Shown here in pieces: positions 1-26,871 of a stretch of DNA of 26,871 nucleotides. Under the pieces are notes generated by a model. It ran no database searches, was not told where the DNA came from, and was given only the letters and a program-made list of their open reading frames with translations. How positions within the stretch are numbered: the first letter of the stretch is position 1; every line of letters starts with the position of its first letter. The stretch covers positions 1-26,871 of the forward strand of contig NZ_JAYKGW010000240.1 in NCBI RefSeq assembly GCF_035285525.1, written 5' to 3'. Source of the DNA: Okeania sp. Lineage in GTDB: Bacteria; Cyanobacteriota; Cyanobacteriia; Cyanobacteriales; Microcoleaceae. Both the position numbers and the translations under genes were made by a program.

Positions 1-1212
1 TCCTTTATCAGTTAAACGAACTTCGACTCCAGAGATACCTGCTTCACCTGCATCTTGTACACCATTAGCATTATCATCTCGGAAAATAGTATCACCGATA
101 GAACCTGTAGGAGCATCATAACCAAAATCTTGGTCTAAGTTATTTTCACCCGGTGCTAAATCTACCATAGACATATTGTCAAGTACAGCATCGGGGTCTG
201 CTGTTTGCTCTAAACCATCCAGAACATTATTTACATCTGTAACTTGAACTGCATAATTGCCAGTAACAACATTTTCAAACAAATAGTTACCATTAGCATC
301 TGTGGTTTGAGTATCAACAACTGTGTCATCTCCTCCACCTAGTTCACCATCAGCTCCTTTATCTATTAAGTCAACTGTGACACCAGCAATACCTGCTTCA
401 CCATTATTTTGTACACCATCTGCGTTTTCATCTTGGAAAACTGTGTCACCGATAGAACCTTTAAATTCCGATAAATCTACAGTAGTAACAATGATTTGAC
501 CATCTGGAATTCCATCACCATTATTATCGGGTACAAGGATGACAGCAACTTTGTCACCTGGTTGTTCAGGAACAAAACCCTCTCCATTTTGTTGAGCTAA
601 AGTTTTTATTTGATCGACATTAGCTTGGTCAAACCCATTGGAGAATGCTTCTAGTCCAAGTAAATCATCACTACTAGGAGGATCGTCATCCATTAGCTGC
701 CAAATAGCAAGCTGAATCTCACCAGTTGTAAAACTTGCTAAAGCATTACCTGTACCTGTGTTGTTGAGAATCCAGTTCACTAGGTCTAAATTCTCAGGAT
801 GCTCAATAATTCCTCCTAATCCATCATTGATAACAGCAGGATCATAGCTTGAGTAAACATTGGCACTGAAAGGTTGACTATTACCCTCATCATAAAGAGT
901 GTTTGGATCCACACCAAGTGCATCGCTCAAACTAGGAGCTGCAATTCCTGTTTCGCCATAAACACCATCATTATCAAGATCAAAGCCGTTGAAACCAAGG
1001 GGAAGATCGACATCAATACAAAAGGCATCAAAAGCTCCATTTAGTATGCCATTTGCATCTGTAATCTCTAAGTCAAAGTAACTAGGAGCGCCAACCCCAG
1101 GTCCTCCAGCGTTAAGATTAGGAAGTATAGAACTGGTGACTGTCACCTGACTTGGGAGCAGGTTGCCTAAATTTGTGATTGAATTGCTCATATTTGCGGT
1201 TGAACTGGTCAT
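1..1212 (-). CDS. Large surface/adhesin-like protein, N-terminal 404 codons only (continues past the left window edge). A ~215-aa N-terminal domain with thioester-domain-like motifs is followed by SdrD B-like (Cna-B-type) repeats.
   Basis: Absent from the ORF track because it is open at the window edge. The reverse complement of 1212..1 starts ATG ACC AGT and runs 404 codons without a stop: MTSSTANMSNSITNLGNLLPSQVTV...YFDLEITDANGILNGAFDAFCIDVDLPLGF...NLDLVNWILNNTGTGNALASFTTGEIQLAIWQLMDDD...KGSIGDTVFQDENADGVQNNGEAGIAGVTVDLID...TTDANGNYLFENVVTGNYAVQV...TGSIGDTIFRDDNANGVQDAGEAGISGVEVRLTDKG. The GxIGDxVFxDxNxNGxQDxGExGIxGVxVxL plus DANGNYxF module is the SdrD-B-like repeat. There is no obvious N-terminal signal peptide. 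An alternative ATG lies at 1191. Confidence 0.8.
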   Translation of the reverse strand, partial: MTSSTANMSNSITNLGNLLPSQVTVTSSILPNLNAGGPGVGAPSYFDLEITDANGILNGAFDAFCIDVDLPLGFNGFDLDNDGVYGETGIAAPSLSDALGVDPNTLYDEGNSQPFSANVYSSYDPAVINDGLGGIIEHPENLDLVNWILNNTGTGNALASFTTGEIQLAIWQLMDDDPPSSDDLLGLEAFSNGFDQANVDQIKTLAQQNGEGFVPEQPGDKVAVILVPDNNGDGIPDGQIIVTTVDLSEFKGSIGDTVFQDENADGVQNNGEAGIAGVTVDLIDKGADGELGGGDDTVVDTQTTDANGNYLFENVVTGNYAVQVTDVNNVLDGLEQTADPDAVLDNMSMVDLAPGENNLDQDFGYDAPTGSIGDTIFRDDNANGVQDAGEAGISGVEVRLTDKG

Positions 1213-1268
1213 TTTTAATTTTTAACTTAATTTGTGTAGTAGTGTTTTTCTGAATCAGAAAAATTGAT

Positions 1269-1437
1269 GGGAAGATGCTTTTTTTTACAAGAAAATAATC
1301 CAGGATAAACTTCTCGTAAATTATTCCTGGTTGCTAATTGTTCACTGAATATATATCTAACTCACTGGGGAAAAGATGCTTTTATTTACAAGAAAATGCA
1401 GAATAAATTACGATAAATTTATTCCTTAATTGCTTTA
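1269..1437. repeat. Two ~70-nt imperfect direct repeats upstream of the adhesin-like gene
   Basis: Copy 1269-1339 is gggaagatgcttttttttacaagaaaataatccaggataaacttctcgtaaattattcctggttgctaatt. Copy 1367-1437 is ggggaaaagatgcttttatttacaagaaaatgcagaataaattacgataaatttattccttaattgcttta. They lie 57-225 nt upstream of the minus-strand start at 1212. Confidence 0.6.
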
Positions 1438-1712
1438 TTTTTAACTCAACAAAGATTGCCAAAATTCTATGGCAAAAATTAACTGTCATCCACCTAAGTT
1501 GTACCAATTAATTTCATCAACTTAGGCTACATTTTTTATCTTATTAATCTTTAATCTTGAGAGCAAAATTGCCTCAAATAGATTTGGATAGAGGGCAAAT
1601 ACCATGATAGCCATATTTTTTATGGTTAGAAAAATTGTCTCCCCGACACGGAAATTAATTAATCAGGGGAGATTTTTTTCTTCAGTAATAAAACATAAGT
1701 TTTAACCAAAAC

Positions 1713-1916
1713 TTACTTTTGCTCTTTGTTAGATACTGCTGCGTTTTTCTTAGTAGTTAATAAGCCGATACCACCAACAACTAAAGTACCTAAAATAGTT
1801 GTAGGCTCTGGTACGGACACAGGAGCAGGAAGACCACCAACAGCAGCAGCAGGTAGAGAAGTGGAAGCAACAACAGCGATTGTAGCAGCAGCTAGAGACA
1901 ATGTATTTTTGAACAT
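1713..1916 (-). CDS. Very small PEP-CTERM sorting-domain protein (67 aa from the internal Met)
   Basis: The ORF-track 73-aa frame is used. The likely start is the internal Met (MFKNTLSLAAATIAVVASTSLPAAA, a signal-peptide-like N-terminus). The C-terminus VPEPTTILGTLVVGGIGLLTTKKN matches the PEP motif, then a hydrophobic helix, then a basic cluster, as in PEP-CTERM/exosortase substrates. Confidence 0.7.
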   Translation of the reverse strand: MFKNTLSLAAATIAVVASTSLPAAAVGGLPAPVSVPEPTTILGTLVVGGIGLLTTKKNAAVSNKEQK

Positions 1917-2533
1917 GACTTGATAGAACTCCATAAGATTTGCTTGATGTCATTATCTTATTCCGTTATTCTGAGGTGCTGCAAGAGGGAAAACGCATTT
2001 TCTCGACATCTTCATGGTATCTTCACTAATTATGCAGTTTTTCTTCATTGAATCTTTAAAAAAGTATCAGGGACATCTTTTAAGTATAATTATGTAGTGG
2101 GTATGTCCAGAAAATCAAAAAGTCGGTCTCAAAATTTATTGCTTTTACCTGATATCATATCCGGTTGAATAGTTACACTTTGGAGGAAGGAAGACAGAAG
2201 ACAGAAGGGAAAAAAAAGGTTCAAAGGAAAAAGTGTTTTTATCACTGATTATCCAGATTATGATATTACTCCTGGAAGAAATCTATATTTTTTTTTAACC
2301 TAATTACTTTTGTTTGTTAACTGTGTTAATACTTAAATATATAGAGCTTTGCCTTGTTATTAGTTTGAGGGTAATTAACAGCTTGACATAATTTATGATT
2401 ATCTGATGGAGATAGTTTTTATTATTAGACATCTCCAGATCAAGAGGGAACAGGAAGCAGGGATGAATAATTGATAATTTATGAATTTTTGGAGATGTCT
2501 ATCCATTATCAATTATCAATTATCCATTAAAAC

Positions 2534-3730
2534 TTATGCTTCATCTAGAGCAACAATACCAGGTAACTCCTTACCTTCCAATAATTCTAGACTAGCACCA
2601 CCACCAGTAGAAATGTGACTCATTTTTTCGCCTAAACCTAATTGTTCTACCGCAGCAACAGAGTCACCACCACCGATAATAGTGATAGCATCCTGCTTCT
2701 CAGCCAAAGTCTTAGCGATCGCTTCCGTACCCTTAGCAAATTTCTCCATTTCAAACACACCCATCGGACCATTCCAAATTACAGTCTTGCAGTCTCCTAA
2801 AGCATCTTGGAAAACCTTGGCCGACTCAGGACCAATATCCAGACCCATCCAACCATCAGGAATTTCTTCAATGCTAACAGTTTGAGTATTCGCTTCTGGA
2901 TCAAATTTATCAGCTACAACTACATCAGTAGGTAACAACATTGCTACACCTTTCTCTTTCGCCTTAGCTTCCAGAGACTTCGCCAATTCAATCTTATCGT
3001 CTTCAACCAAAGACTTACCCACACTTAAACCACGAGCTTTGTAGAAAGTAAAAATCATACCGCCACCCAAGAGCAACTTATCACACTTATCCAACAAAGC
3101 TTCGATAACACCAATCTTACTAGAAACCTTAGAACCACCAATAATTGCAGCCAAAGGTTTTTGAGGATTATCAATTGCACCTTGGAGGAATTTCAATTCT
3201 TTTTCGATTAAATAACCACCAACAGAAGGACTCAAATATTTAGTAACACCCTCGGTGGAAGCATGAGCGCGGTGAGCAGTGCCGAAAGCATCATTCACAT
3301 ATATATCTGCCACAGAAGCAAGTTGCTTGGCAAACTCTGGATCATTTCCTTCCTCTCCTGGGTAGAAGCGAACATTTTCTAGTAAAACTACATCACCATC
3401 TTGCATTGCTGCTACAGTAGCAGCTACTTCCTCACCAATGCAGTCGTCACATTTCTTAACTTCCTGACCCAATACTTCAGAAAGTCTTTCTCCCACAAGA
3501 GTCAGACGCATATCCTCATTTACTTTTCCTTTGGGACGTCCAAAATGGCTAGTCAAGATCACCTTTGCACCCTTAGAAATTAAATCTTGAATGGTAGGAA
3601 GAGCTGCCTGAATCCGAGTATCATCAGTAATACTACCATTATCTACAGGCACATTAAAGTCTGCCCGCATGAGTACCTTTTTGCCAGATAAGTCAGATGC
3701 TGATAAATTTGCTACAGTTTTTTTTGTCAC
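2534..3730 (-). CDS. pgk: Phosphoglycerate kinase
   Basis: 398-aa ORF with a typical Pgk N-terminus ([43 protein letters not shown]) and C-terminal [18 protein letters not shown]. Confidence 0.97.
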
Positions 3731-3867
3731 AGGATTAATCTCCTAATATATTGTTTTATTAATGTCCATCAAATAGGGTTACTGGCCCATAAATGGATAA
3801 GATATACATTACAACAATTCGTTCACGGTAGACATTTTATCTGAGTCCGTACCGCAAAAATATTCCT

Positions 3868-4278
3868 ATGTTTAAAACAGTTCTATTTCCTGTAGACCGT
3901 AGCCAAGAAGCTCGCGGGGCTGCAGAAAAAGTGATTAACATTGTCCAAACATATCAGTCTCGCCTGGTATTAATGTCAGTAGTAGAAGTTGTTTCCGAAG
4001 GCCAAGAGCCATTTCACTCAGAAATGACTTCTTCCAAAACAGTTACCCAACTCTTAGAGGAGGCCAAATCTATATTTGCCCAGGAAGGTATTGAAGTTGA
4101 AACTGTCCAAAGAGAAGGCCATCCGGCTTTTACGATCTGTGATGTGGCTGATGAGATTGAAGCTGATTTAATTGTGATTGGCTGCCGAGGTACTGGTTTG
4201 ACAGAGGAAGGAGCTGGTGATAGTATTAGTAATCGGATTATTAATTTGTCCCCTTGTCCAATTTTAGTAGTTCCTTAA
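3868..4278 (+). CDS. Universal stress protein (UspA family)
   Basis: 136-aa ORF. It has an MFKTVLFPVDRS start and LIVIGCRGTGLTEEGAGDSISNRIINLSPCPILVV, which is the UspA ATP-binding G-x2-G-x9-G(S/T) region. It is divergent from pgk across a 137-nt spacer. Confidence 0.9.
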   Translation: MFKTVLFPVDRSQEARGAAEKVINIVQTYQSRLVLMSVVEVVSEGQEPFHSEMTSSKTVTQLLEEAKSIFAQEGIEVETVQREGHPAFTICDVADEIEADLIVIGCRGTGLTEEGAGDSISNRIINLSPCPILVVP

Positions 4279-4404
4279 TTCAGTTATCAGCTATCAGTCC
4301 AGTAAATGATGCATATATATGTAGGTTGGGTTGAGGGACGAAACCCAACAAAAACTTTATTCCCCTACTCCCTAATGCTAATGCACCATTTTAGCTGCGT
4401 CTGT

Positions 4405-4838
4405 CCAGTAGAGTGCGTTAGAGAAGCGTAACGCACCGCTCTCTATGGAAGCATAACCCACCCCCACAAATTATTTGGTAATCAATATCTATAGATGATT
4501 TTTGCATTAAATTATATAGTGGTGCGTTACGAAAGTGCGACTTTTCATGTCGCCCAGCGAAACGCACCCTACTGGATTGTTTCACCTAAAATACATTAGT
4601 AGGGGCGGGTTTGATCGGAAATTTTCATGCTTACTCTAAGATTTACACCGAACCCGCCTCGTTAGACGGTGGCTTATATCATAAGGGGGCGGGTGTATCT
4701 GACTTACTTATAAAAATTCGTTAACTTACTTGTGAAACCAGCCCCTACGGCTCCTGATTCTCTAATGCACAATTTTAGATGAAACAGTCCACTACTAGAC
4801 CAGCTAAAACTTGGGTTTGAAGACCAAACCCCTACAGT
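4405..4838. repeat. Cluster of nested hairpin/MITE-like dispersed repeats in a ~620-nt non-coding spacer
   Basis: Hairpins seen: 4405-4437 ccagtagagtgcgttagagaagcgtaacgcacc; 4521-4575 ggtgcgttacgaaagtgcgacttttcatgtcgcccagcgaaacgcaccctactgg (same family as 10221-10379, 16633-16744 and 23224-23302); ggggcgggttt...aacccgcctc; gggggcgggtg...ccagcccctac; and 4812-4838 cttgggtttgaagaccaaacccctac (related to 7796-7825 and 21735-21793). Confidence 0.65.
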
Positions 4839-4855
4839 TTTGCTAAGTATCTGAA

Positions 4856-4893
4856 CTTTTGACTTTTGACTTTTGACTTTTGACTTTTGACTT
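4856..4893. repeat. Short tandem heptamer repeat (CTTTTGA) x5 plus a partial unit, STRR-like
   Basis: Sequence is cttttga cttttga cttttga cttttga cttttga ctt. It ends 6 nt before the rbgA ATG at 4900. Confidence 0.95.
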
Positions 4894-4899
4894 CAAACA

Positions 4900-5754
4900 A
4901 TGATTATTCAATGGTATCCTGGGCACATTGCTAAAGCTGAACGAAATCTTAAGGAACAACTGAAACGAGTTGATGTGGTTCTAGAAGTTCGAGATGCTCG
5001 TATTCCAATTGCTACTCGCCATCCCCAAGTTTCTGAATGGGTAGGAAATAAGGCGCAAGTTTTGGTATTGAATCGTATGGATATGATTTCCTCTGAGGTC
5101 AGGAAAATGTGGACTGAATGGTTTGAAGGTAAGGGGGAAGTGCCTTATTTTACCAATGCTCAGTTGGGTGATGGTGTTAAAAATGTAGCTAAAGCAGCGC
5201 AGAAAGCAGGTCATGCTGTTAATCAGAGAAGGCGCGATCGCGGAATGTTACCCCGACCTGTTCGTGCTGTAGTCATTGGCTTTCCTAATGTGGGAAAGTC
5301 GGCTCTGATTAATAGACTTTTGAAAAAGAAGGTAGTTGAGAGTGCTAGACGTCCTGGCGTGACTAAACAATTAAGATGGGTACGCATTTCTGATGAGATT
5401 GAATTATTAGATGCTCCTGGTGTAATTCCTAGTAGGATTAAAAATGAAGAGGATGCGATTAAGTTAGCTATTTGTGAAGATATTGGGAATGCTGCTTATG
5501 ATAACCAGCAAGTTGCTGCTAAAATGATTGATTTTTTAACTTCTTTGGAAACTGATAGTAATGGTGTTGTATCTGCCTCTTGTTTAAAAGATCGTTATCA
5601 ATTACAACCTTATGATTATACAGGTGAAGGTTATTTACATGAAGTAGCAAATCAAATTTATCAAGGAGATGTGGAACGAATGGCAAGACGAATTTTGGAT
5701 GATTTTCGTAAGGGTTTATTAGGTAAAATATCTTTAGAGTTACCGAATAATTAA
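4900..5754 (+). CDS. rbgA: Ribosome biogenesis GTPase A (YlqF/RbgA family, circularly permuted GTPase)
   Basis: 284-aa ORF beginning MIIQWYPGHIAKAERNLKEQLKRVDVVLEVRDARIP. The G-motif order is permuted: NRMD (G4) precedes GFPNVGKS (G1) and DAPG (G3). Confidence 0.93.
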   Translation: MIIQWYPGHIAKAERNLKEQLKRVDVVLEVRDARIPIATRHPQVSEWVGNKAQVLVLNRMDMISSEVRKMWTEWFEGKGEVPYFTNAQLGDGVKNVAKAAQKAGHAVNQRRRDRGMLPRPVRAVVIGFPNVGKSALINRLLKKKVVESARRPGVTKQLRWVRISDEIELLDAPGVIPSRIKNEEDAIKLAICEDIGNAAYDNQQVAAKMIDFLTSLETDSNGVVSASCLKDRYQLQPYDYTGEGYLHEVANQIYQGDVERMARRILDDFRKGLLGKISLELPNN

Positions 5755-5835
5755 TAATTATTAGGGAGAGGTAATTATCCATTATCCATTAATGAACGCC
5801 ATATTAGAATAGGGAGAAAGGAGAAAGAAAAACTA

Positions 5836-6255
5836 ATGTCAGCCAGGAATTTTTTCCATCAAGAAGTTAAAAATGCTCTAATAAAAGATGGATGGTCAAT
5901 CACCCATGACTCATTATTTATTAGTTTGGGTGATGTAGATATGTCTATTGATTTTGGTGCAAACCAACTAATTGGGGCAGAAAAAGATAATCAAAAAATA
6001 GCAGTTGAAATTAAAAGTTTTTTAGCAAAATCATCGGCTATTTATGAATTTCATACGGCCTTGGGACAGTTTATTAATTATCGGGCAGCACTGAGACAGA
6101 ATGAACCTGAGCGAATACTATATTTAGCTTTACCCTTGATTATTTATAACAACTTTTTTAAACTTAAATTTCCTCAATTAGTACTTAAAGAAAATCAAGT
6201 AAAATTAATTATTTATAATCCAGAAATAGAGGTAATTACAGAATGGAAAAACTAA
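5836..6255 (+). CDS. xisH: XisH family protein (fdxN-element excision controlling factor homolog)
   Basis: 139 aa. It has the family-typical N-terminus (FHQEVKNALIKDGWSITHD), then KIAVEIKSF and HTALGQFINYR, and ends EWKN. It overlaps the next gene by 13 nt (ATGGAAAAACTAA). Confidence 0.88.
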   Translation: MSARNFFHQEVKNALIKDGWSITHDSLFISLGDVDMSIDFGANQLIGAEKDNQKIAVEIKSFLAKSSAIYEFHTALGQFINYRAALRQNEPERILYLALPLIIYNNFFKLKFPQLVLKENQVKLIIYNPEIEVITEWKN

Positions 6256-6578
6256 AAATACATCGTTATTTAGTTCAGGAACTTTTGTTAGAATATAGTC
6301 AAAATAAGCCTGCTTATGGAGAAATTGAAGTACAGACAATTTTTGATACTATACGAGATCATTATCAAGTTGTTTATATTGGTTGGGAAAAAGAACATTT
6401 GATTCATAATTCTGCGATTCATATTGATATTAAAGGTGAGAAAATTTGGATTCAATGGAATGGAACTGAATTGGATATTGCAGAAAAATTGGTGATGAAT
6501 GGAGTCGCTAAAAAAGATATTGTTTTAGGATTTCAAACCCCTTTTATGAGAAAGCTTACAGAATATGCTGTGGAATAG
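6243..6578 (+). CDS. xisI: XisI family protein
   Basis: 111 aa. It contains FDTIRDHYQVVYIGWE, IHIDIKGEKIWIQ and DIVLGFQTPFMRK. It is translationally coupled to xisH. Confidence 0.88.
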   Translation: MEKLKIHRYLVQELLLEYSQNKPAYGEIEVQTIFDTIRDHYQVVYIGWEKEHLIHNSAIHIDIKGEKIWIQWNGTELDIAEKLVMNGVAKKDIVLGFQTPFMRKLTEYAVE

Positions 6579-6582
6579 TTTT

Positions 6583-6688
6583 ACAGCGCTTTTCCTGCAC
6601 GGTAGACCACAGTAGCGACGTTGCATAAGGGCGTCCCTACAACGTTTTGGTTATGGCAATGTGGTTCGTCAAGAGCGAAAAGCGCTGT
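6583..6688. mobile_element. 106-bp MITE-like element with 12-bp perfect terminal inverted repeats
   Basis: acagcgcttttc (6583-6594) pairs with gaaaagcgctgt (6677-6688). The interior carries a partial copy of the gggcgtcccta palindrome family. It sits 5 nt after the xisI stop. Confidence 0.6.
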
Positions 6689-6695
6689 CAGGAGA

Positions 6696-6845
6696 TGGGG
6701 TGAGGGGGTGAGGGGGTGACGAAAAAAGCTAATCTACTGTAGTGCATTGTTTCACCTTAAATGATGCAATAGCTTTAGGTTACAAAAATGTTTCTTCCCT
6801 ACTCCCCTACTCCTGTTTCTCCCCCACTCCCCTACTCCCCTACTG
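6696..6845. repeat. G-rich and C-rich short tandem repeats
   Basis: 6696-6719 is ggggtgagggggtgagggggtga. 6797-6845 is cttccctactcccctactcctgtttctcccccactcccctactcccctact. Confidence 0.8.
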
Positions 6846-6874
6846 TATAATAAGCGATCGCCTCTGTTTTCCCC

Positions 6875-7216
6875 TCATCTAACTCCATCCTTTGCAAATC
6901 CTGTAAATTGTCGAATATAAGGCGCTCGAAATCCCAAAACAATATCTGTTTTTGGTACTCCTAATTCTACTAACTGATAAGCTAATCCTTCTTCTGTAAA
7001 ATCCCTTTGAATCCAAATTTTTCCATCTTTAATCTCAATATGAATTGGGCATCCATAAATTCTTTCTTCGTCACGCCATCCTAAAAATAATAATAAATAG
7101 CGCTCGCGTTATAAATCGAATACTATTTCTGTAGTTTCCATATCTTCTTCAGATTCTTCTTGAGCGTGTTGATTAATAATTTTTTGAATTAACTGGCGAT
7201 AATCTAGTTTTTCCAT
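6875..7216 (-). pseudogene. xisI-like pseudogene (one in-frame TAA, frame otherwise intact)
   Basis: The minus-strand conceptual translation spans 114 codons: MEKLDYRQLIQKIINQHAQEESEEDMETTEIVFDL*RERYLLLFLGWRDEERIYGCPIHIEIKDGKIWIQRDFTEEGLAYQLVELGVPKTDIVLGFRAPYIRQFTGFAKDGVR*. The stop codon lies at 7111..7109. It aligns with the intact XisI (FDT.RD.Y....GW, IHI.IK..KIWIQ, DIVLGF). It is missing from the ORF track because both halves are under 60 aa. Confidence 0.8.
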
Positions 7217-7602
7217 AATGTGCTCTCCTGTTTTTGCACATTAAAAACTAACAGTTTTATCTGATACCTTTCTCACACAGCTTGCACAAATAAATCTGAA
7301 AAAAAGTCTTGATAAATATCTGCAGGAATTGCTAAATAAAGCACCCATTCTAATGTTAACTGCTCTCATGCTAGACGATAGTTCAGAAATTCAGAAACTG
7401 CCGATCTACCAACAAAGCTTTTTATTTCTACTGCTATTTTTCGAGTGGATTTTTCTGCCACTATAAACTTTTCTGCTTTTAAATCTATGTTAATCTTAAA
7501 TTGTTGAGTTAGCTTCAGAAATAGAGGAGCTTTAGTAATTGTCTATCCATCTTTTTCTAAAGCTACTCGAACTGTATCATGAAAGATATCTTTTGCTGAC
7601 AT
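7204..7602 (-). pseudogene. xisH-like pseudogene (three in-frame stops plus a short in-frame deletion)
   Basis: The minus-strand conceptual translation spans 133 codons: MSAKDIFHDTVRVALEKDG*TITKAPLFLKLTQQFKINIDLKAEKFIVAEKSTRKIAVEIKSFVGRSAVSEFLNYRLA*EQLTLEWVLYLAIPADIYQDFFSDLFVQAV*ERYQIKLLVFNVQKQESTLWKN*. The EKDGW tryptophan codon is now TAG, and the HTALGQ segment of the intact paralog is missing. It keeps the same ATGGAAAAACTA overlap with the downstream xisI-like frame. Confidence 0.8.
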
Positions 7603-7827
7603 AATTCATAGTAATAATGGGAATTGAAAAATGTTGAGCTTATCCTGTGGATAAGCTACGCTAAAGTTTAATTGAAGTTTGAATTATTATTAAACTGTTG
7701 CTCTATTTGAGAAACTAAATTATGATTAATTTCACCACCTTTTATTAACCAATCATCTGTAAGTTTATCTATAAGCTGATCGTATAATAGTGGGTGGTGG
7801 ATTTGGAAACCAAACCCCTACCAACCG

Positions 7828-8490
7828 TTACAACAACCCCCGATAACGAATAAACAACAAAATAACTGCCCAGGAACCTAACGCCACCTTTAGTGCTACC
7901 AAAATATTCAATATCGGAATAATTCCCCCACTGACTAATTCTCCTAATTCTCCTTGGGGTAACTCTGCTCCCATGAGAGTCACTGCTGCTAATACAATAA
8001 ATATTAAAACTGAAATTTTTTCCCAGGTAGCAGCATTCCATTTTTTATAGATTTTCTCCATCTGTTCCGATGATGAAGTAATAGCAATCAAACCAATAGC
8101 AGTTCCTCCTGCTACCCCAGCAGCAAAACCACCACCCGGACTCAAGTGACCCCGAATAGCTAACTCAATACTTACCAACGCCGAAATAGTAGCTCCCAAA
8201 CGTGCTAAAACTCTGGAGGGGCGATCGCTAAATTGATAAACTTGTTCGGTTGGTTGTTCGTTCGCTAATAAAAAACGGACTCCCAAAATAGCGATCGTAA
8301 ATACTACGACTTCAAAAATTGTGTCATAGAGTCGATTTCTAAAAATGATACCGGAAACTACATTTGCGACTCCACTATCGGCAACTATTGATTCCACAAT
8401 AGAAATATCACTCACTTCTACTGTGGGGTTTGGCATAATTAGCACTTTGACAAACAATGCTATTCCGGCTAAAAAATACACCCATTTCAT
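7828..8490 (-). CDS. mrpB: Mrp-type Na+/H+ antiporter subunit B (MnhB domain)
   Basis: 220-aa polytopic membrane ORF. GVANVVSGIIFRNRLYDTIFEVVVFTIAILGV matches the MnhB N.V..I....R..DT..E motif. It is the last gene of the operon and shares base 8490 with the upstream gene. Confidence 0.85.
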   Translation of the reverse strand: MKWVYFLAGIALFVKVLIMPNPTVEVSDISIVESIVADSGVANVVSGIIFRNRLYDTIFEVVVFTIAILGVRFLLANEQPTEQVYQFSDRPSRVLARLGATISALVSIELAIRGHLSPGGGFAAGVAGGTAIGLIAITSSSEQMEKIYKKWNAATWEKISVLIFIVLAAVTLMGAELPQGELGELVSGGIIPILNILVALKVALGSWAVILLFIRYRGLL

Positions 8491-9047
8491 TAATGTTTTT
8501 CCTCCTGGTTTGATACAGTTATGTATGTCACAGTTGTTTCTGATGCAGCCAACTCAGTTTGCATGATTTCAAACAGACGATACACTCTAATAGTAGTCTG
8601 ATAAGTTGGTTTGCCATCTGGTTGGCTACAAATAGCGTGAACTTCTTTAGTTAGCAACCCCCATTCTAAAGCTTGTATATTAGGATATTCGACTAACTCC
8701 AGACGCAAATGGTATTTATCAATAATTTTTCTGATATCGGCGATGAGTTCGGTAAAATAATTCTCTGTTTCTACTTCAACTTCTTTAATTATTCCCAAAC
8801 GCATGACTAAAGAGGAACGAACTGCAATTACATAAAGACTTATAGCTAACATTGTTCCGACTAAAGCTTCCGTTAAAGCTACATCCGCAGCGCCTAAAAC
8901 TGCATAAACTAATGCTGATACTGCTCCTAAAATAGCTCGAATAACTAGAGCATGATAAGGGTTAACTTGAAATACCAACATCAAAGCTGCTAACGGTAAC
9001 AGGGCGATGATAATATAAACATAAATATCAATCATTTTCTTCTCCAC
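8490..9047 (-). CDS. Mrp antiporter MrpA-C-terminal-like / MbhD (DUF4040) subunit with a ~100-aa soluble C-terminal extension
   Basis: 185 aa. AILGAVSALVYAVLGAADVALTEALVGTMLA matches the MbhD/DUF4040 A.DVALTEA motif. It overlaps both neighbouring genes. Confidence 0.78.
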   Translation of the reverse strand: MEKKMIDIYVYIIIALLPLAALMLVFQVNPYHALVIRAILGAVSALVYAVLGAADVALTEALVGTMLAISLYVIAVRSSLVMRLGIIKEVEVETENYFTELIADIRKIIDKYHLRLELVEYPNIQALEWGLLTKEVHAICSQPDGKPTYQTTIRVYRLFEIMQTELAASETTVTYITVSNQEEKH

Positions 9048-9306
9048 TACTAGAGCAATATGCCAAAACGTATCCCAAAACTGTATTCCAAATTGCTAAA
9101 GTAATAATTGCTAACAGTAACAAAGGCCATTCTTCAGGTATCTTCAGCAGTAAACCAACTATAATACTCATGGAACCCAAGGTATCAGCTACCGACAGAC
9201 TATGGAGTTTAAATAAAACTGATCTATTGCCAAGCAGAGGAAATGTTCCCCAAAACCAGAAAATAACCCCGATGATTATTAGACCGTAACTAAGAATATC
9301 TATCAT
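9028..9306 (-). CDS. mrpG: Mrp antiporter subunit G
   Basis: 92 aa with 3 TM segments. LFKLHSLSVADTLGS resembles the MnhG R.HA....DTLG motif. Its position is between the F and A-like subunits. Confidence 0.78.
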   Translation of the reverse strand: MIDILSYGLIIIGVIFWFWGTFPLLGNRSVLFKLHSLSVADTLGSMSIIVGLLLKIPEEWPLLLLAIITLAIWNTVLGYVLAYCSSSGEEND

Positions 9307-9554
9307 ATTTCGTTCAACCTTTTGATTAAATGTGCGAGTAGCATTAAACCTGCATTACCTACACTGAGAATAATTATTGCAACTACTCCTATAAACCAAT
9401 CATCTCGTGAAACTGAGACAATCAACATCATAATTGAAGTTTTGGTGGCAATACTGGCAAAAGCCAGCATTTTTTGCCAAATATCGTCATCTTGCCAAGC
9501 TTCATAAATAGGTATGAGCAAAGCTAAAATCATGGCAATTAAAATAAAATTCAT
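9303..9554 (-). CDS. mrpF: Mrp antiporter subunit F
   Basis: 83-aa 3-TM protein. The call rests mainly on size, topology, and a 4-nt overlapped position between the E and G subunits. Confidence 0.68.
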   Translation of the reverse strand: MNFILIAMILALLIPIYEAWQDDDIWQKMLAFASIATKTSIMMLIVSVSRDDWFIGVVAIIILSVGNAGLMLLAHLIKRLNEI

Positions 9555-9958
9555 CTTTTTCTACTCCGTTTTCTCCTGCGTTCGACTCGGTGTACTTCAT
9601 ACCACCCCTTTTCGTGATATTTCAAGACAATAGTTTTGGGGGTAAAAGTAATCAAAAATATATCCAGAAATATCAATCCAGGTGTTCGTTGTGGTTTCAC
9701 ACTTTCACAAACCAAAACTTCATCATCATGGGGATGAAACATAATTTGAATGGCTTCAATATAAGCTTGGGGAATGGCGACAATAATTTCCCACAAAACT
9801 CGCAACCAATCATTTAATGCTCCGAGGGATGTTTTGCCGCGTGGTAATAATACAGCAATAGTCACACCAATCATAATATTTGCCGGCCTTAAGTCAGCGG
9901 TGAGTAAAAACCAAATTGTCAGTCGTAGTATTACGTTAAAAAGGGAAGTTGCGTCCAT
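9551..9958 (-). CDS. mrpE: Mrp antiporter subunit E
   Basis: 135 aa. LITFTPKTIVLKYHEKGWYEVHRV resembles the MnhE ITLTPGT......L.VH motif. It has a basic C-terminal tail. Confidence 0.78.
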   Translation of the reverse strand: MDATSLFNVILRLTIWFLLTADLRPANIMIGVTIAVLLPRGKTSLGALNDWLRVLWEIIVAIPQAYIEAIQIMFHPHDDEVLVCESVKPQRTPGLIFLDIFLITFTPKTIVLKYHEKGWYEVHRVERRRKRSRKR

Positions 9959-10220
9959 ATTATTAATGAATAATGAATCATGAATAATTGATAATGAAAA
10001 CTATCTCTAATTATCCATTGAAAAGGAGAGGCTTTAAACCTCTAGGGATCAATTATCAATTTATCAGTTATATCACCTTTAAAGAAGAAAAAAGTAATTG
10101 AGAGATTTCCAAGAATTATTTGAAAATTTGGTAGACGTCTTATAAAAAGCATTTTTATAGCCATATATTTAGTTTTCATAATATTCTATAAATATTGTTA
10201 CTTAACTTGTTTATTACCTA

Positions 10221-10379
10221 CAGGACTAAAGCCATGAACGCTATTAGTAGGGTGTGTTTTGCGTTCCGCAAAGCTCCGCTTTATCTGTCGGCTCAAGCGC
10301 CGAAACGCTACGGGATATGAAAAGCGTACAACGCACAACGCACCTAAACCCTGTCTATGGTGGCTTTGCGTAAGTCCTG
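10221..10379. mobile_element. MITE-like element with caggacta...taagtcctg termini, GTGCGTT/AACGCAC hairpin family
   Basis: Sequence is caggactaaagccatgaacgctattagtagggtgtgttttgcg...atgaaaagcgtacaacgcacaacgcacc...gcgtaagtcctg. An inverted, shorter copy lies at 16633-16744, and shorter relatives at 4521-4575 and 23224-23302. Confidence 0.6.
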
Positions 10380-10410
10380 ACTTAGTTTAGTTACTAATTG
10401 GACAGCTTAT

Positions 10411-10815
10411 CTACAAAGGCTTTTTACACTCCATATTTAATGATAAAGGAAGCATAATTACATCATTAAACCCATGATTTTCTGCCTCTAGTAAGACAAA
10501 ATGAGAAATACCAATATCCTTATTACCCTCTAAAAATTGAGCCATTGTATTTGTATGGACTGAGATACGATTGACTAATCCAGCTTTGAGTAATTGAAAA
10601 TTTTCTGGCTTCAAATATTCTGGGCAACAATTTGGTGTATATTTGCCTTCTAGGAAAACTCGCCAGAAATAATTATCTCAAATACGAATTTCGCTAAAAA
10701 CTTGCTGACAACAATCTTCTACAAATCCCGACACTCCATTTTTCAGGTAGCGCTCCATTTGTTCTCGTTGTTGACGAGGAACACCTAGCATCCACAGGTT
10801 CAAGTCACTATCCAT
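10411..10815 (-). pseudogene. Truncated gene fragment with an in-frame TGA, lying between mrpD and mrpE. It tentatively resembles the C-terminal part of DUF3419/BtaA-like proteins.
   Basis: The minus-strand frame spans 135 codons: MDSDLNLWMLGVPRQQREQMERYLKNGVSGFVEDCCQQVFSEIRI*DNYFWRVFLEGKYTPNCCPEYLKPENFQLLKAGLVNRISVHTNTMAQFLEGNKDIGISHFVLLEAENHGFNDVIMLPLSLNMECKKPL*. The stop lies at 10680..10678, plausibly TGG to TGA. The ORF-track entry 10411..10614 is only the distal part. The family assignment is from memory (DNYF....L.G.Y...P.YL.PENF..L) and is unverified. Confidence 0.65.
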
Positions 10816-10833
10816 AAATTGTTAGTAGTAGTA

Positions 10834-12291
10834 TTACGTTACAAGGCGAAGTTGTGTCAATGCTATCCAGAATAGTAATATTAACATGAGGCTCATCAAC
10901 CCAATTAGATGCTCAAATTGTTCGATCGCTCTTGGTATTTTAATAGCTAATTTCTTAAAAATCAAGAAATATGCTAACCAACCAATAGCGATGGTTACTA
11001 ATGGTTTAATAATATTTTCGATGCTGTAAGCTTCATAATAAACAGCGTTTGCTACTATCAAACCGCCGAGTAAGAGTACCATTGCCGACCAAAAACCAGA
11101 GTTGACTTTGATGGTTTGCTCGTTTTTCTGGTGAGGTAGAAAAATGAATTTAGCAAAAGAAATGGCTGTTCCAACTGCGGCAATATTCATGCCAACAACT
11201 TGCCAGGGTAAGAGATTTTTTGCAGTTAGGACTTTGGCTCCAAAACCCGAAAGGAGGGGAAAACCAGATATGGAAAAACTAGCGATCGCTAATGCAAACC
11301 AAATTCGGTTATCAATAGGATGATGATGTAATTCTTTAAAATTTCGACTTGGCAAAACTCCTGCTATTAAAAATAAAGCAGATTTTACTAAACCATGAGT
11401 TAAAGCATAGAAACCTCCTACTATTGGAGCTGCAAGTACAAAACCTAACTGAGAAATGGTGTGAAATGCTAACATTCGCTTCGTATCTTTTTCAAATACA
11501 GCAAAAGCAACTCCTAAAACTGCGGTACAGACTCCAAAATATCTAACTATCGGATCGACTTCTGGTAATATCAGCGCACAACGTACTAATGGAAAGACTC
11601 CTGCTTTCACTACTACTCCGGACAACATTGCCGATACTGGACTTTCTGACTCAGAGTGAGTGAGAGGCAACCATAACCCAGAGACAAAGATACCACCTTT
11701 TGCCAATAATCCCAAAAATATGAGAGCGATCGCTTCTGGAGGAGCATTCAGCAAACCCATAAAATGAAAAGAATTATTAGCTTTATATACTAAAACTGCT
11801 CCCACCAGATAAAATAACATTGAGGTATTACTGACAAACAAATAGCGCAATCCTACCCAGATCGATTTATCGGTACGAGGATAACTTATCAGCAAAAAAG
11901 AAGCAATACTTATTACTTCTAAAGCTACATATAAACTAATAAAATCTGCACAAATAAAAGTAGCATTAACACTTCCATGCAGAATCACAGCTTGCATATA
12001 GAAAAAAGGTGTTTTATTACTTTGCCAACAATAAAGAATTACTGCTGTTGTGACTAGAGCATTAGTAATAATGAAAAATCCACTCAAATTATCAATAGTT
12101 AAACTAACACCAAAACTATCTAATAATTGGATATCTTTTACATCAGATAAACCGGAAAATATATACAAGGCATAATCAGCAGAAACAAATGCTATTCCTA
12201 ATGCTAAAAAGCGGTCTATTTTGGGGATTAAATAAATAATAAATCCCACAAAAAATGGTAGTGCCATCCAGGTGATCGTAATATTGGTCAT
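10834..12291 (-). CDS. mrpD: Mrp antiporter subunit D (NuoN/NuoM-like proton-conducting membrane transporter)
   Basis: 485-aa polytopic ORF. WLPLTHSESESPVSAMLSGVVVKAGVF matches the WLP.AH...P.PVSA.L.....K.G motif of complex-I antiporter-like subunits. Confidence 0.9.
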   Translation of the reverse strand: MTNITITWMALPFFVGFIIYLIPKIDRFLALGIAFVSADYALYIFSGLSDVKDIQLLDSFGVSLTIDNLSGFFIITNALVTTAVILYCWQSNKTPFFYMQAVILHGSVNATFICADFISLYVALEVISIASFLLISYPRTDKSIWVGLRYLFVSNTSMLFYLVGAVLVYKANNSFHFMGLLNAPPEAIALIFLGLLAKGGIFVSGLWLPLTHSESESPVSAMLSGVVVKAGVFPLVRCALILPEVDPIVRYFGVCTAVLGVAFAVFEKDTKRMLAFHTISQLGFVLAAPIVGGFYALTHGLVKSALFLIAGVLPSRNFKELHHHPIDNRIWFALAIASFSISGFPLLSGFGAKVLTAKNLLPWQVVGMNIAAVGTAISFAKFIFLPHQKNEQTIKVNSGFWSAMVLLLGGLIVANAVYYEAYSIENIIKPLVTIAIGWLAYFLIFKKLAIKIPRAIEQFEHLIGLMSLMLILLFWIALTQLRLVT

Positions 12292-12342
12292 TTCAGTTAT
12301 CAGCTTTTTCAGTTATCATTTATCAGCTTTTTCAGTTATCAG
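12292..12342. repeat. Tandem TCAGTTATCAG(C)TTTT-type repeat abutting the mrpD start
   Basis: Sequence is ttcagttatcagctttttcagttatcatttatcagctttttcagttatcag. A related ttcagttatcagctatcag follows the usp stop at 4279. Confidence 0.8.
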
Positions 12343-12539
12343 TTGTTAGTACCAACTGTTAAACTCAAAAGCTTGATATGAAATACAGATATTAATCATT
12401 CAATGTTTCCAGTGCGGACATCTTCCTCGCGTGGGTGTACCTCGTCAAGACAGGGCTAATTATTTGTCGCCAGAGAATATTTACAACTCTATATTTTTTT
12501 TTCAGTTCTGTACTTCCCAGACTTGCCACACTCCCCACC

Positions 12540-12878
12540 TTATGATGGTGTATTATTTTCTTCGATCGCTTTAGTTTCCAGAGTCGGATTATCTTTTGCT
12601 AGCTTCATTACACCCACTAACATTAATGCTTGAATAGAAAAACCAATAACAATAGCAGTTAAAATAACAGCCTGGGGAACGGGGTCAGAATAAGCAACAT
12701 TTTTGCCTGTAGCTACAATAGGGGTAAATACACCATCCCTTGATGCTACCAATACATAGTAAGCAATAACTCCTGTACTCATAATATCCATAGATATGAT
12801 TTTCATCACCAAATTTTTCTTAAAAATGATGCCAAAAAATCCGCATAATACGGTGAAAAATATACAAGCTTCTAACAT
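12540..12878 (-). CDS. mrpC: Mrp antiporter subunit C (NuoK-like)
   Basis: 112 aa with 3 TM segments. SDPVPQAVILTAIVIGFSIQALML matches the MnhC DP.PQAL.LTAIVI motif. It is the first gene of the operon. Confidence 0.88.
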   Translation of the reverse strand: MLEACIFFTVLCGFFGIIFKKNLVMKIISMDIMSTGVIAYYVLVASRDGVFTPIVATGKNVAYSDPVPQAVILTAIVIGFSIQALMLVGVMKLAKDNPTLETKAIEENNTPS

Positions 12879-13189
12879 ATTAGTTCATTATTTAGTTTAA
12901 ATCAGGACTAAATGTCAACCCAGAAACCCGGTTTCTAGTAGACGTTTACAGTTCAAAACAACGATTTGCCCTAGAAACCGGGTTCCTCCCTTGTAAGTCC
13001 TATAAATATTAAGATTTTACAATGTTTTAATATAAAATTATCAATATAAAAGAAAAAGATGGAAAAACATTCTACGGCTCTCAGATTTTGTTGATGTTGG
13101 GAACTTAAAGACAAATGGCCATTTGCTTCTATGAAGTTGTTATATTTTTTCTGAAAAGTGGCCAATTTTAGGATAATATTATATCCCGA

Positions 13190-13340
13190 CTATTCCCTGT
13201 TCCCTCTTTTAGTTAAATGTTACCAGTGGGATTTTTCGGGAACCGTGCATCTTGCTCCCGTGGATGTATCTCACAAAACTGGAATCTATAGCGCTGTGCC
13301 CAGGGAACAGGGAACAGGGAACAGGGAACAGAAGGAATAG
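13190..13340. repeat. Repeat element with inverted ctattccctgttccc / gggaacag..ggaatag ends, containing a (CAGGGAA) x4 heptamer array
   Basis: The left end, 13190-13207, is ctattccctgttccctc. The internal segment ccgtgcatcttgctcccgtggatgtatctcac is related to 12414-12450. tatagcgctgtgcccagggaac is related to the 22403 element. The heptamer array lies at 13301-13328. Confidence 0.6.
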
Positions 13341-13463
13341 ATTGCTTATAACATAAGATTTTTAGCTATTGGACAGTTCCTGTGATTTGTAAATATTAAG
13401 TGCGCACATTGCTATACTGTATAAACCTACTTCAGAAATTAGAAATTTTCAGCCAAAAAAATG

Positions 13464-13489
13464 TAGGGACGTCCCATGGAACGTCCCTA
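13464..13489 (-). terminator. Palindromic hairpin (TAGGGACGT...ACGTCCCTA family), likely intrinsic terminator of the FG-GAP gene
   Basis: Sequence is tagggacgtcccatggaacgtcccta. On the minus strand it is followed by cattttttt. It lies 63 nt downstream of the stop at 13552. Confidence 0.6.
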
Positions 13490-13551
13490 CTGTGGCCTAT
13501 CTATTAAAAGACTATTCTAAATCTGGTTTTGGTTTTTTGTGTCCTAACTAC

Positions 13552-15240
13552 TTAGAACCAAGTATTTTCATAAAAGCTAGCGACACCATCCCAGTTACCA
13601 ACGAAAGCATCTAAATCTGTATCTCCATCTAAATCTCCAAAAGCGGGAGCGCTATAAGTTCCAACATCAATACCATTAAGGGGGTTAGCATTTCCTGTTC
13701 TTTCTTTGAATTTAGCTTTTTTTATAGTACCAGTATTTTGGAAATATCGTACTGTACCATCTTTGTTACCAATTAAAGCATCATAATCTTGATCGTCATC
13801 TACATCTACAAAAGCAATTTTACTGTACTCACCCACATCTACTCCATTCAAAGGATTAGGGCCACCAGCAATTAAAGCAAACCGAGGCCGTTTTTGCGTA
13901 CCATTATTCCGGAAGTATGAGATATTGCCATCACGGTTCCCACTAAAAGCATCATAATCTCCATCGTTATCTATATCTACAAAAGTAGGGGTACTGTCAT
14001 TACCTACATTTAAACCATTGAAGGGATTCTCAACAGCTTTAGAACGAGCAAACCGAGGGTCATCTTTTGCACCCACATTTTCATAAAATATAATATTGCC
14101 ATCGTTGTACCCACTAAAAGCATCATAATCTCCATCATTGTCTATATCTACAAATGCAGGGGAACTATTATAACGATTATAACGATCATTTATCCCCCAA
14201 AATGGATTTTCTGTGGCAACTGGTTGATAAAAACGGGGTTGATTTGTAGTACCAATATTCTCCAAGTAGTTAATATTACCAGCGCTGTTACCAATGACAG
14301 CATCTAAATCTTCATCTCCATCTATGTCTATTAAAGTTGGAATGTTACGATTACCTACATCATACAGTTCTAGAGGGTTAGTAAAAAATTCTGGTTCCTT
14401 GATTTCGCCAATATTTTCCAGATAATCAACTGTTCCATCCTTTTTACCTACAAAAAAGTCATAATCTTTGTCATTATCTATATCTGCAAAAGTTGGTATA
14501 CTATAATCACCGATGTCATAACTAAATACAGGATTTTTACTACCAATAACCTGGGAAAAAGTAGGGCGTTTTTTAGTACCAGTATTTTCATATAATTCTA
14601 CAGTACCATTACGGTTGCCCACGAAGGCATCATAATCTTTATCGTTATCTATATCTATAAAAGTAGGCGCACTACGATCGCCTATATCGTAGCCATCAAA
14701 TGGATTTTTCTTTCCGGTTTGTTCTTTAAATTTGGGATTTTTTTTGTTACCTGTATTTTGATAGTAACTAACAGTACCATCTGAGTTACCAATAAAAACG
14801 TCATAATCTCCATCTTTGTTAATATCGACAAAGACAGGAACGCTGTAGGCACCTACATCAACACCAGATAATGGGTTGCCCACTTGACTTTGCTCAAACC
14901 GAGGTTTTCTCCAGTTCCGGGTATTTTCGTAGTATATAACCTCACCATTGATATTGCCAAAGAAAGCATCTAAGTCTTTATCTCCATCAATATCGACAAA
15001 AGCTGGTTGACTATAAAGTCCTACATTTACACCATCAAAAGGATTTTTATTTCCGGTTCTTTCTCGGTAATCTGGTTCTTCTGGGTTGCCTACATTTTCC
15101 CAGTAACCGACTGTTCCATTCCTGTTTCCCACAAAAGCGTCTAAGTCCTTATCACCATCTATATCTACAAATATGGTGTTGCTGTAGCTGTCAACTGCAA
15201 CATCTGCTAATGGGTTTTTTACTTCAAAATCAATTGCCAT
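13552..15240 (-). CDS. FG-GAP/VCBS (integrin-alpha-like) repeat protein with ten ~56-aa repeats and no signal peptide
   Basis: 562 aa. There are ten copies of F(V/I)DIDxDxDxDaFvGNxxGtvxYyeNtG with Ca-binding-like DxDxDxD loops: FVDIDGDKDLDAFVGN, FVDIDGDKDLDAFFGN, FVDINKDGDYDVFIGN, FIDIDNDKDYDAFVGN, FADIDNDKDYDFFVGK, LIDIDGDEDLDAVIGN, FVDIDNDGDYDAFSGY, FVDIDNDGDYDAFSGN, FVDVDDDQDYDALIGN, FGDLDGDTDLDAFVGN. Confidence 0.9.
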   Translation of the reverse strand: MAIDFEVKNPLADVAVDSYSNTIFVDIDGDKDLDAFVGNRNGTVGYWENVGNPEEPDYRERTGNKNPFDGVNVGLYSQPAFVDIDGDKDLDAFFGNINGEVIYYENTRNWRKPRFEQSQVGNPLSGVDVGAYSVPVFVDINKDGDYDVFIGNSDGTVSYYQNTGNKKNPKFKEQTGKKNPFDGYDIGDRSAPTFIDIDNDKDYDAFVGNRNGTVELYENTGTKKRPTFSQVIGSKNPVFSYDIGDYSIPTFADIDNDKDYDFFVGKKDGTVDYLENIGEIKEPEFFTNPLELYDVGNRNIPTLIDIDGDEDLDAVIGNSAGNINYLENIGTTNQPRFYQPVATENPFWGINDRYNRYNSSPAFVDIDNDGDYDAFSGYNDGNIIFYENVGAKDDPRFARSKAVENPFNGLNVGNDSTPTFVDIDNDGDYDAFSGNRDGNISYFRNNGTQKRPRFALIAGGPNPLNGVDVGEYSKIAFVDVDDDQDYDALIGNKDGTVRYFQNTGTIKKAKFKERTGNANPLNGIDVGTYSAPAFGDLDGDTDLDAFVGNWDGVASFYENTWF

Positions 15241-15950
15241 TTTTTTCTGCTTTAAAATACGAAACTAGGTACAATTTTGGCATAAGAAAATGATAATGAT
15301 ATGTAGCGATCGCAATTTTTAACAAACATTTTTCCTGAACTTAAATTACTGACTAGAAAAGAGTTTAGGGGGTTCAGATTCATGGTTTTACTACATAGCA
15401 ATGGTGAGAATATTTATTTTTTTCACACTCCTATATACTTCTTATATCCTTTTTTATACACCCCTATCAGATTGCTGATCTCGACGGAATATTTTGCTAA
15501 TATTGTTGCTGATAATGACAGAAATACATTATTTTTTGTAAGTCTTTTTTCATGAAAAATTAGATCTAAAATAAACTGGTTATATCAAATGATTTTGTTG
15601 TTATCAAGTGTTATGAAAAACTTGTTATATGGGAATTCGATAATATTAGTATGATTATAAACTTCCTATTAATTATCGCAAAATATTTGAAAAATAGTAT
15701 AAATAAATTTGCTGGCGCAAAGGACTAATAAATTGGGTTGATTGGTGTGATATTGTTGTTCAAACCACAAAATTTCCGTAAAGAAACCCGGTTTTTGTGC
15801 AAGTCTGGAAATAAGTGTTTACTCTTTCTGGGAAAAGAGCGATCGCTCCTTATTGCTGATGTTACAATTATCGTCATAGTAGTGCTAGCAATATGAAACC
15901 TACCCTACTAATAATAGCAACCTTAAAACTATATTGTTACTAATTTATCA

Positions 15951-16547
15951 ATGTCTTATAGTCAATTTACAATGCCACAAATAAAATCATAATTTGGCAT
16001 TTTACTCTCAGAAAAAATAGGCATATTTTCCAAAATTCCAGAATCACAATACAGCCAATTTTTATCAGAAACTCTGGATTATAATATTCCATTAGCTCTG
16101 GCAATTAATTCTGAAAAATCTCGTTCGGAACTGATAGTTATGCCTATTCTAATTGAACTAAAACAACAATTATGAAATCAAATAAGTCTATTTTCTGGGA
16201 AATAATTTACAGTTGATTCTCAGAGAAGTTTAAATGGATTTGGCGATTTTTTAATTAGTAAATCTCCTGAACAGTTAGTTATAGAAGCTCCGGTTGTTAC
16301 TGTGGTGAAAGCAAAAAATGATAATATAGAAACAGGTCTCGGTCAATGTATGGCATAAATGATTGCTGCTCAATTATTTAATCAGCAAAAAGGAAATGAA
16401 ATTAAAAAAATTTTTGCAGTTATTATAACAGCTAGTCTCTGGAAATTTATGGAGCTAGAAAATCAAACTATTACTATTGATATAAATGAATATTTTTTAG
16501 GAAATTTAGGTCAGATTATTGGGATTCTGAAAAGCTTCATTGAATAA
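15951..16547 (+). pseudogene. Conserved-hypothetical pseudogene (199-codon frame with four in-frame stops), possibly a PD-(D/E)XK-like nuclease-fold family
   Basis: A single frame reads MSYSQFTMPQIKS*FGILLSEKIGIFSKIPESQYSQFLSETLDYNIPLALAINSEKSRSELIVMPILIELKQQL*NQISLFSGK*FTVDSQRSLNGFGDFLISKSPEQLVIEAPVVTVVKAKNDNIETGLGQCMA*MIAAQLFNQQKGNEIKKIFAVIITASLWKFMELENQTITIDINEYFLGNLGQIIGILKSFIE*. The stops are at 15990 (TAA), 16173 (TGA), 16203 (TAA) and 16356 (TAA). ORF-track entry 16359..16547 is only the last segment. The family resemblance is from memory of common cyanobacterial hypothetical proteins and is unverified. Confidence 0.7.
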
Positions 16548-16632
16548 CAGAGGATTTCAGTAATTAATAATTATTACCCCTTCTTAAAAGAAGGTGATTG
16601 ACTAAAAAACTAAATGCTTACTTAGATTGTTC

Positions 16633-16744
16633 GGGAGTTACGCAAGGGTATTATATATGGAGTTTTGGTGCGTGGTGCGTTCTGCGCTTTTCATGTCGCG
16701 TAGCCAAACACACCCTAATAATAGCGTTCATAGCTTTAGTCCTG
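16633..16744. mobile_element. Inverted, shorter copy of the 10221-10379 MITE-like element
   Basis: The reverse complement reads caggactaaagctatgaacgctattattagggtgtgtttggctacgcgacatgaaaagcgcagaacgcaccacgcaccaaaactcc. This matches caggactaaagccatgaacgctattagtagggtgtgtttt...atgaaaagcgtacaacgcacaacgcacc. Confidence 0.6.
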
Positions 16745-16831
16745 TTTTTTTAAGCATTATGTACTATGCCACAACTTTGTATAATGTTTAAATACAAGAT
16801 AAAATGATGAAGATATCAAAATAATCCATGT

Positions 16832-18937
16832 ATGAACGTTAATACAAAAGTCGCAAAAAAAGCATTACTAATTGGTAAAGGACTACCCCCTTTTGAGTCT
16901 ATCAAAACAGAAGATGTAGTACCTGCAATGACAGAATTACTGACAGAATTAGAACCAGAATTAATCAATTTAGAAACAACAGTTAAACCAACTTGGAATG
17001 ACTTAGTAGAACCTTTACAAAAATTAGAAGATCGTTTAACTTGGAGTTGGGGAATAGTAGGACATTTGATGGGAGTAAAAAACAGTCCTGAACTCCGAAC
17101 AGCTTATAATGAAATACAACCCAAAGTGATAGAATTTATTAATAAATTAAGTCAAAGTAAACCCCTTTATCAAACCTTTAAAAACTTAAGGGATAGTGAT
17201 AGTTGGCAAAACTTAGATTCAGGGCAAAAACGCATAGTTGAAACTGCTATTAGAAATGCCGAACTTTCCGGAGTAGCTTTAGAAGGAGAAACACGAGAAC
17301 GCTTCAATGCCATTCAACTAGAACTAGCAGAACTTTCTACCAAATTTTCTAATAATGTTCTTGATGCCACCACAGCTTTTAGCCTCACATTAACTCAAAA
17401 AGAAGAAGTAGACGGTTTACCACCCAGTTTATTAAGTTTAGCAGCTCAAGCTGCCAAAGATGATGGCTCTGAAAATGCTACTCCCGAAAACGGACCTTGG
17501 CGCATCACTCTCGACTATCCTAGTTTTGTTCCCTTCATGCAGCATAGTCAAAAACGGGAGTTGCGAGAAAAACTCTATAAAGCTTTTGTTAGTCGTGCTT
17601 CTAGTGATGAATTAAATAATTATCCTTTAATTGAACGCATTCTGGAACTACGTCAACAAAAAACCGAAATTTTAGGCTTTAAGAGTTATGCAGAACTAAG
17701 TTTAGCCAGCAAAATGGCTCCCAGTGTGGCAGCAGTAGAAAAATTATTGGAAGAACTCCGGAGTGTTAGTTATGATGCTGCATACAAAGACTTAGAAGAC
17801 CTGAAAGCTTATGCTGCCAGCAAAAATGCACCAGAAGCAAATGACCTCAAACATTGGGATACCAGTTTTTGGTCAGAAAGACTACGGGAAGCAAAATTTT
17901 CCTTTACCGCAGAAGAGTTGCGACCATATTTCCCACTGCCACAAGTTCTAGATGGGTTATTTGCTCTAGTCAAACGAATATTTGGCATTAATATTACTGT
18001 TGCGGATGGGACAGCACCAGTTTGGCATGAAGATGTGCGTTATTTTCAAGTTAGTGATGAAACCAATACGCCCATTGCTTACTTTTATCTCGATCCTTAT
18101 AGTCGTCCCTCAGAAAAACGAGGTGGTGCTTGGATGAATGAGTGTGTAACTCGTACTAAAATTGTCGAGAATGGTGAAACTACTTTGCGTTTACCTGTAG
18201 CATATTTACAATGTAATCAAACACCACCTATAAATGATCGACCTAGTTTGATGACTTTTAGCGAGGTAGAAACTTTGTTCCATGAATTTGGGCATGGTTT
18301 ACAACACATGCTAACAAAGGTTGACTATGCAGGTGCTGCTGGTATTAATAATATTGAGTGGGATGCGGTAGAGTTACCGAGTCAGTTTATGGAAAATTGG
18401 TGTTATGATCGCTCCACTTTATTCGGAATGGCAAAACATTATGAAACCGGAGAGACTTTACCAGAACATTATTATCAGAAACTTTTAGCTGCCAGAAATT
18501 ATATGAGCGGTAGTGCCATGTTACGTCAGTTGCACTTTGCTCTGGTTGATATTGAACTACATCATCGTTATCAACCAGGTGGCAAAGAAACAGTAGTGGA
18601 TGTCCGGAAACGAATCGCTGAGACTACTACTGTTTTACAACCTTTGCCAGAAGATTCATTTTTGTGTGTGTTTGGGCATATTTTTTCTGGTAGTTATGCT
18701 GCTGGTTATTACAGTTACAAATGGGCAGAAGTATTGAGTGCTGATGCTTTTGCTGCTTTTGAAGAAGCTGGCTTGGAAAATGAAGAGGCGATCGCTACTT
18801 GTGGTAAGCGTTTTAGGGATACGGTTTTAGCATTGGGCGGGAGTTTGCATCCGATTGAGGTGTTTCAAACTTTCCGAGGTCGGGAACCAAATACTGAACC
18901 TTTATTACGACATAGTGGTTTGGTAGCTCCGGTTTAA
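16832..18937 (+). CDS. prlC: Oligopeptidase A (M3 family zinc metallopeptidase)
   Basis: 701 aa. It carries the HEFGH zinc motif (TLFHEFGHGLQHML), a downstream E (IEWDAVELPSQFMENW), and length and overall pattern typical of M3A PrlC/Dcp. Confidence 0.93.
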   Translation: MNVNTKVAKKALLIGKGLPPFESIKTEDVVPAMTELLTELEPELINLETTVKPTWNDLVEPLQKLEDRLTWSWGIVGHLMGVKNSPELRTAYNEIQPKVIEFINKLSQSKPLYQTFKNLRDSDSWQNLDSGQKRIVETAIRNAELSGVALEGETRERFNAIQLELAELSTKFSNNVLDATTAFSLTLTQKEEVDGLPPSLLSLAAQAAKDDGSENATPENGPWRITLDYPSFVPFMQHSQKRELREKLYKAFVSRASSDELNNYPLIERILELRQQKTEILGFKSYAELSLASKMAPSVAAVEKLLEELRSVSYDAAYKDLEDLKAYAASKNAPEANDLKHWDTSFWSERLREAKFSFTAEELRPYFPLPQVLDGLFALVKRIFGINITVADGTAPVWHEDVRYFQVSDETNTPIAYFYLDPYSRPSEKRGGAWMNECVTRTKIVENGETTLRLPVAYLQCNQTPPINDRPSLMTFSEVETLFHEFGHGLQHMLTKVDYAGAAGINNIEWDAVELPSQFMENWCYDRSTLFGMAKHYETGETLPEHYYQKLLAARNYMSGSAMLRQLHFALVDIELHHRYQPGGKETVVDVRKRIAETTTVLQPLPEDSFLCVFGHIFSGSYAAGYYSYKWAEVLSADAFAAFEEAGLENEEAIATCGKRFRDTVLALGGSLHPIEVFQTFRGREPNTEPLLRHSGLVAPV

Positions 18938-18941
18938 ATAG

Positions 18942-18975
18942 TAGGGACGTTCCTTCCATGGAAGGAACGTCCCTA
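18942..18975. terminator. Perfect 34-nt palindrome 5 nt after the prlC stop; possible bidirectional terminator or repeat
   Basis: The sequence tagggacgttccttcCATGgaaggaacgtcccta is self-complementary over all 34 nt. There is no clear T-run on the plus strand, so terminator function is uncertain. Confidence 0.45.
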
Positions 18976-19027
18976 TAAAATTGAAAAATAAGCGATCGCT
19001 TATCCTGTAACAGTTTCCCCAAAAAAC

Positions 19028-19158
19028 ATTATAGCAGTCGAAGCAAAGGGCACCGAAATTTATAAATCCTGTTTGCGGAGCATTTCCCTATACGAAACAC
19101 CCTTTGATACTACTCTGCTGTTACCTTTTCCCTATTCCCGATTCAAGTAGCGCTATAA
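19028..19158. mobile_element. MITE-like element (tatagcgct...gcttcgactgctata family), copy 1
   Basis: The reverse complement reads ttatagcgctacttgaatcgggaatagggaaaaggtaacag...caggatttataaatttcggtgccctttgcttcgactgctataa. It aligns at both ends with 22403-22504, which lies in the opposite orientation. Confidence 0.6.
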
Positions 19159-19172
19159 CAACAAAAACATGA

Positions 19173-19385
19173 TTGATTCAGAAATACTCAAAAAAACTTC
19201 AAGGAACATCCATCCAAGAACGCATTCTTGTTATTGAAGCAGTTTTGCAAACAGTTAAAAACGATATGGGTCTAACTTCCTCACAACAGCTTTCCTCTGA
19301 AGAACAACCCCTGAAAGGAAAAGTGATTAATTATGACGCTCCTTATGAACCTATAGCCCTACAAGACTGGGAAACATTAAAATGA
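19173..19385 (+). CDS. Putative VapB-like antitoxin, possibly frameshifted at its 5' end
   Basis: 70-aa frame with a TTG start (IQERILVIEAVLQTVKND...PYEPIALQDWETLK). Its stop overlaps the start of the PIN-domain frame as ATGA. An upstream ATG at 19169 reads MIDSEILKK and would join this frame if the A7 run at 19190-19196 were one A shorter. Confidence 0.5.
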   Translation: MIQKYSKKLQGTSIQERILVIEAVLQTVKNDMGLTSSQQLSSEEQPLKGKVINYDAPYEPIALQDWETLK

Positions 19386-19781
19386 TTCTAGACACTCATA
19401 TCTGGATTTGATGGGTTGACGATAATCCTAAACTATCTTCCACAAACCGAGAAATCATTCAAGCAAATCAAACAACTGGTCTAGGAATTAGCATTATATC
19501 TTGTTGGAAAATTGCTAAAATTAGTCGAGAAAAAGAGACTAACTTTTGAGTCTTCTGTAGAAGAATGGCTAAAACTTGCTCTCAACTACCCTGGTATCCA
19601 ATTACTAGAATTAAACCTGCCGATTATTATAGAATCTACTCAATTATCTGGATTTCATGCAGAGCCAGCAGACCAGATTATTGTGGCAACAGCTAAAATT
19701 CACAGTTCGTTATTAGTCACTCAAGACGAAAAAATCTTGAATTTTTTCAAAGGAAATAATAAATTGACTCAAACCTACTAA
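19382..19781 (+). pseudogene. VapC-like PIN-domain toxin pseudogene (nonsense, +1 frameshift and active-site missense)
   Basis: The first frame reads MILDTHIWI*WVDDNPKLSSTNREIIQANQTTGLGISIISCWKIAK, with TGA at 19409-19411. After an extra A in the run at 19517-19520 the sequence continues in the ORF-track frame: LVEKKRLTFESSVEEWLKLALNYPGIQLLELNLPIIIESTQLSGFHAEPADQIIVATAKIHSSLLVTQDEKILNF. The total length of 400 nt is not a multiple of 3. PIN acidic residues are present (D4, PAD, TQD), but the expected CWE glutamate is K. Confidence 0.8.
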
Positions 19782-19834
19782 CTCTTCCCTACTCTCTACC
19801 ACAACAAAAAGACTTTCCATACGCAAACCCTAGA

Positions 19835-19907
19835 TAGGGACGTTCTATGGAAGGTCCCTAAAGAATCAGAAAATTAGCGATCGCTTATTCTGCATCAGTT
19901 TCCTACT
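19835..19907. repeat. Degenerate second copy of the palindrome + HIP1 + tail segment found at 18942-19020
   Basis: tagggacgttctatggaaggtccctaaagaatcagaaaattagcgatcgcttattctgcatcagtttcctac compares with tagggacgttccttccatggaaggaacgtccctataaaattgaaaaataagcgatcgcttatcctgtaacagtttcccc. It contains the stop codon of the CDPS-like gene. Confidence 0.7.
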
Positions 19908-20760
19908 TACTTTCTTTAGCATTCAATCTCTTCAGACCTAAACTTACCCAAGTTATTTGCTTGAGAGGTTCAGGTACTTCTGGGTGTAATCCCTCTGAAA
20001 TTTCTTCAAAGGTTTTAATTGACCCTGGATAAACGAAAACTAACCATTCTTGTTTAGCAATACAGGCAAACAAAGCAGACTCCTCAAGCAAATACCTTCT
20101 TGCTAGGTACTTTTGTCTGGGGTCTTGCACCTGTCCTGCTTCTATAGGTCTACCTCGGTTGAGATACTTCTCGGCAAAAGAATTTACTGTATTTTCAAAA
20201 GACTCATTTCTGCCGTAAAGACTTTGAAGTTCCTCGTAATAAATATCAAAGTCTAATTGCTTGCCAATTTCTGAAATCATCTTGAACTCAAATTGACAGC
20301 TTTCAGAATATTCTTGAAATAAAAGATAGTGGTCATCAATAAACTTTTCTCCAGTACGAATCGCCTTTAAGTAAGCCAGATCTTCTTCTATTCCTTCTCT
20401 CGCTTCAATTGTCAGTCGATGTAGACTATCACCAACTAATACTAGACAATTCTTAAAATTATCACTAATCCATCTGATGCAAGCTTCTACTCGCTCACTA
20501 TAAACAAAATTTTTGCTTCCTAAGCTAATTGCGAACACACACTTCTGATTGTTAAACAAAGAGCTACGCATACTCTGAGGAAATACTTTTGCTAAACTTG
20601 CCTTATATTTATGATCTTTGGTAAAATTGGAAGTACTTCTTGTTAGTTTTTCCTGTATCTTGATGTTTATGACTTTGCTGATTCGCGATTGGAGTAACTG
20701 CAAACGTTCAAGGGAAAGCTCACTCCAATCTATACTTTCTAGGTCTGTAGAACTACTCAT
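19903..20760 (-). CDS. tRNA-dependent cyclodipeptide synthase (CDPS) homolog, XYP-type signature
   Basis: 285 aa from the ATG at 20760; the ORF-track start at 20793 is a TTG. KCVFAISLGSKNFVYSERVEACIRWISDNFKNCLVLVGD parallels YvmC [38 protein letters not shown] and AlbC ALIGISAGNSYFS. RRYLLEESALF parallels AlbC NYVLAEAPLF (Y178/E182). LVFVYPGS parallels the Y202 position. Motif spacings (S79-Y223-Y244) are close to those of AlbC (S37-Y178-Y202). Reference sequences are recalled from memory. Confidence 0.75.
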   Translation of the reverse strand: MSSSTDLESIDWSELSLERLQLLQSRISKVINIKIQEKLTRSTSNFTKDHKYKASLAKVFPQSMRSSLFNNQKCVFAISLGSKNFVYSERVEACIRWISDNFKNCLVLVGDSLHRLTIEAREGIEEDLAYLKAIRTGEKFIDDHYLLFQEYSESCQFEFKMISEIGKQLDFDIYYEELQSLYGRNESFENTVNSFAEKYLNRGRPIEAGQVQDPRQKYLARRYLLEESALFACIAKQEWLVFVYPGSIKTFEEISEGLHPEVPEPLKQITWVSLGLKRLNAKESK

Positions 20761-20838
20761 TTTATTTTTTTGAACGTTTTTTATCCAAAACAAAGCAGAG
20801 GGTTTTTCAACCCCCCTATAAAAAAAATTCCACTAGAA

Positions 20839-21324
20839 TTAAACATTAGTTTCAAACAAAGCCAGGCGCAGTCGCTCACTTGCATCTTCCATTTCAGCTA
20901 ATGATTCAATACTAACAACCATACTACGCTCAATTCCTAAAACTTCTGCTGCTTTAGCCACTGCTGCTTTTTCTTTTTCTTGGTAAACTCCATCAGCACG
21001 ACTCATTTTAATTGCTTGGTATAACATAACTCGGCGAAAATTCATAGGAAAATCGTACTTGATACCATTCAATAGTTCTTCTATACTAGCATTTTTCCAA
21101 TCGAATTTACGAAGTGTTTCAATGTATTCTTCAGAATCTACAGTTAATAATTCTTGCTCATCAATATACCATTGAAATTCTGCTTCTGCTAGTTCGCCAT
21201 CCGCACCCGCGATCGCCATTAATGCACCACCATAACTCAATGCCACATCAAAATCAACTGGAGATGTGATGTTATATTTATTTTTAGCGTATTTAGTTGT
21301 CTGGAGACTTTTGCCGTTACTCAT
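20839..21324 (-). CDS. TerB-like (tellurite-resistance TerB fold) small helical protein, paralog 1
   Basis: 161 aa. It has two A-x-ADG-x-E repeats (GGALMAIAGADGELAEAEFQWY and LYQAIKMSRADGVYQEKEKAAVAKAAEVLGI), as in TerB (IAVASDGVSSEEK / IAVAKSDGNFDDDEKSAVREIARSLGF). It lies 78 nt upstream of the CDPS-like gene. Confidence 0.78.
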   Translation of the reverse strand: MSNGKSLQTTKYAKNKYNITSPVDFDVALSYGGALMAIAGADGELAEAEFQWYIDEQELLTVDSEEYIETLRKFDWKNASIEELLNGIKYDFPMNFRRVMLYQAIKMSRADGVYQEKEKAAVAKAAEVLGIERSMVVSIESLAEMEDASERLRLALFETNV

Positions 21325-21409
21325 ATTTTAGTCTTTCTAATTTTTAGGTTTAACTTCCGTGATTTTATTATATTTTGTCAATAATCCTATAAAAACTTAG
21401 GAAATCTTT

Positions 21410-21571
21410 ATCATTGTATATAGAACCCATTTGGGTTCTATAAAATTAGGTGGGGAGATGGGGAGATGGGGAGATAGAACTATTTTTCTTTTTTCCCTCC
21501 TGGGAGAGGTTAGGGGTGGGTTAACTCCTTTGCCAAAAACCCGCATCCCGTGCAAAGATACCAAATAAGTT
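21410..21571. mobile_element. MITE-like element with TATAGAACCCATTTGG-type termini, copy 1 (contains a GGGGAGAT x3 array)
   Basis: Sequence is tatagaacccatttgggttctataaaattaggtg(gggagat)x3agaactatttttcttttttccctcctgggagaggttaggggtgggttaactcctttgcc...taccaaataagttttatatagg. It is collinear with 26618-26751. A partial relative lies at 23315-23350. Confidence 0.65.
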
Positions 21572-21581
21572 TTATATAGGA

Positions 21582-21793
21582 TAGCAATATCAGGACTTAC
21601 TCATGCGCAACGCAATTTTGTCATTGCTCGCGAGGCGCATTTGCGAAGCAGTCCGTCAGGATAGCAATCTCAAACCCTTATTTTTCCTACCTCATGGCTT
21701 TAGCCCTAAATATGAAATCATTTGTGAGAAAAAACTGTAGGGGTTTAGTCTCCAAATCCTTTAGCGCTTGGGCTTCAAAACCAAACCCCTACC
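21582..21793. repeat. Two further hairpin repeats between the TerB-like paralogs
   Basis: 21582-21648 is caggacttactcatgcgcaacgcaattttgtcattgctcgcgaggcgcatttgcgaagcagtccgtc. It is flanked by direct aggatagcaat copies at 21569 and 21649. 21735-21793 is ctgtaggggtttag...cttcaaaaccaaacccctacc, the same family as 4812-4838. Confidence 0.6.
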
Positions 21794-21867
21794 ATAAAAT
21801 CTTACAACTTATTGAGGACAGAGGAGCTTTTTTGAAACCCCTCTATAAAAAAAAGTTGTCTCCAGAA

Positions 21868-22353
21868 TTAAACATCAATTTCAAATAAAGTAAGTCGTAG
21901 TTGCTCACTCTCTTCTTCCTTTTTTGCCAATGACTCAAGCTTAATCAGCATACTATTCTCAAGACCCAAAAGTTCTGATGCTCTAGCCACTGCTATTTTT
22001 TCTTGTCCTTGATAATCTCCATCAGCGCGACTCATTTTAATTGCTTGGTACAACATAACTCGGCGAAAATTCATAGGAAAATCGTACTTTATCCCCCTTA
22101 ATAGCTCTCCTATGTCAGCATTTTGCCAATCAAATTTACGGAGCGCTTCAATGTACTCTTCATACTCAACAAACAAAATTTCTTGTTCGTCAATATACCA
22201 TTGAAATTCTCTTTCTGTTAACTCACCATCCGCACCAGCGATCGCCATCAATGCACCACCATAATTTACTGCCACATCAAAATCAATTGGTGCATTAAGG
22301 TTATACCTTTTTTGGGCATATTTAGTTGGATGGAGACTTTTCCCCCTACTCAT
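21868..22353 (-). CDS. TerB-like small helical protein, paralog 2
   Basis: 161 aa. It is collinear with paralog 1 with no gaps and 117/161 identical residues by my hand alignment. It has the same two ADG motifs. Confidence 0.78.
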   Translation of the reverse strand: MSRGKSLHPTKYAQKRYNLNAPIDFDVAVNYGGALMAIAGADGELTEREFQWYIDEQEILFVEYEEYIEALRKFDWQNADIGELLRGIKYDFPMNFRRVMLYQAIKMSRADGDYQGQEKIAVARASELLGLENSMLIKLESLAKKEEESEQLRLTLFEIDV

Positions 22354-22402
22354 ATTTTACTCCTGTGATTTTTGGCTTTAATTTAATCTATAGATTTATT
22401 CA

Positions 22403-22504
22403 TTATATAGCGCTGCGCGTTAGGGAATAGGGAACAGGGAACATTAGAATCTCAGGAGTTTCAGGATTGATAAATGTCCGCGCCTTTTGCTTCGACTGCT
22501 ATAT
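22403..22504. mobile_element. MITE-like element (tatagcgct...gcttcgactgctata family), copy 2, inverted relative to 19028-19158
   Basis: Sequence is ttatatagcgctgcgcgttagggaatagggaacagggaacattagaatctcaggagtttcaggattgataaatgtccgcgccttttgcttcgactgctata. Confidence 0.6.
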
Positions 22505-22666
22505 GTATAGCAATATGCGCACATTGCTATAACTGATAACTGCCCCCAAAAAGAAAAAACCGTAATTGGGGGAGTTGCTTTTTGGATAAAATGATTAAGG
22601 GTTTTCAGGCCAAACCAAAGGGTAGAAAAGTTAACGACTTGATACTGGGATGATTATTTATCATCA

Positions 22667-22966
22667 TTATTCATCAAATTTACACAAATATTTTTTATCT
22701 TTATCATACTCTACGTCTGGCGTCCCCTCAACCAACCCACAATATTTAGCAAAATGATACTCCAACCAAAACCACTTTTCTTGATTTATTCCATTATCTA
22801 CTACTACTTTCCTTCCATCTATTCTACCAATCACTCCAACCCGAGCCAAATTATTCTTGAACAACTCCATAGGAGTCTTTTTTGCTGCTGCTACCGCTGG
22901 AGTCTGAACCAACCACAAACACAACAACAGACATAGAACCAAGAAACATTTTACACTATTCCACAT
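22667..22966 (-). CDS. Small secreted hypothetical protein (signal peptide, three Cys in the mature part)
   Basis: 99 aa. The N-terminus MWNSVKCFLVLCLLLCLWLVQTPAVAAAKK looks like a Sec signal peptide with an AVA-A cleavage site. I recognise no family. Confidence 0.55.
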   Translation of the reverse strand: MWNSVKCFLVLCLLLCLWLVQTPAVAAAKKTPMELFKNNLARVGVIGRIDGRKVVVDNGINQEKWFWLEYHFAKYCGLVEGTPDVEYDKDKKYLCKFDE

Positions 22967-23223
22967 TTTTTTTTTACCACTACATACAACAGAATTATAT
23001 TACAGCAATTTCGGAGGCGCGTGAGGTACAAAATTTTATTTAGTAATTTTAGTAACACAACCTTCCAGGTTGTTACAGCCTAGAACGCTGTGTTACAGTA
23101 GGTGTTAAGTGTACCTCACCATCCTCATGCATTGCTATAATTATAACACTTTTACAGTTTATACAGTTACAGTTTTAAATTAATAGAGTGTGAGTCTACG
23201 GTTCATGTCCTGAGTAGATTTTG

Positions 23224-23350
23224 TAGGGTGCGTTAATGAAATGTAACCCACCATCTATTATGTCTTTGGTGCGTTAGCGTATCTCATAACACACCCTACT
23301 GGACTACGCAGAAACTTCCCCCCCTTCCCTCCCAGGGAAGAGGGTTGAGG
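23224..23350. repeat. Hairpin repeats downstream of secA
   Basis: tagggtgcgttaatgaaatgtaacccacc and ggtgcgttagcgtatctcataacacaccctactgg belong to the GTGCGTT family. cccccttccctcccagggaagagggttgaggagttagg is a partial copy of the 21410 family core. Confidence 0.55.
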
Positions 23351-23361
23351 AGTTAGGTGCT

Positions 23362-26175
23362 TCATACCGTCTCCGCAACAGTCGTCTCTACTGCAGGTTG
23401 CGGTTGAAACTGGAACATAGAATAAACCACATTCCGCCGAATATCCGTCATCATATCCAAAAACAACTCATAACCCTCACTCTTATACTCAATCAACGGA
23501 TCCTTCTGTCCATAACCCCGCAAACCAACAGACTCTCGTAACGCATCCATCTGTTGCAAATGCTCCCGCCACAAAGTATCAATTTGCTGCAAAATAAAGA
23601 AACGTTCCGCATCCCGCATCAAACCACCACGAATCTGATTCACCTGCGCCTCCTTAATATCATAAGCATTCCTCACCTGTTCGTGCATAAAAGTCTTAAT
23701 ATCCTCCATCGACAAATCGAACAACTGCTCCGGTGTCAAATCTGCCAACAAATACACAAACTCCTTCACCTTACTCACCAACTTATCCAACTCCCACTCT
23801 TCCGAAGGCAACTCCGGATTAATATACGCCTCCACAATATCATCCATAGTTTGCTCCGCATACTTAATCACCTGTTCCTTCAAATCCCTACCTTCCAATA
23901 CCCGTCGGCGTTCTGCATAAATCGCTCGACGTTGATTATTCATCACCTCATCATACTCAAACACCTGCTTCCGCATATCATAATAATATGTTTCCACCTT
24001 CTTCTGCGCACCTTCCAAAGAACGAGTCAACAACCCAGATTCAATTGGCATATCTTCCTCAACCCCAAACGCCTGCATCATTCCCGCCACGCGATCGCCA
24101 CCAAAAATCCGCAATAAATTATCCTCCAAACTCAAGAAAAATCTGGTCGAACCAGGGTCTCCTTGTCTTCCCGCTCTTCCTCGCAACTGATTATCAATCC
24201 TTCGTGACTCGTGACGCTCAGTACCAATAACGTGTAACCCACCACATTCCACTACTTGGTCATGTTCCTTATCTGTGTAACTCTCATATTCTTTGCGAAT
24301 TAAATTATAAACCTCTCTTAACTTTTGCACAACTTGGTCTTGAGTCGGAGCTTTTTCCGCAGCGATCGCTACCTTATCTTCCACCACCAACTCTGGTAGC
24401 GCTCTCTCTCCCCACTCTTTCACTGCAAAATCTACCGCTGATTTCAACATTGTCTCCGTTTGTGGAGACAACTGCACTGGGAATATTTGCGGTGAAACCT
24501 TCCAAGTTTTCAGCTTTTTCTCAGGATCAAAACCTTTTTTAGAACGAGACTTTTTCGTTCCTGATACTGGTCGCGCCATACCAAAACCATCATCATCTTC
24601 TGGTTTCACCACCTTAGGCATCAAATACTCCCGTACCTTCAACCTCGCCATATATTCAGCATTTCCACCCAAAATAATATCCGTACCTCTACCTGCCATA
24701 TTCGTCGCAATAGTCACCGCCCCACCACGACCTGCTTGCGCCACAATTTCAGATTCTCGCTCCACATTTTCTGGTTTCGCATTCAGCAGTTGGTGAGGAA
24801 CTTTCAACTGCCCCAACAACCGAGATAGTAACTCCGACTTTTCCACACTGGTTGTACCCACCAAAACCGGGCGACCTTTTTCGTGCATTTCGGCACACTC
24901 TTGAGCAATAGATTTCCATTTACCTGCTTCCGTTTTATAAACCACATCTGATAAATCTTGTCTACCTCTTGGTTTATTCGTAGGTATTATCGTCACCTGT
25001 AAATTATAAATTTTTTCAAATTCTGTTTCCTCTGTTTTTGCCGTTCCCGTCATTCCCGACAACTTCGGATAAAGTAGAAAGAAATTCTGATAAGTAATAG
25101 TTGCCAGCGTTTGAGTTTCTGGTTGAATATCCACCCTTTCTTTCGCCTCGATCGCCTGATGCAGACCATCACTCCAACGTCTTCCCTGCATTACCCTACC
25201 AGTAAACTCATCAACAATAACAACTTCCTCATCCTTGACAATATAGTTAACATCTTTGATAAATAATTCTTTTGCCTTAAGAGCATTAAACACAAAATGC
25301 GCCCAAGGATCTTCAGGATCGTATAAATCTGTTACTCCCAATAATTTTTCTGCTTCCGCAAAACCTTCATCAGTCAAAAGAACATTTCTAGCTTTTTCAT
25401 CCACTTCATAATGTTCCTTTTCTTTATCTAAACCTGCTGCAATCTGTGCTGCCTTAATATACTTTTCGCTCGGTCTTTCTACTTGCCCAGAAATAATCAA
25501 AGGAGTTCGTGCTTCATCCACTAATACCGAGTCAACTTCGTCAATAATACAAAAATTAAACGGACGTTGCACTACATCATCCATAGTAGTTGCCATATTA
25601 TCACGCAAGTAGTCAAATCCCACTTCACTGTTAGTAGCATAAGTAACATCACAAGCATAATTTCTTTTCCGTTCGTCTGGGTTCATACCCTGTTGAATTA
25701 ACCCTACACTTAAACCGAGAAACCGATGCACTTGTCCCATCCATTCCGCGTCTCTTCTGGCCAGGTAGTCATTAACAGTAATTACATGAACACCTTTACC
25801 TGTTAGAGCATTTAAGTATGCTGGTAAAGTAGAAACTAGAGTTTTACCTTCTCCAGTTTTCATCTCTGCGATTTGGCCTTGATGTAAAATAATGCCCCCC
25901 AATAATTGGACATCAAAGTGTCGCATACTTAGGACTCTCTTTCCTGCTTCTCGAACCACTGCAAAAGCTTCTGGTAGAATATCTTGTAATATTTCTTTTT
26001 CTTCATCCTTAGTTTTGGCTTTTTCTAGGATTTGTTTAAATTCTCCAGTTTTAGCCTTAAGTTCTATATCTGAAAGCTTTTGAATATCTTCTTCCAGAAC
26101 ATTAATATCTGTTACCCAAGGTTGAAATTTCTTGAGTTTACGTGCGTTAGGGTCTCCCAGAAGTTTTTTGAACAT
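23362..26175 (-). CDS. secA: Preprotein translocase ATPase SecA
   Basis: 937 aa. It contains [29 protein letters not shown] (Walker A), [21 protein letters not shown] (DEAD-like) and [10 protein letters not shown]. Confidence 0.98.
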
Positions 26176-26226
26176 GGTTGTTATCTCAGTTAAATTCCTA
26201 ATTATTAATATGCAAAATGGTTGTTT

Positions 26227-26255
26227 TGTATACCATTTTTTATATATTTTGTCAA
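26227..26255 (-). promoter_or_regulatory. Putative sigma-70-type promoter of secA
   Basis: The minus strand reads TTGACA (26255-26250), a 17-nt spacer aaatatataaaaaatgg, then TATACA (26232-26227), about 50 nt upstream of the secA ATG. This is motif-based only, in AT-rich DNA. Confidence 0.3.
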
Positions 26256-26617
26256 TATAATTCTGATCTGAATTTAGTCAGCTTAGAACTATTTGGTTCT
26301 GAAAAAATTGGTATAAATTATTTTATCAAAAATCAACAGGGCGAGGTGTTATAATCGAAAAGCTTACAGCTATCTTCATTTTGTTAGACCAGAGTAGGAA
26401 GGTGTGATAGAATGCCCAAGGTTTTAGTTGTGGCAATGCCGTTTATCAATTTGACGCCATATCGGACTAATTATGTACAACATAAAATAGTCAAATTCTT
26501 GTAGTGCCAGCATCTTGCCGACGATAGATATAGTTAATAACAACACTAAGGGCTTTTATTAATGGATAGTTGATAATTACCTTTCCCTAAAAACAAAAAG
26601 ATTGACAAGTTTACCTA

Positions 26618-26751
26618 TATAGAAACTATTGGGTATCTATAAAATTAGGTGCAGAAATGGTAAATATGCGGCTATTTTTCTACCTTTTTTCCCTCCAGGG
26701 AGGGGTTAGGGGTGGGTTAACTCTTTTACCAAAATACCAAATGGGTTCTAT
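26618..26751. mobile_element. MITE-like element with TATAGAA...TTCTAT termini, copy 2
   Basis: Sequence is tatagaaactattgggtatctataaaattaggtgcagaaatggtaaatatgcggctatttttctaccttttttccctccagggaggggttaggggtgggttaactcttttaccaaaataccaaatgggttctat. The reverse complement of its right end equals the left end of copy 1 (atagaacccatttgg). Confidence 0.65.
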
Positions 26752-26871
26752 GAAAGTGTAATTTAGAACAAAAACAATTTCGGAATTCTCAGGAAATAGC
26801 AGAATATAAATTATCCCAATTTTTTACTTTATCATTAACCGAATTTTCATAACTAATAGGATAGTTTTTGA

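What the first reader, a model, noticed from the sequence alone, without database searches (positions are those of the whole stretch)
1..1212. Thioester-domain-like (Cys ... [T]QxAIW) N-terminal module on a cyanobacterial SdrD-B-repeat protein
The N-terminal ~215 aa contain AFC(65)IDVD. About 100 residues later comes NLDLVNWILNN...TTGEIQ(167)LAIWQLMDD. This is the layout of the internal Cys-Gln thioester domains (TQXA/TED) of Gram-positive adhesins such as SfbI, Cpa and TIE proteins: (F/Y)C(I/L/V)(D/E), then an ...IL.NG... segment, then TQxA(I/V)W. As in those adhesins, the domain is followed by Cna-B/SdrD-B-type stalk repeats. TEDs mediate covalent attachment to host or target molecules. A cyanobacterial example, particularly in a genome showing signs of host-restricted erosion, would be notable. 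There are deviations: Ile replaces Thr before the Gln, the Cys-Gln spacing (~102 aa) is shorter than the ~150 aa I recall for characterised TEDs, there is no N-terminal signal peptide, and the C-terminus lies outside the window.
Basis: partly seen in the sequence, partly recalled or inferred. Interest (0 to 1): 0.65.

Follow-up and report, generated by a model that had tools for sequence, protein, structure and literature searches.

The report
Divergent thioester adhesin domain in Okeania
The start of this cyanobacterial gene encodes a distant relative of the "thioester domains" that Gram-positive pathogens use to bond chemically to their targets. The reactive bond is predicted between Cys65 and Gln239, not Gln167 as first proposed, and the domain belongs to a large unstudied family in Gram-negative bacteria and archaea.

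Summary
A minus-strand gene (window 1212 to 1, cut by the contig end) encodes AFC(65)IDVD and GEIQ(167)LAIW, followed by SdrD_B repeats.

The thioester-domain (TED) reading is supported indirectly.
- The protein has no Pfam, NCBIfam or PDB sequence hit of its own.
- 29 of 85 homologues match Pfam TED (PF08341), five above the curated cut-off.
- In six homologues the conserved Cys falls on the same profile position as the functionally essential Cys of the pLS20 TED.
- Two AlphaFold models find only solved TEDs as credible matches (CpTIE 5A0G, probability 1.0, TM about 0.55).

The proposed bond is wrong. In solved TEDs the Gln of the TQxxΦW helix motif only packs against the Cys. The bonding Gln lies in a C-terminal β-strand. 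Here that is Gln239, conserved in 84 of 84 sequences and a median of 124 residues after the Cys (129 in CpTIE).

The domain belongs to a family of at least 7,599 sequence clusters across cyanobacteria, other diderm bacteria and archaea. The papers I read describe TEDs only in Gram-positive bacteria.

The cyanobacterial proteins have no signal peptide, LPXTG, PEP-CTERM or RTX motif, so export and anchoring are unexplained. The thioester itself is untested.

The parts
1..1212 (-). 5' part (404 codons) of a gene for a large, acidic, signal-peptide-less surface-type protein. The C-terminus lies beyond the contig end. The likely true start is the ATG at 1191-1189 (M8).
   Evidence: Translation. It is identical to NCBI protein P0001, 'SdrD B-like domain-containing protein, partial [Okeania sp.]', on a contig of 26,871 bases. 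pI 4.05, 68 Asp+Glu against 7 Lys+Arg, a single Cys.
469..1155 (-). Thioester-domain (TED)-like module, residues about 20-248, with Class-I-like topology: strands A-D, a helical sub-domain, then strands P and Q.
   Evidence: AlphaFold2 model: pLDDT 85.3, pTM 0.85, six strands plus helices. The Foldseek top 8 PDB hits are all TEDs (5a0g, 5a0d, 5a0n) at probability 0.80-1.00 (1.00 for 5a0g), target-normalised TM 0.47-0.57 (0.55-0.57 for 5a0g/5a0d). 29 of 85 homologues hit Pfam TED.
1012..1023 (-). F64-C65-I66-D67, matching the [YFL]-C-Φ-ζ motif. C65 (codon 1018-1020) is the predicted thioester cysteine at the end of strand C.
   Evidence: Cys in 81 of the 82 sequences with a residue in this column and invariant in A2. 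Strand 59-65 in the model. In six homologues the Cys sits on Pfam TED profile position 4, the same position as the essential Cys of pLS20 TIE. Motif definition.
871..1008 (-). Clade-specific insertion of about 37-46 residues (residues 69-114) between strands C and D. It contains a DLDNDG stretch that looks like a Ca2+-binding loop, and it is the most variable part of the domain among close orthologues.
   Evidence: Alignment of the query clade against the rest of the family. Cys-to-motif spacing is 100-102 in this clade against a median of about 62. Identity to orthologues is 50-70% here against 81-89% in the adjoining residues 115-150. The Ca2+-binding reading is my inference from the sequence only.
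763..801 (-). HPENLDLVNWILN (residues 138-150), the family signature on helix α1. N141 and D143 are invariant.
   Evidence: Helix 139-149 in the model.
700..729 (-). TTGEIQLAIW (residues 162-171), the subfamily's version of the TQxxΦW helix motif (Thr replaced by Ile or Val). Q167 (codon 712-714) and W171 are predicted to pack against the Cys backbone, not to form the bond.
   Evidence: Q167 and W171 are invariant. Helix 163-174. The literature places this motif on helix α2 and reports it as non-essential for the bond.
475..501 (-). G-Q239-I-I-V-T-T-V-D, the last β-strand (strand Q). Q239 (codon 496-498) is the predicted thioester-forming glutamine and the residue that would end up isopeptide-linked to a target.
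   Evidence: Q in 84 of the 84 sequences that reach this column and invariant in A2. Strand 241-246. Median C-to-Q spacing is 124, against 129 in CpTIE.
118..456 (-). SdrD_B repeat 1 (residues 253-365), a CnaB-like stalk module.
   Evidence: Pfam PF17210, E 7e-30, 103.9 bits against a cut-off of 29.7.
1..102 (-). Start of SdrD_B repeat 2 (residues 371-404), cut by the contig end.
   Evidence: Pfam reports two SdrD_B stretches. The repeat opening SIGDTIFRDDNANGVQDAGEAGISGVEV parallels repeat 1.

Best explanation
The first ~250 residues form a divergent, Class-I-like bacterial thioester domain (TED) at the tip of an SdrD_B stalk, in a very acidic and almost cysteine-free giant protein.

Most likely mechanism:
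- On folding, the Cys65 thiol attacks the side-chain amide of Gln239, which lies on the neighbouring last β-strand. Ammonia is released and a buried Cys65-Gln239 thioester forms.
- Gln167 and Trp171, on the central helix, pack against the Cys backbone. They are not part of the bond.
- When the domain docks on a partner, a primary amine (a Lys side chain or another amine) attacks the thioester. The thiol is released and Gln239 becomes joined to the target by an isopeptide bond. This gives covalent adhesion.
- The clade-specific insertion after the Cys strand probably shapes which target is recognised.

Shown here: homology to TEDs, the TED fold, conservation of Cys65, Gln167, Trp171 and Gln239, the SdrD_B stalk, and the absence of a Sec signal.

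Inferred: that the bond forms, that its partner is Gln239, the adhesive role, and export by a route that does not use Sec. A type I-like route is possible but is only a guess.
For: Homology:
- The N-terminal 250 residues retrieve 85 homologues.
- 29 of these hit Pfam TED PF08341 at E <= 0.01.
- Five exceed the 22-bit gathering score: P0010 27.2, P0019 25.6, P0038 28.0, P0039 27.3 and P0041 24.0.
- P0041 is named 'Cys-Gln thioester bond-forming surface protein' by NCBI.

Register control:
- In six homologues the conserved Cys falls on TED-profile position 4.
- That is the position taken by the Cys of pLS20 TIE, whose C68S mutant is non-functional.

Fold:
- The window protein's model (pLDDT 85.3, pTM 0.85) and the P0010 model (pLDDT 80.8) both have CpTIE-TED 5a0g/5a0d at the top of a Foldseek PDB search. 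Values are E 9.5e-4 and 8e-5, probability 1.0, target-normalised TM 0.49-0.57.
- Other TEDs follow (5a0n, 6fwv, 6fwy). Everything else in the TED part is noise.
- The order of secondary structure (four strands, helices, two strands) matches the published Class I topology.

Bond residues:
- C65, Q167, W171 and Q239 are invariant in the 80-sequence alignment.
- Q239 is the only other universally conserved Gln and lies at the start of the last strand.
- The median Cys-Gln spacing is 124, against 129 in CpTIE.
- The literature states that the thioester Gln lies in β-strand Q and that the TQ-motif Gln does not bond.

Context:
- An SdrD_B stalk follows.
- The complete orthologue L004 has 1,510 residues, with TED followed by at least 5 SdrD_B repeats and further modules.
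- pI is 4.05 with a single Cys.
- The TED part is 67-76% identical between close relatives, against 95% for the neighbouring pgk. This fits a fast-evolving surface protein.
Against: - The window protein itself has no Pfam, NCBIfam or PDB sequence hit in the N-terminal module, even at E <= 10. A profile of the family does not reach solved TEDs by sequence either. Membership therefore rests on transitive homology and on fold.
- TM-scores of about 0.5-0.57 with rmsd 5-6 Å are moderate.
- The residue after Gln239 is hydrophobic, where the weak ΦQζΦΦ motif has a hydrophilic one.
- Thr of the TQ motif is absent.
- No secretion signal, anchor or partner genes were found in the window or in the orthologues. 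Surface exposure is therefore assumed from the domain types alone.
- No thioester has been demonstrated in any member of this subfamily, as far as I could find.
Confidence: 0.68

Rival explanations
1. One reading: a TED whose thioester joins Cys65 to Gln167 of the (T)QxAIW motif.
For: Both residues are invariant. In real TEDs the motif Gln lies directly next to the Cys, so a model would probably show them close together.
Against: In every solved TED the bond goes to a Gln in the C-terminal β-strand, and the motif Gln and Trp are dispensable for bond formation. Q167 sits in a predicted α-helix. A second invariant Gln, Q239, occupies the canonical position and spacing.
Confidence: 0.04
2. A TED-fold domain that no longer forms, or never formed, a thioester. 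It would bind non-covalently, and Cys and Gln would be conserved for structural or other reasons.
For: The sequence is very distant from proven TEDs, with no direct profile hit. The motifs deviate (no Thr, and a hydrophobic residue after Q239). Nothing in this subfamily has been tested experimentally.
Against: The literature says Cys and Gln are the only universally conserved TED residues. They are among the few invariant positions across 80 sequences that share only about 18% mean column identity. C65 is also the only Cys in 404 residues. Such retention is hard to explain without chemistry.
Confidence: 0.17
3. The thioester forms but serves as a self-anchor. The N-terminal TED would fix the protein covalently to the cell's own envelope, sheath or exopolysaccharide. 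The stalk and the C-terminal modules would project outward and do the binding.
For: The cyanobacterial clade has no Sec signal. The orthologues L004 and L002 have no LPXTG, PEP-CTERM, RTX motif or transmembrane segment, so some other attachment is needed. If export were C-terminus-first, as in type I secretion (my own knowledge), the N-terminal domain would emerge last and nearest the cell. The orthologues carry extra C-terminal modules that could be the binding end.
Against: This is wholly inferential. No type I secretion genes or signals were found. In all characterised proteins the TED is the distal, target-binding tip. Most family members are small, roughly 350-residue secreted proteins or lipoproteins with ordinary signal peptides.
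Confidence: 0.1

Closest known systems
Class I thioester domains of Gram-positive TIE proteins: CpTIE-TED of Clostridium perfringens (PDB 5A0G/5A0D), PnTIE-TED (5A0N), SfbI-TED
   Same: - Predicted fold: a six-stranded barrel plus a helical bundle, with no Class II β-sandwich insert.
- [YFL]CΦζ motif at the end of a strand.
- A Q/W motif on the central helix.
- A conserved Gln at the start of the last strand.
- Cys-Gln spacing (median 124 against 129 in CpTIE).
- Position at the N-terminal end of a repeat stalk.

   Different: - About 13-15% identity and no direct sequence or profile hit.
- Val or Ile replaces Thr in the TQ motif.
- A strong subfamily signature, PENLDLVNWILNQ...GEGFVP, not described for TEDs.
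- The Okeania clade has a roughly 40-residue insert after the Cys strand.
- The host is a diderm cyanobacterium.
- No Sec signal and no LPXTG/sortase anchor.
- The stalk is SdrD_B, not isopeptide or ester domains.
Cyanobacterial proteins that Pfam or NCBI already recognise as TEDs, for example P0041, 'Cys-Gln thioester bond-forming surface protein' (Sphaerospermopsis sp. SIO1G2), and P0010
   Same: Same architecture (TED directly followed by SdrD_B repeats, no signal peptide) and the same invariant residues. They are 35-37% identical to the window domain over 83-99% of its length.
   Different: They lack the roughly 40-residue insertion and so still score above Pfam's TED threshold. The Okeania clade falls below detection and is annotated only as 'SdrD B-like'.
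Class II TED of the conjugation adhesin TIEpLS20 (pLS20 gene 34) and BaTIE (6FWV)
   Same: The YC(I)D Cys lies at the same Pfam TED profile position. There is a weak Foldseek match of the P0010 model to 6fwv and 6fwy.
   Different: Class II domains carry a roughly 75-residue β-sandwich (slipknot) before the bonding Gln. No such insert is predicted here. hhalign of the family profile against p34 was not significant.
SdrD/SdrC B-repeat stalks of staphylococcal MSCRAMM adhesins
   Same: Clear SdrD_B repeats (PF17210, E 7e-30; NCBIfam MSCRAMM_SdrD local match E 7e-16).
   Different: Only the stalk module is shared. The scores are far below the full-length MSCRAMM cut-offs, and there is no A-domain, SD repeat or LPXTG.

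Membership tests
Bacterial thioester domain (TED; Pfam PF08341 and solved Class I/II TEDs) | Thioester Cys in a [YFL]-C-Φ-ζ motif within a β-strand | tested here: met
   F64-C65-I66-D67 at the end of predicted strand 59-65. Cys in 81 of the 82 aligned sequences with a residue there and invariant in A2. In six homologues it sits on TED profile position 4, as does the essential Cys of pLS20 TIE.
Bacterial thioester domain (TED; Pfam PF08341 and solved Class I/II TEDs) | Bond-forming Gln in a C-terminal β-strand (weak ΦQζΦΦ motif), about 130-150 residues after the Cys in Class I | tested here: met
   Q239 in 84 of 84 sequences, at the start of strand 241-246. Median spacing is 124 (174 here because of the insertion). 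Deviation: the residue after the Gln is hydrophobic.
Bacterial thioester domain (TED; Pfam PF08341 and solved Class I/II TEDs) | TQxxΦW motif on the central helix | tested here: met
   I-Q167-L-A-I-W171 in helix 163-174. Q and W are invariant. Thr is replaced by Val or Ile across the subfamily. The literature notes that no residue of this motif is universally conserved.
Bacterial thioester domain (TED; Pfam PF08341 and solved Class I/II TEDs) | TED fold: β-barrel sub-domain plus helical bundle | tested here: met
   For two independent models the only credible Foldseek PDB matches to this module are TEDs (5a0g, 5a0d, 5a0n, 6fwv). Probability is up to 1.0 and target-normalised TM 0.47-0.57. The similarity is moderate, not close.
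Bacterial thioester domain (TED; Pfam PF08341 and solved Class I/II TEDs) | Score above the Pfam PF08341 gathering threshold (operational criterion) | tested here: inconclusive
   The window protein has no hit, even at E <= 10. Among its homologues (E 1e-15 to 1e-19 to the query), 29 of 85 hit at E <= 0.01 and five pass the 22-bit cut-off.
Bacterial thioester domain (TED; Pfam PF08341 and solved Class I/II TEDs) | Cys and Gln side chains within bonding distance in three dimensions | not testable with these tools
   The structure tool returns no coordinates. Proximity is inferred only from the matching topology.
Bacterial thioester domain (TED; Pfam PF08341 and solved Class I/II TEDs) | A 17 Da mass deficit that is abolished by Cys-to-Ala, and reactivity with amines | not testable with these tools
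   This needs experiments. The criteria are as used.
TIE proteins (sortase-anchored Gram-positive thioester/isopeptide/ester adhesins) | N-terminal Sec signal, C-terminal LPXTG anchor, and a stalk of isopeptide or ester domains | tested here: not met
   No signal-peptide-like segment in the cyanobacterial clade. No LPXTG in the orthologues L004 and L002. The stalk is SdrD_B. The window protein's own C-terminus is off the contig.
SdrD_B stalk repeat (PF17210) | Profile match above the gathering threshold | tested here: met
   103.9 bits against 29.7, in two stretches.
Type I secretion substrates (RTX-type adhesins) | No N-terminal signal, an acidic Ca2+-binding repeat protein, GGxGxD repeats and a C-terminal signal, and a nearby ABC transporter and membrane-fusion-protein genes | tested here: inconclusive
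   No signal and pI 4.05. However, there are no GGxGxD repeats in the orthologues and no transporter genes in the window or next to L004. The C-terminus of this gene was not available.

The most novel reading that the evidence does not exclude
Reactive Cys-Gln thioester domains are not a Gram-positive speciality. This gene would be one member of a family of thousands of TED-like domains in cyanobacteria, Bacteroidota, Planctomycetota, Proteobacteria, Asgard archaea and haloarchaea, all using covalent capture of amines.

In cyanobacteria the domain heads giant, signal-less, anchor-less proteins. There it may be either the adhesive tip or the device that ties the protein covalently to the cell's own surface.
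Probability: 0.4. Interest if true: 0.72.

Novelty: new variant of a known kind. Interest (0 to 1): 0.52.

Why it matters
Papers up to 2026 describe covalent thioester adhesion as a trait of Gram-positive bacteria. This gene belongs to a large subfamily that is mostly unannotated in the databases searched. That subfamily extends the chemistry, at least as a prediction, to diderm bacteria and archaea living in the environment.

If the bond forms, three things follow:
- It would give a molecular handle on how benthic, mat-forming cyanobacteria such as Okeania attach to surfaces, to each other or to associated organisms.
- It would raise the question of how a thioester adhesin is exported and held on a cell that has an outer membrane and no sortase.
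- It would supply compact (about 190-residue) TED variants for protein-ligation tools.

The practical correction matters too. Anyone testing this protein should mutate Gln239, not Gln167.

Tried and rejected
- Direct searches of the N-terminal 250 residues against Pfam, NCBIfam and PDB sequences gave nothing.
- A family profile against PDB sequences gave only a spurious retinol-binding-protein hit at E 1.3.
- phmmer of the best TED-scoring homologues (P0010, P0038) against the PDB found only SdrD stalk matches or noise.
- hhalign of the family profile against the pLS20 TIE TED was not significant (probability 0.8%). It did pair the two Q/W helix motifs.
- I looked for model coordinates in the sandbox to measure the Cys-Gln distances. 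None are provided.
- I could not obtain a Class I TED sequence (for example CpTIE) for a residue-level profile alignment. The eLife paper text holds no sequence or accession for it.
- AB615352.1 is not in the plasmid collection, so I used NC_015148.1 instead.
- I searched for export or anchoring clues and found none. There are no RTX, LPXTG, PEP-CTERM or transmembrane segments in the orthologues, and no secretion, sortase or exosortase genes beside L004 or in the window.
- The twin C-terminal modules of L004 look lectin-like to the eye but matched nothing in Pfam or the PDB, so I make no claim about them.
- I considered a functional link between the upstream PEP-CTERM mini-gene and the TED gene. 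It is not supported. The pairing occurs only in close relatives, two of which (L001, L002) also share the pgk neighbour, and it is absent from L004.
- I rejected the 'host-restricted genome erosion' idea for lack of any evidence in the window.
Full report
**What is in the sequence**

The finding lies on the minus strand. Translating window 1212..1 gives 404 codons with no stop, and the frame runs off the left end of the window. The protein is identical to an NCBI entry, 'SdrD B-like domain-containing protein, partial [Okeania sp.]'. That entry's only contig is 26,871 bases long, which is the window itself, so the C-terminus cannot be recovered here.

- NCBI starts the protein at M8, and in the L002 orthologue the first in-frame ATG after a stop aligns with M8. 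M8 is therefore the likelier start.
- Pfam finds two SdrD_B stretches from residue 253 onward (E 7e-30) and nothing else of note.

**Is it a thioester domain?**

Direct tests fail. The N-terminal 250 residues have no Pfam, NCBIfam or PDB sequence match, even at E <= 10. Homologues settle the question.

- A search of 5.8 billion proteins returned 85 relatives. 29 of them match Pfam TED (PF08341) at E <= 0.01.
- Five pass the 22-bit gathering score: P0010 27.2, P0019 25.6, P0038 28.0, P0039 27.3 and P0041 24.0. NCBI names P0041, from Sphaerospermopsis, 'Cys-Gln thioester bond-forming surface protein'.
- These proteins match the query at E 1e-15 to 1e-19 with 33-37% identity.

As a register control I ran the TED of pLS20 TIE. 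Its C68S mutant is non-functional in conjugation. Its Cys falls on TED-profile position 4. In six homologues the conserved Cys also falls on position 4.

**Fold**

- An AlphaFold2 model of the window's 250 residues, built with the 85-sequence alignment, is confident (pLDDT 85.3, pTM 0.85).
- Against the PDB, its eight best Foldseek matches are all solved thioester domains: CpTIE-TED 5a0g and its C138A mutant 5a0d, and PnTIE-TED 5a0n. The best values are E 9.5e-4, probability 1.0 and target-normalised TM 0.55-0.57 for 5a0g/5a0d (0.47 for 5a0n). Everything below them is noise.
- A second model, of the shorter homologue P0010, gave the same answer. 5a0g came first (E 8e-5), with BaTIE 6fwv and EfmTIE86 6fwy also listed. 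SdrD hits appeared for its stalk part.
- Both models show four strands, then a helical sub-domain, then two strands. There is no β-sandwich between the last helix and the last strands. That is the published Class I layout.
- The similarity is moderate (rmsd 5-6 Å), so this is a distant relative.

**Which glutamine?**

Walden et al. 2015 and Miller et al. 2018 state three things:

- The thioester Gln lies in a weak ΦQζΦΦ motif in a C-terminal β-strand. Examples are SfbI Cys109-Gln261, PnTIE Cys94-Gln247 and CpTIE Cys138-Gln267.
- The TQxxΦW motif sits on the central helix, with its Gln and Trp hydrogen-bonded to the Cys backbone.
- That motif is not required for bond formation.

In the model Q167 is in helix 163-174, so it is the motif Gln.

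The family has exactly one other universally conserved Gln, Q239 (G-Q-I-I-V). It is present in 84 of the 84 sequences that reach that column, and it sits at the start of the last strand, 241-246. In the 80-sequence alignment without fragments, the invariant positions include the Cys, the helix Gln and Trp, and this Gln.

The median Cys-to-Q239 spacing is 124, against 129 in CpTIE. In the window protein it is 174, because of a clade-specific insertion.

The Pfam TED model also ends before this Gln. In P0010 the match covers residues 58-161 and the Gln is at 197. This explains why the motif Gln is easily mistaken for the bonding one.

I could not measure the Cys65-Gln239 distance, because the tools return no coordinates. 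The pairing therefore rests on homology, conservation and topology.

**Peculiarities of the Okeania clade**

- The query and its closest relatives (P0002-P0005, loci L001-L004) carry a roughly 37-46-residue insertion directly after the Cys strand. It contains DLDNDG, which looks like a Ca2+-binding loop. That reading is my inference only.
- The insertion is the likely reason the clade drops below Pfam detection. Together with residues 216-248, it is also the least conserved region among orthologues.
- The neighbouring pgk is 94.7% identical in L001 and L002, while the TED part is only 76% and 67% identical. The protein evolves fast, as surface proteins often do.
- The fragment has a single Cys (C65), pI 4.05, and 68 acidic against 7 basic residues.

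**Architecture, export and anchoring**

- The complete orthologue in locus L004 has 1,510 residues. It consists of the TED, at least five SdrD_B repeats, a DUF7507/DUF11-like module, and two unmatched roughly 135-residue C-terminal repeats.
- The Okeania SIO2F4 orthologue (L002) is broken by an assembly gap. It continues into three DUF7507 modules and other unmatched domains.
- Neither orthologue contains RTX repeats, LPXTG, PEP-CTERM or a transmembrane segment.
- Most complete non-cyanobacterial family members begin with a signal-peptide-like or lipoprotein-like hydrophobic segment. The cyanobacterial TED-SdrD_B clade does not.
- No secretion or sorting genes flank L004 or lie in the window, whose genes are housekeeping.

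Export by a non-Sec route, perhaps type I-like, is thus an inference from negative evidence and from composition. How the protein stays on the cell is unknown. This gap leaves room for the more unusual idea that the N-terminal TED is itself the anchor.

**Size and spread of the family**

- A profile of the alignment, scored against 1.84 billion cluster representatives, found 7,599 proteins at E <= 1e-3. Of these, 5,116 were at E <= 1e-10 and 1,116 at E <= 1e-30.
- Most are about 350 residues long. A few are giants with several copies, such as P0086 with 3,310 residues and five stretches.
- Genome loci carrying the domain come from cyanobacteria, Flavobacteriia, Planctomycetota, Anaerolineae, Rhodobacterales, Ignavibacteria, Myxococcales, Haloferax, Methanocella and several Asgard archaea.
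- Most hits carry no Pfam annotation.
- The TED papers I could read, up to a 2026 preprint, describe TEDs as a Gram-positive feature. Surveys of fibrillar adhesins report TEDs for Firmicutes and Actinobacteria.
- Automated annotation, however, already labels some cyanobacterial members as thioester proteins. The presence of TED-like sequences outside Gram-positives is therefore visible in databases, even though it is unstudied.

**Verdict**

The TED interpretation is right in kind, but wrong about the bonding glutamine and about the genomic context.
- The best-supported mechanism is a self-formed Cys65-Gln239 thioester that captures an amine on a target and leaves Gln239 isopeptide-linked to it, presented on a Ca2+-binding SdrD_B stalk.
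- I put TED homology at about 0.9, the thioester with Gln239 at about 0.65-0.7, and the adhesive role somewhat lower.
- It is a new variant of a known kind: a divergent subfamily in a diderm host, with no Sec signal or sortase logic. It is moderately interesting, mainly as an entry point to a large untested family.

Noticed in passing
window 1713-1916 (minus strand; the longer ORF reaches 1934): A 67-residue mini-protein made of a signal peptide, a roughly 10-residue linker and a PEP-CTERM sorting domain (TIGR04155 24.0 bits against a cut-off of 21.6; TIGR02595 23.3 against 16). It lies about 500 bp upstream of the TED gene on the same strand. The same mini-gene sits upstream of the TED gene in loci L001, L002 and L003 but not in L004. 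L001 and L002 also share the pgk neighbour, so this may be plain synteny between close relatives.
   Followed up: partly
window 1272-1296 and 1373-1397: Two copies (96% identical) of a 25-base sequence, AAGATGCTTTT(T/A)TTTACAAGAAAAT, spaced 101 bases apart in the AT-rich region just upstream of the TED gene's start. By eye the similarity extends further. They could be promoter or regulatory repeats, or a small duplicated element.
   Followed up: no
whole window: Only about 61% of the window is covered by ORFs of 100 codons or more, GC is 37%, and several intergenic gaps reach 0.5-1.6 kb. The identifiable genes look intact. This matches what I recall of the low coding density of the free-living Trichodesmium/Okeania lineage, rather than host-restricted decay.
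   Followed up: partly
window 13552-15240 (minus strand): A 562-residue protein made almost entirely of FG-GAP-like repeats (PF13517, E 1.6e-27) with DIDGDxDxD Ca2+-type loops. It begins MAIDFEVKNP..., with no evident signal peptide. It is a second extracellular-type repeat protein in the window that lacks a Sec signal.
   Followed up: no
window 19903-22353 (minus strand): A 296-residue ORF with a near-threshold match to cyclodipeptide synthase (PF16715, 26.2 bits against a cut-off of 27). It lies next to two paralogous 161-residue proteins; the one scanned (20839-21324) has a TerB match.
   Followed up: no
window 5836-6578 (plus strand): An overlapping XisH/XisI gene pair (PF08814 E 5e-54; PF08869 E 3e-40). 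These are the excision-controlling factors known from heterocyst DNA elements, here in a filamentous genus that I recall as lacking heterocysts.
   Followed up: no
homologues P0006-P0084; profile hits P0086-P0223: Most family members are roughly 350-residue secreted proteins or lipoproteins. They have an extra N-terminal β-rich domain (DLxAG...VG.V.V..DG..L.V.Y...W...ETH), two further conserved cysteines (at alignment positions matching query residues 218 and 249), and a C-terminal ETAW...NWA.YF.Y motif. None of these features is present in the cyanobacterial SdrD_B clade. One representative, P0086 (3,310 residues), has five TED-like stretches.
   Followed up: partly
L004 13541-14440 (C-terminal region of the 1,510-residue orthologue): Two tandem modules of about 135 residues (EAEDMHL.GY.V.HVGD..ASGGE.IKL...YYDENDGQS...GEFARFD). 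They have no Pfam or PDB sequence match and could be the orthologue's second binding end.
   Followed up: partly

Follow-up and report, generated by a model that had tools for sequence, protein, structure and literature searches.

Six accessory genes, of nuclease, putative toxin–antitoxin and lipid types, are, judged by their sequences, true and fairly young pseudogenes on a contig from a marine, filamentous, Okeania-like cyanobacterium (Table 1), and what they represent is very probably ordinary decay of dispensable genes into young pseudogenes and remnants. The window, by which we mean the whole stretch of 26,871 nucleotides analyzed (NZ_JAYKGW010000240.1, assembly GCF_035285525.1), comes from a MAG labelled Okeania sp. 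(Oscillatoriales, Microcoleaceae), and its proteins are exact NCBI entries of Okeania sp. The nearest relatives by homologs are Okeania, Dapis, Hydrocoleum and Trichodesmium, so the Nostocales identity proposed in the initial annotation is abandoned. Lesions were re-derived from the sequence and comprise 10 in-frame stops, two +1 frameshifts, one in-frame deletion and two truncating deletions. The earlier tally of 10 nonsense codons, one or two frameshifts and an in-frame deletion is thereby recovered at every position, with the frameshifts now fixed at two.

Table 1. Disabled genes, remnants and associated features in the window
Feature	Position	Strand	Description
Intact xisH–xisI pair	5836..6578	+	Pfam XisH 5e-54, XisI 3e-40; convergent with the dead pair
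xisI pseudogene	6875..7216	-	One TAA, 7109-7111, ancestral GAA (Glu); frame otherwise complete
xisH pseudogene	7204..7602	-	TAG 7543-7545, TGA 7366-7368, TGA 7273-7275, 21-bp in-frame deletion
Methyltransferase remnant	10411..10485	-	Last 24 codons plus stop; in frame with the btaA remnant via a ~2.0 kb deletion
btaA (DUF3419) remnant	10486..10821	-	Codons 201-312 of 402; TGA 10678-10680, ancestral TGG (Trp)
mrpC–mrpD spacer	12292..12539	-	mrpD1-type, CTGATAA-type short repeats, joined to mrpD2-type ORF; ~1.7 kb scar of mrpD1 loss
PD-(D/E)xK nuclease family pseudogene ("199-codon hypothetical")	15951..16547	+	Four stops, no indels
vapB-like antitoxin gene	19169..19385	+	+1 insertion in A7 run 19190-19196; native ATG cut off from the body
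vapC-like PIN-domain toxin pseudogene	19382..19781	+	TGA 19409-19411, +1 frameshift near 19526-19535, Glu to Lys 19508-19510

Conceptual translations match the Pfam families XisI (E 7e-40, model positions 2–109 of 110), XisH (4e-39, positions 1–132 of 134), DUF3419 (2e-25) and, on the repaired frame, PIN (1.5e-8). Together with the 88% identity of the 199-codon frame to intact proteins, these matches identify the frames as real homologs and not chance. The claim that each frame still reads as family-like sequence holds for five of the six, which match their family or close homologs from end to end. The fragment between mrpD and mrpE is two joined remnants.

The genes hit belong to xisH–xisI and PD-(D/E)xK nuclease modules, a putative vapBC toxin–antitoxin pair and a btaA–methyltransferase lipid cassette. 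The dead xisH and xisI form an XisH/XisI pair (PF08814/PF08869), adjacent in that order with full-length matches to both models and overlapping at 7204–7216, as in Okeania SIO3I5. At the DNA level, the xisI pseudogene is 88–89% identical to xisI of Okeania SIO3I5 and bin.35, both of which carry GAA at the site of its stop. The TAG of xisH replaces TGG (Trp) and both of its TGA codons replace TTA (Leu), and DNA alignment with two homologs places the in-frame deletion at about 7391/7392, flanked by short AATTTC direct repeats. The intact pair nearby, whose proteins are exact NCBI entries XisH and XisI of Okeania sp., shares only 47% and 41% amino acid identity with its dead counterparts, which places it in another subfamily, so it is not a recent duplicate.

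In the nuclease pseudogene, three TAA codons (15990, 16203 and 16356) replace GAA and one TGA (16173) replaces TCA. The frame is identical over its full length at 88% of amino acids and ~90% of DNA positions to intact orthologs of Dapis, Okeania and Hydrocoleum, and one ortholog (P0001) matches PADLOC PD_DExK (cas-associated type) at E 1.3e-52. The motif D99...E120-A-K122 is invariant or nearly so in the ortholog alignment, and the window copy has K120; this E120K change is accompanied by C98G, G156A and G161A, likewise at invariant or catalytic positions. Such damage bears on the question of whether the stops could be errors of sequencing or assembly in the MAG from which the contig derives, a fault documented for many pseudogenes in databases. 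Internal stops are a known mark of poor assemblies (PMC11017572), and both frameshifts, in the vapB-like and vapC-like genes, sit in A-runs. The stops, however, are found in genes that also carry replaced invariant or catalytic residues, an in-frame deletion and clean losses of kilobase size, and ~17.4 kb of neighboring ORFs, including those of 937, 701, 562 and 485 codons, are stop-free. A separate Logan assembly, whose contig covers only 13388–18971 and probably stems from the same sequencing run, is also 100% identical to the window across the four-stop gene. We consider an artefact very unlikely.

For the vapB-like gene, the frameshift that had been flagged as possible is confirmed because homologs start MIESEILEKLQG..., which matches the frame-repaired N-terminus only; a 70-codon ORF from TTG 19173 is still open. 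Homologs of this gene exist, and searches of Pfam and NCBIfam returned no match and no named antitoxin family. It overlaps the vapC-like gene by a 4-nt ATGA (19382–19385). A vapC-like homolog (P0270) reads DTHIWIWW...SCWEVAK, with Trp at the stop site and a conserved acidic Glu where the window has Lys, so that one acidic PIN residue is mutated; the ancestral codon here (TGG>TGA) derives from one 48%-identical homolog only. Two TGA codons at conserved Trp, in frames kept end to end, could be taken to mean that the genes still function through stop-codon readthrough, codon reassignment or programmed frameshifting. Yet all three stop codons are involved, in place of Glu, Leu, Ser and Trp, and TAA, TAG and TGA are all in use as terminators of intact genes on the contig, on which a search for tRNA genes found none. 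Catalytic residues are mutated as well, and btaA is reduced to a 112-codon torso. Continued function by these routes is hardly credible.

Gene remnants at the mrp locus record a second form of loss. The fragment between mrpD and mrpE (10411–10821, minus strand) consists of two remnants fused by deletion and contains a single stop. Its btaA part is 85–86% identical in amino acids to BtaA of Microcoleaceae MO_207.B10 and of a Trichodesmium MAG, retains only 112 codons of a DUF3419 protein of ~400 aa, and has as its 5′ edge (10815/10816) a deletion junction immediately following mrpD, as located by tblastn and blastn. The methyltransferase part matches residues 161–184 of the 184-aa methyltransferase at locus L089 with 92% identity (tblastn). 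Relatives have the gene order mrpC-D1-D2, and both mrpD paralogs begin ATGACCAATATTAC; the window MrpD is D2-like over its entire length, and the spacer between mrpC and mrpD matches the Trichodesmium mrpC–D1 spacer. Altogether, three clean deletions, each of ~1.7–2.0 kb, account for the loss of mrpD1, of a 204-codon gene, of btaA at both its ends and of two methyltransferase genes, one entirely and the other for the most part. The proposal that the window reflects point mutation rather than deletional decay does not survive this loss of mrpD1 and most of the btaA–methyltransferase cassette by kilobase deletions. The statement that every housekeeping gene is intact stands for all core genes present, but the mrp operon lacks one of its two mrpD paralogs.

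Ancestral codons were obtained for nine stops by alignment to relatives that are ~84–91% identical in DNA, giving GAA>TAA four times, TTA>TGA twice, TGG>TAG/TGA twice and TCA>TGA once. The predicted TGG origin of the stops at EKDGW, IWIWW and IRIWDNYF is borne out in all three cases (TAG/TGA), and Glu was correctly singled out, with four GAA>TAA stops and one catalytic Glu changed to Lys. The broader view that stops arose by G>A and G>T changes fits the Trp and Glu codons but not the two TTA>TGA (T>G) and the one TCA>TGA (C>G). AT-biased point mutation, also proposed at the outset, is evident as a per-site bias towards AT of ~3 to 1. Changes on the window branch number 29 synonymous, 39 missense and 9 nonsense; for the PD-DExK gene, the three outgroup branches sum to 21 synonymous and 9 missense. 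Nonsynonymous-to-synonymous counts of 48:29 versus 9:21, along with the replaced catalytic residues, support the suggested relaxation of selection on the accessory genes. Family homology, disabling lesions and a raised nonsynonymous share were thus all found, as expected of true pseudogenes.

Whether nonsense codons are overrepresented depends on the model. They make up 11.7% of substitutions (9/77), against 5–8% under neutral models; for xisH and xisI only sites at which two divergent outgroups agree were counted, which undercounts substitutions and makes the share of nonsense look larger. Given that each gene has one stop or more, the probability of nine or more stops is 0.02–0.35 by model: 0.14–0.35 if all branch substitutions are treated as neutral, and 0.02–0.08, with stops nominally high, if only ~65% of those on the window branch are. 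The excess is weak once the choice of genes by the presence of stops is allowed for. A nonsense-to-frameshift ratio of 10:2 is unremarkable at an indel-to-substitution ratio of ≤0.05 (P 0.15–0.41), whereas at a ratio of 0.1 two frameshifts among 12 disabling events are few (P 0.014); indel rates are generally about ten-fold lower than substitution rates (PMC6054270). The lowest of these values, 0.02–0.08 for the stop count and 0.014 for the frameshift count, mean that a mild real bias to nonsense, or against small indels, may exist. The nonsense-dominated pattern described earlier thus stands as a count, but as an excess over neutral models it is weak.

A special mutational regime, be it oxidative G>T change, deaminase-like activity or small indels at an unusually low rate, would account for the 4/10 stops that are G>T at GAA, for a stop count nominally over expectation in some models and for the single small indel in ~1.65 kb bearing ~50 neutral substitutions. 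It fits less well with the remaining substitutions, in which G>T plus C>A amount to 5/68 once stops are left out, or with stops reached via four base changes, T>G and C>G among them. The genetic code itself makes most single-step routes to stop transversions, and the excess is gone, on small counts, after correction for gene choice with all substitutions neutral. Such a regime is decidedly unlikely.

Under ordinary decay, selection would have lapsed on the accessory genes and neutral point mutations would then have accumulated. Codon usage is very AT-rich, and its many GAA, TTA, TCA and TGG codons each lie one step from a stop; with ~5–8% of random substitutions making stops, several would arise within a few percent of neutral divergence, and frames would mostly survive because small indels are rarer than substitutions. 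Larger deletions have proceeded in parallel, by recombination between mrpD paralogs and at other junctions with little or no microhomology, and have already taken ~5.5 kb from the mrp locus. Given that the predominance of stops is close to neutral expectation, we infer neutral decay, for which ordinary mutation and drift suffice, with no special process. The phenomenon is of a known kind: bacterial pseudogenes arising by nonsense and frameshift changes under relaxed selection, on record from reductively evolving as well as free-living genomes (PMC6054270; NCBI PGAP classes), display the same homology, stops, frameshifts, truncations, catalytic replacements and raised nonsynonymous-to-synonymous ratio. 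Nothing essential differs here, the nonsense share being highish but within neutral expectation for AT-rich codons.

The closest parallel in setting is Trichodesmium, a closely related lineage with low coding density (~60% of the genome coding; PMC4143802), much non-coding DNA and remnants of genes. The intact coding share of the contig, only ~65%, is close to this, and the contig likewise has remnants, families of short repeats and turnover among defence and toxin–antitoxin genes. Unlike Trichodesmium, this MAG is labelled Okeania, and it shows ~10–15% protein divergence from every sequenced relative; clustered at 90% identity, its contig proteins all form single-member clusters, which marks the lineage as divergent.

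The Azolla symbiont 'Nostoc azollae' is an example of a pseudogene-rich cyanobacterial symbiont. The window resembles symbionts of this type in having dead accessory genes beside intact core genes, but it differs in its order (Oscillatoriales), in the absence of an AT shift relative to its relatives and in bearing no sign of host restriction on the contig. A literature search found no paper naming the run SRR19514071. A lineage-wide wave of gene loss after a change of lifestyle, in a host-associated or sheltered Okeania-like lineage entering early reductive evolution, is a reading compatible with ordinary decay. It draws on ~6 dead or remnant genes versus ~21 intact ones in 27 kb, on the loss of the phosphorus-sparing btaA lipid cassette and one mrpD paralog, both retained by two relatives, and on the divergence of the lineage. 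The reductive signature of AT shift implied by the initial annotation is, however, absent: GC is 0.370 compared with 0.346–0.399 at the relatives' loci, and ortholog GC3 is similar or slightly lower, so base composition in the window gives no hint of host restriction in the lineage. Intact core genes also speak against such a wave, as do the clade-wide occurrence of low coding density and defence/toxin–antitoxin turnover (PMC4143802, PMC9950141) and similar decay of xisH and xisI in relatives (one in-frame TGA in xisI of bin.35, a disrupted xisH in Dapis); the evidence base is one contig. We judge it rather unlikely.

Ordinary decay, then, is the reading we prefer. It is quite unlikely that this divergent Okeania-like lineage has an unusual mutational or selective regime, one in which small indels are very rare or nonsense changes enriched, perhaps along with a genome-wide burst of death among accessory genes marking a recent change of lifestyle. 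Were this so, the contig would capture reductive evolution at an early stage within the Trichodesmium/Okeania clade.

The cluster of pseudogenes at 6875–19781, described in the initial annotation as inactivated mainly by in-frame nonsense codons, is confirmed, with each lesion found again in its place (table), and the phenomenon is of an already known kind. Translated frames match XisI (7e-40), XisH (4e-39), DUF3419 (2e-25), and PIN (1.5e-8) in Pfam. The 199-codon frame aligns with intact proteins of ~200 aa from Dapis, Okeania, and Hydrocoleum at 85–88% identity over 100% of the length with no indel. Its intact ortholog matches the PADLOC PD_DExK profile at 1.3e-52; a PDB profile search with this family matched nothing meaningful. 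For annotation, the "199-codon hypothetical" becomes a dead PD-(D/E)xK nuclease, and the mrpD–mrpE "fragment" a btaA remnant joined to a methyltransferase tail. The vapB frameshift, initially listed as possible, is established by homologs, of which an exhaustive HMMER search returned 17; in those that were aligned, Met is followed by (I/L)ESEILEKLQG-like residues that match the repaired N-terminus MIDSEILKKLQG only. Since a 70-codon vapB ORF with a TTG start is still open, a slightly shortened product may persist. The vapBC remnant is flanked by 55-nt direct repeats (18964–19018 and 19849–19903, 82% identical), both containing the HIP1 palindrome GCGATCGC, and the module may have been acquired as a cassette. 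Recent duplication of the intact neighboring pair as the origin of the dead xisH-xisI pair was ruled out by an amino acid identity of just 41–47%.

Features of the window, mapped by ORF listing with NCBIfam and Pfam scans
Feature	Position	Strand	Remarks
SdrD-like surface protein gene	left end, running off		partial
PEP-CTERM peptide gene			
pgk, usp, ylqF			
xisH-xisI pair, intact	5836–6578	plus	
xisH-xisI pair, dead	7602–6875	minus	convergent to intact pair
xisI lesion	7109		TAA
xisH lesions	7543, 7366, 7273		TAG, TGA, TGA; in-frame deletion
mrp operon		minus	mrpC, mrpD, mrpE, F, G, mbhD-like, mrpB
Fragment lesion	10678		TGA
mrpD, single copy	10834–12291		D2-like throughout
mrpC–mrpD spacer	12292–12539		D1-type, fused to D2-type ORF
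FG-GAP repeat protein gene	13552–15240	minus	eight to nine 171-nt units, 60–85% identical to each other
199-codon frame (dead PD-(D/E)xK nuclease)	15951–16547		between FG-GAP and M3 oligopeptidase genes
199-codon frame lesions	15990, 16173, 16203, 16356		TAA, TGA, TAA, TAA
M3 oligopeptidase gene			between 199-codon frame and vapB/vapC-like frames
vapB/vapC-like frames			between M3 oligopeptidase gene and cyclodipeptide-synthase-like ORF
vapB lesion	19190–19196		+1 insertion in A7 run
vapC lesions	19409; near 19529; 19508		TGA; +1 frameshift; E>K
Cyclodipeptide-synthase-like ORF, 296 codons	19903–20793	minus	NCBIfam TIGR04539 E 1.5e-21; Pfam CDPS just under threshold
TerB-domain paralogs, tandem	20839–21324, 21868–22353	minus	161 aa each
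secA			last in map, after TerB paralogs
Repeat family	21417–21538, 26616–26734		
Repeat family	4541–4571, 16687–16745, 10220–10262		third copy inverted
Repeat family	19030–19071, 22462–22503		second copy inverted

Database pseudogenes can be assembly artefacts (PMC11017572), but such an origin is unlikely for these stops, given that ~17 kb of neighboring ORFs are free of stops, that the stops coincide with other marks of decay, and that part of the region reads the same in a second assembly: a Logan contig (run SRR19514071) matches 13388–18971 at 100% identity, the four-stop gene included. A literature search for this run accession returned nothing. Recoding, whether by a change of genetic code or by readthrough, is excluded, because all three stop codons occur, at four different ancestral residues, and the intact genes likewise end in all three; in addition, neither a tRNA gene nor an Rfam match was found on the whole contig.

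Ancestral codons were reconstructed from loci of relatives that are 84–91% identical to the window copies at the DNA level: Dapis (L082), Okeania SIO2C9 (L084), and Hydrocoleum (L085) for the PD-DExK gene, Okeania SIO3I5 (L086) and Cyanobacteria bacterium P01_H01_bin.35 (L087) for xisHI, and Microcoleaceae MO_207.B10 (L089) and Trichodesmium (L090) for btaA. At sites with agreeing outgroups, 77 substitutions were assigned to the window branch (29 synonymous, 39 missense, and 9 nonsense). Four of these nine stops arose by GAA>TAA, two by TTA>TGA, and one each by TGG>TAG, TGG>TGA, and TCA>TGA; the tenth stop, in vapC, is TGG>TGA as judged from one homologous protein, P0270. The proposed origin of the stops in GC>AT changes thus holds for 7 of the 10, the others being two T>G and one C>G. 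AT-biased mutation was borne out, with GC>AT ~3 times as frequent as AT>GC per site, a bias that predicts an equilibrium GC near the present value. In GC and GC3, the window is not materially different from its relatives, and an AT shift in the lineage was dismissed on that comparison.

Relaxed selection on real pseudogenes, also part of the initial reading, is upheld by the branch counts and the replaced residues. In the PD-DExK gene, the window branch carries 15 synonymous, 18 missense, and 4 nonsense changes, versus 21 synonymous and 9 missense for three outgroup terminal branches pooled. Invariant or near-invariant positions are replaced in the window only (C98G, E120K, G156A, T159I, and G161A), with E120 belonging to the D...ExK motif of the nuclease, and the PIN gene has lost one conserved acidic residue. 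This relaxation, combined with the stops, the frameshifts, and the altered catalytic residues, indicates that function was lost. By a rough partition, some two-thirds of the 77 substitutions would belong to the neutral phase, corresponding to ~3% neutral divergence, so that the pseudogenes would be young, not brand-new. Two metagenome scans for a conspecific intact allele by which to date the lesions returned 0 and 1 matches, the single match (L091) being only 90% identical.

The excess of nonsense codons proved less robust. When every possible single-base change in the reconstructed ancestral sequences was enumerated under each of seven spectra, nonsense changes made up an expected 4.8–8.1% of substitutions, against 11.7% observed (unconditional P = 0.01–0.17). 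Because each gene had been noticed for carrying a stop, P was also computed on the condition that every gene carries one or more stops, yielding 0.14–0.35 if all branch substitutions were neutral and 0.02–0.08 if only 65% were, a range of 0.02–0.35 across models. The count of ordinary substitutions in xisH/xisI is moreover deflated, since their outgroups are 14–18% apart and only agreeing sites were scored. The significance of the 10:2 ratio of nonsense codons to frameshifts is determined entirely by the indel-to-substitution ratio that is assumed, with P = 0.41, 0.15, and 0.014 at 0.03, 0.05, and 0.1, respectively; in general, indels arise at rates roughly ten times lower than those of substitutions (PMC6054270). 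There may be a mild nonsense bias. Neutral decay of AT-rich codons would suffice with no further process required, and a special mutational process behind the stops finds no support beyond small-number fluctuations.

The statement that decay here was not deletional was wrong, as mrpD1 and most of the btaA/methyltransferase cassette have been deleted from the mrp operon. Two relatives display the order mrpC-mrpD1-mrpD2-orf204-btaA-methyltransferase (245 aa)-methyltransferase (184 aa)-mrpE-F-G-mbhD-mrpB. With a D1-type spacer preceding a D2-like ORF and a start, ATGACCAATATTAC, common to mrpD1 and mrpD2, mrpD1 was probably excised through recombination between the paralogs. A D1/D2 chimera was ruled out, the mrpD ORF being wholly D2-like and the upstream spacer alone D1-type. 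Between this mrpD and mrpE, the window retains only two pieces. Codons 201–312 of btaA begin directly after the mrpD stop, at a junction where ~1.8 kb has gone, and fused to them are the final 24 codons of the gene for the 184-aa methyltransferase, with a further ~2.0 kb lost, so that the single "fragment" comprises two remnants. In relatives, btaA (DUF3419) and the two methyltransferase genes lie between mrpD2 and mrpE (L089 6356–10960; L090 4727–8086). The mrpD-end/mrpE-start junction occurs twice in the window, at 9913–9963 and 10816–10866, as a 51-nt direct repeat (82%) around the remnant, which suggests that this was once the insertion site of the cassette. The lineage has lost mrpD1 and the btaA cassette, both of which relatives keep inside the operon, and the description of all housekeeping genes as intact requires the caveat of the missing MrpD paralog.

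The identity first proposed, a Nostocales symbiont, was wrong. For nine of the window proteins, NCBI has an exact entry from Okeania sp. (MEB3343477...MEB3343500; taxid 3100323, Oscillatoriales, Microcoleaceae). None of them shares its 90%-identity cluster with another protein, the oligopeptidase reaches 87% identity with its Okeania hirsuta counterpart, and the closest MrpD is from a Trichodesmium MAG; together, these results mark the lineage as related to Okeania, Dapis, Hydrocoleum, and Trichodesmium but divergent from them. A scan of genome contigs likewise returned O. hirsuta as nearest (87% amino acid identity), with synteny limited to the peptidase gene. Of the initial interpretation, then, real pseudogenes, relaxed selection, and AT-biased mutation stand; the taxon and the claim that deletions were absent do not, and the bias toward nonsense is not robust.

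Similar decay recurs in the clade: the orthologous xisI of bin.35 (L087 5402–5740) has one in-frame TGA (TTA>TGA) in an otherwise kept frame, and a Dapis xisH (L082 8230–8770) is broken by a short tandem-repeat insertion and a frameshift. In Dapis and Okeania, the PD-DExK gene adjoins xisH-xisI and MNT-HEPN pairs, a neighborhood typical of an accessory or defense island. Elsewhere in the window, the TerB paralogs share ~80% DNA identity over 300 nt, and the TTG-start version of the cyclodipeptide-synthase-like ORF is absent from the protein collection, so its real start is probably elsewhere. Several families of short intergenic repeats (30–120 nt, 82–93% identical) may be MITE-like elements; none matched Rfam, and some have short blastn matches in loci of O. 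hirsuta and other relatives. Short tandemly repeated sequences are common in filamentous cyanobacteria, and CTGATAA/CTGAAAAAG-type repeats, located upstream of mrpD (12292–12350) and around 4279–4330 and common to Trichodesmium (L090 1540–1607), look like members of this class.

Overall, intact coding sequence makes up ~65% of the contig, recognizable gene remnants ~9%, and sequence without detectable coding homology ~26%. Six-frame Pfam scanning of the three largest intergenic regions (1330–2533, 4279–4899, and 12879–13551) detected no further remnants, and tblastn with neighbors of the relatives' orthologs matched the methyltransferase tail as the sole remnant. The window resembles the low coding density of Trichodesmium, whose genome is only ~60% coding (PMC4143802), with gene remnants reported in its noncoding DNA, and whose clades differ in toxin–antitoxin and defense content (PMC9950141). 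The data from this one contig would fit a genome-wide reductive episode; its base composition gives no hint of one. As it stands, the finding is of limited importance: a clean, well-resolved case of accessory-gene decay in which the ancestral codons could be recovered, from a clade whose low coding density was already known. If a genome-wide census matched its density and nonsense bias, it would indicate that the ecology of a so far unsampled Trichodesmium relative had recently shifted.

What the first reader, a model, noticed from the sequence alone, without database searches (positions are those of the whole stretch)
19903..20760. The CDPS-like protein retains all catalytic positions, has an XYP-type signature, and carries a ~45-aa N-terminal extension
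Numbering from the ATG at 20760, the matches to AlbC are as follows. Ser79 in AISLGS aligns with the acyl-enzyme Ser37 (GISAGN). Ser82 occupies the X40 position. Tyr223 and Glu227 in RRYLLEE match Y178/E182 (NYVLAE). Tyr244-Pro245 in FVYPGS match positions 202/203. This gives the X-Y-P pattern of the XYP subfamily rather than N-Y-H. The spacings Ser-to-Tyr (144 vs 141 residues) and Tyr-to-Tyr (21 vs 24) are close to AlbC. The first ~45 residues (MSSSTDLESIDWSELSLERLQLLQSRISKVINIKIQEKL...) have no counterpart in AlbC or YvmC as I remember them, and they look helical. CDPSs are mostly characterised from actinobacteria, firmicutes and proteobacteria, so an intact cyanobacterial one with unknown product specificity is worth characterising.
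Basis: partly seen in the sequence, partly recalled or inferred. Interest (0 to 1): 0.55.

Follow-up and report, generated by a model that had tools for sequence, protein, structure and literature searches.

The report
Cyanobacterial cyclodipeptide synthase with TerB partner
The gene is an intact tRNA-dependent cyclodipeptide synthase of a known cyanobacterial group (a Moorea relative, 62% identical, makes cyclo(Ala-Pro)), so the enzyme is ordinary; the part I could not find reported is that it almost always sits next to a small TerB-like protein of unknown function.

Summary
ORF 19903-20760(-) encodes a 285-aa XYP-type cyclodipeptide synthase (CDPS). Ser79, Tyr223, Glu227, Tyr244 and Pro245 sit at AlbC positions 37, 178, 182, 202 and 203, and Ser82 is at X40. 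It passes the TIGR04539 cut-off. Its model superposes on BcmA (9J61) at TM 0.95. The roughly 49-aa N-terminal extension is real: one helix (residues 17-45), as conserved as the core across about 65 cyanobacterial homologues, and found in no other protein family.

The enzyme is not new. NCBI already annotates this exact protein in Okeania sp. A clade member, Moorea producens CDPS 18 (62% identical, same extension), was expressed in 2015 and makes cyclo(Ala-Pro). The P2 pocket (FKYRGIK) nearly matches CDPS 18 (FTYRGIK), but 5 of 8 P1 residues differ. My weak prediction is therefore cyclo(Xaa-Pro).

The unreported part is the context. In 34 of 39 cyanobacterial loci a 161-aa TerB-fold gene lies directly beside the CDPS on the same strand. 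The window has two copies. No tailoring enzyme is conserved nearby. The TerB role is unknown.

Verdict: a new member of a known kind, of modest interest.

The parts
19903..20760 (-). CDPS gene: 285 codons plus stop, XYP subfamily, CDPS-18 clade.
   Evidence: ORF. TIGR04539 scores 77 bits, above its cut-off of 45. The best solved relative is BcmA 9J61 at E=6e-39. The AF2 model has pLDDT 88, and Foldseek gives 9J61 at TM 0.95 and rmsd 1.6 A, with all top 50 hits being CDPSs. The identical protein is in NCBI as an Okeania sp. CDPS.
20614..20760 (-). Clade-specific N-terminal extension (residues 1-49): a conserved amphipathic helix at 17-45 followed by a variable linker at 40-49.
   Evidence: W12, L17, L20, S25 and K34 are at least 90% conserved. 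Residues 11-39 are as conserved as the core (0.715 vs 0.73), while the linker is at 0.37. The helix has pLDDT 83-86 over residues 11-30. A profile search of 1.84 billion representatives finds it only in CDPSs or CDPS fragments.
20524..20526 (-). Ser79 codon, the predicted acyl-enzyme nucleophile (AlbC S37, BcmA S43).
   Evidence: Ser is conserved in 66 of 68 homologues; two have Cys.
20515..20517 (-). Ser82 codon, the X position of the X-Y-P signature (AlbC N40).
   Evidence: In the clade the X residue is S in 54, N in 6, G in 4 and T in 2 of 68 (the SSYEYP count; the two Cys79 variants also have S here).
20080..20094 (-). Tyr223...Glu227 (RRYLLEE), the catalytic Tyr and Glu (AlbC Y178 and E182).
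   Evidence: Invariant in 68 homologues. Aligned to BcmA Y185 and E189.
20026..20031 (-). Tyr244-Pro245, the cyclisation Tyr and the Pro that defines the XYP subfamily (AlbC Y202 and H203).
   Evidence: Invariant in 68 homologues. Aligned to BcmA Y206 and P207.
20797..20816 (-). G+C-rich hairpin followed by a T-rich tail, between the TerB-like stop codon and the CDPS start codon. It resembles a terminator or attenuator.
   Evidence: Terminator-like scan hit. A hairpin occurs at the same place after the TerB stop in most other loci and after the second TerB copy in the window. No covariation test succeeded.
20839..21324 (-). TerB-like gene 1 (161 aa), directly upstream of the CDPS on the same strand.
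   Evidence: Pfam TerB scores 35 bits, above its gathering threshold of 24.4. PDB 2OU3 hits at E=1e-7. The AF2 model has pLDDT 91 and Foldseek gives 2OU3 at TM 0.72. A homologue is adjacent to the CDPS in 34 of 39 cyanobacterial loci.
21868..22353 (-). TerB-like gene 2 (161 aa), a paralogue 73% identical to gene 1, followed by a similar 3' hairpin at about 21817-21844.
   Evidence: TerB-TerB-CDPS arrays also occur in L016 and L032.

Best explanation
The gene encodes a functional XYP-subfamily cyclodipeptide synthase of the cyanobacterial clade typified by Moorea producens CDPS 18. The mechanism is inferred from the family. The aminoacyl group of a first aminoacyl-tRNA enters pocket P1 and is transferred to Ser79. 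The aminoacyl group of a second aminoacyl-tRNA, held in P2, forms a dipeptidyl-enzyme with help from Tyr223 and Glu227. Tyr244 then assists intramolecular cyclisation and release of a 2,5-diketopiperazine. P2 (FKYRGIK) is essentially the clade-wide F.YRGIK motif of the two known cyclo(Ala-Pro) synthases, whereas P1 (VALGILFF) differs at 5 of 8 positions from CDPS 18. The most likely product is therefore cyclo(L-Xaa-L-Pro), with Xaa a small or medium aliphatic residue; this is a low-confidence inference. No tailoring genes are nearby, so the product is probably left unmodified. The N-terminal helix is a conserved, clade-specific appendage attached by a flexible linker just upstream of strand beta2, which binds the tRNA acceptor stem in XYP enzymes. 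I infer that it is an auxiliary tRNA-contacting or oligomerisation element. The CDPS forms a conserved two-gene module with a TerB-fold protein whose role is unknown; a regulator, a product-binding protein or a protective factor are all possible.
For: Family membership rests on TIGR04539 at 77 bits against a cut-off of 45, PDB hits that are all CDPSs with BcmA best at E=6e-39, and an AF2 model at pLDDT 88 that superposes on 9J61 at TM 0.95 and rmsd 1.6 A, with the next 50 hits also CDPSs. Catalytic residues: Y223, E227, Y244, P245 and G246 are invariant, and S79 is conserved in 66 of 68 homologues. A characterised clade member exists: P0019, which corresponds to L010 of M. producens 3L, has exactly the curated motifs of CDPS 18 (FILCAVFF/FTYRGIK), which gave cAP as 100% of product. 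The expressed construct began MASSHRDEETIIENFDWNQLSLEQLKLLQ, so it included the extension. On pockets, P2 is constant across the clade while P1 varies, even between paralogues in one locus. Algicola CDPS 89, the other cAP synthase, has P2 FFYRGID. For context, a TerB-like gene is adjacent in 34 of 39 cyanobacterial loci spanning at least 12 genera, and no other gene family is shared by more than 9 loci. The Trichodesmium and Moorena loci show the same arrangement. The window otherwise holds housekeeping genes. For the extension: its conservation equals that of the core, it is found in no other family, and in Nbra-CDPS the tRNA acceptor stem contacts N-terminal beta2 and C-terminal beta7 (PMC13062777).
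Against: No activity data exist for this protein. Five of 8 P1 residues differ from the only characterised clade member, so the first substrate cannot be read off. The assignment of Pro to P2 rests on two enzymes only. Pfam PF16715 scores 26.4 bits, just under its gathering threshold of 27. Many cyanobacterial XYP enzymes were inactive in E. coli. The proposed tRNA-contact role of the helix is pure inference: I could not inspect model coordinates, and a subclade lacks the helix yet looks intact (L028, L035). The TerB link is guilt by association. CDPS 18 works in E. coli without TerB. L011 and L027 have intact CDPSs with no TerB within 10 kb. Some TerB-like genes sit beside other genes (L052, L053, L055).
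Confidence: 0.9

Rival explanations
1. The protein is a BcmA-type cyclo(Leu-Ile)/cyclo(Leu-Val) synthase, the first step of a bicyclomycin-like pathway, because BcmA is its closest solved relative.
For: 9J61 (SsBcmA) is the best sequence and structure match. P1 is hydrophobic and shares L108, G110 and F231 with BcmA L71, G73 and F193.
Against: Identity to BcmA is only 33%, against 62% to the cAP synthase CDPS 18. The BcmA specificity determinants F210 and S211 are I248 and K249 here, and P1 differs at 5 of 8 positions. True BcmA-like CDPSs with P1 FGLGCIFM do exist in cyanobacteria, as separate genes in L045 and L030. No 2OG-dioxygenase or P450 genes occur in the window.
Confidence: 0.07
2. 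The CDPS and the TerB-like protein act as one functional unit. The TerB-fold protein binds the CDPS or its diketopiperazine product and couples production to a stress or metal signal, or protects the producer. The N-terminal helix is the docking or regulatory element.
For: The two genes are adjacent on the same strand in 34 of 39 loci across Oscillatoriales-type and Nostocales-type genera. The pair duplicates as a unit (L012, L026, L028, L030). The TerB-like protein is more conserved (60-90% identity) than the CDPS (46-70%). The same TerB subfamily also flanks a BcmA-like CDPS plus P450 (L045) and an NRPS (L050). One MAG encodes a TerB-linker-CDPS fusion ORF (L030). Sister-group CDPSs outside cyanobacteria carry a fused cNMP-binding regulatory domain instead.
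Against: CDPSs lacking the N-terminal helix still have TerB neighbours, so the helix is not the coupling element. CDPS 18 is active alone in E. coli. Only one fusion was found, and none in 5.8 billion proteins. A hairpin resembling a terminator separates the two genes. TerB-like genes also occur without a CDPS. The function of the TerB domain is itself unknown.
Confidence: 0.35
3. The gene is a decaying or catalytically silent relic, or a non-catalytic aa-tRNA-binding protein, rather than an active synthase.
For: Many cyanobacterial XYP CDPSs gave no product in E. coli. Frameshifted or chimeric copies exist in other genomes (L036, L037, L038). There is no tailoring cluster.
Against: The ORF is intact, all catalytic and pocket positions are conserved, the fold prediction is confident, and purifying selection is evident across about 65 homologues. 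The inactive cyanobacterial example, CDPS 99, belongs to another clade with different pockets.
Confidence: 0.05

Closest known systems
CDPS 18 of Moorea (Moorena) producens 3L, WP_008190827 / LYNGBM3L_69800 (Jacques et al. 2015 Nat Chem Biol 11:721, as tabulated in Gondry et al. 2018, PMC5816076)
   Same: It belongs to the same clade and is 62% identical. It has the same N-terminal extension, the same S-Y-P signature and catalytic tetrad, and a P2 motif of FTYRGIK against FKYRGIK here. It also has a TerB-like gene directly upstream (L010).
   Different: P1 is FILCAVFF against VALGILFF here, so 5 of 8 positions differ and the first amino acid may not be Ala. The host genus differs (Okeania).
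BcmA, the cyclo(Ile-Leu) synthase of bicyclomycin biosynthesis (SsBcmA, PDB 9J61; PMC11580168)
   Same: [quoted passage not shown]
   Different: BcmA has no N-terminal helix. Its X residue is Asn46, against Ser82 here. Its P1 and P2 are FGLGCIFM and FDYKGFS. It is embedded in a cluster of oxygenases, whereas no tailoring genes occur here.
AlbC (albonoursin CDPS), the reference enzyme for NYH-subfamily numbering
   Same: It has the same Rossmann-like, class-Ic aaRS-like fold and the same ping-pong catalytic residues (S37, Y178, E182, Y202).
   Different: AlbC is NYH (N40, H203), whereas this protein is S82/P245. The query is 42 aa longer before the catalytic Ser. In NYH enzymes the first tRNA substrate binds at the positive helix alpha4, whereas in XYP enzymes the stem binds at beta2 and beta7.
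COG3793 TerB-family protein Npun_F6341 of Nostoc punctiforme (PDB 2OU3), for the neighbouring gene
   Same: It is 161 aa, all-helical and has the TerB fold, with TM 0.72 and E=1e-7. It shares the two ADG-x5-E repeats.
   Different: Identity is only about 24-30%. No link to a CDPS is known for 2OU3. The CDPS-linked subfamily is restricted to filamentous, mostly marine cyanobacteria.

Membership tests
Cyclodipeptide synthase (CDPS; TIGR04539 / PF16715) | A significant match to the family profile above the curated cut-off. | tested here: met
   TIGR04539 scores 77.1 bits against a cut-off of 45, E=1.4e-21, covering profile positions 6-213 of 220. Pfam PF16715 scores 26.4 bits, marginally below its gathering threshold of 27.
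Cyclodipeptide synthase (CDPS; TIGR04539 / PF16715) | A Rossmann-like fold resembling the class-Ic aaRS catalytic domain. | tested here: met
   The AF2 model has pLDDT 88. Foldseek gives 9J61 at TM 0.95 and rmsd 1.6 A, and the top 50 PDB hits are all CDPSs. Similarity to TyrRS or TrpRS themselves was not examined.
Cyclodipeptide synthase (CDPS; TIGR04539 / PF16715) | The catalytic tetrad Ser37, Tyr178, Glu182 and Tyr202 (AlbC numbering). | tested here: met
   S79, Y223, E227 and Y244 occupy these positions, with the mapping validated against curated pocket positions. They are invariant or nearly invariant in 68 homologues.
Cyclodipeptide synthase (CDPS; TIGR04539 / PF16715) | aa-tRNA-dependent formation of a cyclodipeptide. 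| not testable with these tools
   This is supported only by analogy to the 62%-identical CDPS 18, which gave cAP in E. coli.
XYP subfamily of CDPSs | Pro at AlbC position 203 after the cyclisation Tyr, and a non-conserved residue at position 40 instead of Asn. | tested here: met
   Y244-P245 are invariant. Position 82 is Ser here and S, N, G or T across the clade. The nearest structures are all XYP enzymes: 9J61, 5OCD and 5MLQ.
cAP-synthesising group (CDPS 18 / CDPS 89) | P1 and P2 pocket motifs matching those of characterised members. | tested here: inconclusive
   P2 FKYRGIK matches FTYRGIK at 6 of 7 positions. P1 VALGILFF matches FILCAVFF at only 3 of 8.
cLI/cLL XYP group (BcmA-like) | P1 FGLGCIFM-type and P2 F.Y[KR]GFS-type motifs. 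| tested here: not met
   P1 matches at 3 of 8 positions. The P2 specificity residues F210 and S211 are replaced by I248 and K249.
TerB family (PF05099), for the neighbouring genes | A profile match above the gathering threshold and the helical TerB fold with duplicated ADG...E motifs. | tested here: met
   The two genes score 35.1 and 33.1 bits against a gathering threshold of 24.4. 2OU3 hits at E=1e-7 and TM 0.72. D42, G43 and E49 and D111 and E118 are invariant. Tellurite resistance itself was not tested and is not implied.

The most novel reading that the evidence does not exclude
In filamentous cyanobacteria the core of the 'CDPS cluster' may be CDPS plus a dedicated TerB-fold partner rather than CDPS plus tailoring enzymes. 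On this reading the pair is a conserved two-gene module that duplicates as a unit and diversifies only in the P1 pocket. The TerB-like protein would sense a stress or metal signal, or bind the diketopiperazine, to control or buffer production of an untailored cyclo(Xaa-Pro) signal. The clade-specific N-terminal helix would be an appended tRNA-binding or regulatory element. This would give the enigmatic TerB domain its first defined small-molecule or enzyme partner.
Probability: 0.3. Interest if true: 0.6.

Novelty: new member of a known kind. Interest (0 to 1): 0.35.

Why it matters
As an enzyme it adds one more member, with a new P1 pocket, to a CDPS clade that has only one characterised representative. 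That is useful for specificity-prediction models, which remain weakest for XYP enzymes: 73% are predictable, against 91% for NYH (PMC5816076).

The wider value lies in the context. The TerB-like/CDPS pairing across many marine bloom- and mat-forming cyanobacteria (Okeania, Trichodesmium, Moorena, Roseofilum, Richelia, Calothrix) suggests these organisms make simple, untailored diketopiperazines under the control or protection of a TerB-fold protein. I found no report of this pairing in the searchable literature. Diketopiperazines are known signalling and allelopathic molecules. The TerB domain has no established molecular function. A genetically simple two-gene system could therefore make both questions testable by experiment.

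Tried and rejected
1. A degraded second CDPS between the two TerB paralogues: tblastn with 100 clade CDPSs found nothing outside 19.9-20.8 kb.

2. The N-terminal helix as the element that couples the CDPS to TerB: rejected, because short-form CDPSs without the helix (L028, L030, L035) are also TerB-adjacent.

3. Homology between the N-extension and a TerB segment (FDW..S.EEL): hhalign gave probability 7% and E=0.005 over 14 columns, too weak to use.

4. Further natural TerB-CDPS fusions: a search with the L030 fusion ORF found none, with no hit covering more than 66% of the query. L037 is a truncated chimera.

5. The N-extension occurring in other protein families: a profile search of 1.84 billion representatives returned only CDPSs or CDPS fragments and one repetitive 924-aa protein.

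6. Anti-phage defence annotation: PADLOC gave no significant hit for the CDPS or the TerB-like proteins.

7. Conserved tailoring enzymes: clustering of all ORFs in 44 loci found no other family in more than 9 loci.

8. Covariation support for the intergenic hairpin: RNAalifold on 12 sequences did not recover it, because two hairpin types are mixed in the alignment. Rfam gave no hits in the window and ARAGORN found no tRNA genes.

9. Prior literature linking TerB and CDPSs: two full-text searches and the global CDPS neighbourhood survey (PMC5767969) gave nothing.

10. Modelling a TerB-CDPS complex: not possible, because concatenated or fusion sequences cannot be submitted and model coordinates are not exposed.
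Full report
THE OBSERVATION

The minus-strand ORF 19903-20760 is real and encodes 285 aa from the ATG at 20760. An upstream in-frame TTG at 20793 would add 11 residues, but about 65 homologues start with the same MSS..D.E..IENFDW motif, so the ATG is the start. The remembered AlbC strings (GISAGN, NYVLAE, LCYH) are present in AlbC and its orthologue in the Gondry 2018 supplement.

I verified the equivalence to AlbC numbering independently. Using the HMMER alignment to BcmA and a 68-sequence family alignment (A1), I extracted the eight P1 and seven P2 positions. For homologue P0019 they reproduce exactly the curated motifs FILCAVFF/FTYRGIK that Gondry et al. list for CDPS 18 in AlbC numbering. 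That fixes query 79, 82, 223, 227, 244 and 245 to AlbC 37, 40, 178, 182, 202 and 203.

WHAT IT IS

- The protein passes NCBIfam TIGR04539 (tRNA-dependent cyclodipeptide synthase) at 77 bits against a cut-off of 45.
- Pfam PF16715 scores 26.4 bits, just below its threshold of 27.
- All 13 PDB sequence hits are CDPSs. The best is SsBcmA (9J61), the XYP-type cyclo(Ile-Leu)/cyclo(Val-Leu) synthase of bicyclomycin biosynthesis, at E=6e-39 and 33% identity.
- An AlphaFold2 model built on A1 has mean pLDDT 88 and pTM 0.78.
- Foldseek places the model on 9J61 with TM 0.95 and rmsd 1.6 A, followed by the XYP enzymes 5OCD and Nbra-CDPS and then NYH enzymes. All 50 listed hits are CDPSs.
- Across 68 homologues Y223, E227, Y244, P245 and G246 are invariant, and S79 is conserved in 66.

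The signature is S-Y-P, so the enzyme belongs to the XYP subfamily.

HOW NEW IT IS

The identical protein is already in NCBI as 'tRNA-dependent cyclodipeptide synthase [Okeania sp.]' on a 26,871-bp contig, which is this window. About 100 clusters of homologues at 45-70% identity come from filamentous, mostly marine cyanobacteria: Okeania, Dapis, Moorena, Symploca, Caldora, Roseofilum, Calothrix, Rivularia, Richelia, Scytonema, Coleofasciculus and Trichodesmium.

One member has been characterised. CDPS 18 of Moorea producens 3L (WP_008190827) is 62% identical and produced cyclo(Ala-Pro) as 100% of product in E. coli (Jacques et al. 2015, as tabulated in PMC5816076). The expressed construct began MASSHRDEETIIENFDWNQLSLEQLKLLQ, so it contained the N-terminal extension. 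antiSMASH surveys also already list a CDPS cluster in Roseofilum.

PRODUCT PREDICTION

The query pockets are P1 VALGILFF and P2 FKYRGIK. P2 is nearly constant across the clade as F.YRGIK. It resembles the P2 of the only other cyclo(Ala-Pro) synthase, Algicola CDPS 89 (FFYRGID). P1 is highly variable, even between paralogues in one locus: VGLAALNL vs VALGALFF in L012, and VLLSALLL vs IGLTTINA in L026.

I infer that P2 holds Pro and P1 sets a variable first residue, which gives cyclo(Xaa-Pro). With 5 of 8 P1 residues different from CDPS 18, Xaa cannot be named. A BcmA-like specificity is unlikely. The BcmA determinants F210 and S211 are I248 and K249 here. Genuine BcmA-like CDPSs with P1 FGLGCIFM exist separately in cyanobacteria, in L045 and L030.

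THE N-TERMINAL EXTENSION

Profile and structure matches begin at residues 50-72. The model shows one helix at 17-45 (pLDDT 83-86 over residues 11-30), a low-confidence linker at 40-48, and then strand 52-60. Residues 11-39 are as conserved as the catalytic core: mean top-residue frequency is 0.715 against 0.73, with W12, L17, L20, S25 and K34 at 90% or more. The linker is variable at 0.37.

A profile of the extension searched against 1.84 billion representative proteins found only CDPSs or CDPS fragments, so it is a clade-specific invention. A subclade lacks it (L028, L035 and two L030 copies), so it is not required for the fold.

In the XYP enzyme Nbra-CDPS the tRNA acceptor stem is bound by the N-terminal strand beta2 and the C-terminal strand beta7 (PMC13062777). 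The extension here is tethered immediately upstream of the equivalent strand and carries conserved Lys21, Lys29 and Lys34. My best inference is an auxiliary tRNA contact. Oligomerisation is the alternative. Neither is shown.

CONTEXT

The window contains no P450, cyclodipeptide oxidase, 2OG oxygenase, methyltransferase or prenyltransferase gene. The other genes are PGK, Usp, a GTPase, XisH/XisI, Mrp antiporter subunits, an FG-GAP protein, an M3 oligopeptidase and SecA.

Directly upstream on the same strand lie two 161-aa paralogues, 73% identical, that pass Pfam TerB. They match the COG3793 structure 2OU3 at E=1e-7. The AF2 model has pLDDT 91 and TM 0.72 to 2OU3. They keep two invariant ADG-x5-E repeats.

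In 44 genomic loci encoding relatives of the CDPS, 39 are cyanobacterial. In 34 of these a TerB-like gene at 55-90% identity is directly adjacent on the same strand, usually upstream. Of the remaining five:
- two carry frameshifted CDPS pseudogenes (L036, L038);
- one is cut at the contig end (L024);
- two are genuine exceptions (L011, L027).

No other gene family recurs in more than 9 loci. The pair is duplicated as a unit in L012, L026, L028 and L030. The locus of the characterised CDPS 18 also has the TerB-like gene (L010).

Starting from the TerB side, the homologues (184 clusters) are confined to the same cyanobacteria. I sampled eight contexts, chosen mainly from contigs that did not obviously carry a CDPS:
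- TerB followed by a CDPS in Moorena and Trichodesmium. The Trichodesmium locus also has the M3 peptidase, as in the window.
- A TerB-like gene beside a P450 plus a BcmA-like CDPS (L045).
- A TerB-like gene beside an NRPS (L050).
- A TerB-like gene beside an N-extension remnant and an inverted, divergent CDPS (L054).
- Three contexts without a CDPS (L052, L053, L055).

One MAG encodes a single TerB-linker-CDPS ORF (L030 9482-10846). No further fusion exists among 5.8 billion proteins, so this is weak evidence. A hairpin, with a terminator-like T-rich tail in the window copy, follows the TerB stop codon in the window (20797-20816). A hairpin follows the second paralogue and the TerB stop in most other loci as well. 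The two genes may therefore be expressed at different levels.

I found no paper linking TerB to CDPSs. The function of the TerB domain is itself regarded as unknown.

VERDICT

The finding is correct, and the enzyme is an ordinary, already-annotated member of a known family with a characterised close relative. I classify it as a new member of a known kind. What remains open is the first-substrate specificity, the role of the conserved N-terminal helix, and the apparently unreported TerB-like/CDPS two-gene module. The module is the most novel reading the evidence allows: probability about 0.3 that it is a true functional partnership of the kind described. Overall interest is 0.35.

Noticed in passing
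window 20839-21324 and 21868-22353 (-); loci L001-L042: Two TerB-like paralogues lie upstream of the CDPS. A TerB-like gene is adjacent to the CDPS in 34 of 39 cyanobacterial loci, is more conserved than the CDPS, and duplicates together with it. I found no report of this pairing in the searchable literature.
   Followed up: yes
P0008 and P0018 (homologues): Two clade members (65% and 62% identical to the query) carry Cys instead of the acyl-enzyme Ser (GICLGSKNF, GVCLGSKNF). They would use a thioester rather than an ester intermediate. Each cluster has several member sequences, so sequencing error is unlikely.
   Followed up: no
L039 9869-11161, L041 9878-11302; P0101, P0103, P0229-P0232: The non-cyanobacterial sister group (Hoeflea, Stappiaceae, Alteromonadaceae) has the CDPS fused to a C-terminal cyclic-nucleotide-binding domain (PF00027) and has no TerB neighbour. 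This suggests cNMP-regulated cyclodipeptide synthesis.
   Followed up: partly
L045 6001-9101 (Okeania sp. SIO3I5); L030 8494-9192: Cyanobacteria also encode BcmA-like CDPSs (P1 FGLGCIFM, identical to SsBcmA). In L045 this gene sits next to a P450 and a 166-aa TerB-like gene, which looks like a possible cyclo(Leu-Ile)-derived pathway.
   Followed up: partly
L030 9482-10846 (Prochloraceae MAG PL24a_bin.78): A single 454-aa ORF joins a TerB-like domain, a 25-aa acidic linker and a full-length CDPS with its N-terminal helix. It is the only such fusion found and could be a sequencing artefact.
   Followed up: partly
window 20797-20816 and about 21817-21844 (-); the same position in L001-L029: A conserved sequence and hairpin follow the TerB stop codon (consensus TTCTGGTTGA..TTTTTATAGAGGATTTTGAT...ATCAAAATCCTCT; shortened to GGGGGGTTGAAAAACCCTCT plus a T-run in the window). 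It may be a partial terminator or an RNA-stability element between the TerB-like gene and the CDPS.
   Followed up: partly
window 20700-20740 (CDPS residues 7-20) vs 21073-21141 (TerB-like residues 62-84): The CDPS N-extension and the TerB-like protein share a short motif (ENFDWNQLSLEQL vs RKFDWKNASIEEL). hhalign gives E=0.005 and probability 7%. This is probably chance but remains unexplained.
   Followed up: partly
window 19173-19385 (+) and 19512-19781 (+): A small ORF and a truncated PIN-domain-like ORF (Pfam PIN E=0.001, C-terminal half only) lie just downstream of the CDPS. They are probably a decayed toxin-antitoxin pair.
   Followed up: no
window 16832-18937 (+); L001, L004-L007, L048, L049: An M3 oligopeptidase (701 aa) is convergent with the CDPS. 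The arrangement is conserved in the closest relatives (5 loci from the genome scan) and in two Trichodesmium contigs. This is probably plain synteny, although a peptidase beside a dipeptide-forming enzyme is worth noting.
   Followed up: no
window 22667-22966 (-): A 99-aa ORF with a signal-peptide-like N-terminus lies upstream of the TerB pair. It has no Pfam, NCBIfam or PADLOC hit and is not conserved in the other loci.
   Followed up: no
L054 4546-5871 (Moorena producens): After the TerB-like gene, only the N-extension part of the long CDPS remains (54% identity over residues 1-60). It is followed by a divergent CDPS (38% identity) on the opposite strand, which points to local rearrangement or replacement of the synthase.
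   Followed up: no
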